Positions 1 to 64,000 are shown, numbered from the stretch's first letter. The stretch: 64,000 nt of DNA from Sporopachydermia quercuum (GCA_001599295.1 BCGN01000005.1:868001-932000); one strand, 5' to 3'. The notes: generated from the sequence alone by a model not told the origin. A program made the numbers and translations.

Positions 1-1077
1 ATATGGACATGTCCCTTTTTGGTAGATGTTGATATGGTCAATGATAATAAATAAAGGTACCTGCTATAGTGATTGAGCCATTCTATGACTTAAATTTTGG
101 TAGGAGATTCCTGATACTCATATTGAATAGAGACAAATACTGATTGATATTCTGAGCTGACTTTCAATCGTTGTGACTTATTGTAAATAAATTGCAGTTG
201 ATGTAGGTGGATGCAATTATAGAATGTCTGTTAAGCTGATGATTGCTTTTCCGGACAAATATTAATCCTAAGCACGTGATGTGATGGAAACCTGATCAAG
301 GATACGATAAAGAAAAGAAACTATACAACACTCTGTGATCCTGATATTGGGGTTCTACCGTTTTTCCATTGAATTCTCTCTTTTCCCTTCTTTGTTTTTG
401 CTTCTAGATTAACAAGACGAATAAATATACCCCATTCTTATGAAATGAAAGATAAATGAATCCCATATAGACACATTCCAGACAAAACGACGGACTATCG
501 TTCAGCAATGTCAATTCCTACAGTTCTCGGAGCAAATCCCTGTTCTTTTTTCAATTTCCGTCAAATGTAATACCCTCTGTTTATCTACCAATATTCTCAA
601 ATTTTACTAGTATATCAAGGTCCTAAACAACGTTCAGTCACCTTTATATCGCTGTTCTGAACGAAGGAATCTCTGCCAACATAGCGTATCATCTCATGCT
701 TTTTCAAATTCTTCGACATGTGTTCACTTACCCGGATTTCGGTCTTGAATTTCAAATCCAATCTTTGCTACCTCTGTTTACAATGTTGTTTATCATGTCA
801 CGATAACAATAATAATTACACCGGTAGAACCAACAAATCTTGGATATAGCAGTTAAGATCTCTATAAATCTTTGAAATAAACTATACGAAGTAGAAGAAG
901 AAGAAGAGAGGGGAGATTGAAACGAATATTGAACAATTTTATGTAAGCGGTAAACACAAGTGATCAACGATTCTTTCTTGGAAGTGCTCACTCAGAACTG
1001 TAGTTTACAAGACTACAGGAGAACCCATCGTAAAGAGAATATTCAGAGATATAAAAAATTGCAGGTTGAATGACACG

Positions 1078-2391
1078 ATGATGCGTCAAAGATCTGAAGT
1101 TCCCATAGGCTTCAGCAACAATATGGGGAATCCTATGAATAATAACATGGGGAATAACATGGGGAGTAGTATGGGTAATGCGATAGGAAATATAAATAAT
1201 GCCATGAGCAACGGCATGGGTAATGTAATGGGAAACGTTATGGGAGCTCCAATGAATTCGATGGGAAATAACTTGGGGAATGCTATGAGTAACCCCATGG
1301 GCAACAATAGTATGGGTGTTAATATTGGAGGTCCTATGGCTAATAATAGTAGTGGGTTGATGAACAGTAGGAGGTCAAGCACTGAACCAGACCCAGCGCT
1401 GGAAATTGAATCACAACGAATAAGTTTAATCCTTGATATAAACGCTGAGCTTTTAAGAACAGCAATTCGTATTCAAGATGATAAGTCCTCTCAAAGGGAC
1501 AAACTGAAAGTTGAAATATATCAAGCTTGTCTTAGAAAACTGAATGCGAACATAGTATACCTATCTTCTTTGTCGGACCCACAGAAGAGATTTGTTCAAA
1601 ATCATTCATTAATAGCTCAAATGGTTGCTCCTATTCAACAACTAACGAAACTTGGTGATCATTTCAAAATGCTCCAGTCTTTATTTCCAGAATCTATGTT
1701 GTTATTACAAAGGAAAGCTATGTTGTTAAAACAGCAGCAACAACAGCAACAACAGCAGAACCAACAAATTCAGCTACCAACAGATTCTTCACAGCCTCCA
1801 CAGTCTCAGGTGCAGTTGCAGCTTCAAGCAAATCAACAGCAACGTCAAATTCCACAAACAAAGCAGCAACAATTGCAACAATTGCAACAATTACAGCAAT
1901 TACAACAACAGCAGCAGGCTAAACTACCGCCATCTCAGCAGCAACAACAACAGCCTACTCCAACACAAGCTCAGGCTTCCATGGCCGATGGTCGTAACGG
2001 TGCTAATATGAATGCTTCAAACAATCTTAATCAAAATCAATTTCAGATTAATAACAACTTGAACAAAATATCACAAGACTTTCAATCATACAATAGGCAA
2101 CCTTTTCAAAACGGGCATAGTGGTCATGTTCAAAATATGAACATGGCAACTGTGAACATGCAAGGATCACCTTACATGTCAAATACGTTTTTGAATCAAA
2201 ATCCTCAGTCTCAAAGGGCTCAAGCTCAACATCAATCAACTATCAATCAACAGCAACAGCAACCTCAAAACACAAATATGCAAAGTCAACGAAATCAACC
2301 AATGGCTTTAAATCCTCAGCAAATTTTGGCCCAAATACATGGTGTTGGTCCTAGTAATGATGATGATTTCTTGACTAGCAATTTTTATTAA
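1078..2391 (+). CDS. Q/N-rich protein with SS18/SSXT (SNH, Snf11/GIF-like) domain; probable SWI/SNF-associated coactivator
   Basis: The ORF track starts at TTG 1066; the first in-frame ATG is 1078. The central segment ILDINAELLRTAIRIQ...YQACLRKLNANIVYLSSLSD resembles the SS18 N-terminal homology pattern (LDxNxxLI...YQxxLHxNLVYLAxxAD). It is flanked by MGN-type repeats and poly-Q. Confidence 0.6.
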   Translation: MMRQRSEVPIGFSNNMGNPMNNNMGNNMGSSMGNAIGNINNAMSNGMGNVMGNVMGAPMNSMGNNLGNAMSNPMGNNSMGVNIGGPMANNSSGLMNSRRSSTEPDPALEIESQRISLILDINAELLRTAIRIQDDKSSQRDKLKVEIYQACLRKLNANIVYLSSLSDPQKRFVQNHSLIAQMVAPIQQLTKLGDHFKMLQSLFPESMLLLQRKAMLLKQQQQQQQQQNQQIQLPTDSSQPPQSQVQLQLQANQQQRQIPQTKQQQLQQLQQLQQLQQQQQAKLPPSQQQQQQPTPTQAQASMADGRNGANMNASNNLNQNQFQINNNLNKISQDFQSYNRQPFQNGHSGHVQNMNMATVNMQGSPYMSNTFLNQNPQSQRAQAQHQSTINQQQQQPQNTNMQSQRNQPMALNPQQILAQIHGVGPSNDDDFLTSNFY

Positions 2392-3312
2392 GTACGCTTT
2401 ATGTATCATGTATTATAATATACTGTATTATAACCATTTATGAATGTTCATTATACGTATTTCGCAATCAGGAAACATTTCACTGTTCATGATCTAGATG
2501 TAGTTACCTGTTAAATGTAGTTGTCAGAACACTGTAGAGTGATATCAAATTCTCATTTGAACTTAAAGTTAACAACTATCGCATACCACAGTATTTTAGC
2601 TTGTATATATAATTATGTATCATTAAAACTATGTATATATTGTCATTCAGTGTTTATTCATAAGTATCTCGAAGTATTTTCTACCTAATGGATGGTTACT
2701 GTTAGAAACAGTTGTATAATATTGCTCTCGGTACTTAATGTCTCACAGCAAGATCAATCTACGGGTCCTTTCGATCTTCATTAGCCAGCTGTTAAACCAT
2801 GTAATCAGCATACATTGTTAATATATTATTATAAACAATTATGTATTATATTATTTAAACTATTTCTCATATCTTTGATAACAAATATTATAATTAACTG
2901 CAATTTTCTTCATTTGATTACTTGTGGCATGCTAAATATGTGAAAATTTCAAACTTACTATTTTCATTTTCATATGTTAATATTAATTTCCAGTGGCTAT
3001 TTGAATTTATGTCAAAAGGGTTTACTATCGAAAATTCAATTAATGTTATCTTCTTTGAAAGTAAATAAGCAAAAAATAACACAAAACTTATAAGCAGCTT
3101 TTTGCTACTTCTATCTTATGAATATTTGCTACTTTTATTATTAATGATCTTGTTATTAAACCATTTCTATTCTCAACAACATATAAAGAATCTGTCTCGA
3201 AATGAATGCTATTCAATAACTAATAATATAACTACACTAGACAGACGTATGAAGTCAGTCACCATCGATTGAGTTGACTCAAACCACCTCANCAGCGTCA
3301 TAACCATCTACA

Positions 3313-4317
3313 ATGACAGACTATGCAAAATGGATGCTAAGCTTCCAACCATCACGAAGGATAAGATGCAGTGAACCAGTTCCTATTGGTTCAGCCGACT
3401 TTGATGATAGTGGTAAATACTGTGTTACGTCTTCAGCTAATTATTCCCTAGAAATCTATAACTGCGAATCAGGGAAACCATATAAAACAGTTAAGTCATT
3501 CAGTGTAGGGACCCATTCAGCAAGATTCACTCACTCAGCTACCAACCTTCTGTATGCATCATCGGAGGTAAACGATTCAGGAATAAGATATATTTCAACT
3601 CATGATTACGCTTTAATACGGACATTCAAAGGTCATGAATCACTGGTTTCAAGCATAAACATCTGTCCTATAAATGATACATTTCTAAGTACTTCAATGG
3701 ATAGAACAATTAGACTATGGGATCTTAGGTCATCAGGATCAGTTGGAGTTCTAAAAACTCCATTTCCGAGTTTCACAGCCTTTGATCCTTCTGGGTTAGT
3801 TTATGCTGCTGCATCAAATCCAGCAAACGAAATAGCGTTATACGATACTAGAAAGATTAGTGATGCCCCTTTCTTTTCTGCCCAGTTGCCTCATCCAAAT
3901 CTCGATTGGCGCAATATTGAATTTAGTAATGATGGTTCACTAATTCTATTAGCAACCAACAATGGAGTTCATTTTTTGTTTGATGCCTTTGATTGTCATA
4001 TCGTTGCTGTTCTTAAAGGTTGTATTCCTCATGCGCCTCCTGGAAGTAGGAAAGTCTTTTGGCCTGATGATACTGGTGCATGTTTTTCTAATGATGGGAA
4101 ATGGGTGATTGCTACATCAGTAGATGGTATCAAAACATATGATTTGAGGAATCTTGAAGATCCTAATAATGGAAAACCACTAATATTAGAACCTACAAAA
4201 TCTACAAGGTGTCACGATCACTGTCCTCGTTCTATAAAGTTTAATCCTAAGTTTTGGCAGTTTGTTACTATTGACAATGAAGTTCTGTTTTGGTTGCCAG
4301 ATATCGAGAAGTATTAA
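3313..4317 (+). CDS. SWD2: WD40 protein Swd2/WDR82 (COMPASS / cleavage-polyadenylation factor subunit)
   Basis: 334 aa. Motifs DFDDSGKYCVTSS, ARFTHSATNLLYAS, IRYISTHDYALIRTFKGH, DRTIRLWDLR, AFDPSGLVYA and IEFSNDG are typical of Swd2. Confidence 0.85.
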   Translation: MTDYAKWMLSFQPSRRIRCSEPVPIGSADFDDSGKYCVTSSANYSLEIYNCESGKPYKTVKSFSVGTHSARFTHSATNLLYASSEVNDSGIRYISTHDYALIRTFKGHESLVSSINICPINDTFLSTSMDRTIRLWDLRSSGSVGVLKTPFPSFTAFDPSGLVYAAASNPANEIALYDTRKISDAPFFSAQLPHPNLDWRNIEFSNDGSLILLATNNGVHFLFDAFDCHIVAVLKGCIPHAPPGSRKVFWPDDTGACFSNDGKWVIATSVDGIKTYDLRNLEDPNNGKPLILEPTKSTRCHDHCPRSIKFNPKFWQFVTIDNEVLFWLPDIEKY

Positions 4318-4446
4318 TCAAAGAGAATAGAAACATAGAAGTATAGGAGCATAGAAGTATGGGAGCTTCAAAATGATAGAATAAGATCCAAGATTTATGT
4401 ACATCTATTTTCATGTCAATGCTATACAAACAATTAAGGATCAGGA

Positions 4447-4473
4447 TCCTCCTCCTCCTCCTCCTCATCATCA
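4447..4473. repeat. (TCC)n(TCA)n trinucleotide microsatellite abutting the HCS1 stop codon
   Basis: tcctcctcctcctcctcctcatcatca is read directly from the sequence. Confidence 0.7.
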
Positions 4474-6736
4474 TACTTCATACATATCTGGGTACCTAAT
4501 TTCAGCATGTTCTTCAGCCCAATCAACCCAATGACTAAGAAAATCAGTTCCTTTCTTTATAGTATCCATATCTCCAACTATACATAAATGCCTTTTAGGT
4601 CTTGTCATAGCTACATTCAAACGTCTGGATTCTGAGAGAAACCCAACATTACCATCATCATTACTTCGTACTAATGAAATGATTATTGCTTCCTTTTCGC
4701 GACCTTGGAAACCGTCAACAGTGGAAACTTCAATCTCTTCGTAGTCTTCATCAATACTATGCAGTATCTTCTTCAACAACGAAACTTGAGCATTATAAGG
4801 AGAAATGACTCCAATATCACTTGATTTCACCTTACCAACGTCGATAAGTTGTGTTACATGAAGCTTAACCAATTCAGCTTCACCAACATTGAATTTCCCT
4901 GCTATAATATCACTCAATCCTTTATGCTGTTTACTATCACTATGCTTATCGTCATTGGAGTTCTGCACGTCCTGTTCATGGTAGTTACCGCCTTGAGTAT
5001 CAATCCATACAAAAGGACATGATGTTTCCTCATTGTCTTCAACATCTGGTAATTCATTCAGCAAATGACTTTTTACACTATCATCAGCTATTAGTTTACC
5101 TTCATAAAGCTCTTTTGATGGAAAATTCATTATATCTTCATGCATTCTATATTGAATTGTCAACATTTTCTTGAAACAGCCACCATACTTTTTAACTAAA
5201 CGGTCAAATAAGGTCGTCTGCAAAATCCTCCTTGTTTTGCTATCTTTTTCAATTTTAACTGTCGGTGGTAATTGTAAATGATCACCCGCGAGAATCAACC
5301 GTTCATTAGATTTAGTTGTCATGATGGGAATCCAACATTGGGATTCAAGTCCTTGGGACACTTCATCAATAATAATCGTGGAGAAAAGATTACCTTGCCC
5401 ATAGTTATTAATCACTTCAAATAGATCTCTTGACCCTGCTCCATGCAATGTAGCAAGAACAACTTGGCTGTTTATGATTAACTCATGAAGTAACTTCTTT
5501 TCTCGTGTTTTATATTCTTTCCTTAGGAACTTCAAATCACCAAACAGTTCTCTTCTTTCTCTGCCATTTCTTGTCTTAGGAATCTTTCCTACCGCTTTAT
5601 CTATATCACTTTTCACATTACGAACAATTTCAGAACCTTCACAGGTTCTGCTAACAATATCCATAGAATGATTCAAAACGGATGATAATAATCTTGCTGG
5701 ATGTCCTAATCGCAATACTTTAGTTTTATCTTCAATAAAAGGATCTAACCTTTCTATGATAGTATCAACAGAAATATTGGAAGGACCACATACAAGAATT
5801 CGCTCATTCTTAGTAATCAATTGCCTGATTATTTCAACTAACACTGACGTTTTACCAGTGCCAGGAGGGCCATGAATCAATGTAACTGGGCTTTTCCCTA
5901 AAGCGAAATTGATTGCTTCTTTCTGAGGTTCATTCAGGGTTTGAGTGAAAAAGGATTGAATATTCGTTGGAGTTATAGGAACAGTTTTACCATCTATTAA
6001 ACCAAGTAAAATTGATTGCAGATAAGTAGGTGATGAGATATCTGCTAATGACTTTAAAGTCAACTCCATTCTTCTATATGTTGATTCATTTGTAGTTTTG
6101 AACCTGTAGGACAATGTTAGTAGGTTTGATAGTAGTAGTTTACTTATGACTCAGAACAAGCCACCAACAACCCATAGAAATAAATACCCAAATTCTAAAT
6201 CCTTTTAGATTTTTAACTACTCACATCCAGACTCTATCATGAGATGAAAGATCAAATACTTCATTCTCACATCTTTCATCTATTGCAACAACAATGGATT
6301 TACTATTCAATCTCTGAATGACACCTTCAATTCCATTATTACTATTATTATTGTCCGAACTTTTACCACTCTTACCATTATCATGTCCCTTTCCATTGTA
6401 TTTTGATTTATTCTTATTTCCTGTTGTTTTATCTCCTTTTTCCCCCATTCGATCTATCCTTACATTATCTCCCACTTTTATCTCCCCATTTGATAACTCT
6501 TGATCCGCAGTTGAAACGGCAGGATCCAATTCAAATGTTGCTAAGGTCTTACCACCAAACCCTGTTCTAACAGATATTATATTGAGACTGATAATAGCTA
6601 ATCCCCTGGCCGCCAGTTTTCTAGCTGATAATGTAAGTAATGCTTGGTTTGTCTCTTCAATATCAGTAGCTTTTTCGATCTCTAATGCTTTAAGCAATGT
6701 TTGAGCCAATGTGACTCCTGGTTTATTTTCTGTCAT
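4471..6736 (-). CDS. HCS1: Upf1-like superfamily 1 helicase Hcs1/IGHMBP2 (2 exons, ~714 aa)
   Basis: Exons 6736-6225 and 6103-4471. Intron 6104-6224 has a GTGAGT donor, TACTAAC branch and CAG acceptor, and joins the two ORF-track fragments in frame (RVWM-FKTTNESTYRRM). Motifs: GPPGTGKT, IIDEVSQ, GDHLQLPP, QYRMH, TVDGFQGREK, RRLNVAMTR. Confidence 0.9.
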
Positions 6737-7624
6737 ATTGATAACTTTTAATATATGATTTGTAGGAGGTATATTATAAATATAATTATGAACAATCTGT
6801 CCATATTTTGTAGATATAAGGGAACTACTATAATAGATAATTTTCACCTGTCATAAAGATGAAAGACGGGCATATGGTAAATTACTGAGGCTTATCGCTT
6901 CATCATTTGACCATCACTGAGAACGATAAAGAATACTTCAAAACTATAACACCTTGAACATCAAATATCAATATTAGAAATCTACGAATGAAAACTCGTT
7001 GAGTAGTTGATTTATTTCTGGAGATTATATTGGAGTAAACACCTATTTTGCAGGCTGAAAAGTAGATGAAAAGAAGAAAATTGAGAAAAGTTTGAAGAAA
7101 AATGAATTATATAAACTACACCATTTCTACCTACTAGTTTTTTTTACTAGGGAAAACAAGTTAAAACATAATATAGAAACAGTTTATGAATACAACTGAC
7201 TACTGAAATATCTGGAAAATTTAGATTAGGCATTTTATAATTGGAAGCTGGAAGAATTAATGTATACTTTCATAAAGTCTGATACAGCAAGCGAGAACTA
7301 AGAACTGTCATAGCTGCTTCTTATTAGACAGTTGAATGGATTATAAATCAAATGATTGAAACTTTCAGGACTTCGTTGAAATTCGTAAAAACAGCTTTTC
7401 TTATTAAGTAATTGCTATCCGGGTTTCCAATAAAGTCTATCATGAATCTCTAGCATGGTTGAAAAGAAAGTCGTCTACTTAAATTTACTACCTACTCTAC
7501 AACCATCCATCACATATAATAGTGGTAATTTATTGTACTTTATAACAAAAACCAAACATGATATAAACGAGATATTGTAATAAAAGAAGGAATTAATCCA
7601 AATGCTTGCTTTACTAAAAACGGT

Positions 7625-8839
7625 TTACTATTGCAACAGTTAGTATCAAATCTTGAGAACGAATAATTCATCCTTTCAATCATAAAATAAAATTCAAATG
7701 AAAACATACCATAACAGCGAGATCACCAAACTTATCCTTGTAACCAGGAACATCCCATCTACCCTTGGTAACCATTTCAGTGACCTTATCAGGAATATCA
7801 GGTCTGGCAGCGTTGATATCATGGATAGTAAGTTGATCAAAAGGTCTAGCAGTTTCAATGTTGGCAAGAGTCTTCTGTAAATCTTCTAATTCAGCAAGAA
7901 CTTTGCTTTCAGTGGCAGACGCGTTTTCAAGAGCCTTAGCTTCGAAAGCTTCAATAGTTTTGATTTGCTTGGACACATCATAAGTAACTGGCTTGAAACC
8001 CTTGAAGGCCTTTTCAACTTCAGAAACCACAGCCTTGTTCTTCAAAACAGACTTGTAGTATGAGAAGTCGACATCAACAGGCTTAGTCTTCAATTCAGCC
8101 AAAGCTCTTCTAGAATCGTCGTTTCTCTTCTTGAATGCTTGCAGAGAAGCAGCAGTTGCACCGGTTAGTCCCAAAGATGAGACAACCTTAGCCCAGTCGA
8201 GCTTGAGAGCAGCAGGTTTCTGAAAATATTTGTTAGTAAATTAAGTAGTTGAATAAAATTACAAATTCAGTCATGATTAAGTTCAGTTTAGTAGAACCTC
8301 TCTACACTGTCTTGATTCTAAACTCCAATTTGATCTTTTCATCTTGACCTTAATGATATCACAAGCTTCAACCTTGTCGATGGTATTACTATTGCTATCA
8401 TCCTTCTTGTCCGACATCCTTGATTCTAATAATACCAATATAGCCGTATCAACCACCAAATAAAACCAACAGTCAATCCATTCTATAATCAGACGTTTGA
8501 AAACCTAATTGAATCTACATCCAAGTAAAACTGTCCTTTGGCAGCACTCTGTCTATGTTCACCGCGCATCCCTAAAACAAATGAATGAATCAACAATCAA
8601 CAAGATAACCATTACAACGATCCTTTGCTTCGCACTCTTATTGAACCAGCGACTACTCCATTCATCAAATGAAAATGCATCTTGTTTATCGTCCCTCATC
8701 ATCAATATATCCACGGTCCAAATATCACCGCCATAAATCAACCGCCAGTGTAACAGAAACATCCCCTTAGTACCAAACCACAGTCATTAATCACAACTCC
8801 ACATTCATTAACAATCCATTTACATACAGCAACAGACAT
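7625..8839 (-). CDS. ATP7: Mitochondrial F1Fo ATP synthase subunit d (3 exons, 174 aa)
   Basis: Exon 1 8839-8828 (MSVA). Intron 8220-8827 (GTATGT..TACTAAC..CAG). Exon 2 8219-7710 ([20 protein letters not shown]...FKKRNDD...[12 protein letters not shown]). Intron 7628-7709 (GTATGT..TACTAAC..TAG). The last coding exon is TAA at 7627-7625. Confidence 0.93.
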
Positions 8840-9348
8840 CTTGAATTGATTATAATTGAATATCCTGATTAAATCTAATCAACAATCCAATCTATTCACA
8901 ACACTGTAAAGATAAAGCTATCAATTATTCCTTCAATTGTTATGATCGTCTTCCATCTCCTTAATTCAAGGCTTTGGAAAAAGGGATGATGGGTGAATTT
9001 GGTGGATGATTTTACGTTTCATTGGGTCAACGAGTTTTGGCATAAGTACAGTTCTAGTTATTACACTTATGCAATCAAATAGAATGATACGTGAAGTGGA
9101 CATCACGTGAATAGGGGGTAATTTTGGAGATTAAGATTGCTTAGATAGAAAATGTACAGTTACCCATTTAGGAATACTAAGCGAAGTAAGTGAATCTTCT
9201 GCTCGATGAAAGTACTTAATGATTGAAAGATTTGAATAATGAAAGACTGATCTTAAGTTGAAGTATTAGCTTTTTTGATGAAATATGTATCAAATATAGT
9301 AACTATTCATTCTTGTTATTGTTTTATTTACTGAGCTGTGTATATAAA

Positions 9349-12300
9349 TTAGATAATTGATTGAATCAGACATGATAAATCATGTGATGTCCATTCATCA
9401 ATCTTATGCAACATATCTGAATTGTCAGCTGTAACTAATAACCTCAAAGCAGCTTTCTTGTGATTGATTATATCAGCATTCAGTTCACTATTTCGTATAT
9501 CTTCTTCTTTAGCGTTATCTTGTAACTCCAAATTCATCTTATTTCTTTCTAGCAATTGAACCCTCTGTTCGAGGCCGGTTAAACCTCCTAAGCTATTAAC
9601 TAAACCCATGAAACCTTCAGGGCCTAACACTTGTTCAATTGCAAATATTAACTGCCATATCTTTAGTTTTAATCCTCCACTACAATAGGAAGAAGTACTA
9701 AAGGTCAACAGGAAATCAAGTATCCCTTGGTTCTTATAAATCTTGAANTCTTCTCCTGTCTTCATTCCTAATACCAGTCCCTCAAACAGCCAGTTCAACT
9801 GCTTCAGGTAACTATCATGATGATAAAGGCCACCTCTAACTTTAGCATCACGGTCAAAACANTCATAAGTCATGGTCTTGAACAATGGAACCTCGTACCA
9901 TCGAATAAACGGTCCTGCAAACACATAGTTTGCTGTAAAGTCGTACATATAATGACTTGGATCATTAAGCACTACAACCATTCTTGATAGCATTATAGCA
10001 ACAGAGCATGGTAATCTATTGATACTCTTACTATTGTTGCTGTTAATATCACCATTCAAGCTACTTTTCTTTTTAATCAGAGACGCGATAATCTTAGACA
10101 AAAAAACTTTGATAACAGCTTTGTCGCGAGTAGGATCATCCTTCAACGCTGTAATCATTGCACATATAAAATTGTATGCTGTGATATTCAGTTCTTTATC
10201 CCAAGAACTCAAACAACTAATAGAAAACGAAAGTCCAAAACTCTCTATCAACTGTCTAATGTTCACCTTAACGTGCTCGGTTGATGACTCTTCCTCAGAA
10301 GCACTTTTCTCCAATTTGATCAAATCACTACTCAACAAAGCACCTAGAATGAATCCATAATCATATGTCTTCCAATGGATGTCGATATAATACTTTTTTA
10401 GTTTTGCCTCGAACTGTTCTAAGTTATCACCCGACTTGAAGTCATTGATATACTTCTTTGCTAATAAATCGTTGGGCCTAAACTGATTGATAGACTCATA
10501 GATCTTCTCACAATCAATATTCATAATAACAAAAGCTTTATCGATTTCAATCAGATTAACCCTTGATTCATATTCATATTCAAATTCTGGTTCGTTTGAT
10601 TTCTGATTATAACTTCTTCCTATAGTTGAACAAGGAATAAATCTCCAGCTACCAACATCACACGTCCAATTGATCATCAGCTTAGCCTCAATAGTCTCCA
10701 ATATAGTGATAAGAATCAGATCATGAGGTAAACTGGTGCCACTATACATGGTTCTGATTCCTCTTTGAACACTGATATTACTATTATATGACTTATCCTT
10801 AAGAAACAGCGAATAGATAATCATTGATATCGATAAGAACAAACTAGAGTTTTCCTTATTCCATGGTTCTTTAACCAATAAGTTATCTTCATTGTTGATA
10901 ATGATTTGTATTAGTTTAGAGTGATCAATGTTTCTACTTCTTTGTCGATTGATAATTAATGAGCATAATTTCATCAATGGCGAATAATCCAGCTTCTTAG
11001 TCAAGCAGATTTCTAAGAATGCATTAACCTGATTCTTGGATAATAAATCAGATATCGATGTTGATGGATTATTATAAATCAGGCCAAGTCCTGTAATGAA
11101 TTCTATGATTGGTTCAGATAATTCTTTATCTTGAGCAATCCAAGATGTGATCCAAAGGGTAACTCTCTGAGCCCACGATTTGATTGCATTGAATACAACT
11201 TCATTATTCGAATCACGACTTAGAATATCAGTATTGAAAATGTAGTTGATGATTTCACACACTGATCTTGAAATACCATTGTTATCAGTGATTGAACAGA
11301 TTGTTGGAGCTAGTTCAATTAGATTGCCATGAGTAGCAAACGTTATCAAATTGCTCAATGACTTCAAAATAACATTGGTACGTTTGATATCATCATTTTC
11401 AGCACTTGATTCGAAAATTTCCAACACTTTTTTAAATGCATTTGCCAATAAGAGTTTCAGAGCTTCAGAAGAAGATCCGGAATCGTCTTCAGAGTGAGTG
11501 ACAGAAATGTTTGACGTTATAGCAATTAGCAGATCATCGTTTTCCAATAAGGCTGTGTCTATCGTCTCGAGCATGGGCTTGAAATCATCGGGATAATTGG
11601 ATATTATAGCAGTGACCAAGTTATAGTACTTTGATGAATATTTATTCATAATAGCTTCTATCAATATGTTGAGATGAACATTTGGTGTTACAAACAGTCT
11701 CCTTCTGAGAGCTTTATTCAAATTATCTTCAATAAGTTTCAATCTGTCATCATAAATAGAATGTTTAACCGAATCATCAGAACCGATAAGGATGCCAGTT
11801 ACTTCACAAGGAATTATATAATCATTCTCGAGAGCAACTGATAAGCAAGCATTGACAAGAATGCAGTTCACAGTATCATCATACCCAGATGCTAATAACT
11901 TGAAAAGAAATTGCCAAAGAGCTTCCTCCTTGAAAACAAATAAAATATAGCCCAGATATTCCGCTTGTACAATATCTAACTTCAATTTTGATTCTTCAAT
12001 CGATTTTTCAGTTTGACAGCAATAGTTCCAAAATTCACTCTTGAACTTCTCATTTATAGAGTATAGTGTTCTTGAGATCAAATTCATGACTATGATCTCA
12101 TTCTTATGAATGCTCTTAAAAGATTTAGGATAAAATGCTCCCCAGAATTCCTTTCTACTGACTTCGTTCAATGTATCTTTCGACTTAGCAACAAGTGTTA
12201 GCATTGTAGTTATAAGAGTAACTAAGTTACTACTAACAGCATTATTCTCAGTGTCATTAATCCAAAGAATGATTCTTGTTCGTAGAACCCATAGCTCAGT

Positions 12301-14766
12301 ATTGGAAATTGCTGATAGGTTTGATAACATGTCAATAATAGTAGTTATACCTTCAACAAGTAGCTGCTCATGTAAATCTTTCGTACCTTTGGTTGACTTT
12401 CGGAATAAGTCAATTGCATCATCGAACTTTAACTGCTTTGTTGAAGACGATGCGTCGCTGGATACTTCATAATGATTAAATATCATTTGAATAACTTGTA
12501 TGTCTTGACCTAAGAATACTAAATTATAAACCAATGGCACTACCAGTTTCTCAACGATCTCATTCCTGAAAGTCTTATCAATGAATTTAACTTGTTCACA
12601 TAGAACAGCAATGAAAGGACTAACCATAGGAGAAGAAATACTAATATGAGACAGTTCCTTANTATTACTCTTATTGGTTAATTCACATATAGTATCAACA
12701 TATTTATAAGGAGTTCTAACACAGCGAGAAATGGATTGATCAATCAAAATCCAAACAGCCCCTTTAGCATCTTCGTCTAGTGATAATGAGTATTTTCTGA
12801 ACGTATAAACCAAAGCAAATACTGCCTTTTTAACATCATCAGTTGAACTTGATTCAATGGAAAACACAGCGGTGGTTTTAACTAAGTCTGTAATTAACTT
12901 GATAACTTGATTAATAATTGATTTATCCTCAGTCCGGCATGATAATTGGATAAGCCTTGTAAACATGGAATTATTGGAATTATCTTGATTCCACCATTTA
13001 CCTAAACCTGATATCAACATTTGCAGTTCTAGTGTTTGACCCAATAAACAAAAATCCAGTGGTGAGTCTAAACTCCAGTTGCCAATAGTACTTGTATATG
13101 CTTTAGGTAGTTGAAACTTGCTATTCAATAAAACTCTTGGATAGCTTCTAATATATGCAATAATACAAACTAAAGTTTCTAAGCAAATGAGTTTCTTGTC
13201 AGTAGGAATTGAATGCAAGCACGCAAATAACGTTTGGATATCCGGTAATGCTAAGAAAACTTTCTCGTCTAAGTCTGAAAAGCTTTTAGACCAACCATTA
13301 CTTGTATACACTGCTTGAGTAGCTTGTAATTTGCTCAAAGTAATGGTGATTAATTCCAATGCCCAATGCTTAACCATGAGCGATTGATGGTTCAACATTT
13401 TTGTTAATACATTGTTTCCTAAAGGACTAGGTATAATACTCTCAATAACATTGTTCATAGGAGGAGCTATCTCAGATGTTGAATTCCTAACTTGATATGA
13501 TATTGGAAATGATATAATTTCTTGTAGAAGATTCATATAAGAAAGCCAGAATGAACTAATTTTTGGATCCATTGAATATTTGATGCTTTTCATGAAGGGA
13601 ACAATCAGTTCCATTGAGTTGTATAGAATGGTTATTAGAAGTTTTCTAAACGATGCATCAGCTTGCGGTTTAAGCCGCAATATAAAAGATAATAATGATT
13701 TGTTGTAAATTTTATGTTCTGCTATTGAAATTGAGGACCCGATAGAAGAGTTAAAATTGGTACCAGTAGAGTCATTGCTACTACTCATAGGTAAAAGTGA
13801 TTTAGTTTTCTCATTGGAAGCATTGAACCAGGCACCATCTTGAAACTTGATACCAAAAGTCGAGCTGCAACAAATAAAGACAAGGAATTCAAATATGAGT
13901 GTACTAACGGTGATGCTATTCGATTGATTAATTGAAGGCTCATTATTCTCATTTGACACGGGACATTGATCCTTTCTGGTTAATAATTCTGACAAGTTGA
14001 CTAAAACTGTGGTATTGAACAATTGTAGTTTATCGAGTTTGGTTATATTTTTGTCTTTCAAAATATGCGCTTCTAGAATACTAATTGTCTTGTATAAGGT
14101 TCTGCCGCTATCATTACCAACGTGCTTGAACCATGCTCTGAACAACGACTTCTGAGCTAATAATTCTTTCTTTATAATAAAACTGCCGTTCTTGATCAAA
14201 GTGAGGACGAACTCAATAAAGGCATCTCTGATAGTCAAATGATGCGAGTTTACTGAAGAGTCACTTGACTGAACTGATGGTGATAGCAATTTAGGAATTG
14301 CTTTGATCGTAAAATCAAAATTTGAGACTAAATCATTAATCATCTTTCCATCAAAAGCACCAGCGACAACTGTAAGTAACTTCAATGTAGGAATTGTTAT
14401 ATTAGGGCGCGAAAGATACAGAGATCTGTAAATCACCTTCAGTTCTTGACTGATAATCTTCTCGCATAACTCTTCAGTTCGCTGATTCAATACCGAAAAC
14501 TTCAATGATGAATCAATCAGACGTAGTAATAATTTCGTACTGTTACATAAAGCTTGATAGTCACTAACTTGTGAAGAATAGGACCATGTCTGAACTATTA
14601 AGCTTATTCGACCTGTTTCGTAGAATTCATATAATTGTGTTGAATCACTGCTGTTTTTCAAGTTATCTAGGATACTGGTCAATCGCTCCGTTACTCCATC
14701 ATCAGCTGATGGTGCTGAAACCAGCTTCTTTCGCTTTTTAGATATTTGATTATTATAATTTGACAT
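9349..14766 (-). CDS. URB1: Nucleolar pre-ribosomal-associated protein 1 (Urb1/Npa1), 1805 aa
   Basis: Large helical protein. The N-terminal part is Npa1-like (NFDFTIKAIPKLL, IRDAFIEFVL, KKELLAQK, D...TISILEAHILKD, DPKISSFW) and the C-terminal part NopRA1-like (VLNDPSHYMY, VPLF, WLFEGL). Confidence 0.8.
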   Translation of the reverse strand: MSNYNNQISKKRKKLVSAPSADDGVTERLTSILDNLKNSSDSTQLYEFYETGRISLIVQTWSYSSQVSDYQALCNSTKLLLRLIDSSLKFSVLNQRTEELCEKIISQELKVIYRSLYLSRPNITIPTLKLLTVVAGAFDGKMINDLVSNFDFTIKAIPKLLSPSVQSSDSSVNSHHLTIRDAFIEFVLTLIKNGSFIIKKELLAQKSLFRAWFKHVGNDSGRTLYKTISILEAHILKDKNITKLDKLQLFNTTVLVNLSELLTRKDQCPVSNENNEPSINQSNSITVSTLIFEFLVFICCSSTFGIKFQDGAWFNASNEKTKSLLPMSSSNDSTGTNFNSSIGSSISIAEHKIYNKSLLSFILRLKPQADASFRKLLITILYNSMELIVPFMKSIKYSMDPKISSFWLSYMNLLQEIISFPISYQVRNSTSEIAPPMNNVIESIIPSPLGNNVLTKMLNHQSLMVKHWALELITITLSKLQATQAVYTSNGWSKSFSDLDEKVFLALPDIQTLFACLHSIPTDKKLICLETLVCIIAYIRSYPRVLLNSKFQLPKAYTSTIGNWSLDSPLDFCLLGQTLELQMLISGLGKWWNQDNSNNSMFTRLIQLSCRTEDKSIINQVIKLITDLVKTTAVFSIESSSTDDVKKAVFALVYTFRKYSLSLDEDAKGAVWILIDQSISRCVRTPYKYVDTICELTNKSNXKELSHISISSPMVSPFIAVLCEQVKFIDKTFRNEIVEKLVVPLVYNLVFLGQDIQVIQMIFNHYEVSSDASSSTKQLKFDDAIDLFRKSTKGTKDLHEQLLVEGITTIIDMLSNLSAISNTELWVLRTRIILWINDTENNAVSSNLVTLITTMLTLVAKSKDTLNEVSRKEFWGAFYPKSFKSIHKNEIIVMNLISRTLYSINEKFKSEFWNYCCQTEKSIEESKLKLDIVQAEYLGYILFVFKEEALWQFLFKLLASGYDDTVNCILVNACLSVALENDYIIPCEVTGILIGSDDSVKHSIYDDRLKLIEDNLNKALRRRLFVTPNVHLNILIEAIMNKYSSKYYNLVTAIISNYPDDFKPMLETIDTALLENDDLLIAITSNISVTHSEDDSGSSSEALKLLLANAFKKVLEIFESSAENDDIKRTNVILKSLSNLITFATHGNLIELAPTICSITDNNGISRSVCEIINYIFNTDILSRDSNNEVVFNAIKSWAQRVTLWITSWIAQDKELSEPIIEFITGLGLIYNNPSTSISDLLSKNQVNAFLEICLTKKLDYSPLMKLCSLIINRQRSRNIDHSKLIQIIINNEDNLLVKEPWNKENSSLFLSISMIIYSLFLKDKSYNSNISVQRGIRTMYSGTSLPHDLILITILETIEAKLMINWTCDVGSWRFIPCSTIGRSYNQKSNEPEFEYEYESRVNLIEIDKAFVIMNIDCEKIYESINQFRPNDLLAKKYINDFKSGDNLEQFEAKLKKYYIDIHWKTYDYGFILGALLSSDLIKLEKSASEEESSTEHVKVNIRQLIESFGLSFSISCLSSWDKELNITAYNFICAMITALKDDPTRDKAVIKVFLSKIIASLIKKKSSLNGDINSNNSKSINRLPCSVAIMLSRMVVVLNDPSHYMYDFTANYVFAGPFIRWYEVPLFKTMTYXCFDRDAKVRGGLYHHDSYLKQLNWLFEGLVLGMKTGEXFKIYKNQGILDFLLTFSTSSYCSGGLKLKIWQLIFAIEQVLGPEGFMGLVNSLGGLTGLEQRVQLLERNKMNLELQDNAKEEDIRNSELNADIINHKKAALRLLVTADNSDMLHKIDEWTSHDLSCLIQSII

Positions 14767-14909
14767 GATTGAAAAAGCCTGACTTTGATCCTGTAGCTAT
14801 ACAAAGCAAGATAGTATTCAATCTGATTGCAGTAATAGGTTCATACTATTTAACAACGTTAGATAGGAACAGATCATTATAAACTTGTTTTTATTTTCCT
14901 ATAGAAAAG

Positions 14910-14918
14910 AAATTTTCA
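14910..14918 (-). promoter_or_regulatory. RRPE-like element (TGAAAATTT) upstream of URB1
   Basis: AAATTTTCA on + about 145 nt upstream of the URB1 ATG. This fits a ribosome-biogenesis gene, but the motif is short and AT-rich. Confidence 0.35.
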
Positions 14919-15102
14919 TGATAGAAATAATATAGATGTGAAATAAAGTTAGTATGGACATGTAAACTAACAATAAGGTTTATGTAATATTGAATAAAGT
15001 TTGGGGAGAATTATAAAAGGAAGAGTACAGAGACTCGTGACAACATCAATTCCAGCTTATTCCAAGGTAAATAAATGCGTCAAGACTGGTAAATTATAAC
15101 TG

Positions 15103-15134
15103 AAGTATAGCTAAAGTATAGCTAAAGTATAGCT
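15103..15134. repeat. 11-bp tandem repeat (AAGTATAGCTA) x ~3
   Basis: aagtatagcta aagtatagcta aagtatagct in the URB1/ATG44 divergent promoter region. Confidence 0.8.
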
Positions 15135-15610
15135 TGAAGAAAATTGTAATTGTATGAGATTAAGCACATCGGGATTCTACTTGTAAGATTTTTTATATTT
15201 GTGAAGTTACTTCTAAACTGCGCTTTCCTTCATGCAACATACATATTCAGACATAAGATATCCGAACTTTAAATATTTTGCACCATCTTGATTATTTTAA
15301 GGTTCTGGTTTTGTAAATTCACACTGCATCTCATTTTACCTTATCGAGGACATCTCCTTTCAATTTCACAGAAGAAACGAGAAACCTAGGGATTAGTTCG
15401 TCTGATATTTGTTTTTCTTGCAAAGTGCTTCTGTTCTATAACTGATGGTTGTATAAAAGAAGAGGTCTTTACGTTTGCCTTTGCTACTCGCTATTGGAAA
15501 ACAATCTTGTCGGGACTGTTGTACTACTGGTGTTCAGTACCATTGTTATTTGTTAGACATTCGAAGCTGGATTAGAAGAACCAACAGACGATCATAATAT
15601 AACTGTCACA

Positions 15611-16042
15611 ATGGTGTTCACTAATGTATGTATAGTTTGCTCAAAGATATTTTATGACGTGCTATCTCTTTCTTGGATGTATTTGCTGACGCTAACAATG
15701 TATACCTCAATAGCTGGGCACATTAGTCCATTATGGATTTGATTTGACATTGATATCTATTATTCTTGCTGGTGTCAGACGATCAACAGGTATAACGTAT
15801 GTAAAGTAGATAAGGAGATAGATCATGAACAGGGTGATAGTGGCAGCAGAACGAGGAAAATGTGGTTTATAGATAGCAATTGTACTAACCTATCAAAATT
15901 TGCTAGTGTGAATACTAGCAAGAGAGACCCTAAAATAACGAAATGGGTTTTGAGATACCTTGAATTTGGCGAATATCTATTTGATATGGGCGTTGCATTC
16001 ATGAGACATTCAAGTTATTTCATTATTAGAAAGAGCGATTAA
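15611..16042 (+). CDS. ATG44: Mitofissin (Atg44/Mdi1, DUF1748 family) mitochondrial fission microprotein, 77 aa, 3 exons
   Basis: Exons 15611-15625, 15714-15796 and 15907-16042. Introns are GTATGT..GCTAAC..TAG and GTATGT..TACTAAC..TAG. The spliced product MVFTNLGTLVHYGFDLTLISIILAGVRRSTGITVNTSKRDPKITKWVLRYLEFGEYLFDMGVAFMRHSSYFIIRKSD matches the family pattern LGxLxHxxxDxxLxSxxLAGxRRxTG...YLxxGExxxD...SSYF. Confidence 0.88.
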
Positions 16043-17431
16043 ATAATGGTCAAGTGTAATATATGGGGAGATTAACTGTTCGTTCGGTAAGCTGTTGAAT
16101 ACAACTGTGGCGAGCATGTTAAGAGTTAGAATAAGTGATTAAGTAACTTGATAGAGGTACGTATATATGTTTCAAAGCGTCACTCTGATGAGTGTGATAC
16201 ATTGGAAAATTATCAATGATGAGTTGACTATCTGGTGAAAGGTCTGAATATGCCAATCAGTGGGATATTGATGATAGCTAATCGGCAGAGAATCTAATGA
16301 CAAACCAAGTATTGTGTCTTCATCGATTTACTTGTATGAAAGTTTGATAAACAAGTAGATCCAATCAGGCAATACAAGATTGAAATACAGCTTTTTCTTG
16401 GGGTAGTTATTGCTGATTTCAGTGCTTTAACAACCAATGGCTTAAGCTGACAGTACCGTTTGGGATGTGGATGTCAATGTATGCTGTTGATTGGCTTGGT
16501 ATCGTATTCTCATATACTGTTTGATGCTTAAGATTAATCGTGTGACAAGAACTATTCTGAAGGATAATTGTTAAATATTGAATTATTGACAACTGAATGT
16601 CGTCACATAATATATGTTGGCTGCCATAAACTAACTAGTCTCATTTTCTAGGCGCTTCTATATATGAGTAGTATCAGATAGTCAATTGTACAGTTTGGCA
16701 ATAATTACTTCAAGAATTAAGAAAAAAATCTGTTTAACTTCTATAAGGAAAGATATGGGTTCTTATTTAAATATAAATCTCTCCTGCAGAAATAGAAAAC
16801 TTCGCAATAATTTCTTTGTAGAAGAGTTCAATATCATGCTTATATTGACTAGAAATATGGTTACTCTTAGATACGATAGTAATTAGAACATTCATCGGTA
16901 CGCTATGGACTAATACGATGAAGCTTCCATCTTGTTTCCAAATTCTTCCTTTAAATCACATGATCTAATAAGAAATCCTCTGTCCGGTAACCCAGTGCAC
17001 CGCTTTTTGTATGAGTTTCTCAGTAGGTGTCCGAACATTCAATAGGAGCCCGCCCAAAATCTATGTTTTCCCTCTCCCATCCACCACTCCCCCACCAAAA
17101 AGCTCTTGATTATTATCCAACACTCCCTGCCATTTTGTATTGCCCCTAGGTCATCCGTCCGAGAATATGGTTTGCCTCCACCCTCTCAGACATTCCTCCC
17201 CACCAGCTTCAATTGTAGCACCTTATGTTACATACTTAGATAGCAAGTCCTGAGTGTCGGAAATTCTAATGAGCATAAAGAAATCTAATTAGTTTCAGTT
17301 AATATCGCTTTTGCAGATAATAAGATGAACCAAAGTAGACTGAACTAGTCGGTTTGATTCTTAGTATTTTTGAAGATTGATTGAGTAGGAAACGGATAAC
17401 AACAGAAGAGTAAAGATTATTGATTACCGTC

Positions 17432-19357
17432 ATGAATGAAGATTATGATGTTATTGTCTTAGGTTAGTATAGTTTAGCTGAGGATAGAATGATGATTTTA
17501 TATGAAGGAATTGATAAATATATATTTGTTTGTAAAGCAAGTATGCTAACGATGTTTTGTAGGCACTGGTACGTGATGATGCCAGTCATTGGATGTGTAA
17601 TAATGAGATGAATGAGATAAGTTGGTGTTGGTTATGTCTGCACGATGACCAGCCGGTGATTCAGTTCGAATCAATCTTTGAGAAACTCGCCTTATAGTAG
17701 TTGAATATTTCAATGATCAATTGACTAATTTAAATCAACAGGTTTGACTGAATGCATTCTTTCTGGTGTCTTTTCCGTTGAGGGAAAGAAGGTGCTTCAT
17801 GTCGATAGGCAAGATCATTATGGAGGGTATGTTAATTTAACTTGGTGATACAAGATTTGATGATGTTCCTAAGTCTTACTTGAATAATAGGAGTGTAGTA
17901 TATACTAACATTTAATATGCAGAGAAAGTGCCAGTTTAAATTTGACTCAAGTATGTTGTAAATGCTCTGGTTTTTTATAGGACTGTTACGTTAACATACG
18001 AAATTGATATGATTTTCAGTAATCAACAACAATTAATGGTACTAACAGACATTTAGCTTTACTCAAAATTCAGACCCAGCAAAAAACCAGATGAAAGCTT
18101 AGGAAGAGATAGAGATTGGTGTGTTGATTTGATTCCCAAATTCTTGATGGCCAATGGTGAATTAACAAATATTCTTATTGTAAGTTGAGATGGAAAGTTG
18201 CTAATTGCAAGAGATTTACTATGACTGCTTACTGATAGGTTTTCTTTTCTCAAATCTTATTGTAAGCAAATCTAACAATTATTCAGAATACTGAAGTTAC
18301 TAGATACATGGAATTCAAGCAAATTTCAGGATCATATGTTTATCGTAATGGTAAAATTGCTAAGGTTCCAGCCACTGATGCTGAAGCGATTACTTCACCT
18401 TTGATGGGGATGTGGGAAAAGAGACGAATGAAGAAGTTCTTAGAATACTTTGCTGGCTATGATGAAGAAGATTCTTCTACATACAAAGGTATTGATCTAG
18501 ATAAGAATAGTATGACTGATATTTATGACAAATTTGGGTTAGAACCAGGCACAAGAGATTTTATTGGACACGCTATGGCGTTACACACAACAGATGACTA
18601 TTTGAAAGAGCCTGCAAGAGATAGCTACAATAGAATTATATTGTACCTTCAATCTGTTGCTAGATACGGTAAATCTCCTTACATTTATCCTCTTTACGGA
18701 TTAGGTGAGTTGCCTCAAGGTTTTGCCAGATTGTCAGCTATCTATGGTGGTACTTATATGTTAGATACACCTATTGAAGAAATCTTATATGATGATGATG
18801 GCAAGTTTCAAGGAATCAGATCTACTGATGGTGTTGCTAAAGCTCCAATTGTTATCGGTGATCCTACATACTTCCCGTCTAAAGTTAAGAAGACTGGGCA
18901 GAAGGTTATCAGAGCAATGTGTATTTTGAACCATCCAATCCCTGGTGCCGAATCTCTTGATTCTATGCAAATCATCATTCCTCAAAACCAAGTTGGCAGA
19001 AAGAATGATATTTATATTGCCGTAGTTTCTAGTGCACACAACGTTTGCGCCAAGGGATACTTTTTGGCAATTATTTCTACTGTTATTGAAACAAATGCCC
19101 CTCACATTGAGTTGGAACCTGCATTCAAATTATTAGGACCAAGAGTTGATACTTTAATGGGTATTGCCGAACTATATGTTCCAATTGAAGATGGAACTAA
19201 GGATTCAGTTTACATTTCGAAGTCATATGATGCTAGTAGTCATTTTGAATCCACTACAGACGATGTTCAAGATATTTATTTTAGAATAACAGGAAAACCT
19301 TTAGTTCTTCAAAAGAGAAAGACTGCAGAAGAGGAAGAAGAATTGGCTGCTCAGTAA
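17432..19357 (+). CDS. GDI1: Rab GDP-dissociation inhibitor (6 exons, 447 aa)
   Basis: Exons 17432-17462, 17563-17568, 17742-17826, 17923-17950, 18057-18179 and 18287-19357 total 1344 nt in frame. They give [21 protein letters not shown]...DHYGGESASLNL...[13 protein letters not shown]...[33 protein letters not shown]. Confidence 0.95.
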
Positions 19358-19884
19358 GGTAATAGAATAGCAGTAGTACTTTGACTCATTCATATGTTGA
19401 AATGAGATATTCCACCTCATTAATGCAACAGAAAGGTACCATTATTGAGATCATGTTTTTTCACTTGGACTGTTACACTTTTTTATATGATATTTGTTAG
19501 TTGATGTATACATCTAATTCATTTAAATATTAGCGTTACTGAAGCAATTAAGCGTACTCTCTTTCTCTTACAATAATTGACGAACTGATTCATCTTGCGC
19601 ATCAATTGATCCTATGAAATATTTATATATGACATAATCATAAAATAATATATGATGATATAATCATAAGCTCTTTGTTGACTTCTGTAACTCCATCCTT
19701 CACTCTTTACGCTTATCGTAAATGGAGGTTCCTTTATCAAGCGTAGGATAACTAAGTAATTACCTTATATAATTCCCTATCAATACAGGGTCTTGGAGCT
19801 TCATTCCTATTTGCTTGATGTCAGTTGAATAGAGGTCAGCTTATAGATAGATTGAGCAATTCAGTACAACTATATAGATTCAGG

Positions 19885-20505
19885 ATGGTACGTTTAATGA
19901 TGTTCCTTTCACAAAGAAGAAATGACAGACACTGTTCACATCCTCGTTCTGAGTACCGGTACCTGAATGTTATGTTCTGCGAATGCGCGAGCTCCGGAAA
20001 TCGAAACTAATTACTAACAAGACCTAAAGAATTCCTTGTATACAATATCAACAGAATGCAGAAGTAAGATCAATAAGTTCCGTTTCCATACTGGTAGATC
20101 TGACACATTTCAAGCATTGATATACGACATTAAGAAAGATACATATGAGATTGAGCAGGAGTCAGAAGAAATACTTGGATCTGTGGAAGAGTTAATAGAA
20201 GAGCTACCTGATAATACACCCAGATTCGTTGTTCTATGCTTTCCTACAACAAGTAAATATGGATTAAAGACATCACCATTAGTAATGGTGTACTACCGAC
20301 CACAATCAGCCAGCCAGGACAAAAAGATGTTGTATGCAGGCGCTGTTGAAATAATGAGAGATGCTGTTGCAGCAACTAAGTAAGTATTCGACAAAAGGTT
20401 CGACGAAACAAGCTCCTGGTTAAATTGCTGGTACTAACAATGGAATATAGGTTTTTGGAGTTTGCGGATATTGAAGATTTCAATGATCTTGAGGATCACT
20501 TTTAG
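19885..20505 (+). CDS. AIM7: Glia maturation factor / ADF-H Arp2/3 debranching protein (3 exons, ~135 aa)
   Basis: Exon 1 is ATG 19885-19887, followed by intron 19888-20029. Exon 2 is 20030-20379. Intron 20380-20450 is GTAAGT..TACTAAC..TAG. Exon 3 is 20451-20505. Motifs: EELPDNTPRFVVL, SPLVMVYYRP, KMLYAGAVE. Confidence 0.85.
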
Positions 20506-20992
20506 CTATAAATAGACAACCAAACTAATAGATTCAATTTATTTCATTCCATATTGCTGATAATGATATTACCTACAATATCTGACAATATTTCTTGTTT
20601 GCTGTTTGTCTTATAACAGGTAAAATCACATGTTTGTTCACGTCATCATTAAATTAGTATCGTTTCTCGAAATTATATGATTTTCATTTTGTGACTGCTT
20701 GGTAGATATCATGTGTATATTATGTCCTGTTGGTAATATTCATACTAGATGAATTTTTCAAACAAGTTCGAGAATAACGACTCTCAATCTCATCTTACTC
20801 TCGTTGAGTCCAGTGAGGGAAACTGTAGAATACTAGGAGCTGGTTGTATTTTCAGTTGATCAAATAAATCGCGATAGTGTTGTTTAAATATAGCAGTATA
20901 TACTGATGTTTTTTTTTATGACTTTTGGAAAGTAAAGACTTCTAGAGAATATTAGATTAATATCTTTTTCGTCTAATTAATATTGTATCAAA

Positions 20993-21839
20993 ATGGGTCG
21001 TATGCACAGCAAAGTAAGTGGAGATTTTACGAAATTCGATGTTTGAAAGTTTGATGTCGAGGGAATAAATCTATTTATTTATGAGCTGGGGGATACTAGG
21101 CGTAGGAAGCTGATAATATGGTTAAGATAATGATTTCAACGTGAAGTTTCATTGTGAAGATTTATGGGATATGGCTATTACCAACAAGGCCTCAATCGAA
21201 TCAATGGATGTACTTGTTTGTTAGTGGATGGTGGATTGGATGGTTTTTATTGGAAGAGGACTATAGTTACACCTTTTCTTTCTATTATTGTGATTCACCA
21301 TATTCAATTTGCGTAGTGCTATGGATTATTTTACTCCCAAACTTTCATATGTTCTAAACGGATTGTTCTAAAAGATTGTGAAGCAAATACTAACTGTATT
21401 ATAGGGCAAGGGCATGTCTGCCTCCGCCATTCCTTACTCTCGTAACCCTCTTTCTTGGTTCAAGCTCAGCTCCGATGCTGTTGAAGAACAAATCGTCAAG
21501 TACGCCAGAAAGGGTTTGACTCCCTCTCAAATTGGTGTCATTCTTAGAGATTCTCATGGTGTTTCTCAAGTTAAGGTTGTCACTGGTAACAAGATTTTAA
21601 GAATCTTGAAATCCAAGGGTTTGGCCCCTGAACTCCCTGAAGATTTATACCATTTGATTAAGAAGGCTGTTGCTGTCAGAAAGCATTTGGAAAGAAACAG
21701 AAAGGACAAAGACTCCAAGTTCAGACTTATTTTGATCGAATCCAGAATCCACCGTCTCGCCAGATACTACAGAACTGTTGGTGTTTTACCTCCCACCTGG
21801 AAATATGAATCTGCTACTGCTTCTACTTTAGTCAACTAA
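20993..21839 (+). CDS. RPS13: 40S ribosomal protein uS15/S13 (2 exons, 151 aa)
   Basis: Exon 1 MGRMHSK 20993-21013; intron 21014-21404 (GTAAGT..TACTAAC..TAG); exon 2 [13 protein letters not shown]...[17 protein letters not shown]...[13 protein letters not shown]. Confidence 0.97.
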
Positions 21840-21976
21840 GTTTTCTAGGAAAAGAATATAATACAATATTTCAAATATCCTATATCTCACGTCTTTGGAA
21901 CCTATTCAACAGGATAATTGTAAAGTAGGTTACGATTTACATTGGGTGAATTTATTGTGTATGCAGTAATGTAAAT

Positions 21977-22729
21977 TTAAAACGCGGCTAATGGATCAAC
22001 ATCAAATGATTCCTCACCAATAGCTAATGCCAAAGTGCTGTTGTCTGTGATCCCTAGATTATATATAGGAACAATACCTGATGCGGCTTGTTCTACATCA
22101 ATCCCCGACTTACGCTTCTTCCGAGGGCCTGCCTCATCTTCATCGACATCCGGCATCAAAATTTCTTCCCATTGATTATCCTTATCCACTCTCAAAGCTA
22201 ATCGTAATTCCTCGGTACTTTCTATTTTAGTTCTTGTAAAATTGCTATCTTGATCTTCATCCTCTTCTTTCTGAGTTGACATGAATAGTCCTGGTTCTTC
22301 TGTTTCATCGCCATCAGTGTCAAATGATGGTTTAGGAATAGGAATGTCATCTTCTCCCCCAGCTAATCCGTCAATAACTTGATCATCTGATTGCGAAGTA
22401 CTTGCCATATGAACTGCTTCATCTTTTGTCTGCAAACCACCTATATCTTGGATTATCTCTAAAAGCNGGTTCTTCAAATCTTGTAGGCTGTCCGAACCTC
22501 TAACTTGTAAGAAGAATGTTTGCCGCAGCCTCTTCACATATATTGGATACATTGATTCCAATGCCTTTGTATGAACTTTCGATGACTAAATAATGCGAGG
22601 AAACTGTTAGTTTCAGATCCATCAAGTTCATTACAATGGTCGATATTCATTAGCCTTAGCACCTTCACACCAATCGCCTAGGGTGACTTGACTGACTAGC
22701 GACAATGCAAAACATCCTACACATACCAT
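21977..22729 (-). CDS. Acidic protein with probable ubiquitin-like (beta-grasp, elongin-B-like) fold; 2 exons, ~203 aa
   Basis: ATG-only exon 22729-22727; intron 22586-22726 (GTATGT..AACTAAC..TAG); exon 2 22585-21977 is in frame with the ORF-track ORF. The gene structure is well supported; the fold assignment is by eye only. Confidence 0.6.
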
Positions 22730-23457
22730 TTCGCTGTATTTATTATAACAGAACTCAAATTATTCNAAGACTAATACAGGCGTACAAGCCGTCCAAAAAT
22801 ATATATTAAAATATATAATCGGTTTACAAAATACTNCTCATTTGTATCATTCGTTATTCAAGTATAATCCATTTAAATCGTTTGTGATGGTAAATATAGT
22901 GTTGGAAATCATATTTTGAGACCTATAATTGAAGATGATATAATCAACAATAATGACAAACCTACTAACTGATTTCTCCTTTCATATGAGGAATTGCCTG
23001 ATGATCTTTGCTTNTGCTGTATTCTTATATTTATCATAATAGTTGTCCTAGTGTTGTTGTCTCAGCGATTGCCTTAGAACTGAGAAAGTAATTTAATTTT
23101 ATTCTTTACTTTTAAAAGGAGGGTTTCTTGTGGGCCTTCATCAATTGTATGTAGTTGGCACTTTCGGGCACTCGTATCACAATATGTAATGAGGTGATAT
23201 TGTATGGTAACTAGCGGTTGCTTAATCGCAATTANCTTGATTCAGTTTCTTGACCTCCCGCTTTTCATTGGCTATTATATTTTTCAGTAAACTTAGCTAA
23301 TGAACTTTATAAGGACGTCTCAGTGGTTACCTTAGCTGATGTGAACATTTACAGCCTGAATTGACCACAATGCTCAAATAGAGTTATGTTTGAATACTGG
23401 AAATAATCTTCTATTAAGTAAATACAAGAGAAATATGAACTAAAGAATAGACTTTAA

Positions 23458-25182
23458 CTATTTGATTTCGTTGACTTGGACATATTCAACAGATTTGTCC
23501 AAATTAGCATCTGATGAAGCACTTATGGATTGAACAGTTTGTCTGGAAACATAGGCTTCCAATTGTTCTTCATTGTCAAATAGTAGTTCTTCGTCTTCTT
23601 CAACTGGTAAAATAAGATTTAGGACAATAATGATCACAGCAGTAACAGCGTAACCTGTTTCCATGACTAAGACTATAGCGTCAAGGAAACCTTGTAACTT
23701 AGTATTTGAACCAGAGTAAGTAAAGAAGAATGAGAACCAGTTAGGAAGAAGAATCGCACCAAAACCTGGAAGTAAACCAGCAGTAAGAATAAATCTATCT
23801 CTCCTAGTGAAAGATGACTTACCGATAATAGCCAAACCAGTAACAGCCACAGAACAGAACAAGAAAGATGTCATGCCACCTAAAACTGGCTTGGGGATAG
23901 CAATCAAGGCAGCAGCAAACTTAGCAACGACACCCATAAGAATGAGGAAGAAGCAGCAGAAATAACCAGCAGCTCTACTGGCACATTTAGTGATAGAAAT
24001 GACTCCATTGTTTTGAGCAAATGTAGAAACAGGAGTCAAAGTAGCCAGACCAGCGAAAATACCTCCCAAACCGTCACATAAAAGACCACCTTGAATTCTA
24101 CTATCAAAATCTTCACCTTCCACTGGAAGTCTGGAGACATCACAAGATGATGTGATATCACCAGCAGCTTCCATAGCAGCAACAAGGTTCATTGCAAGTA
24201 GGGGAAGAACAGCGGGTCCGTAAACAGTTAGTTTGAAGGTATGAACCCAAATAAAAGTTCCTCCTGGTGCTGACCTGATATTAGCATCACTGAAGTAGCC
24301 AGAAGCAGATGCAACAATGCAACCAACTAATAAGCCAAAAATAACAGCACATGACTTCATAATTGGAGCACCCCATTTTTCGCAGAGAATGATAGTAACA
24401 AAAACTAAGAAACCGAGACCAATGAATTTAGATGAACCCCACGGAGCTGCTTGAGGACCACCAACTGAAGGGCAGATTTTTTCTGCACAACCAGAACCAC
24501 CGACAAAATCGGAGAAACCAGAACCAATCAAGGAAAGACCAATAAGTAAAACAAGAGAACCAGTAACCATTGGAGGGAAAAGCTTCTTCAAAATCTTTGC
24601 TGGTAACAAAGAGATACCAACTTCTAAAAGAGAACAAACTGCACCAGTAGCGATAATAGCACCGTATCCATCAGGACAAGGTAAAGGATTCCCACCACTA
24701 TCATATTGACACAATCCATTTTTATACATCAAAGGGAAAGCTTTAGAAGTGACAGTAATAGTACCAAAAGATGTTCCTACAACGGAAATAAGACCAGTAC
24801 CAATTCTATAGTTGGTTTTATAAATAGAAACTCGACAGACTTGAACCGCAGTTACCATACCCGAAACAATTAATGAAACGGAGACCAAATATTGTGTAAT
24901 AACAGGGTCAAGATTGGCACTAGAGCCAATAATCATAGGAGGAGTAATAACACCTGCCAACATTGCCAAAGCATGTTGCAATCCAAGAAGGAAAGCTAGT
25001 AAAATAGGAATTTCATCATCGAGACCAAAAAAGGGCTGAACAAGTGGCTTCTGCTTAACGAATGGAATATTCGGCGTGAAAAGATATTTATAGTTATAGT
25101 CTCCAATTAGGCCCTTCTTGGTTAAAAATCTTCTCTTGAGCCAAGAGCCAAAATTTTCAACTTTTCCATTAATGTTAGCCAT
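23458..25182 (-). CDS. Uric acid/xanthine permease, NAT/NCS2 family (UapA/UapC-like)
   Basis: 574 aa, multiple TM segments. LGLQHALAM in TM1 and the NAT signature STFAQNNGVISITKCASRAAG, as in Aspergillus UapA. Confidence 0.92.
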   Translation of the reverse strand: MANINGKVENFGSWLKRRFLTKKGLIGDYNYKYLFTPNIPFVKQKPLVQPFFGLDDEIPILLAFLLGLQHALAMLAGVITPPMIIGSSANLDPVITQYLVSVSLIVSGMVTAVQVCRVSIYKTNYRIGTGLISVVGTSFGTITVTSKAFPLMYKNGLCQYDSGGNPLPCPDGYGAIIATGAVCSLLEVGISLLPAKILKKLFPPMVTGSLVLLIGLSLIGSGFSDFVGGSGCAEKICPSVGGPQAAPWGSSKFIGLGFLVFVTIILCEKWGAPIMKSCAVIFGLLVGCIVASASGYFSDANIRSAPGGTFIWVHTFKLTVYGPAVLPLLAMNLVAAMEAAGDITSSCDVSRLPVEGEDFDSRIQGGLLCDGLGGIFAGLATLTPVSTFAQNNGVISITKCASRAAGYFCCFFLILMGVVAKFAAALIAIPKPVLGGMTSFLFCSVAVTGLAIIGKSSFTRRDRFILTAGLLPGFGAILLPNWFSFFFTYSGSNTKLQGFLDAIVLVMETGYAVTAVIIIVLNLILPVEEDEELLFDNEEQLEAYVSRQTVQSISASSDANLDKSVEYVQVNEIK

Positions 25183-28100
25183 TATACTTAGTTGGAAATT
25201 CTACAGTAAATGATAATCTTTGTTGTGCCGTTAGTGATGCCGATGTTTATGTTGTTGTCAGTAGATCCTGCATGGGACTGTGGGAAGCCTGACAAGTTGA
25301 ACCTTTCCCAAAAAATATTGAATGCTATGACTAACCAGTAGTTTGCATATATCAAAGCATGGGCACTCGGTTGAACTTGATGATGAGTATTAAAAAATTA
25401 GAGGAAACAGATATTAAAAAGCAAAAAGCTTCCGAAGAAGAAGGCAAAGGAGAGAAGCAAGCAAGACCCTTTTTATAACATTTGAATCATGATAGACTAT
25501 TCAGTGTATGAGTAATTAATTCATTGACAAAGATAAGCGAAATTGCTTCAATAAGTTAATCTTCAGGAAAATAATAACATCGTTTTCTTGTACGAAAGGC
25601 ACAATTTTCTAATTTTGGCTTTTGATAAAGACAAGTCCTTCCGCTTGTTAAAGTATAATTTACTTTTTTTTTTAATAAGCTTGATAAATGTTTAGAAATG
25701 AGAGTAATTTCAGTTTTAATCTCAGATTTTATTAAAAAAGACTTCTTATAAGCTAAATACTAACTCTAATTCATAACCTTATTTGTACTGAAAGAGAGAT
25801 TGAAAAGGAGATTCAGCATCAATTGATAGACTTGATGCTCTTGAGAATTGATACAACTGCCCACTAGAAGATATTCATGATAAATACTCAAACAGAAGCA
25901 AATGCTGGATGTCAGAACTTGTATACGTATTATAAAACACATAACCTAGTTGTGTTCAGACGAACAACCATGAAATGAGTGACGGAATCCACTTCAGCAG
26001 TTAGTTGCTTGACGATCATGATATAGAACCATTCAAATCATGTTTCAAGCAAAATCATTTGCTTGTTGAAAACTCACAACAATCTAATATCAGAAATCAA
26101 AATTCGGTCAATTTGGGAATCACTGCTTATCGCTGATGNTGTTTCAACAAATGGAAGCAATCGAATTTCATATCAAGAAATTACTACATTCAGGTTTCCT
26201 ATCGCAGTGGAAATTAATGAATTTAGCCCCAGTCAAAACAACAATCGCCAAATTAAGGGCATCTATATTTCTCAATCAAAAGAACTATCATAAACACTCA
26301 GAGCAGTAGAAACTCTATTTAATTAGTTTGAATTCTGCAATTTGTGCAATGGAATATTGAACTTCTAGTAAAAATCGTAGTTATGTAATTGCTAAGCAAA
26401 AAAGACCATATGAACCTTATTGGCNTTAAGCCGAATTTAGGCGAGTAAATTGGACAAAATTTAAGGGATTTCTTCTAGTCTACCCTACATAGTTTAAGAT
26501 CATGTTAAACCCTGGTGTTATTACCTATTTGGTATTAAGGTTTATCAATCCAATCCAGTAAATGTAAACCATATACNTATGATATGATANGTGAAAAAAG
26601 AAGACATGATTATATGTGATCTACGAATTATATATCGAACATTCCACAATTAACATTACAAAGTGAATTAATACTATTATATATATACTCATATTCAATT
26701 CNGTATGTTTCCAATTTTTAGCAGATCTAAGTAATTGCAAATTACATGGAGANAAAACTGTTGGTCAATAATTCTCTCATCCCACTCTTTGGGAATAACG
26801 GTAAATGCCGATGATAGGTCACAATCACGATTGCTTATGTACTAAAGAATAATGATTGATCGTCTACTCTTATCAAATTGTCTTTTATTGGAAATTATGA
26901 AAACTAAGAAAGAAATTTGTGTTGGTAAAACATTTAGAAGCTGACATAGAATGAGAATCTACTCTCAATACGATAAGATCTAAAAGGCCTCATTTAATTC
27001 ATTGAAATTCTGTTTANATATCGAATTTTCAGTATTTGTTGTTCCAATGTTTTTGCTGCAGATAGATTAGAACAGGCCTCTTGATATCCGCAAGTTTCTA
27101 CTTCTTTAAATGTTTGAATCGTCATTTGCATCTGATCAAAGAAGCAANTAATGATCACATCTTGAATCATGATCGTCGGAACCTACCTAGGGTTTTATGA
27201 AACTTTCAATTTTTCTTCTTTCCATCTTAATGTTGCTGAATATTAACTTTCTTTCTATGGAGACAACAGGATTGAACATGTTCTATTACGGCGAATCTTT
27301 TTAGCGTTGATGGTAGATGATCAATAAAGTATGTTAATCCTTATGCTTTGCCTAAATGTTCATGAAAGGCTCGATTTGGTAGATAATTAACAAGTTCATC
27401 ATCTCTTCTGACCATCTCTTGAAATTTCATGTCAAAAGCTTTATATTTTTCTTTTTTACTGAAAAAAAAATGCAGAAGGTAATTGAAGAATTCGTTTGTT
27501 GATTCCGACATGCAGCCGGTAGATGACTTTGACTTATTTCTCTTGATGAACATATTCNAACTATTTNATTTCTAAAGATTCTTGATNAGTTTTAGCGTGA
27601 TTCGTCCTGATCAGAACTTGATTTTTTGAACAATAATGGATCAGAGTAGCTGCTCCTAATCATCAACGCTTTTGCTTCCGATATTTTCAAGTTAAGATAG
27701 CTTCGATAGCTTTCTAATTTACATGATTTATGCTATCAAACTAANTACATTTTGGAGCTACCGCTGGATTTCTTTTCAAATTTCCATACTTTATGGAAAA
27801 GTAAATCTTGATTCTACCTCTAGTTTTGGATCAATAAATCGAGTTCAATATAGTNTTGAGGTCTTGCATACTTTCACCAAGAGCANCAGCACTTCCATAA
27901 ACCAATAAAGTTACTAGTANAGTCCCAAAAAGGAAAGTTAAAGTTTATGTCAAAGAGCCTTAGATGTATTTAAAAATCGAACTTTAATTTAGAGACTGAC
28001 AACCGTTTTTTAAGCATCAAATATAGTGAGTGCCCTTTTTCTTGGATGTGCCTTCCGAAAACAAATCTGAAAAAGAAAATTCATGTTGAAACGAAAAACT

Positions 28101-28686
28101 GGTTAACTATTGATGTTCTTGCGTCTTTTTTCAAATGATTAAAATGGATACATATAACTTTAGATATCTCAATCTTAAGCTTATGAGTTCCGCTATTCGA
28201 TCGGTAATCTTTTCCTGTTAAGAAGNTTAGTACCCCGCGGAAGGACGTTTAGCATTGTCATTTAGTCTTGGCAACTAATCTCTCCTATTGTATCTCTCCA
28301 GAAGCATACAAAACACATACTTAGNTCACAAAGGCCATTCATCCAGTAAGAAATTAGTATTTCTCCAACGTAATACTCACCGATAAGTAGACTTTTCTCA
28401 AAAGTTAGGAACAAATAAAAGAAGTTGAAAACAGTTACCTATTGGATGCTCTCAATTCAACCCTTTACAAAGTTTAGATTAGTATTTTTATCAAAAAAAT
28501 GCATTACGTACATGAGATGAAATTCTTTAAGGCTTGAATAGAAACCTTAACAACTCTTCCATTACAAAAGAGGAAAAACCAGACCGGTATGGGCCTACTG
28601 AAATATCGTAATAGGAAACACATGTTGTGGTTATATATTTTCCTTTTTCGATACTGATAAATATAAGTATATACTATATTATCATC

Positions 28687-28722
28687 TGTATCTATCTATC
28701 TATCTATCTCTCTTTCTCTCTC
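28687..28722. repeat. (TATC)n/(TC)n microsatellite
   Basis: tgtatctatctatctatctatctctctttctctctc is read directly. Confidence 0.75.
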
Positions 28723-29577
28723 TATTATTATATCTATAATAATGAGTGATCTTCTGACGGATAAAAAATCCCTTCTGTAAAGTCATTCTACAAAGGTTTT
28801 GTGATCTTTCTTGCTCGATGAAAACTCTNTTTCCAAGATCTACAGATGTTAGTTCCGACTTAATTTCATCGAATGGTCTGGTAGCAATCTATGAATTCTG
28901 TGTTATTCCAGTAAAATTCTAGGCAGATCAGCCTTCTTCACTTTAAGAAGCAAATATTAACTATTCGAGGGCGTAGACCCTATCAGGCCGACTAATCAAT
29001 TAGAATAATAACCGCTTGTCTACTTAAACATAAAGGAGATATTCTCACTATTTGATTTGTAGTATGCAATCTGAGATACACCTTATCAGGATTACCATAC
29101 TAACTTTTGGATTCGCTCCGCGGCCCAAACTGAAGTTAATCTTCAGTATCCAAGTATACAACTAGTGTATGGCCTAATCATTCAGATTTTCTCTAAATTG
29201 AGTTTTCATTATATTCAAGCTTCAACTTTCCTATATCTCCATACTTGACTACTATTGATCTAAATCAAAAACAAAAGTTGCATTTATATACGGGATATCC
29301 TCGGGTTGTCTTATTTTTCTCCTTTCATTTAAACAAGTATAAATCATACCACACCTATTTCAATGTATATAACGTTATCTAAGAGAGGCATATAACAGTG
29401 CGGAAGCTCACATTTGAAAAAGAGAAATACTTAAAAAAAGTATTCAGTTCTTAATCTCGATTTGATAAGAAATTTCGCTTTTAATTAATGAACTTGAAAA
29501 TCCTCTTGGATGAGATAATCATTTGAGCTAAAGGAGAACACTATCCTACCTACCTATTATTCTACATTTGCGACAAG

Positions 29578-30726
29578 ATGACTGTTGCCAAAACAATCGA
29601 ACAGGTAAGAGTCTCAGCTTTAGAGGGACAAGGGTTTGGAGCTGTTATAACTCTTCCTGATGATATGACAGATCCGTCAAAATTAAATGATGAACAGTTC
29701 AAAGATCTTTATAGAGCAGTACACGAACATTTGGTTGTAATTATCCCTAACCAAGGAGATCTTCCACCTGAGTCTCAACTTAAATTAGCACAAAGATTTG
29801 ATCCTTCAACTGGTTTTAATTATGGTCATGGTAANGAAAATAAGCTTGAGAAGTCAATCCTAAGTAAAGATGGTATATGTATCCCAAGAGTACCACAAGT
29901 TCAATTATTGGGTAGTGGAGATTGGGAGTCACATGAAGGACTTGAAAACTTCCACTTATACCATCCATCACATTTTTCTAAACATAAACACCCATTAGAT
30001 GAAAAAAATNCCAAGGAAAATAATCAAACAAGATTCTTTAGATGGCATATTGATTCAGCTTTCTATGAGAGATGTACACCAGTTGTTACTACATTATTAG
30101 GTATTCATGTACCCTCAGAACAAGAGAAACAAACTGTTACATATTATGATAACCCTGAACAAATGCTGGAAATTACTAAAGGTGCCACTGGATTTGTTGA
30201 CGGATCAGCTGTATTTGATGCATTATCTAAGGAAGATAAAGAACTGGCATTAAATACTATAGTCGTTTATCCTCCACATCCTTATATTTACGTATCAGAA
30301 TGCTCTAGTAGTGATGATGGTCTTGTTATTCATAGTGAAGGTAAAGAATTGCAATTTGATGAATTACCAGCTTGGGAGAAAGACAAATTGAAAAAATTAC
30401 CTTTAGTTTGGACAAACCCTATTACAGGTAAGCATCATTTGCAAGTTCATGGATGGTGTGTGTATCAGTTGATTAGACCTGACGGTGTTTTAGAGTTAGA
30501 AGACGCAAGAAAGGAAATCCATAGATTTATGAGACCTGCCATCAACCCGGAAAATGTATATGCTCACCCATGGAAGAAAGGAGATTTATGCATTTTTTAC
30601 AATCGTGGTGTTTGGCATACTGTCACTGGTGAGTTTGCTCCGCATGAGAAACGTTTAATGCATCAATGTAACGTAGCAGGTAGTTCTGATCCAATCTGCG
30701 TGAAAAAGGAGAGAGAAATGCAATAG
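29578..30726 (+). CDS. xan1: Fe(II)/alpha-ketoglutarate-dependent xanthine dioxygenase (XanA/Xan1, TauD superfamily)
   Basis: 382 aa. XanA-type motifs YGHG, IPRVPQVQLLG, HPSH, TRFFRWHIDSAFY (HxD), PLVWTNPITGKHHLQVH and W..GDLCIFYNRGVWHTVTG...RLMHQCNVA. Confidence 0.85.
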   Translation: MTVAKTIEQVRVSALEGQGFGAVITLPDDMTDPSKLNDEQFKDLYRAVHEHLVVIIPNQGDLPPESQLKLAQRFDPSTGFNYGHGXENKLEKSILSKDGICIPRVPQVQLLGSGDWESHEGLENFHLYHPSHFSKHKHPLDEKNXKENNQTRFFRWHIDSAFYERCTPVVTTLLGIHVPSEQEKQTVTYYDNPEQMLEITKGATGFVDGSAVFDALSKEDKELALNTIVVYPPHPYIYVSECSSSDDGLVIHSEGKELQFDELPAWEKDKLKKLPLVWTNPITGKHHLQVHGWCVYQLIRPDGVLELEDARKEIHRFMRPAINPENVYAHPWKKGDLCIFYNRGVWHTVTGEFAPHEKRLMHQCNVAGSSDPICVKKEREMQ

Positions 30727-32061
30727 ACAAGAGGGAGTAATTAAGTATAGCAATAGCTTAATGGTAAAATGGTTAGTACTCCTTGATAATTGTTCGTTGT
30801 AAAGATCTGTTTCATCCTACAGATATAAGATAGAATTAGTGACAGAGTTATTTAAGCATTCAGCCTTGCAACTATCTATAAATCATAGACCGTAACAAAC
30901 CAGAAATATTGGATGGTTCTTACATACATATAACATGTTCGATAGTTAATCTAATCTTCATTATTTTGATTGTTATTGCCTCGGATATTTAATTTCTTTC
31001 ACCATGTTCATGTTCGACTACTTCATATTTCCATTAGCAAATAAAGTTTAACTATAAAATTTAAAGTTCTCAATTAAGAAACCGTTGAGAAGCTTAATTT
31101 TTCTACTCAAAACTTCTTGTGTATCTGAAGTATTATGGGTTTTAGGATGACTATACAGCCTATCAAATGGTTAGAAGATTGAAAGTTGACAGCAAAATAA
31201 GACTTTAGGCTCAGGTATCAGACAGATATTTCAATATTTGACAGTTTATTTTATTCTATTTCTATTTAGAACCGGCTTCCCAAGACCAATCACCACCCAC
31301 GTATTCGATTAAGTAGATGGAAAAGTTTAAGCATTTACGAGGTACATTAATATGCGTCTAGGATTCATTCCATCAGCAAAACACCAAACAAACCTAATAT
31401 CACATCAATATGAAGCTCAACGATTAATTATAACAAAACGCAAACAGTCTTTCGGGTAGTACCATCTTTTTTTATCAACCGTTTCCTATTATCCTGTTAC
31501 TCTATAATAGAAAAATCAACCATATCTAAGAATTATCCCGAGTATACTATTTTAGTATAAACATGCAGATATCATGCAAGAGTTTATCAGCTGCAGGAAA
31601 GAAGGAAGTTCTGCATGATTATACATAATAAACCACTGTGCAAACCCATTTGAAAAAAAATGATAAAAAAGTAGTCAAATGATAATTTGGCATTCACTTC
31701 TATCTTTCTAGTTATTTTTAATTTGCCTTTCTTTTCTCACTTCTTTCTTTCTAAACAGTTACGAAAGTATAACTAAAAAAGCAAGCAAACTGATTTTTTG
31801 GCAACGTCGTGTGCATATATTCTTCCTCGTTTGAGAGACAACTCGAGCCATTTCAATCCAGAGACTTTCCTAAGAAGAAGCTTATCGTCACAAAGTATCA
31901 AGAGACCTATCGATAACTCTCATTAAAACAACAAACCATTGACTGCCATACGTATCACAATAAATCTAATGAGAAACATGCTATGATTTTGCAGAATTGA
32001 TAGTTTAGTACTTGTACGACGTTTAGATAGGAGTTTCATATTACATCCACTCCCTCTGACC

Positions 32062-33564
32062 ATGGGTGTTTTCTACAAAGCTTCGGGTCATAAAGAAGCT
32101 ATTAGAAGTATTTATAGAAGAATCTTACGGCATTCATATCATCTGAGAGAAGTAATATCATTACCAGAATACAAAGAAATACTCGAAAAGGCGTATAACG
32201 AAGGGAAGTTCCAACAGATAGAGTATAAACTGAAATTTGTACTTGATGCTAAACAAGAATTAACTTCGCTGGCTAACAGAACAACTGTAGTAGGTGATCC
32301 TAGGTACGTTGCCATTACATTAGCTAGAAAATTATTCAAACACGGGAAAAAAATACATTCACCAACAAAGGCTCATGAAAAGGTTGTTGAGGCTGTTCAT
32401 TGGGAAGAAATACTTAGAGGAGCCTATTATCCAGAAACCAATGAACAAAGCGTTGGACTAATCACTCAGCGTTTAGAAAACACANTAATACAAAACGCAA
32501 TACTTGAGTTATCTGAGACGGCAAATAAACAAGTGAATAAAGAATTGCAGCAAAATAATCAACTTTCNAATGTGCCATATTCAGTCTCAGCACGAGAGTT
32601 TCACCCATCCAATTTTGGTGATTCTGTCATCAAATGGAATAAGTATTATCAAGCAAGACAAAACATTTTCAACAAAAGATCGGTAAAACAATGGGAAGAA
32701 CTGGCAGGCCAAAATAACAGTCTCCAGCAACTCATAAGAAGTACAATAGAGAAAAGTCAAAAACTAAAAGCATGCACAACAACTTCCTTGCAAGACTTAG
32801 ATCAAACATACTTATCTCACATNACGTTATCACAAGGTCTGTTTGATAAAGAAAAATCACGGTTTATGCGAAGGTATGACCATGTTCATAAGAAAGTACC
32901 AAGGAAGGTGTCTTTGAAGTTTAATGGTCTTGGTGTTAATAGTTTCTTTTACCTGAGATTTCCATGGAAGATAAGCCAAAGAGTTTCACGTGTGATGCGT
33001 TCAGCTGTTTTGAAGAAACAACTGTTGGTTGATAGAGCAAAATTGAAGAAGAGTTTCATTAAGTATGCTAAAATGGAAGCCCTATGGGAACATCAAATGG
33101 ATAAAATACGGCTGAAAAAGGAGAAGGACTCAAGAANCATTTTTGACTGTGAAAAGGAAAAGGAAAATGATAACGGTCATGGCAACTCAATTTTTGATAA
33201 AACTAGGAATACAAAGCTTCAAGGTGAATACATAAGTGAATGGATGGAACCATACGTAGTCACTAGGAAGGTATTGNCGCAATGCTACGTTGGCTTTGAT
33301 ATTAAACTCAAACAATGGAGAAACGTTTTATTAGTTAGGAGATACTTAGCTCAACAACGTATGGACAAACTTCTAGACCGCGAATGGAAACAGTTTCAGG
33401 AAATTGAAGAAAAATATGACATATACGAATCGGAAACACTAGATTCAAGGAAGGGATCAGATCTTCAAGATCAAATGAAAAGATCGTCTAAAATCGGGAT
33501 TACTCCTCATACTGATTTTATAGGTAGAACGCTACCTGATCTTTTAAAGAAGAGAACCGTTTGA
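32062..33564 (+). CDS. Basic mitochondrial LYR-motif protein, Rrg1-like
   Basis: 500 aa, Lys/Arg-rich. N-terminal H..AIRSIYRRILR (LYR-like) and later FYLRFPWKISQRVSRVMR...AKMEALWE recall fungal Rrg1 homologues. The assignment is tentative. Confidence 0.5.
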   Translation: MGVFYKASGHKEAIRSIYRRILRHSYHLREVISLPEYKEILEKAYNEGKFQQIEYKLKFVLDAKQELTSLANRTTVVGDPRYVAITLARKLFKHGKKIHSPTKAHEKVVEAVHWEEILRGAYYPETNEQSVGLITQRLENTXIQNAILELSETANKQVNKELQQNNQLXNVPYSVSAREFHPSNFGDSVIKWNKYYQARQNIFNKRSVKQWEELAGQNNSLQQLIRSTIEKSQKLKACTTTSLQDLDQTYLSHXTLSQGLFDKEKSRFMRRYDHVHKKVPRKVSLKFNGLGVNSFFYLRFPWKISQRVSRVMRSAVLKKQLLVDRAKLKKSFIKYAKMEALWEHQMDKIRLKKEKDSRXIFDCEKEKENDNGHGNSIFDKTRNTKLQGEYISEWMEPYVVTRKVLXQCYVGFDIKLKQWRNVLLVRRYLAQQRMDKLLDREWKQFQEIEEKYDIYESETLDSRKGSDLQDQMKRSSKIGITPHTDFIGRTLPDLLKKRTV

Positions 33565-33855
33565 ATGAAGAAAGAAAGGATCAAAGGATGAGAAGAAGAG
33601 ATTCTTGTATATAGACATTAAAATATTATTTCATTACTCATTAATAATCATATCATTACATAATCACATACACTTAGCTATTAATGTTCCCTCTACACTC
33701 ATATACTCATACACTCACACAATATATTTACACCTGTATGATTGTTTGTTTCTGGAATTCTTTTGTTTCTTAGCACGTTATCTTACTTATGTGGGAGCTA
33801 GTTGAAAGGTAAATTGAGTATATCGTGCGTTTATATGATCTGCTCTCTTTAGCAT

Positions 33856-34845
33856 TTAAAACCTAGTAGGCTTGTGACCTTCAATAACGTTAATTCCGTC
33901 TTCGTCAGGCATCTCAAAATCAGACTTGCTTTCATTATCCTCGTTAACTTTTTCCACTATATTCAAGCGGGATATATCCTTCTTCAGCTGTTCAATATTA
34001 TTTTTCATGATTGCAGTATTGATGATATTAAGTCCATTGTTATTTTGTTTCTTCTCATCCATTTGTAGGCCATGAAACTTCTCAATTAGTTCTATCAAAT
34101 TATCAGCAGTAACCTTCTCAGGTCCAAACCTTTCAATTATTTCGTCTAGCAAAGAAACTTGTGATTCCCAGAACAATGATCCTACCGGGGCAGTCGTGAT
34201 GTTTTTCCTCGCGATCATGGCTTCTTTTGATAGTTGAGATCTATAGAATGTGGATGCTTGATAACATTCTCGTGAGCAGAATGATGAAAGATAAGTGATT
34301 GGTAGGATCATCGAAGGTTTTCTATACCTTATTTTTAGATTAGGAGTGTTCTGGTAAGAGTTAGTATTTCATAGAAGCAGAGAATCATTACGATGATAGT
34401 AACAAAAAATGATAGTGGAGTAAATGTTTTAGATGTGGTATAGTTCGCTTAAAACTATTTTTCACCAACGAGCCTTTCACCAATAACCGAAAACAACTCC
34501 AATGAATCATTATCAAACCAATCAACCATGCGCCATTTCAAACTAGCTTTAATCAAAATTACCTACCTTGGTGCCTTTGTTGCATATAGGATAACCACAT
34601 AGATGTTCAATGTTTCTCTCAGTAATCACATCATCGTAAGTCTCAGGAGTTAAGAATCTCACTGCGAACTTAAGAAAAGGCCGATCACATCCATCAACAA
34701 GAAATTCAATTATTGACAGTTCTAAAGTTTGGGCTTGCCGTAATGATAAATAATGTGTATCAGAAAATGGTGCTATCTTGGGCCAGAATTTGGCAAGTGG
34801 AGTCAATCCACTTGACCGTTGATCGCTTGGCTGTATGCTTGACAT
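33856..34845 (-). CDS. RTR1: RNA polymerase II CTD phosphatase Rtr1/RPAP2 (2 exons, ~257 aa)
   Basis: Exons 34845-34567 and 34350-33856; intron 34351-34566 (GTAGGT..TACTAAC..CAG) is in frame. Motifs: YDDVITERNIEHLCGYPIC and FCSRECYQASTFYRSQLS. Confidence 0.9.
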
Positions 34846-36229
34846 TTTTGAAAGGCGTCTGGATATCAGGAAAACCAAATATCATGCAAGTTCACCTGGC
34901 TGACTAGCGAGAATATAATAGGATAATCTTTCAAATATGTGAGCTATAGTAACTGTTGAATTGTTGATAGCTACTGGAGCAATTTTAGTCTTTAGTCTTA
35001 CTGAGGACTAATAGGGAAACTGAAGCACAACCAGCAGGCACATGAACACTATACTTTTTGCACTGGTTCATTGAATATTCGAATCAGCAGTTAAATGAAC
35101 TCGGGTCGATAGTTTAGATAGCTAATTCAAATGTGACTGGGCGAAAGCCGCAAGGAGAGAATAAAGAAATACAAATTGGCTTGCTAGCGTTAAAACAAAG
35201 AATGAGATGTGATTTGTCCATTAACAGGGGCAGAGCAGAGCTGAGAACAGAAGATAGCATCGTCTCATAAGAGGCCGTAGATGAAGACTGGATTGGCGAC
35301 TGTCTAGAAGGTTTACGAATACGCTTAGCTAACTCCTGAGATTTTATACTTGAAACAATTATTTTTCTTGTAGATGAGTATTAATAAGACTTAAAATCAA
35401 CTCTGCTAGTTTTTATTGCAATGAGAGACCAGAAATGCTTCATTTAGCTCAATTGGATAGCACTTGTGGGACCTTATTAGATTATATAATCATTATTGTG
35501 TTCTCTTTGTCGTGCTAATTCACTATCAGTATGTTATATTGATATTATATTGATAATGAGTGAAAAGTTTCATTAAATATTAACTGAAAACCTAAATTCA
35601 ACTGTCTAATCTTCACCAATTGTTATACTTATGGCTTTAGAACATATTAGCCTTCGAAAAACAGTTAAATCTATATTATTAGTATATCCTTTAAACCTCC
35701 CATGTAAGGTACATTGATAGGGATCCGTTCCATCACTTGGGTCCCATATCCCATGCCAATGCTCTGCAGATGTTTTCAATCAATTGAATTATCATTTCTT
35801 GCTGGTACAAATGCCCTATTCATCAAACGATAGCATTTTTCTTCCTGTTTATGACGACTAAAGAGTAATTTATTATTACTCCAAGCCAAGCATCATCCAT
35901 CAGAGCCTTGATATTAGAAGGAAAATTTAAATCACGCTTGGGAGGAAAGATAACTCGTTTGAAAGAATAGTTTNATCTATTCATATTTATCTACCTCTGG
36001 AGCCAGTTCACTTCAGCTCATAACTACTTAATCTATATGTTTCTCTTCATTCATATTCAATTGACCTGCGATACAATGATAATAATAAAAAGAATAAACT
36101 GATCACATCTCCTATCAATTGTGAGAAAGAATTGTGAAATTCTACTAAGGATAATCAAAGGATAAAAGTACNGCTCCCGGAATACGGTATTATACCTTGT
36201 GTTATCTGTGTTCATCCTCATACTCTATC

Positions 36230-38644
36230 ATGAGCGGAAGATCATTCAGTGGTCCCACTAATGGACCAAGCAACTTTTCATCACATAGCAAACAGAAGAA
36301 AAGGAGAAACAAAGGAAAGCGCATAGCAGTAGGCCATAAGAAAAGCAAGTCCTTAAGCACTTTATCACTATCTTCACAATCAGATCATGATGATATAAGG
36401 TCAGCGCTAGGATATAATCTCAATAGCACATCCGAACTTGATAATCCCTCATCAAAAAGAAGGAATAATATTATTGGAAAACTTCCGAATTTTCCTTCAA
36501 TTCTTTATAGCGATAAATTGACTACTACTTCACTTAATAAGACAGACAAAAGACCAACCAAGATTGCATCAGAGGACAGTAAACTTGGTGATACAACATC
36601 CTCCAGCAGAAGCAGTAAAGTAATAGATTACCTTATACATGAATTCAATGGCACACCATATGAAATACTTGCTTCCGATAATCAGAAACAGGAAGAAGTA
36701 GAAATATCATCAATCGAATTGACGAACCTAGTGAAAATTCCCTTTTATCTTGAAAAATTCATGGTTTTCACTATTTTATCTTGTTTCAACAATTTTCTCT
36801 CATACTTCACAATTTTACCATTAAGAATCGTACTGGATTGTGTCCATTTTATTACATGCTTCTACGGAAAGTATCTAGAGCTGAAACCCAATACAACGAT
36901 AGAACCAGGCAGGCATAAACACTTTTATCATCCAAGAGATATTGCTAAAGCTCTACTGATCTTGATCAGCTTTTTACTATTAGCGCATTCTGTTGATACA
37001 TCNCGTATCTATCATTCGATTAGAATGCAAGGAATGATTAAACTTTATGTCATGTTTGGTTTGTTCGAAGTTGCTGACAAGTTATGCTCTGCTGTTGGCN
37101 TTGATATCATAAGCTGTTATACTCAAGAATTTCATTCTTTATGTTATAAACTGACAAATGTTAGTAATAAGTCTCAACCTTATAAATTAATAACAGGGAA
37201 GAATAGCATATACAAACAACTACAGAAAACAATCTTATTTTCTCTAGCAGCAATTCTTTACACGTGGATCCATTCAATTGTACTGACATATGAGTTGATT
37301 ACTCTCAATGTTGCTATTAATTCATACTCTAATGCTCTATTATCATTGCTTATGTCAAATCAATTCAGCGAAATCAAGGCAAGTGTTTTTAAGAAGTTTG
37401 AAAGAGAAGGGCTGTTTCAGATGGCATTATCTGATGTTGCTGAAAGATTCCAGCTTTTTACGTTTCTTACAATCATTGGAATTCAAAACATGGTCCAATC
37501 AAGTGATACGGGCATACTGCCAAACGCTTGGGCATCTTGGAACAAAGTATTGGGAGCATTGATAGGACCATCATCTGTTGTAATCTTATCAGAAATTGTT
37601 GTCGATTGTTTGAAACATGCTTACATTACTAAGTTCAACAGAATTCAACCAGAGGTGTATGATAAATACTTAGATGTCTTTGTTGAAGACTTTCTGGAAC
37701 AAACAACGAAAACCAGTCTCAGAAGCAGTCGTGTAGGTGTGACAATGATTCCATTAGTAGTGATGTTCCTACGACTGGTTACTTTGAGTGTCAAATCATT
37801 ATTCAGTGCATATTTTGTCGATTGGGAATTTAATACTACTGACGACGAAACTCCATTTACATCAACAATTTTAAATGAAGTGAAAGAAACAGCTGCACTG
37901 GAAGTAGACTCACAAATAACAGGATCCAATAAAGCTTTGCAAATAACCAATTTGACACTAGCAAGAACTATCTATACCAAGATTCTATCATTTTTATCTA
38001 TTTCGTCGTCAAAGCTCAATGATATTCCTTATCTAAGAGAGTCAATACAATCAAAGTACTTATCAAAAAGTGTATTGAAGTACAACTCGATTATGATGAT
38101 TGTTGTATTTTCCATTTGTTTTATTGCTTTGCTTGTCATCAAATTGATTCTTGGGCTTGTTTTAATCAAATACAGCCAGAAACGATTCAGTAGGATTCAA
38201 GAACGAAGAGAGGCTTATCATATGTTTGAGAAGAGCTTAGAGGATAAAATAGGCAATACAAATATTAACTATCGGAAAGAAAAACCCACTGATGGTAGAA
38301 TTATGAACAAGGCAGACACAAAGAACAATGGTAGCACTGCAGGTACTGCTACTACTAGGAGGAATAAAGCAAATAGCAATCAGGATGCTTATGAGACAAG
38401 AGCTGCAGATGTATTCCAAGATTCTCCAACATTTATTGTTCCTGGTAAATATAAGGGTCCTAATGGAGTGCACGAAATACCGGAAAGTATGCGGCAAGGC
38501 TTGTATGAACCTGAAGAGAAAGTACCAAGGCCTATGGAGGAAGTACGATTAGAGAGGATACTGAGAAAGCAAAGGAAACAAGAGACCAGTAATGAATTCA
38601 CCAAAGTGAATAGATACGATATGGTAGCTAAAAGGATTTGGTGA
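36230..38644 (+). CDS. EMP65: ER membrane protein Emp65/TAPT1 (DUF747)
   Basis: First ATG 36230. Motifs IPFYLEKFM, FTILPLR, RIYHSIR..IKLYVMF..EVADKLC, ITLNVAINSYSNALLSLLMSNQFSEIKASVFKKFE, D.LKHAYITKFN and C-terminal RYDMVAKRIW. Confidence 0.9.
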   Translation: MSGRSFSGPTNGPSNFSSHSKQKKRRNKGKRIAVGHKKSKSLSTLSLSSQSDHDDIRSALGYNLNSTSELDNPSSKRRNNIIGKLPNFPSILYSDKLTTTSLNKTDKRPTKIASEDSKLGDTTSSSRSSKVIDYLIHEFNGTPYEILASDNQKQEEVEISSIELTNLVKIPFYLEKFMVFTILSCFNNFLSYFTILPLRIVLDCVHFITCFYGKYLELKPNTTIEPGRHKHFYHPRDIAKALLILISFLLLAHSVDTXRIYHSIRMQGMIKLYVMFGLFEVADKLCSAVGXDIISCYTQEFHSLCYKLTNVSNKSQPYKLITGKNSIYKQLQKTILFSLAAILYTWIHSIVLTYELITLNVAINSYSNALLSLLMSNQFSEIKASVFKKFEREGLFQMALSDVAERFQLFTFLTIIGIQNMVQSSDTGILPNAWASWNKVLGALIGPSSVVILSEIVVDCLKHAYITKFNRIQPEVYDKYLDVFVEDFLEQTTKTSLRSSRVGVTMIPLVVMFLRLVTLSVKSLFSAYFVDWEFNTTDDETPFTSTILNEVKETAALEVDSQITGSNKALQITNLTLARTIYTKILSFLSISSSKLNDIPYLRESIQSKYLSKSVLKYNSIMMIVVFSICFIALLVIKLILGLVLIKYSQKRFSRIQERREAYHMFEKSLEDKIGNTNINYRKEKPTDGRIMNKADTKNNGSTAGTATTRRNKANSNQDAYETRAADVFQDSPTFIVPGKYKGPNGVHEIPESMRQGLYEPEEKVPRPMEEVRLERILRKQRKQETSNEFTKVNRYDMVAKRIW

Positions 38645-38855
38645 CAGGAGTGTATGATAGTCATGGGAAATGGGAATAGTGATTAATAATAATAACAGTA
38701 ATAAAACAAATAGTTAATAGTAAGGAATAATCAATAATAAAACTAATAACCTAACTAACACCAACGTAGTGCGGTTTATATTATTATATAGAATTTTTAT
38801 ACATTATTTCTTGATTTATTTACATGACTCAACTTGAAAACTCCATTTCCAACCA

Positions 38856-40439
38856 CTAAACATTCTTCTTCACTTTACTGCTTAATTGCTTAACCAATTG
38901 ACGCACAGCAGCCCTTGGCCTCACTACAGTACTAGCTAATGCTAATACACCAGTTAGTAAAGCCAAGGCACCAGCTTGATGAGATGCTGCCAATGGAGTG
39001 GGAACAATATAAATTAAAGTACTAATTCCCAAAGCTACCTGAACAGAAACTAAACCCATAACAGCTAAAGCAGCTTTTCTAGCAGCAGCAGGCAAAACAC
39101 CAGCTTTCTTAGTAGCAATCATAACTCCATGATGCGCTAAAATAGTNAAAAAGGTACCAGTAGCAAGACATCTATGAATAAACTGTACAGTGGTAGGATT
39201 CTCACAGATGTTTCGCCATATCAAATCTGATTGATCTTTGGTTCTACAATAAACTGTAGAAAACAATTCTTTAGTTGCAGGAACAATATTTTCTCCCATG
39301 TAAGGGAACGAGTTATAGATAAGACCAGCATCTAAACCAGCAACCATGGCACCAGACATTGCAGTTAAGAAGACAATAGGCAATAAAGCAATGGAAAATC
39401 GCTTGAAACCTTTCAATTTAACACTATCAAGCAGGCTGAATGTTCTGATTGCTTGCTCTGGATTGGCAGTCCATTTATGCTCACGAAGAATTTCTAGCCC
39501 AGCCCACAGCATTGAAAGATAAACAACGAAAGCAGCACTCAGATGAGCAGTTAAGCGGTACTGACTTACTCTTGGATGAGAGTTTGGTTCAGTTAGGAAA
39601 TCTTGAGATAATCCCGATTTAACCATCCACCAACCAATAAATCCTTGAAATCCGATCAAACCGGTAATACCGATAAGACGTTTAGCAACTCTGGGAGTGA
39701 CCTTTTTTCTTGCCATGAAATACAACATTGGGAAAACAAATAGTATACCAATGGCTCTTCCCCATAATCGATGACCCCATTCCATATAGAAGATGAACTT
39801 GAAGTCTTCTAATGTGATATGAGAATTAAGTAANTTGAACTCTGGCGATTCCTTATACTTTTCGAACTCTGCAATCCAATCTTCTTCATTTAATGGTGGT
39901 ATACTTCCAGTGACAGGTTTCCATTCTGTGATACTGAGACCTGATTCTGTTAAACGTGTTAATCCACCTAAGATAACAATACCAAATACAAGAGTAGCTG
40001 ATCCCAATAACCAATAGGCAACAGATTTCGATGATAGAATTTTTGATCTGTCGTAGCCATTGCTTCCATTTGATTGAACAGTGGCCTTCACAGCATTTTC
40101 TCCAATAGATTTCAATTCGGTGAGAGTCCATTTTGATTGCCAGAATTTGTTGCTAGTCGATGACGAAAAGTACCTTTTTTTCTGCTGAGAAAAGACATTG
40201 CTTCTAGGCACTACTTGAGAAGCTACCGAGGATTTAATTACTCCTGAATTTAAAGAAGGGTTTAATAATGACCATAGTCCAGTACGAGGTCCTGAAGTGT
40301 TTAGTTTTCTGGAAATGTCCAAAGATCTGCGAGCAGATCTGCTAGCTGCTAATCTGAGGTTTGAGCATATTGGAGCAGACGTTGCAAGAACAACTGAATT
40401 TTTGAAAAAGAAAAACTGTCCTTGAGGTAGACCAGCCAT
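38856..40439 (-). CDS. COX15: Heme A synthase
   Basis: First ATG 40439 with an R/S-rich presequence. Motifs GGLTRLTESGLSITEWKP, EWGHRLWGR, GWWMVKSGL, PRVSQYRLTAH, VAGLDAG, QFIHR and HQAG. Confidence 0.95.
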   Translation of the reverse strand: MAGLPQGQFFFFKNSVVLATSAPICSNLRLAASRSARRSLDISRKLNTSGPRTGLWSLLNPSLNSGVIKSSVASQVVPRSNVFSQQKKRYFSSSTSNKFWQSKWTLTELKSIGENAVKATVQSNGSNGYDRSKILSSKSVAYWLLGSATLVFGIVILGGLTRLTESGLSITEWKPVTGSIPPLNEEDWIAEFEKYKESPEFXLLNSHITLEDFKFIFYMEWGHRLWGRAIGILFVFPMLYFMARKKVTPRVAKRLIGITGLIGFQGFIGWWMVKSGLSQDFLTEPNSHPRVSQYRLTAHLSAAFVVYLSMLWAGLEILREHKWTANPEQAIRTFSLLDSVKLKGFKRFSIALLPIVFLTAMSGAMVAGLDAGLIYNSFPYMGENIVPATKELFSTVYCRTKDQSDLIWRNICENPTTVQFIHRCLATGTFXTILAHHGVMIATKKAGVLPAAARKAALAVMGLVSVQVALGISTLIYIVPTPLAASHQAGALALLTGVLALASTVVRPRAAVRQLVKQLSSKVKKNV

Positions 40440-41347
40440 TATGTAAGTGAAAAACAAAAAGTCCTTTTGNAGCTCTTCAATAACAATCCAAATTCTTATC
40501 ACTCAANGGTTGAGTGAATCTATTGATCTGATACCTAGAATCGGTACTTGTAATTGTTGCGGTACACAATGGGAGTCTGAATGGTAGATAAGGTAATGGG
40601 GATCAATTACCTTAACACAGAGACAAAACAGTAGCAAATCCTGAATAGGAACTCAATTATGAGTATATGCTTCTATATTCTATGTTGATTCCGTTAAAGC
40701 AAGAGAGAAATAGCCAAGTCACTCAGCGTTTTTTATTGATGTTCGAAGTAGAAAATTAGTAATAAGGAAAAGGACGATTATCATAGGTTTGAAAATTTCA
40801 GTAGGGTCTGAAGAATCAGCAGATTCATTGGGTCTAAGTGAGTTTCAGGGTCTCAACGTGTCTAATGAAAATTTGAAGTTTATTTAATGATTACGTGATA
40901 CATAAAATAGAATGAAGAGGAATCCGATAAGAGATGAGATAGTATAATGATTAGATGATCTGTAATTAATACGAAGCTCTGCTTTGACTGAGAGAGAATG
41001 ATCGATGGACGTTGGGAATAAACAATTGGAAATGCTTGAATTAGAATAGTAAAAAGCTTTCTACTATATTTAATACTTGGAGTTGTTCTTGTGATAATAA
41101 TATGATCCTCCTTTACTCACTACAGGTCTGTCTCTAACATCTCGTTAACCCCTGCTACAGTCGATATCACGATTACGTAATACACATTTCGTATTTCTCT
41201 CAACATGAAAATGGCAAATTGTTCATCTCTTTCAACTGTACTCAATTATGATACCGAAAAGAGTGCACGATCAAGGACAACTGAAGGAAAACTGTCACAA
41301 CAAAAAATTTGCTACTCCGAAAGAGAACGTTTTAGGTGAACATATAA

Positions 41348-42985
41348 ATGGATGCTCATAGCAAGAAGAGACGAAAAATGAGCGATGATCTTCTCGTAAA
41401 CTTTCAGCAGTTGTCTGATGCACTTCCTGAGCTGATAGAACAAGAATTACTCAACGAAGATACGAAACAAGCTGAGAAAACTATCGAAAATCATCTTATT
41501 GATCTGAATATTGCTGTTGGGGCTCTTGGCCAAAGAGTAGAAAATGAGTTGGGTAAACACAACGACGGAGATCACGAGCTCATAAAGAAAGGTCGACTTG
41601 AGTTATGGTCATCACTTCAAGAGTTAATGCCCTTATTGGTACAGTGTCTCTCTAACGACAGCTTCAATGATTCTGCTTGTGGATCTACAGTAATAAGGGT
41701 TNTTAGCTCTTATTTAGAATTTTTATCTAACGAACAAGTTGTGACAATGATGCAATCTGAGTGGTTAACAGATGGATTAGAGTCTGGTAACTCAAACATA
41801 CAGGAACTGATTATCAATTTCCTGAAATCAGTGCAACCGATTGATGTTTTAGCCAGCAATAAAGATCTCTTAATGACAATTTTGAGCCTCTATTTTAAAG
41901 AGCGCTCTGGACTTTTTACTAAAATTGAATCCTTTTGGAAAGTTGCATTTAGAAGCTCACCTATACGGCGGCAATTGTTCTATGGAGATTATTTACAATT
42001 CATTGATTCTTTGGAACCATTATATCTTTCAGGATCTGAAGATTCTAAGCATCTGATAACACGATTTATATGCCTTGCTGAAGCAGCCCTAGTTAATTGT
42101 CCTTCTGTAGATGATGTTCCTGCTAAACTATGGGCCTTTGATCAAGATGTGGTACTATCAGGGTTTTGTAATGACGATTTGTTAACAGGAGTTTACATTA
42201 GATTTCTTGCTCACTTAGTCAGGACTCATGATAATTCTCATGGATTTCTACTTGCAGATTTATACTTAAAACGAATGTCTCAATTTGATGCTACTGCTAA
42301 ACTGTTTGCCGATTCTAAACAAGAGCTAAAGCAATTTGCAGAGATACCAGAGAATTTGGCACATGTCAAAAACCCTTACGGTATGAGTTATGATGAGCTC
42401 TTTGAAGTTCTATCTCACAGCAATAACTCTGAGACTCAAAACATATTCAATGAACTAAATAATAACTATGACCTGTGTGAAACACTGGGGTCCACACCAA
42501 TAGATTCATACAGTAGGATTATCTACACTTCAGTCAACCCAAAATATGTCGTGGAAAGAAACAAGGAGAATATTCGTCAGGTTCGAATAACGCCTCCGAA
42601 TTTGCCAATGATTGATAATTTGCTAAATTCTGATGAAGCTTTTGACTTATTGCCCTTTGATGCTCTTCGGTTAGATCGATTATCTATTCCTGAGCTATTT
42701 CGTGTTCTGCTAGTACTTACCCGACATAGGACATCTTTAAAGTATGTACTGGGAAAAACGGAAACGATGAACTTGCTTTTAACTGGAGATAATGGCAAAG
42801 TAGATGTATATGAAAGAAGCGTTAATGAGATTAGAACTGATATCATCAATGGATTAATTGAGAATTATGATAAGACCGTTTTGGGTATTTGGTACGATAA
42901 GATAAAAATAGAATATATTAAATTGAGAAATGGTCAATTGAGTGCTGATCCAAGTGTACTTGTTGCAACGGAGTATAACATTTAA
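41348..42985 (+). CDS. HSM3: Proteasome regulatory-particle assembly chaperone Hsm3-like
   Basis: 545 aa helical protein. The C-terminus TMNLLL...IRTDIINGLI...LGIWYDKIKIEYIKLRNG resembles the Hsm3 C-terminal region (VMGSLI...LSVWYEPLLREYSKAVNG, recalled from S. cerevisiae). Confidence 0.62.
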   Translation: MDAHSKKRRKMSDDLLVNFQQLSDALPELIEQELLNEDTKQAEKTIENHLIDLNIAVGALGQRVENELGKHNDGDHELIKKGRLELWSSLQELMPLLVQCLSNDSFNDSACGSTVIRVXSSYLEFLSNEQVVTMMQSEWLTDGLESGNSNIQELIINFLKSVQPIDVLASNKDLLMTILSLYFKERSGLFTKIESFWKVAFRSSPIRRQLFYGDYLQFIDSLEPLYLSGSEDSKHLITRFICLAEAALVNCPSVDDVPAKLWAFDQDVVLSGFCNDDLLTGVYIRFLAHLVRTHDNSHGFLLADLYLKRMSQFDATAKLFADSKQELKQFAEIPENLAHVKNPYGMSYDELFEVLSHSNNSETQNIFNELNNNYDLCETLGSTPIDSYSRIIYTSVNPKYVVERNKENIRQVRITPPNLPMIDNLLNSDEAFDLLPFDALRLDRLSIPELFRVLLVLTRHRTSLKYVLGKTETMNLLLTGDNGKVDVYERSVNEIRTDIINGLIENYDKTVLGIWYDKIKIEYIKLRNGQLSADPSVLVATEYNI

Positions 42986-43505
42986 AGGTGATAAAACGGA
43001 AAGGATATGCTACAACAGATTCGTCACGTGATAATGTTATCTCCAGGAAAGCTTGGATTACATCCTCGATAAAAGTGCACTAGGATGGGTATAATGGTTA
43101 TTATGAATTATGTATGTTTAAGGAGTGATTCAGTATTATTCGCTCGTAATGATTCCTAAAGAGTATANTCCTGCAATCGTTTATATATCTACGTCAAATT
43201 ATTGGATCAGGGGTTGAGGGTAAGGAGTGTAAGGAGAACGAATCACGTAGAAGGATGCAATCAAGGTACTATCTATGGATATTAAATAATTATAGCAAAT
43301 CCTACTCTTAACTTATAACTCATGATCTACGCTTCCTTCTTGTTTTTTTATATTTTATTTTTTTCTTTTCTCATTCCCGGTTCGTTTAACATATATTCAT
43401 TTATTCCTTCTTCCTTGAATGCAATACGCTCTATTACGAAATAATACTATACATCCATGGATTCATGCCTACTTAACAAACGAATGATCGAAACTAACAG
43501 ATGAT

Positions 43506-46500
43506 CTAACTATTCTCAACCTGCTCAACTTCTTTCATTACATCTTCACGTAAATAAATAGAATTTTCAGCAACAATGTCTCTTTGAATCAATCCACTTG
43601 CCTGTTCCATCTTCTCTTTCAAGACGTCATTTCCCATAATAATAACTGCTTCGATCATCTGGTTGATCATTTCTTCCAATCTTCGGAACATTCGAATCAG
43701 ACTTCCTTCATAAACATCAGTCATTGTACATATTTGAGTGAAACTGGCTCCTTTACACCATGCATACACTACTTCCATCAACTCTGAACGGAAAGAATCA
43801 ACATATTCCTTCTCAGTAATGTCTAGCTTACAATCACGGTACACCTTGGCTAACTTAACAGCTTCTTGTTGCATAGCTTTCAAAGGCTCAGCTAATTCAG
43901 GTCGAAGTTTAGGAACTTCATTTGATTTCTCTTCAAATACAAAACAGCTTAATAAAGCTGCACATTGGGCTGGGGTCAACGAGTTGAAGTTACCATTGAA
44001 TAAAAGCTCCGATAACAAAAGTTCATCACCTGTAGAAATCTCACATGCAACTCTACCTTTTAACTCAATAACATCAGCTTGAGATGTGAATCCCAACCGT
44101 CTAAGTACTCGTTTTCTTTTCTTGAAGTCATCCTCTTGAATAATTGCTTCTGCTTCTGCTATCTTGTCCTTTACTCTCTTTAGTTCTTCTTGCAAAGCAA
44201 TCTTTTCACCATAAGATTCAACGAGCTTCGGTAAATCTGGCGAATTTGCTAAAGGATTGGCTAGCAGTTTTGCTTCTAAGATTTCGATTTTCCTTAAAAG
44301 CTTCTTGAACTCTTCATCATGGATCTTCATATTCTCCACTGGGTCTAATAAAGGAACCCCATCAGGGAACCTTCGTTTCACTTCAGCAATTACTTTCACG
44401 ACTGCTGTTTTCTGCGCTGCACTTCTAATCTCCTTTGGAACTCGTACTCTGACATTGGAAATAGCTTCTATACTATTCAGAGTGATTGGTATTACTTCAG
44501 CTTTTGCCTTATCAGCTTTAACTGGGACAATACCTTCGGGTAAAACTGGGTTTCTAGGTCGGATTTTTTGAACTGGGGAGTCTTTATCAACTTCTGTCAA
44601 TACCTCTACTACCCAAGACTCATGATCTGAATATTCCCGTTGAGGTCCTTTCTTTGGCGCATTTCGTTTATTATGAGCAACAACAATACCCCATCCGAAT
44701 TTCAAGTTCCCTACTGCGATTTTAACTAATCTTCCGGGTTGTAAATACGTTAAACTGTGAGATGGATGTGTGATCACGTGTTGGAGTTCCGAGCCATACT
44801 CATCCAATTGCTTCCGAAGTCGGAAGTATTCTCCGACTGCTGCTTCTTCGGGTAACACCAATGTCTCTAATTGTTCTGTGAGAGAATCCCGTTTCTTTTC
44901 CAAATCAGGAACTGCGGCCGCAGTTTGGTATTGGAAAAAAGACCGAGCTAACAACTCTTCTGGTGGGGTTCCTCCGACTCGGAGCAAAGACAAAATCATG
45001 TTGTATCCAAGATGGAAAGCAGAGTCCAATCTGTCAGCTTGACCTTTCACCATTCCTTTAGCAACATCAGGTTCCATTTTCTCATCGATCATCATAATAA
45101 CAATACCTCTATCATCTTTACCTCTTCTACCTGCTCTACCAGCCATTTGAACGTACTCACCACCAGAAACCCATCGAAATATTTTACCATCCCACTTCCG
45201 CACATTGGTGAAAACTACTGTTTTAGCCGGCATATTTAGACCAATAGAAAAAGTTTCTGTTGCAAATAGAACTTTCAAGAGTTCGTTTTGAAATAAAATC
45301 TCCACAATTTCCTTTAAGATTGGCAATAAACCAGAATGATGAATGCCGATACCTCTACGTAAGAAAGGAAGTAATGCTTTAATTTGCGGCAATGATTTAT
45401 CTGCTTCAGGCAAAACTTCAATACAAGCGTTGAAAATAGCGGAGATTTTCTCCTTTTCAGGTTCTGTAGCAAAATCCATCTTTGAGATTTGTTTAGCTAA
45501 TGTTTCACATTCTCTTTTACTAAAGGAGAAAACAATCACAGGGTTATATTTCTTTAGCCAAATCATCTTCACGATCTTATAAATATCTGAAGAGTTTGAG
45601 CCTTTATTTCCACCTTTAAACGTTTTACCATTCTTACCCCGAGATTCCGTAGAATTGGGATCATCACCGGCTGCATCAGCAATAGCTGTCATCGCTCTTT
45701 GAAAGTTTTCTTCTCTGAAGGTGCCTTTTTCATCAACCACTAAATGAATACCAGAATCACCAGCAGGGAATAAATAATGTTGTAAAGGAGTTGGTCTGTA
45801 TGATGTATAAATAACGTGGCATGGCTGTAGATGAATTCTACAAATCCACCTAGCAAATTCAGCAGCATTTGGTATAGTTGCAGAAAGGAATACAAATCGA
45901 ACATTATCTGGTAACAAGATGATGGTTTCTTCCCACACAACACCACGTTCTTTATCTCTCATATAGTGAACTTCATCAAAAATAACCCATCCAACTTCTC
46001 TAATAAGTTGGTCACCTTTNTAGAGCATTGATCTAAGAATTTCCGTTGTCATAACTATACATCCTGCGTCAGGATTCTGGGTTACATCACCAGTCATGAG
46101 ACCCACATCGCCAAAGGTTTCTTTCAGATCTCTGAATTTCTGATTAGATAAAGCTTTGATTGGTGATGTATAAACTACTCTTTGTTTAGCTCGCAGACTT
46201 TGAGCTATAGCATACTCTGCTACCACTGTTTTGCCAGCAGAAGTGTGGGCAGAAACCAGTACTGATTCATTTCTGTCAATGCAAGCAATGGATTTTTCTT
46301 GGAAAGGATCCAATTGGAAAGGGTAAGTTCTTGCTGGCATTTTCACTTTATGCGATTCGATTGGTATGTAATTGTAGCCTGGAGGATACGCAACTTCGTG
46401 CTTAACTGGATGTCTTAATGTGATAGCACCGGCGGACGATTGTTCATTTGAATCGGATACGGTTGAATCCTCCCTACTATTACTAACGGATTCCGGAGCT

Positions 46501-46844
46501 GACGTTCCGTCAAGAGTAGATGCTAAAGGAATGCTTCTTTCAACTTCCAGTTCAAAAGAGTCTCCCATAACAGGACTTAGATCCTGCTTCGTGGTAGCTG
46601 ATACTAATGCATCTTTCCGTTCAGATTTTGGTACAGTTTCCTGATCTTGTTTACTTCTTTTGACTACTTTCTCCGTATCGCTTTCATCACTTGAGCTCCT
46701 CACTTCCGAAGTACGTTTTGAAGACTTTTCCTTTTGTTCTTTTGAAGGCTTTTCTTCATTTGGTTGTTTTTCACTGTTTGGTAAGTTATCAGGAANAGCA
46801 GGAGGTGCAGACACGTGTTCANCAAACACCGAGAACAAATCCAT
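43506..46844 (-). CDS. MTR4: Ski2-like ATP-dependent RNA helicase Mtr4/Dob1
   Basis: 1112 aa. Motifs [62 protein letters not shown], the arch/KOW region and C-terminal [14 protein letters not shown]. Confidence 0.96.
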
Positions 46845-47747
46845 TTTACGTTATGTTTATGCAGTGTTTGATTCGTTTCGATGCAATTTTCCTCATGAAT
46901 CCATAGATAGAATACGTATAGAGTAAACACGGCCAATAGAACGCAAAAACAACGGCCATAACAATAATTGCTGTTGTTAAATACAATGTCACATAATATG
47001 AGAAATATAACTCTGCCATACAAACGAAAAAATTTGTCAGAATGAACTTCGCAACTCACCATCTATTAAATGATTACGTGATTTTATTTGGCAAGATTTG
47101 GATACNGGTAAAGGGGTAAAGGGGTATAGGAGAGATAATGACAATGAGAGTTAAATGTGAAGAAAAAGTTGATTTCATAATTGTCNGGCCGGAAATAATT
47201 GATTAAAAGAAGAGAAAGAGCAAATTCTTAGAAAAGAATTACTTTATTATTACCATAAACATTGTCATCCTGAATCAAATGCCTGATTCTTCTCCTTTAT
47301 TACACTTTCTGTTCGCGTAATCATTAATAATCGTTCCTCCATCTATTGAGGGGGTAACACGCAAGACCACTTCACAGTTCATTCATTGTTAGAAAAGCTT
47401 GGTACGGGAACTGAACAACAATTCAGAAGGATGGATGAAACTTCTATTAGGTCTAGTCTAATCCATATATTGAAGAATTGTTTGATATCTTCAGTGCCTG
47501 TTCTCTGCTTTTAATGATCATTCCATTGCATCGATTNTCTGAATGTGCATTTGGGCTCCTTTGTTGATTCTCTTTGTATAGCCTTAGTGTACCACTTAAG
47601 TACCCATCAATTTGCAAGGCAATTGGCAGATGGACAGTATATGAATGGTGTTTGAATATACGTTTATCGTTTATATATATTTTGCAGCAATCTTGAGGTA
47701 AATGTGCATTGTTTCTTCTATATTTATATGATATAACAAACGCACAT

Positions 47748-50700
47748 ATGAACACACCGAGTCAGCCTTTTGGCTCTTTTGCTGGGTTTAGTACCCAGAA
47801 AAGTCCAACTGGTAGTGGGACTCCGTTTGGTACAGCGCATAAAAATAACAATGGAAAACCGAATTTTCGGAACAAATCATCAACAGGAAGAGGAAATCGA
47901 GGTAAACGAAACAATTTTGGGAAAAGTGTGGGTAGATCAGAACCTCGGAATGAATCGGAAACTCATAATGAGCGATCAACAGTTCATCAGCCTACCCTGT
48001 CAACAGGATTACCAACAGCGCCAGGACCAAGTCCCCTGCAAATGAATCAAGTGAGAGATCTAGCGGGAAAACTTGGAATCGGCGGTTTAAATCTCGGTAA
48101 TGTTGGTTTCAAATCCCGACCTCAACCGAGACGTCCGAAGCCTAGTTATATGCTTCAACAGCCAGAAATAATGGATCCTGTACCAATAGTAATTGACCCT
48201 TGGGATAAAGCAAATCAGCAAAAAATGGCTCAAATGGAAGCAGAACATACCGGAGACTGGAGTTCACTTCTAGAAAAATTTCAAGACCTTCGTGCTAAAG
48301 AAAGGAATGAAATGGTCAAACGGAACCTCGCTGATGATAACTCAGTTAAAAAGAATATGCAGGATAGACGTATATTTCGAGGGTCTTGTTTGGACATGTG
48401 TCCTGTTTTTGAACGAGTTTTAAGACAAGTAGAGCATACAATTTTTCCTGAAGAATTGGATCCCGAAACTAAAAAGTTGAGCCGAAAATACGCAGTGAAA
48501 AGATTCGCCCGTTCCGCAGGCGGCCCACCTCCGTTACCTTCGGATGTAAGGCCTCCGCAGGTATTGTCTCAAACATTGGATTATTTAGTGGACAACATTC
48601 TTCCCAAACTTCCCACCTCACATAATTTCCTATGGGATAGAACTCGGGCCATTCGAAATGACTTCTCTTTTCAGTATTACTCTGGACCAGAAGCCGTTGA
48701 CTGTCATGAACGGATCGCCCGAATACATATACTATGCTTCCATATAATGCCACAGCATAACAGGACGTTTTATTCACTTGAAATGGATCAATTTGATAAG
48801 ACATTAAAATCATTGACACAGTACTATGATGGGATTCGGCATTATAACCGACAAGCTCCGAACGAAGCCGAATTTCGCGCATATCAACTATTATACTATA
48901 TCGATTTACCCGAAGTTGAGCGAGAAGTTTTGGCGTTACCGGAACGGATTATCCAAGATTCTCGAGTTCAATTGGCATTGAAGGTCCGAAGTTTAGTTAG
49001 TGAGAATTCGGGTCGGAACGGACCACAGACTTCTTCCGGGTTGATTACGTCATTTTTTAAACTCCTAGCTCGGAAAGAAGTTCCCTACTTATTTGGGTGT
49101 ATTTTAGAGTTGATTTTTTCTAAACTTCGGCTGAGAGGATTGCGGGCAATGTCTAAAAGCTTTCATAAGCGGGGCATTCCGTACCCGTTACCGAGATTAC
49201 GACACACACTAGGGTTTGATTCGGAAGCGGAAGCGGAAGCATTTGTCACTTATTACGGACTATCGATTAGCGAGCTTGAAGGAGTAAAACATGTGGAATT
49301 AAAAACATATAATGAGGTGCAATGCCGGACGAAGGAAGTTTACGATCAGCCATTTTCGGAAATAGTAGAAATGAAGAGAAACGGAAATGATTATAAGTGG
49401 TTTATTAATCAAGGAGAGAAGAATCTCGGTATCTCGGGACAAGAACCCGATAAAATATTGGACTTTAATAGCCGCACGGTTGTAAGTACTAACCTAAAGG
49501 AAACCTCATCTGGAAATACTAATATTCAGGGTTTTGTGGCTCCGATAGTACCGGAGAAACCTAGAGTTCCAGAAGCTGTGATTGAATCCATAGTATCGAA
49601 AATAGCGGAAAAGATAATAACGACAGAAACGAACCGTCTANTATTGGAGATCGAATCGTATGTTATGTCCGAGAGAAAACGGAGAGACGAAGAACAGCAG
49701 ACAAAAGCAGCGGAACTTCGGAGACAATTAGAAGAAAAGAAACGGGAAAAAGAACGTCAGGAAGCAGAAGCAAGAGCAAGAGCAAAAGCGGAAGCGGAAG
49801 CAGCTGCAGAAGCCGAAAGACTGAAGAAAATACAGCAACTACGGCAAACAGTGGTCTTGGAGTCATCGGAATCTATCAGAAATTATTTAATTGATTCTTT
49901 AGTACATGAGATTGTTTATGAGATCTCAGCCGATAAATTCCATTCAGTATGGCAGAAAAAATTACTAATTTCTTCTCTCAATAAGAAAGTAGACGCATTT
50001 AGGCAATACCGATTAGAAAAGGAAGCAAAACAGCGAGAAATTGACCTATCTAAGAGGCTATTGGGGGCAGCAAATCTACAAGCTGCCATCAAAAAGTCTG
50101 TTCAACTTCGGCATAAACCTGATCTTTCTTTGTCATCTTTAGCTAGTAATGAAAATGATACCATAATCGGATCTATACCGGAACAAGATCCTTTTTGGCA
50201 GCCATTAGATATTGAGTTATGGAAATCGGAACTCAGGAAGGCGGAAATAGCAGTCGAAAGTGAGGTTGTATTCGATTGCCGGAACTGTACAAATGATTTT
50301 ACCAGCTGGATTGACATGAAGATTAGACCTTTGACGCGTACGAAATCTCGGTTCAAAATCAGGACTATTTTTAATCAATTAGAAACGTTCGGAGAAGCGT
50401 ATCGTACTATTTATCCTATTCTCAATCTATCGGAGGTTTCAGGAGTTAAGAACCTAATCTGGGATACGATCCGAAATATGGATACAAAACCTGTTCTGTG
50501 TATAATGTGGTGGTCAGATGAGGCTTCTGCGGAAGTTGGAGCTTGGAATGATTTAAACCCAGAGTTCGGAAAATACAGCAATCTTTCTGTTTGGGATTTT
50601 TCACAATTCCGAGAGAAAAACCGGTCGGAGATAAATACGGAAATAATAACTATGATAATATCCGTTTTATCCAAAGCAAATAACGAGTCTTCGATATGGA

Positions 50701-50981
50701 AGGAAGAAATGGAAGAGAAGAAACGGAAANAATTAATCGATGCAGAACTAATGTCAGTCCGGAAGAAAAAAAGGAGATTGGTTCAAGAATCTCTAGTACC
50801 GTATAAACAGATATGCTATGATAATACCAGAGTTGAAAATAAGAGGAATGTCAGTAATAGCGGAAAAGATGGGGATAGGGAAATGACTAATACTAAAGAG
50901 AATTTTGAGCCAAGAGGCTTATTGCATTTGAAAAATTTAATCAATAGTATTAACAAGCGGAAGTATCAAAGAATAACATAA
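47748..50981 (+). CDS. SAC3: TREX-2 mRNA export scaffold Sac3/GANP
   Basis: First ATG 47748 with an FG-like N-terminus. Motifs FRGSCLDMCPVFER, AVKRFARSA, PLPSDVRPPQVL..TLDYL, FLWDRTRAIRNDF, ERIARIHI and NEAEFRAY. Confidence 0.92.
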   Translation: MNTPSQPFGSFAGFSTQKSPTGSGTPFGTAHKNNNGKPNFRNKSSTGRGNRGKRNNFGKSVGRSEPRNESETHNERSTVHQPTLSTGLPTAPGPSPLQMNQVRDLAGKLGIGGLNLGNVGFKSRPQPRRPKPSYMLQQPEIMDPVPIVIDPWDKANQQKMAQMEAEHTGDWSSLLEKFQDLRAKERNEMVKRNLADDNSVKKNMQDRRIFRGSCLDMCPVFERVLRQVEHTIFPEELDPETKKLSRKYAVKRFARSAGGPPPLPSDVRPPQVLSQTLDYLVDNILPKLPTSHNFLWDRTRAIRNDFSFQYYSGPEAVDCHERIARIHILCFHIMPQHNRTFYSLEMDQFDKTLKSLTQYYDGIRHYNRQAPNEAEFRAYQLLYYIDLPEVEREVLALPERIIQDSRVQLALKVRSLVSENSGRNGPQTSSGLITSFFKLLARKEVPYLFGCILELIFSKLRLRGLRAMSKSFHKRGIPYPLPRLRHTLGFDSEAEAEAFVTYYGLSISELEGVKHVELKTYNEVQCRTKEVYDQPFSEIVEMKRNGNDYKWFINQGEKNLGISGQEPDKILDFNSRTVVSTNLKETSSGNTNIQGFVAPIVPEKPRVPEAVIESIVSKIAEKIITTETNRLXLEIESYVMSERKRRDEEQQTKAAELRRQLEEKKREKERQEAEARARAKAEAEAAAEAERLKKIQQLRQTVVLESSESIRNYLIDSLVHEIVYEISADKFHSVWQKKLLISSLNKKVDAFRQYRLEKEAKQREIDLSKRLLGAANLQAAIKKSVQLRHKPDLSLSSLASNENDTIIGSIPEQDPFWQPLDIELWKSELRKAEIAVESEVVFDCRNCTNDFTSWIDMKIRPLTRTKSRFKIRTIFNQLETFGEAYRTIYPILNLSEVSGVKNLIWDTIRNMDTKPVLCIMWWSDEASAEVGAWNDLNPEFGKYSNLSVWDFSQFREKNRSEINTEIITMIISVLSKANNESSIWKEEMEEKKRKXLIDAELMSVRKKKRRLVQESLVPYKQICYDNTRVENKRNVSNSGKDGDREMTNTKENFEPRGLLHLKNLINSINKRKYQRIT

Positions 50982-51361
50982 ATATAAAAGTTGGTGATGG
51001 ATTTAATGATTGGAGTGATTTACTGTATAGTACATGCATAGGTATTTATTAGTATAGCGGGAAAAATACAGTAATAACGGAAACAATGTTAAAGTAGAGG
51101 AATCTGAAAAGAGAGAATATGTAGCAAACCGGAAACAGTGCAACACTACTGCTAATACTACTACTACTACTTAATATCGTTTAAATAAATTATTCCATGC
51201 CAATACCTTATCTATAATACATGCTATTGAATGAATAACTAAAAATGAATAACCCTAAAAGCCCAAACCGAAAAAAAGTGAATTAGTTATTGATGTAGTT
51301 CTAGTTACCTCTTATTGTAATTATCATGGTAACTGAGTTTCTTGATTGAATGTCATTCTTA

Positions 51362-52891
51362 TTAATCTTGTTGATCGAAATTAATAGGAACCCATCTGGA
51401 ATTAACAGAACCTTTGATGGTTCCTTTTATTTGCTTGACATGATTCGAAGGAGAAGAAGGAGTAAATGACTGTGTGTTGGAATCCGTTTCTGAATCCATT
51501 CGAATCCACGGTGGTAACTTCTTAGAGGAAGCTTCCGGCATTATAGTAGTATCCATAGGAACTGGATCACTTCTTGGAGGTAAAACAACGCAGTCCCAAA
51601 GCTTTGAGTTCGGAATAGTCATAGCTCTGGACTTAGCTGATAATTCCAATGCGTATCTTCGGAGGAAATCAGGATTAAGTCTATGTTCTCTTGGTCGTTG
51701 TAATCTGGTTGCTGGATCAGGTGACGTTAGCACGTGATAAGTCTTCAATGCTACCGGCTTCCGAGATTGAGATTTATTCAATCCTTGAGGAGAAACTAAT
51801 TCCGCTTTCACATCCGAGANCGATTCCGATTGTTCCGACTCTTGTTCCGATTCTGCCACTGTTTCCAAATCTGTTTTAGGTCTTATACTATGGTGATTAT
51901 GTTGTTTAGGAACTGATGTTGCCACCATCTTATCATCCGTCATTCTTGGAGAAAATGACATAACCGGCGATGCTGGTTTGTGAATTAAAGCTCTGAATGA
52001 TTTTGTAAGATTTGATACAAACGAAGGAGGAGAAGGTGATCGAGATGAAACCGATCCGGAATCGTCATCATCAGACATTGTTTCCGATTCTTTCTCGGAA
52101 ACGATCTTTCTTGGTGAAGACAAGTCCATTAAAGTTGAATCAGCCATTTCTTCATCGGATTCTTCTTCTGATGGTCCAAAATGGAATTTAACACCCGAAG
52201 CAGTTAATGAAAGTGGATGAGAATCGGCTGGCACAGTTTCCATGGGAGATAAATAACTCTCAGAGTTCAGCATCATGTTACCCGATGATAAATTAGGTGA
52301 TATAATACCGCGGGATCGGGAAATACCGGGTAATGAAGAAGGTAATGATGCAGAGAAGCCTGTTGATGCTGTGGAAGAGGCAGATGATGCGGAACCAGAT
52401 GATTCCACTGTACAAGTGGATGCAAATGAAAAGCCGCCATTAGATTCATAAGTTGAGTTTAATGAAGAGTTTGGTGAATAATCAGAATAAGAGCCCTCAT
52501 CTTCGGATCCAGGAAAGTCCAAAGATACATTACGCATGTTTTCAATGGGAAATCTTGGCTCGGATCTTGTTCCAATAGAAAATGTTAATGGTGAGTTAGC
52601 GAATGATTCCCATGTTTCATCGTCTGGTGGTGGGTCATTTATCATTGAATTGCTATGAATTATTGTGGGAGAGGAAGATATTAGTGAACTTTTCGTTGGT
52701 TTCTTTTTGATGATTCTTGTTCCATGATTTCCACTTGACAAAGGCTTTCTCACTTCCAAATGATTGTGCGGTTGCGATCGACTCCTCCGATACTGTGCAC
52801 ATGATTCACGATTTGGTATTGGGATTGCAGTAGCTGACAAGACATCAGCAACTGCTGGTGTCATAGCTGGTAGATAATTATATGTAGCCAT
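51362..52891 (-). CDS. Ser-rich, largely disordered protein with a conserved-looking fungal C-terminal motif; function unknown
   Basis: 509-aa ORF. Motifs FSPRMTDD and RPREHRLNPDFLRRYALE...LPPRSD look like a conserved fungal domain, but I cannot name the family with confidence. Confidence 0.7.
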   Translation of the reverse strand: MATYNYLPAMTPAVADVLSATAIPIPNRESCAQYRRSRSQPHNHLEVRKPLSSGNHGTRIIKKKPTKSSLISSSPTIIHSNSMINDPPPDDETWESFANSPLTFSIGTRSEPRFPIENMRNVSLDFPGSEDEGSYSDYSPNSSLNSTYESNGGFSFASTCTVESSGSASSASSTASTGFSASLPSSLPGISRSRGIISPNLSSGNMMLNSESYLSPMETVPADSHPLSLTASGVKFHFGPSEEESDEEMADSTLMDLSSPRKIVSEKESETMSDDDDSGSVSSRSPSPPSFVSNLTKSFRALIHKPASPVMSFSPRMTDDKMVATSVPKQHNHHSIRPKTDLETVAESEQESEQSESXSDVKAELVSPQGLNKSQSRKPVALKTYHVLTSPDPATRLQRPREHRLNPDFLRRYALELSAKSRAMTIPNSKLWDCVVLPPRSDPVPMDTTIMPEASSKKLPPWIRMDSETDSNTQSFTPSSPSNHVKQIKGTIKGSVNSRWVPINFDQQD

Positions 52892-55800
52892 GGTGAGATT
52901 TTGTAGTCTATATATTTGATTTCATTATTCTGTTGTCAGATTAGAAGATAATATATTTCTTGGTAGCTATTATAAAAGCTAAATTTCCTTAGTGTCTTGT
53001 AGTGGCCGTTAAATTCTTAGAAATTGTAGTGACTGTCGCGTTGAATAGATACAATATAATTTTGGATACAATGTAATTTGACTTGTCGCCCAGCAGCTAC
53101 ATATAGTGTTGATAATCAGATGGACAGACACTAAACAAAACAAAACGTAATTAGTATGTCAATTTTTTCAANATAATATTGAAAGTATAAATAATTGCAA
53201 TNGAAATAATGATTTGATAGTTATTTGAAAAATGGTTGACTGACGGGAAACAAGTTAAGTAAATCTCTGGAAAAAAAAAAAGAAGTAGAAGGAGAATCTA
53301 TCAGTTATAAGGAAGGAAGAAGGCAGTTGTAGTAAAAGCAGGTAANAAAAGCGATGGACAAATCATTACATTAGGAATTGGGACGTAAGACATAGAGTTT
53401 TGCATAATGTTGGGGGAGTTTTACAGACAATGTTAAGGTTTTAATAGATTTTAAGGTTAAGGTTAAAATTTAATTTATTCTAAGGAAAAATAAGCGCCGA
53501 TGATTACCAAGACAAGTTTGAACTTTTTGGGACAAGGAAGACATTCTACGATAGAAATTGAATGAGAGGTATTCGAGAGAATATTTGGAAAATGTACAGG
53601 AATGGTAGGAATTATCAAAGAAGTTATTTAAATTGCTTTGCTTCCAGTGATTTATGTGATCTATTTTTCATTAGAAGGTGTATTAAGCGACATTTGGTAG
53701 TCAGGTAACTTAGTATGGGGTGTTGGAACTGGTGGGAAAAGGTCCAACTAGACACAATATTGTCATGCTCGGTATCGTGACTACATTTGAATATCGGATT
53801 TCCTTTGGTTTCTTGATTGAAGCTTATCGTATGAACAGAAAAGTTATCTGCTTACTGCATAAAATTTTTGATATGAACGCGACCTTTTAAATGCAAACAT
53901 AAATGCTCTTTCTTGACCTCCATTACTTTTTTTTTCCTCAACTACTACCATACATCTTCATTTTGCTTNGTGTTTTTCTCTATTTACTTCTCTTTGACCC
54001 ATACCGTCTATATCGAGCCTAATTTTGTCATGGAAATGTCATTGTATCCCAAGTATCATTTTTTCTCAAAAAATGATTTCCTACTTTCCTACTTTCCTAT
54101 TTAAGCAAGTAGATTAAGTGAATATGTTCCTATTTTTGGATACTAACCACATCGGGAAGATCCTTGTATGAAAGATTAATACTGTCAAGTGCATAATAAT
54201 TGTTGGAGAAATAATAGAAGAGGACATTTTTTGGCGAATTATCAAGGAGTTCCGATGGAGATGAGACATGTGGTCAGCATTGGTGCTGGGATAGGTCCAA
54301 AGATATAAAAGTTAGGTCTCGGATATTTTAATTTTGAGGAAATATAAACTCCAATAGCTAGTGACGGCAGCAATTGCAAAAAAAAATATTTATTCATTGC
54401 TATAGGTAACCATTTACGACGCTTTTGTTTTGATTAAGATATGGTATTTCTTTATTCAATAGATTCAATAGATTATGTAGATCTTGTGCTTGGAGCCAGA
54501 GCAGCTAAACTAAGCTTGAACCAAAGAATGCTGAAGGTAATATTAGGGTGTCTAAAAGATCAAGTAGTCTTACAGGCCTAAGTTTTGTTAAACTAACAGA
54601 ACAACTAAACTCCATAATTCGTAATTCGTACACGATTTTTTCATTATCTTTAAACTATTTTATCTCCAAGAAGTGTCGATCTGATTGGTTGAGAGCTGCT
54701 TTCTCTTATTATGCCAATATCTGACAGAAAACGCTACACGATCACTTTTACCGCTCTTACAATGACAGTGATTTCTTCATAATTTGCATTATTTTCTTCC
54801 CAGTATGTAATTTTCTTCTCACATTTTTATTTCTTGGTAGTTGTTCGCACTGCTGTACAGCATTCAGCTAATGCATCTAGTTCAAGTCACCACATCTCTA
54901 CCTACCTGCTTCTGTTCTTTCGTTAAATGTGATATAAGAAAGTTTTTTCCTTGTCAGAGTAGGCGCTAAATATTTCCCATTCCAGAACATATAGCTGGAT
55001 ATTGGACATGTCACATGGTAGTTTGTCATGGAGAGAATTCTATTCCAAGACTGTGGAATGTTCTATATATAAAAATGAAGCGCCAATCCAATTAAATAAT
55101 AGGAGGATGTATTTTCAATCATTTAATATTCGATATATTTCGTTTAATTGTATCTATCTATATCTGACGTATATATGGCTCATCAATGAAATAGTTCAAG
55201 GTATTATTGAAGNCAATTATCATTGATCAGTTGAATGGGCATTTATTTGTTGGAACGGGTACAACGGCAGAGAGATTGCTGAAAGAATCTTCTATTTGAA
55301 AAACTGATAGAAATATTTATAATATTTTTATACTAGGATAGAAATCTAATTCTTCTTCGTTTGGCAGACAATTCCATTTCTGACAAGTTCACCTTCGTAA
55401 ATAAAAAGTTATTATGAAATGACTTCTAAATATGTAGACGTGGTATGACATTTATTTAGTTATTGTCACATTTCCATTAACTTTCTAATAAATGAACAGC
55501 TCAGGAAAGTTTGTTCGGTTTCATGGCTGAGTTTGGTATTAATTAAGATTATCCAATTGTCTTGGATCGCTTATAAGCAAGCGGTCTTAGCTGCCAGGCC
55601 GCAATTTCAACTAATAATATTGACTCGTCCATTACACTTCTACTATCAAGCGAGAGGTTAATTGTTGATTCTCAATTATTTATTGTTGTTCTAACGTTAC
55701 ACCACACGCAATATCTCACTTGCTATCCCGCTTCGTACTTATGAAATTATTATCTATCACTTGTTCGAGGAGCTCTAGCATGTCCATTTTAAAGCATTTT

Positions 55801-57087
55801 GATCTATCTTTATTAGAGTCAGAAATATATATTCTATCACAATAGTAGCCGTTTTTCTTTTCTTGATCAAGCCATTATCAGACTTCCCGTACATTTTTGT
55901 TTATTCGCACTAATTTTTTCTCATTTTAACCTCTTAAAGTAACGGGACTTGCCGTCTTACTTTCCCTTCTTTCAAGGTTTCCGCAAGGCGCCGTTTGCCC
56001 TTTGTCACGTTAAAGTTTCATTTATGTCACACATGTTTTCAACCTCTATCGTATCTCCGAAGAACAAAATTCCTATCCTAGGCACTTTGACATTATCGGC
56101 TATCCTTTAGCAAACATCCAAGTCGTAGAATAGGTAAGCTCTGGCAAGGTTTATTAAATCATCTTCTATCGATTGCTCTGGACAATCTGGACAAAGGTCA
56201 GTACCTGCTAGTTTATTAAGTAGAAAATAAATGTTTATTGATAGCATAATCAGCTATCAACCTTGCCATGATCGAGATATTGTGAAGACAATTGGATAAC
56301 AAAATGTTCTGGAAGGGAAAAGGTGGCTCAGGTTCTATTCAATTTATTCTAAGATTACTCTTCTTTACTGATTTAATGGTTTTAGTGATAATACACATGA
56401 ATGATTGCTCCTTTAGTTTGATCTCCTTCTTGTTCTTCCTCTGCTAGATAAAGTATTACATTCTACAATACGCTTGCTTAGCTAAAGAGTTTCACTTTCT
56501 ATTTCTCACTTTCATGTACTTATATCAATTGAAATCAAATAATCCAATCCAAATCTCTTTCTACCAACTAAAAGCGCACCTACAAACATACAAATAAAAC
56601 GCAGCATTGCTCAACATCCTTTTCCAAACATTAACTTTATCCATATGGTACTTCAAAATTTATGGTTCCTAACCATGGAACACTCAAGCCAAAACAATTG
56701 AATTGAATCAACTCGTTATTCATTAATTGAATGAATATTACGGAAAATCGTAAATGTAGTGGTAAGTGAAACAAGAGAGTACCCCTGTAGCCCCAAAATA
56801 TAGTTAATCGTTAAAATATAATGAAAGCAAATAAATACTCTTCGCGCGAAATCATATAGTGATATAGAAAAACTGAACACATCTCTTATCGACCTATGTG
56901 TACTGTTCCATAATATGCTTTTGCAGCTAACTAATTTGTTCTCATTTCATGAAAATCCAAAAATAAAAATTATACATAGTAAATACAACAAAATAAAATA
57001 AAATAACTTCTAAGAAATCTTCCTCAACCCCAAATCTTTTCAATTTTTGAAATCCGTATTTAAAATAGTATGCCCTAATTGGTTTGA

Positions 57088-58770
57088 TTACTTCTTCTTA
57101 GGCTTAGTAACAGTCGTCCAAGAATCGTCATCTACATCTACTGCACTTTGCTCAACAGCAAATTTCTCCATAGCAGTTAATTGTTCTTTCTTCTTGTTGG
57201 CCTGAGCTTCAGTAACTTCATTATCTTCATTAGTATCATCATCATCGCCAATGTTCAAAATATCAAACTTCTTGCTCAAATTGTTATAGCTCTTCTTTGA
57301 AACGTTTTCAGATTCAGGTTCATTGGTGGCATTATTATTTTGTGAAGAGGCAGCATCATTACTTTTTCTCCAGTTGTTTTCACCGACATTGGTGGAGGAA
57401 ATCTTTTTGGAATTTGGTCTCTTACCGAAAGGTTTTGCTTGTTTTTCAGCGGAAGCAGTATTAGCAGCCGTAATTTCACTTAATTCTTCTCTTTGCTTAG
57501 AAATCTTTTCTTCAATCTTCTTTTCTTGTTCAGTGATATCAACTGGCTTAGCATTTCCAAATGGATTGAATGAATGTTTGGTGCTTGCTGATTCAATCTT
57601 TTCACCGGAATCAGCTTCGATCTCCGATCTTGATCTTAAACCAGTCCATCCTTTCTTGGCAGGTCTGCTTTGTTGAAAGTTCTTACGGGAAGTATCGCCA
57701 TCAGCTTGAGTGATAGGACCTTTACGAGACGACCAATCTAAATCGGCTTCAGTTTTATGAGGTAACCTTGGCTCAGAAGATCTGCTTTCATACGCTTTAC
57801 TTTCAGTTATTGGTCCTTTTCTTGAAGACCAATCAAATTCTGGTTCTGGTTCTCTTGGAGCTCTTCCTCCTCTGAATTTGTCTCTTGATTCGCCACTATC
57901 TGATATAGGACCTCTACGGGAAGCCCATTCAAAATCTTCTTTAGGTTCTCTGGGAGTTCTGAAACCTCCCCGTCGTTGTTCGGATTGATTGTCATCACTA
58001 GTGATAGGTCCTTTCCTTGAAGACCAGTCGAATTCAGGTTGGGGTTCTCTAGGAGTTCTACCACTTCTGAGTCCTTCTCTTTGTTCACCATCATTGGAAA
58101 TTGGCCCTCTACGAGAATTCCAATCAAAATCATCATTACGAGGTTCTCCTCTTGGTGGTCTACCTTCATTGTTTCTGTTGAGTCTTGAAGGTTCACCATT
58201 AGAAATAATAGGTCCACGTCTAACTGACCAGTCAAATTCTTCTTGAGCTCTTGGTGGTGCTGCAACAGCCACATAAAATTTTCTACCGGAATATGTACTA
58301 GCATTCATTAGAAGGAATTTTTCTAATTGATCAGCAGTTTCGAACTCAACGAAGATAATTCCTTTAAGACGATTATTGACCATATCTTGAGGAGCATCGA
58401 GAGAAACAACTGAACCATCTCCAATAGCTTGCTCAACAAAACTTTTGAATTCATCAATATCTAAATCCCAAGCAACGTTATTCACCTTTGCTTTAAATGG
58501 CGGAGCATCAGGAATTGGAAATGTTTCTCTTTGAAACCCTATGCCACCTCCCATACCACCTCCCATGCCACCTCTGCTACCAAATGAATCACTACCTCCN
58601 TATGGACCTGATCTATTGAACTTGAACCTGTTTTCTGTTTCTACAATTGGGATTTCGGTGGAGAACTTTTCAACATCAAAGTCATCATCGTCCCAACTGC
58701 TGATTTTACTTTCTCCGACAGACTCTAAAAAGTCCCCAAGAGCCATTTTCTTTCCTTTAATTGGCGCCAT
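57088..58770 (-). CDS. TIF3: Translation initiation factor eIF4B
   Basis: MAPIKGKKMALGDFL...SWDDD, an RRM (PPFKAKVNNV...KGIIFVEFET), DWxxRxG repeats and NPFGNAKPVD. Confidence 0.9.
   Translation of the reverse strand: MAPIKGKKMALGDFLESVGESKISSWDDDDFDVEKFSTEIPIVETENRFKFNRSGPXGGSDSFGSRGGMGGGMGGGIGFQRETFPIPDAPPFKAKVNNVAWDLDIDEFKSFVEQAIGDGSVVSLDAPQDMVNNRLKGIIFVEFETADQLEKFLLMNASTYSGRKFYVAVAAPPRAQEEFDWSVRRGPIISNGEPSRLNRNNEGRPPRGEPRNDDFDWNSRRGPISNDGEQREGLRSGRTPREPQPEFDWSSRKGPITSDDNQSEQRRGGFRTPREPKEDFEWASRRGPISDSGESRDKFRGGRAPREPEPEFDWSSRKGPITESKAYESRSSEPRLPHKTEADLDWSSRKGPITQADGDTSRKNFQQSRPAKKGWTGLRSRSEIEADSGEKIESASTKHSFNPFGNAKPVDITEQEKKIEEKISKQREELSEITAANTASAEKQAKPFGKRPNSKKISSTNVGENNWRKSNDAASSQNNNATNEPESENVSKKSYNNLSKKFDILNIGDDDDTNEDNEVTEAQANKKKEQLTAMEKFAVEQSAVDVDDDSWTTVTKPKKK
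57710..58240 (-). repeat. Six coding repeats (F/L)(D/E)WxxR(R/K)GPI of ~30 aa within eIF4B
   Basis: FDWSVRRGPI, FDWNSRRGPI, FDWSSRKGPI, FEWASRRGPI, FDWSSRKGPI and LDWSSRKGPI are visible in the translation. Coordinates are approximate. Confidence 0.85.
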
Positions 58771-59433
58771 GATTGATATTTCTTTCGATTGATATTGCTT
58801 ATCTTACCAGCTTATCGATTTAAAGTACGATATGTCAATATTTGTAATGTATAGATGAATACACTTACAAATTAGACAACTAAATGATATATTCTGTTAC
58901 ACTAAAAGTATATCTTTGTTTATCAATTTACTGTCATCCATAGCAATAACTTTTACGCCTTGTAGTGTGAGAAGGCACTTGATATTGAAATTTTAATCTC
59001 AGTATGGAGATTTGGCACTGAAATTTGGTCCTCATACAGAAAAAAAATTTGTTTCTTAAGGATGAGAACTTCAGGAGTGGGGTAAAATCTATCATTGACT
59101 TTGGATCTTGTCCCGTTAAATAGAGGGCGGTTCTGAAGATGAATGTGGAAAAAGAAGAAGTAAGTCATGTGACTATTAAAATGTGGGACAATGTTACTTC
59201 GTGTGTGACTATTCGATTATTGCTGAAATCAACAATTAGAATGATATATTAACGTAAATAAGGTAGAAAGTTACTTGAATAAACGTCAGATGTCATATTA
59301 GTTTGACTGTGTTGATGGCTAATGTACACTTCATGATAAATGGTACCGATAGGTCTGATGTTCTTAGTAGTGGTCTTAGTACAGAAAATAATACATGCAC
59401 TCATGTCTTCTTCCCTTCTGATTTCGAGACTGA

Positions 59434-60145
59434 TTAATAGATTTTCCTTCTTTTACTCTCATCAGCATATTTAGAATTTTTGGGGCCAGAATCGGACTCA
59501 TTTGCAGTATATCCATTTGAAGGTAACCCACGTCTCTTTCTCTTTGATCGTATATATTTGCCTCCTCCTGCATATAGGTCATCGTTTGAGGTATCACCAG
59601 TGATGCCACCAGCAGATAGATTGGCTAGTAACTCATTTCTTGAAATTCCATTATTCATATCCAAACCTAATAATGTAGTATCATATCCAAGGATACCAGT
59701 TGAGGGTGTTTTTTCAAAATTCAAATTTTGTCGTAATAATGAAACGTCAATTTGCCGTATAGGAGATTCTATTCTGTGTTCTTGAGCTGCTGCGCTATAA
59801 ATGATAGGTAATAAGGTATTACCTCCAGATGGAATATCATATTGTTTCAGCCTTAGATCCAAAATTTGATTTTTGTATGATTTACGCATTTTGTTTTTCT
59901 CTCCGGTGATTGGATTGAATCTTGCAACATAATTTGATGTTGCCTCTAATCCATATTTATTCACCAGATCATCCATTACAGATGGTTGGGATCTCCCGTA
60001 TGAAGCTACTTTATATGTTAATACACAACTCATCAGCTAACTAATTGTAATACATTCTAACTGCAAATCATTTAGCTTGCACGTACTACTTACCATCGTC
60101 ATCAACACAGTAATACGGTGGAGATTCGGCTCCAGATGAGGGCAT
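59434..60145 (-). CDS. ROX3: Mediator subunit 19 (2 exons, ~207 aa)
   Basis: Exon 1 60145-60094 (MPSSGAESPPYYCVDDD); intron 60006-60093 (GTAAGT..TATTAAC..TAG); exon 2 ...QPSVMDDLVNKYGL...VARFNPITGEKNKMRKSYKNQI and a basic C-terminus. Confidence 0.85.
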
Positions 60146-60719
60146 CGTGGCTTAGGGTAGTTAAACAAACAAGACAATAGATTACCGGGAGAAAAGTATA
60201 ATCAGTACATCACACCACCCATATAATCCGCCTAATCGTTAACTATAGTTTCGCCCACGGACACGAAAATACATGTTTATTTCATATAAGAAAGCGATGA
60301 TCTTGAAACCATAAGAAAGAAGGTGATGGTGAAATTCAAGCAAAGGGTAGTTAATGGGAATAGAACTACAAATGATGTCCGCAATCTTAAACTACGGAAA
60401 CAATAACTTTCTATAATTACGGAAATCATTACTTGACTATGCCTTCCATAGTTAAATCAGCAATTACGTTCACCATGGTACACTCACATGGTAAACTGAT
60501 AAAGGATATTCACAGCAAAAGAACACTGATTAAAATGAATTAAAAAAAAAAAATGAACTTATTACAAGAGTTGAAACGTCAAAAAAAAAAAAGTTTTAAA
60601 CAACTTGAGCTAAATCATCATATTAATTGAAACAAATATATTAAGAATATTATACAAATCGTCCGTAGATAGTACTTGAATGTAAATAGGTAGATGATGA
60701 AGTCTACATACATAAAATA

Positions 60720-63700
60720 TCATTTTGTTCCGGAGATTGCAGGAAGAGTGTTTAAAGATCTATGGCCAATATTATCTCCAACATTCTGATTAATATCATG
60801 ACTTGACCCCATTATTGAAGAATCAATATTGGGAACAGTTGTACCCAAGTTAGGAATTCTCCAGTTGTCATTCAACGTTTGCTGGATTGGTTTATTGCTT
60901 GCTGATAGGCCATTTCTACTCAATGAATAAGCTGCTAATGAATCAGAAGCACTCGGTGTCATGGGAACAGAGCCTGCACCCATTTGATTCATTGGGATTC
61001 TTGGCAGGGACGTAGAGAAAGACATTGCATCTAATTTGAATAGGTCAAGGTTAGCAGTTTGGGGTAGGGGTTGTAGTGAACTAGTCTGATGCTGTTGTCC
61101 ACCAACGCTATCTCCATCAAAAATTGATCTTCGACGAGGTGAAGGTAAGAATGTACTTAATTTTGACTGTTGTTGCTGTTGTTGTGGTTGTGGTTGTTGT
61201 GGTTGTGGTTGTGGTTGCTGTTGAGTAATGGGTATAGCGAAAGAAGTGTCACCTAATAACATTGAGTCTTTCCTTGAAAAATTTGATATGTTTCTTAAAC
61301 TCCTATTATCTTCTTCTTCTTCTTGCTCACGTTTATTCAACTCGCTTAGCAGCTCATCTAAGCTATTCTTGAGCAATCCAGTCAAATAATACATAGGAGG
61401 TAACTTTTCAGTAAGCTTCACCCAAACCCTTATCAACAATTGCGAGGTTTTTTCTTTTTCACTCCAGTTATCATCGCCATCCTGATCAAATCCATTGGAA
61501 ACGTTACTTGAAGGTGATTTGGCATTCATCTCATTGCCCATATGCCAATTACTATCAAAGCTCAAATCAGCAATGTTACTACTGCCTTTCCACTCAACAA
61601 GATTAGAAACTAATCTGTTAAGAAACGTGTAAATGCTGTGATCGCTATTTGAAACAAATTTTGTATTTTGAGGATCGTTAAAATTTCTCTCAAGGGTTTT
61701 CTCGTAGTTAACAGAAAATTTAATAAGAGAAAGGAAACACTCAAATTGAAACCAAACACCATTGAACGCAAACATTGGAGACGAGTAACAACTTGGTAAA
61801 ATTGTATTTAAATAGTATTCAAATCCTGAAAGACAAATCAATGCCAGCGAATCCAAGCAATTTGATAGAATTGGTTCAGCTAGTGAAGGTAAATCGTTTG
61901 CTTCACTATTCATCAAGCCAATCAAACTTTCAGTTAAGACGCGTGATGACTCCATGGATGCCAAAGCGTTACCAAACTCCGCAAATTCAAAATGAAGATG
62001 TAATTGACATGATCTGAATATAAATGAGCTTGAAACAGCTAAAGGATGCTTCGATTCCGAGAATATGCTGTATAAAGAAGACGGAGAATTAAATATTTGA
62101 TTGAAAACATAATCAGCAATTGAACCCTCTAAATTAGGCGATTCGACTTTTAAATCATCAAAACATGATTTAGTAGAAGAGATTTGACAGTTAACGATAT
62201 TAATAAAACCAGAATTCGATAAAGTGCACGGCCATTCTAATGATTCTTGTAAAACAGCGTTTGAAACAGATGTTTGCCAGCATTCCAAAGCTGATTTGAA
62301 ATGGTTCCTCACAAATTGAGATAATGGAAAAGTGTTATGTTGACTAAAGGAAGATCTTGTTGCATGAGAACCTCTGGATGAAGTTGAACTGGTATCATCA
62401 TTTGCGCCATGCAATGCTNGGAGTTTTGATAGCTTTTTCCTATTCTCTATATTAGAATTGATAATCTCATTCATAATGCCAGAGATGAGAATGCGGTAAC
62501 CAAATGTTGAAAGATACTGAACAGTTTGATTAAGAAACAGAGCGGACATTGCCTCCTGGAATGTAAAAGCTGTTCTATTCCTATTCGGTGATACTTTTCG
62601 TATTGTGGCTTGTTCTTGCATGTAATACTGAATCCATTGAGAATCAGAGTCAAAAGAAAAACTCCATAACGATTCAGAACACGGTAAATAAATTCTTTCT
62701 ATATCAGGAATAGTAACAGAAGGTGGAGTCATATTGTAGACCTGGGAGACTGTTGAGAGCATCAAATATGCACAGAAAATACTTCTTCTCGCTTGTTCCA
62801 TCTGGACCCATTCTTTCCATAATGGCGGTGTAGGTAAAATAGGATTACTCTGTTGGCTGCTGAGAGTTGTTTTCACTATTCTATTAACAACAGTAGTCAA
62901 ATGAGATCTTAAAGGCTCAGAATCAATGAAAGAGGACCTAAATTGATCATTACTTCCATCATCAGTTCCTTTTCTATTCCCATTATTAGTCATTCCATTA
63001 TTGACACCACTATTGACGCTACTATTTTGATTGGCAGTCCCTGTTGAAGATTCAGGAACCCGTATACTCGAATCATTAGTTTCCTCAGTCTTAACTATAT
63101 CCTGATGATTACCACCTGGCGATGTGGCCATTCGTAAAGCTTTAGAAGCTTTGGCAACTTTTGTTGACCAAATAGCTCCAATATTTAAGTACACCAGGCA
63201 CTGAAGAACCCATATTGGTACCACAGATGATGGTACAGCAAGATGCGGTAAAAGCCCTGAATAACTTGATAAATGATACGATTCAGCAACAGGAATATCT
63301 GAAGCTACTATAGCTCCCAGAGAGCAAATGGCAGCCAAGAGAGGTTTAGGACAGGAAACTGGATCAAACGACTGTAAATGCAGTAAAGGGTATTGAGGTT
63401 GAATAAGAGTTAGGAAATAGAATAAATATTGATTCAAACGAATAGAGTCCTTAGGATAAGGAGATAAAGCAGGAAATGCAAATCTAGGCAATGGTGATTG
63501 GCTGGTTGGTTGTTGATGCTGTTCATTATCTTCAATGCCATCTCTCATGTCTTTTAGCTCTCTTGGTTCTCTGGAATCTCTAGAATCTCTGGAATCTCTG
63601 GCCGAAGGGNTTAATGGTGTAGGATTTGGTTCTATCAAAGGATGTAATGCCTGCAGATGTTTATGAGAACTTGTTGATGGATGCAACTGTAAAGGTGGAG

Positions 63701-64000
63701 ATTGAGCGACGTAATTCCGTTGGTAGTGTCTATCATATTGCGTTTGAGAAGGAGACTGTGTATCATTGAGATTCTGGTTGAGGTTTTGGTTGATATTGGG
63801 GTGAAAATGAGGTAGCTGTAAATGATTTGGTAGCTGTGAGGATGATAAATTATTAGGCTCTTTCTCAGGCAAGTTGTTATTAATGAATTTTGATCGTGAT
63901 TTCTTGGCCCGTTCAGCTCTCTCGGCAGAATGGACAGTTCTATCGTGTCGTAACAGAAGATCTCTTCGAACGAAACATGAATTACATTTGGGACATTGAA
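60720..64000 (-). CDS. C2H2 zinc-finger transcription factor with fungal-specific TF domain (Adr1/Tda9-type); 5' end outside the window
   Basis: The frame stays open to the window edge, upstream of the ORF-track start, and reads QCPKCNSCFVRRDLLLRHDRTVH (C2H2 finger). Downstream Fungal_trans-like motifs: YF..IQPQYPLLH..SF, LLAAICSLGA, WKEWVQMEQARR and LPCSESLW. Confidence 0.85.
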   Translation of the reverse strand, partial: QCPKCNSCFVRRDLLLRHDRTVHSAERAERAKKSRSKFINNNLPEKEPNNLSSSQLPNHLQLPHFHPNINQNLNQNLNDTQSPSQTQYDRHYQRNYVAQSPPLQLHPSTSSHKHLQALHPLIEPNPTPLXPSARDSRDSRDSREPRELKDMRDGIEDNEQHQQPTSQSPLPRFAFPALSPYPKDSIRLNQYLFYFLTLIQPQYPLLHLQSFDPVSCPKPLLAAICSLGAIVASDIPVAESYHLSSYSGLLPHLAVPSSVVPIWVLQCLVYLNIGAIWSTKVAKASKALRMATSPGGNHQDIVKTEETNDSSIRVPESSTGTANQNSSVNSGVNNGMTNNGNRKGTDDGSNDQFRSSFIDSEPLRSHLTTVVNRIVKTTLSSQQSNPILPTPPLWKEWVQMEQARRSIFCAYLMLSTVSQVYNMTPPSVTIPDIERIYLPCSESLWSFSFDSDSQWIQYYMQEQATIRKVSPNRNRTAFTFQEAMSALFLNQTVQYLSTFGYRILISGIMNEIINSNIENRKKLSKLXALHGANDDTSSTSSRGSHATRSSFSQHNTFPLSQFVRNHFKSALECWQTSVSNAVLQESLEWPCTLSNSGFINIVNCQISSTKSCFDDLKVESPNLEGSIADYVFNQIFNSPSSLYSIFSESKHPLAVSSSFIFRSCQLHLHFEFAEFGNALASMESSRVLTESLIGLMNSEANDLPSLAEPILSNCLDSLALICLSGFEYYLNTILPSCYSSPMFAFNGVWFQFECFLSLIKFSVNYEKTLERNFNDPQNTKFVSNSDHSIYTFLNRLVSNLVEWKGSSNIADLSFDSNWHMGNEMNAKSPSSNVSNGFDQDGDDNWSEKEKTSQLLIRVWVKLTEKLPPMYYLTGLLKNSLDELLSELNKREQEEEEDNRSLRNISNFSRKDSMLLGDTSFAIPITQQQPQPQPQQPQPQQQQQQSKLSTFLPSPRRRSIFDGDSVGGQQHQTSSLQPLPQTANLDLFKLDAMSFSTSLPRIPMNQMGAGSVPMTPSASDSLAAYSLSRNGLSASNKPIQQTLNDNWRIPNLGTTVPNIDSSIMGSSHDINQNVGDNIGHRSLNTLPAISGTK

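Follow-up and report, generated by a model that had tools for sequence, protein, structure and literature searches.

The window analysed here, a stretch of 64,000 nucleotides of Sporopachydermia quercuum DNA (GCA_001599295.1, BCGN01000005.1:868001-932000), carries an MTR4 RNA helicase gene of 1112 amino acids (43506-46844, minus strand), a SAC3 gene of 1077 amino acids for the TREX-2 scaffold (47748-50981, plus strand) and a Ser-rich gene of 509 amino acids (51362-52891, minus strand), which belongs to an unnamed fungal family and whose product had no Pfam match. All three ORFs are intact. MTR4 and SAC3 diverge from a 903-bp promoter region (46845-47747), and SAC3 and the Ser-rich gene converge on an intergenic gap of 30% GC (50982-51361). 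The adjoining gap at 52.9-57.1 kb has no stop-to-stop frame longer than 87 amino acids. Searches of the sequence returned no tRNA and no Rfam match, and none of seven window proteins was matched exactly in the protein cluster collection. A transcription-factor-like ORF at the window end starts, by eye, with a C2H2-type pattern and has no Pfam hit.

The CGG/CCG domain and its limits

These housekeeping genes are overlain by a domain in which CGG/CCG is strongly enriched. Between 44.5 and 52.6 kb, 191 sites were counted against 83.5 expected from a null in which coding DNA was synonymously recoded and non-coding DNA was shuffled locally, whereas 80 of 80 overlapping 8-kb windows outside the domain gave observed/expected ratios of 0.50-0.95. 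Elsewhere in the window, over ~55 kb, density is at background, and the non-coding DNA outside the domain has 172 sites against 249.9 expected. When all 32 strand-collapsed trinucleotides were scanned in 4-kb windows, CCG/CGG at 48501-52500 reached 125 sites against 37.9 (z 13.7), compared with a top z for any trinucleotide of 4.7 at positions 1-44000 and of 3.9-7.2 in all 19 comparison loci of 12 kb or more. Per-gene synonymous tests gave 105 sites against 33.0 in SAC3 (z 12.5), 37 against 17.7 in the Ser-rich gene (z 4.5) and 47 against 33.1 in MTR4 (z 2.3), and the remaining 17 of the 20 window ORFs fell between z -2.2 and +1.9.

The first-pass annotation, made by eye, had described a domain of about 9 kb over the three genes. 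Its site counts were right within a few sites (17 at 48961-49260, where about 16 were claimed; 11 at 44761-45000, as claimed; 11 at 51781-52080 instead of about 9; 2 in one control window and 1 in the second), and the excess over the three genes stands, but the domain is uneven. Its extent is 4.5-8 kb, over which changes at silent codon positions have raised the number of copies of the word three- to fivefold. A strong core on both strands (48001-52500), with observed/expected ratios of 1.9-5.1 per 500 bp and a peak at 48501-49500, is accompanied by weaker patches within MTR4. One lies in the coding region of the stalk and beta-barrel (44501-45000; 17 sites against 6.5 expected), and a weaker one in the poorly conserved N-terminal coding region (46251-46750; 12 sites, with ratios of about 1.5-1.7 in overlapping 500-bp bins). 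The profile is that of a smooth peak whose edges fade inside genes irrespective of gene limits: the 3' third of MTR4 (43.5-44.5 kb) and the first ~400 bp of the Ser-rich gene lie outside the domain. The intergenic enrichment that had been claimed holds for the convergent gap (5 sites against 2.3 expected, all 5 counted within 51050-51270), but the divergent MTR4-SAC3 promoter is a hole in the domain, with 5 sites against 8.1 expected. Contigs of three sequencing runs, which may be the assembly's own source, showed no differences and no variants against 47187-53171, and the domain sequence is no assembly error.

The enrichment is not due to GC content, general CpG content, repeats or gene identity. 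GC at third codon positions away from the motif is 291/1077 (0.27) in the core and 2218/7618 (0.29) outside, the G-ending codons of the two-fold K/E/Q families make up 0.31 and 0.33, respectively, and GC per kb within the span is 0.36-0.42 against 0.356 for the whole window. There is no general GC gain, and ordinary GC-biased conversion is therefore not the source; a hotspot of GC-biased gene conversion, for which a general rise in silent-site GC would be expected, was rejected on the same GC3 values. The earlier conclusion that the signature depends on chromosome position, and not on protein content or codon bias, is supported. At 48-51 kb, CpG observed/expected rises to 1.07-1.30, from values of mostly 0.4-0.8 in the rest of the window, but in/out ratios for the remaining six NCGN classes are only 0.89-1.40, which speaks against the suggested CpG-context modification.

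No pair spacing was preferred among three orientations and 40 distances (1-40 bp), except for the overlap CCGG (z 6.4); one further cell had z 3.5, from 3 counts. The 10-bp and nucleosomal periodicities proposed for checking were absent (p 0.60 for 9-12.5 bp and p 0.54 for 120-260 bp). Nor did long repeats, whether direct, inverted or tandem, account for the word; of the 34 TRF rows, 5 lie inside 44.2-52.9 kb, all of them short arrays.

The word and its substitution routes

Synonymous choice was analysed with a conditional-logit model in which 692 words of one to five letters were compared. CGG/CCG came top (z 16.9, odds about x4), followed by GGAA (z 5.3) and TCGG (z 5.0), whereas generic CG gained only 3.8 log-likelihood units. 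The favoured extended word is TCGGAA, which has 17 dispersed matches against 2.3 expected and no single dominant site. With its CGG core, A-rich 3' flank and T at the 5' flank, the word has the form of a putative monomeric Zn2Cys6-type site, a flank pattern typical of the family; it may also bear some resemblance to the CENP-B box. Nested models with Rgt1-like additions at +3/+4 gave no gain.

The excess is present on both strands and in all three frames, codon junctions included. In SAC3, the antisense word is enriched too (43 against 15.5 expected), while sense-strand CGG is somewhat preferred (extra coefficient 0.64, 3.9 log-likelihood units), in the same direction in all three genes. The gains come by several substitution routes, transversions included. 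Where G at a fourfold site would complete CGGA, it is used in 24/49 cases in the core against 14/156 outside, T in 5/49 against 86/156 and A in 11/49 against 41/156, so that T falls and A does not; arginine after C is encoded by CGA in 10/27 cases against 3/63. The A-to-C and T-to-G routes are favoured, as is the CG-free word GGAA. The depletion of T before G (TG/CA at an unadjusted z of -7.9) goes beyond what selection for G alone would predict, which hints at a mutational component.

Homologous genes and a possible protein footprint

Homologous genes elsewhere do not share the enrichment: CGG/CCG observed/expected is 0.22-1.16 in 36 SAC3 homologue loci against 2.07 here, which makes it lineage-specific. 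The nearest relatives are distant (at most 80% identity in the MTR4 core and 40-48% in the SAC3 domain), and MTR4 and SAC3 are no nearer to one listed yeast than to another, none of which qualifies as a donor. Synteny was not seen either, as none of 16 other window proteins matched any of 70 SAC3 loci at E 1e-6.

An amino-acid footprint of the word in SAC3 and MTR4 is only suggestive. It was sought among seven dipeptide classes in four regions, with homologues that are themselves mutually related and a query that forms a long branch; on these terms, the [STAP]E dipeptide frequency in SAC3 residues 185-560 (0.032) exceeds that of all 120 homologues (maximum 0.026), and that of the MTR4 stalk (0.037) exceeds all 60 homologues used. 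The C-terminal part of MTR4 is also high in [STAP]E, at a level reached by 2% of homologues, and arginine makes up 9.0% of SAC3 residues 185-560, which about 1% of homologues match. SAC3 codons bearing the motif agree with the consensus in 25/38 cases and other codons in 117/189, which is no greater departure.

Origin and possible function of the domain

The reading that we somewhat favour is that selection has produced a dispersed array of monomeric Zn2Cys6-type sites, by which a chromosome domain is marked over genes. Among the four options offered in the first-pass annotation, an array of binding half-sites fits best because the word extends to TCGGAA, has several routes of gain, and is one in which CG outside CGG/CCG adds little; a pair spacing of the kind needed by Gal4-type dimers was not found. 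Putative binding words, short, unpaired and orientation-free, would be dispersed across the stretch, having built up in working genes chiefly at synonymous positions and probably in part through tolerated amino-acid changes. The cause would be weak selection per site for binding by a Zn2Cys6-type protein that reads the density of sites over several kb, with no single fixed dimer site, and the density may mark a chromosome domain (for segregation, anchoring or folding) rather than a promoter. Selection on the word is inferred from composition; the protein class of its reader and any function are also inferences. A word of 3-6 letters is insufficient to name its reader. Two candidates were set aside: a Gal4-type dimeric Zn2Cys6 UAS, because the half-sites have no fixed spacing and the promoter is at background, and a nearby zinc-cluster gene as the reader, because the ORF at the window end starts as C2H2-type and not Zn2Cys6. 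Zinc-cluster domains recognise CCG triplets (PMC13017519; 10.1101/241067).

The main rival is a functionless local bias, by which the word gains an advantage here from mutation, mismatch repair or gene conversion. C might, for instance, be lost more slowly in this context, or heteroduplexes at a long-lived recombination hotspot might be repaired with a context bias; the word would then accumulate by drive, a process that has been proposed for the uptake sequences of bacteria. We consider this possible, though on balance unlikely. CpG sites of yeast mutate at elevated rates that depend on context, and the smooth peak with edges that ignore gene limits, the word without spacing or phase, and the strong loss of T before G in the core are all as such a bias would have them. 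It would, however, have to act with no general GC gain, leave other CG contexts unchanged, favour A-to-C and T-to-G changes as well as GGAA, and possess a reader of its own for a sequence of five to six letters. The promoter is the least constrained DNA in the span and is yet spared, which plain regional mutation bias does not predict. That same sparing, together with a word carried by transcribed DNA and mildly preferred on the sense strand of all three genes, would suit a signal in mRNA or translation, such as rare codons or an RNA-binding motif in SAC3 and MTR4, two nuclear RNA-handling genes whose adjacency would be incidental. This is improbable given the antisense enrichment, the use of all frames and codon junctions, the edges inside genes, the word in the unrelated Ser-rich gene and its ordinary density at the 36 SAC3 homologue loci.

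A CpG-island-like region, shaped by cytosine methylation or shielded from it, would account for the raised CpG ratio at 48-51 kb, but the rise is limited to CGG/CCG, CG adds little once CGG is modelled, and the nucleosome-linker period is absent, and we regard this origin as very unlikely. The contiguous block with its distinct signature also recalls an introgressed or transferred segment from a donor with different word usage, as had been suggested. Against this, codon usage and GC3 outside the word are like those of neighbouring genes, the edges fall within genes, the inner promoter is ordinary, and MTR4 and SAC3 are equidistant from the listed yeasts, so that introgression seems hardly credible.

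Dispersed-motif domains such as the pairing centres and rex sites of C. elegans and the matS and SlmA sites of E. coli consist of many short regional sites, some of them genic, whose density is read for a chromosome-level role, although their motifs are longer and more specific and their domains much larger than here. DNA uptake sequences, too, are longer words than the 3-6 letters seen here, and this type was rejected because density is at background elsewhere in the window (~55 kb) and the word is short and degenerate. The uptake sequences of Haemophilus and Neisseria resemble the present case as short motifs accumulated in coding DNA, where they raise the frequency of the peptides they encode and sit at poorly conserved residues (PMC2817400). 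As described there, they are nevertheless bacterial, genome-wide, far more exact and tied to natural competence, whereas the present word occupies one domain of 4.5-8 kb in a eukaryote. In the Yarrowia-type origin, an ORC-Cdc6 motif of about 30 bp has been reported, and the consensus given lacks the CGG word (10.64898/2026.03.10.710760).

More specifically, the domain could be a regional centromere, or its positioning signal, over essential genes, specified by the density of Cep3-like zinc-cluster words placed at silent codon positions; this is a tentative reading that we hold to be rather unlikely. In the point centromeres of Saccharomycetales, CDEIII is bound by Cep3, the Zn2Cys6 protein of CBF3 (10.1101/241067; PMC13017519), of which homologues have been recovered from 1,084 species (PMC13017519), and the accounts given place the origin of Ctf13/CBF3 only in Saccharomycetales and Saccharomycodales (10.1101/241067; PMC13017519). 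The CCG core is common to CDEIII, whose consensus WWTCCGAA has the six-letter word at its centre (PMC13017519), but CDEIII is a single short non-coding site per chromosome beside an AT-rich CDEII, in contrast to about 190 unpaired sites in genes. A point or proto-point centromere, which would be short, non-coding and built around an AT-rich CDEII, was rejected because the domain is mostly coding and has no CDEII-like tract; none of the eight most AT-rich stretches of 80, 120 or 200 bp lies in 44-53 kb, the nearest to the domain being at 53155 (84% AT over 80 bp). A single CDEIII was rejected in view of the 17 dispersed cores, 3 of which have the WW flank by eye, and a Ty5-cluster or inverted-repeat centromere because the longest inverted pair in 40-64 kb is 40 nt at 70% and LTR-like direct repeats are absent.

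The genic regional centromeres of Pneumocystis, 4.8-8.0 kb long, repeat-free and placed over active genes, have the same size and setting (PMC10327204), and the present domain is likewise below 10 kb, repeat-free and placed over intact genes. They are reported to share no motif and to be GC-poorer than the genome (PMC10327204), whereas a word defines the present domain, whose GC content is not low. Short motifs, one of them containing CCG, mark centromeres outside Saccharomycetales in Phaffomycetales, namely a 17-bp motif with CCG in Starmera quercuum and arrays of a 21-bp motif in Wickerhamomyces anomalus (PMC12711049). These are long, few and intergenic as described (PMC12711049), whereas here the word is genic and no long repeat is present. 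Six gene names or S. cerevisiae ORF identifiers, looked for in the supplementary text of PMC13017519 (8 files) and PMC12711049 (3 files), did not occur there. A literature search, with most subscription papers outside its reach, found no description of such a domain in budding yeasts.

The domain suggests a hidden chromosome landmark, possibly a centromere over genes. If the word is selected, it would give yeast coding DNA a further layer of information, one that works over a whole chromosome domain and has even nudged protein sequence; such a layer is known for bacterial uptake sequences, and no report from budding yeasts was found. If the bias is one of mutation or repair, it would be local, word-specific and about fourfold, and would be misread by analyses of codon usage and selection. 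If the centromere reading were true, it would represent a sequence-guided type, intermediate between regional centromeres of the epigenetic kind and point centromeres, in a lineage that does not belong to the orders in which the latter arose, with one such domain predicted per chromosome. It would also provide a sequence handle for locating centromeres in early-branching yeasts, and the recruitment of Cep3, a CCG-reading zinc-cluster protein, to the centromere would become directly testable, as an alternative to the Ty5-LTR route.

Extent of the CGG/CCG enrichment

The CGG/CCG site counts made by eye in the first-pass annotation proved correct on recount. Between 44.2 and 52.9 kb of the window no trinucleotide is more enriched than CGG/CCG (194 sites vs 54.4 expected); the words ranked next all contain or overlap it, and the leading 6-mer is TCGGAA (22 vs 2.8 expected). 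A two-change-point fit placed the domain at 44.5-52.6 kb or, almost equally well, at 47.8-52.4 kb. The excess survived a null that preserves every protein and the local non-coding composition (191 sites vs 83.5 in the span), and under this null all 80 of the 8-kb windows outside the domain had observed/expected ratios (o/e) of 0.50-0.95. With the post-hoc choice of word and place allowed for, z for CGG/CCG is 13.7; elsewhere, the highest-scoring trinucleotide reaches 4.7 within the first 44 kb and 3.9-7.2 across 19 fetched loci. The sequence of 47187-53171 is identical in contigs of three runs, which are possibly its source. The enrichment is real, strong, specific and not accounted for by ordinary causes; the mechanism is what we infer from it.

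The proposed domain of ~9 kb stands as an enrichment but not as an even one: o/e is 1.9-5.1 in the core at 48.0-52.5 kb, across SAC3 (47748..50981, +) and a Ser-rich gene (51362..52891, -), ~1 in the helicase core of MTR4 (43506..46844, -) and 2.6 in a patch at 44.5-45.0 kb. The word is at background in the divergent MTR4-SAC3 promoter (46845..47747) and in the initial 250 bp of SAC3. The right edge adjoins a 4.2-kb gap (52892-57087; GC 32-33%) whose stop-to-stop frames are all at most 87 aa; it holds 27 CGG/CCG sites vs 35.9 expected, although a few gather at 55.5-56.0 kb (10 vs 6.0). Should the domain be pericentromeric, this gap would be a candidate for its gene-free core.

A word and its routes of gain

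The signal is a specific word rather than a shift in composition. The four NCGN classes with CGG/CCG have in/out ratios of 2.1-4.6, the remaining six classes 0.89-1.40, and GC3 where the word cannot form is 291/1077 in the core, 166/588 in MTR4 and 2218/7618 outside. Synonymous choice was fitted with a conditional-logit model whose training set was 8955 outside codons. Among the 692 words compared over the 1416 codons of the core, CGG/CCG ranked first (coefficient 1.39, z 16.9), followed by GGAA (z 5.3) and TCGG (z 5.0), and CG contributed 3.8 log-likelihood units; in the 741 codons of MTR4, CGGA ranked first (z 6.5). The word occurs on either strand and in every reading frame (SAC3: sense 62 vs 17.4 expected, antisense 43 vs 15.5).

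It is gained by more than one substitution route. G is used at 24/49 fourfold sites preceding GA in the core vs 14/156 outside, Pro is CCG at 21/94 vs 28/403, Arg is CGG at 25/107 vs 19/417, and Arg after C is CGA at 10/27 vs 3/63, with AGA losing share; Glu after nCG is A-ending in 22/25 cases vs 70/97 for other core Glu. The helical or nucleosomal periodicity proposed as a check was absent, pair spacings within the domain revealed no dimer spacing beyond CCGG overlap, and searches found neither tRNAs nor Rfam families, nor any long repeat.

Homologous loci and gene setting

The enrichment is not inherent to SAC3 genes. In the matched stretch, 36 of 70 fetched SAC3 loci (longer ones included, several redundant, many probably non-yeast) gave o/e of 0.22-1.16 vs 2.07 in S. 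quercuum, and the best 2-kb window among 37 loci of at least 5 kb reached at most 1.45 vs 2.29. The encoded proteins appear shifted to word-compatible dipeptides: [STAP]E in SAC3 exceeds all 120 homologues, which are related to one another, and in the MTR4 stalk all 60 homologues used (every second full-length hit, non-independent). Word-bearing codons of the stalk match the consensus in 7/17 cases vs 73/105 for other codons; SAC3 showed no such difference (25/38 vs 117/189), and [STAP]E is raised in the C-terminal part of MTR4 too, which counts against a footprint. The Ser-rich gene is a member of a small fungal family that has no name, with C-terminal motifs common to five weak relatives (208-298 aa) of about half its length; its Atlas look-alikes are hypothetical proteins.

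The window is yeast DNA of 35.6% GC with 20 long non-nested ORFs. CTG corresponds to Leu at 6/6 conserved aligned positions of MTR4, a seventh lying in a variable column. In a tree of 55 of 120 hits the MTR4 branch is long and separate from the Serinales, Pichiales, Phaffomycetales and Saccharomycetales sequences sampled, a loose placement in a tree without early-branching yeasts; the nearest relatives are distant (MTR4 core at most 80% identity, SAC3 domain 40-48%). SWD2-HCS1-URB1 (1078-14766) and GDI1-RTR1-EMP65-COX15 (18308-40439) form two blocks whose genes are neighbours in S. cerevisiae too, which suggests that an old gene order has been conserved in this lineage. The HCS1/SMUBP-2 helicase is split over two ORFs (4471-6736, -; 1B domain 6221-6736, AAA domains 4471-6069), probably by an intron or frame break. 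Two gaps, 14767-18307 (3.5 kb) and 25183-29577 (4.4 kb), have no ORF of at least 150 aa; the former probably holds the missing GDI1 5' part, because the GDI1 Pfam match begins at model position 99, and the latter contains the densest run of N positions. A mild CGG/CCG rise at ~27.5-29 kb (o/e 1.33) is the best 2-kb window outside the domain. AT content peaks at 2804-3017, in intergenic DNA that lies 41 kb away from the domain (81% in 200 bp and 90% in 80 bp). A TIF3/eIF4B-like gene (57088-58770, -) encodes an RRM together with some six imperfect repeats of ~32 aa (DNA spacing 96-99 and 195 bp). The ORF at 60720-64000 (-; 1092+ aa, open to the window end) has a C2H2-type zinc-finger pattern at its start and by eye resembles a fungal transcription factor, with no Pfam hit at E 0.01.

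Candidate mechanisms and roles

On balance, we favour a selected binding array that marks a chromosome domain, its protein and role being what the pattern leads us to propose. A sequence-specific reader would be needed because of the 5-6 letter preference, the use of both transitions and transversions, the few-kb limit and the spared promoter. The main rival, a functionless local word-specific bias of mutation, repair or conversion, is possible and rather doubtful; the loss of T before G beyond expectation in the core speaks for it. A signal at the RNA level is improbable, CpG methylation more so and introgression hardly credible, each having failed direct tests.

For the binding array, the simplest reader would be a Zn2Cys6 domain, a fungal fold that reads CCG triplets according to passages of PMC13017519 and 10.1101/241067. 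Selection would be weak and spread over many interchangeable sites; the per-site odds ratio of ~4 fits this, so that regional density rather than any single site would count. The promoter hole may reflect selection against sites where transcription would be disturbed or, alternatively, an effect confined to nucleosomal gene bodies.

The most attractive candidate role would be a gene-spanning regional centromere, which we consider unlikely. Counting against it, CGG-type words are generic for zinc-cluster proteins, the CDEIII-type WW flank is present in just 3/17 matches (by eye), and the domain has no AT-rich core and no GC trough. Pneumocystis centromeres are alike in size and setting (4.8-8.0 kb across active genes; passages of PMC10327204), and in the portions of PMC13017519 covered the centre of the CDEIII consensus is the domain's word and homologues of Cep3, the CDEIII-binding Zn2Cys6 protein, are widespread. 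The centromeres in the covered part of PMC12711049 are intergenic, unlike this domain.

Point, proto-point, Ty5-cluster and inverted-repeat centromeres, Gal4-type UAS clusters, CpG islands, GC-biased conversion hotspots and genome-wide uptake sequences were each rejected, a defining feature of each being absent. A comparable domain was not described in the literature searched, of which coverage was incomplete and excluded figures that may bear on whether genes of this region are linked to centromeres, nor in the passages covered of 10.64898/2026.03.10.710760 and PMC6692504. In its working, the domain is most similar to dispersed-motif domains, and it appears to have a coding-sequence footprint in common with bacterial uptake sequences (part of PMC2817400). 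As a putative domain of dispersed binding words it is of a known kind and, as far as our searches reach, new for budding yeasts.
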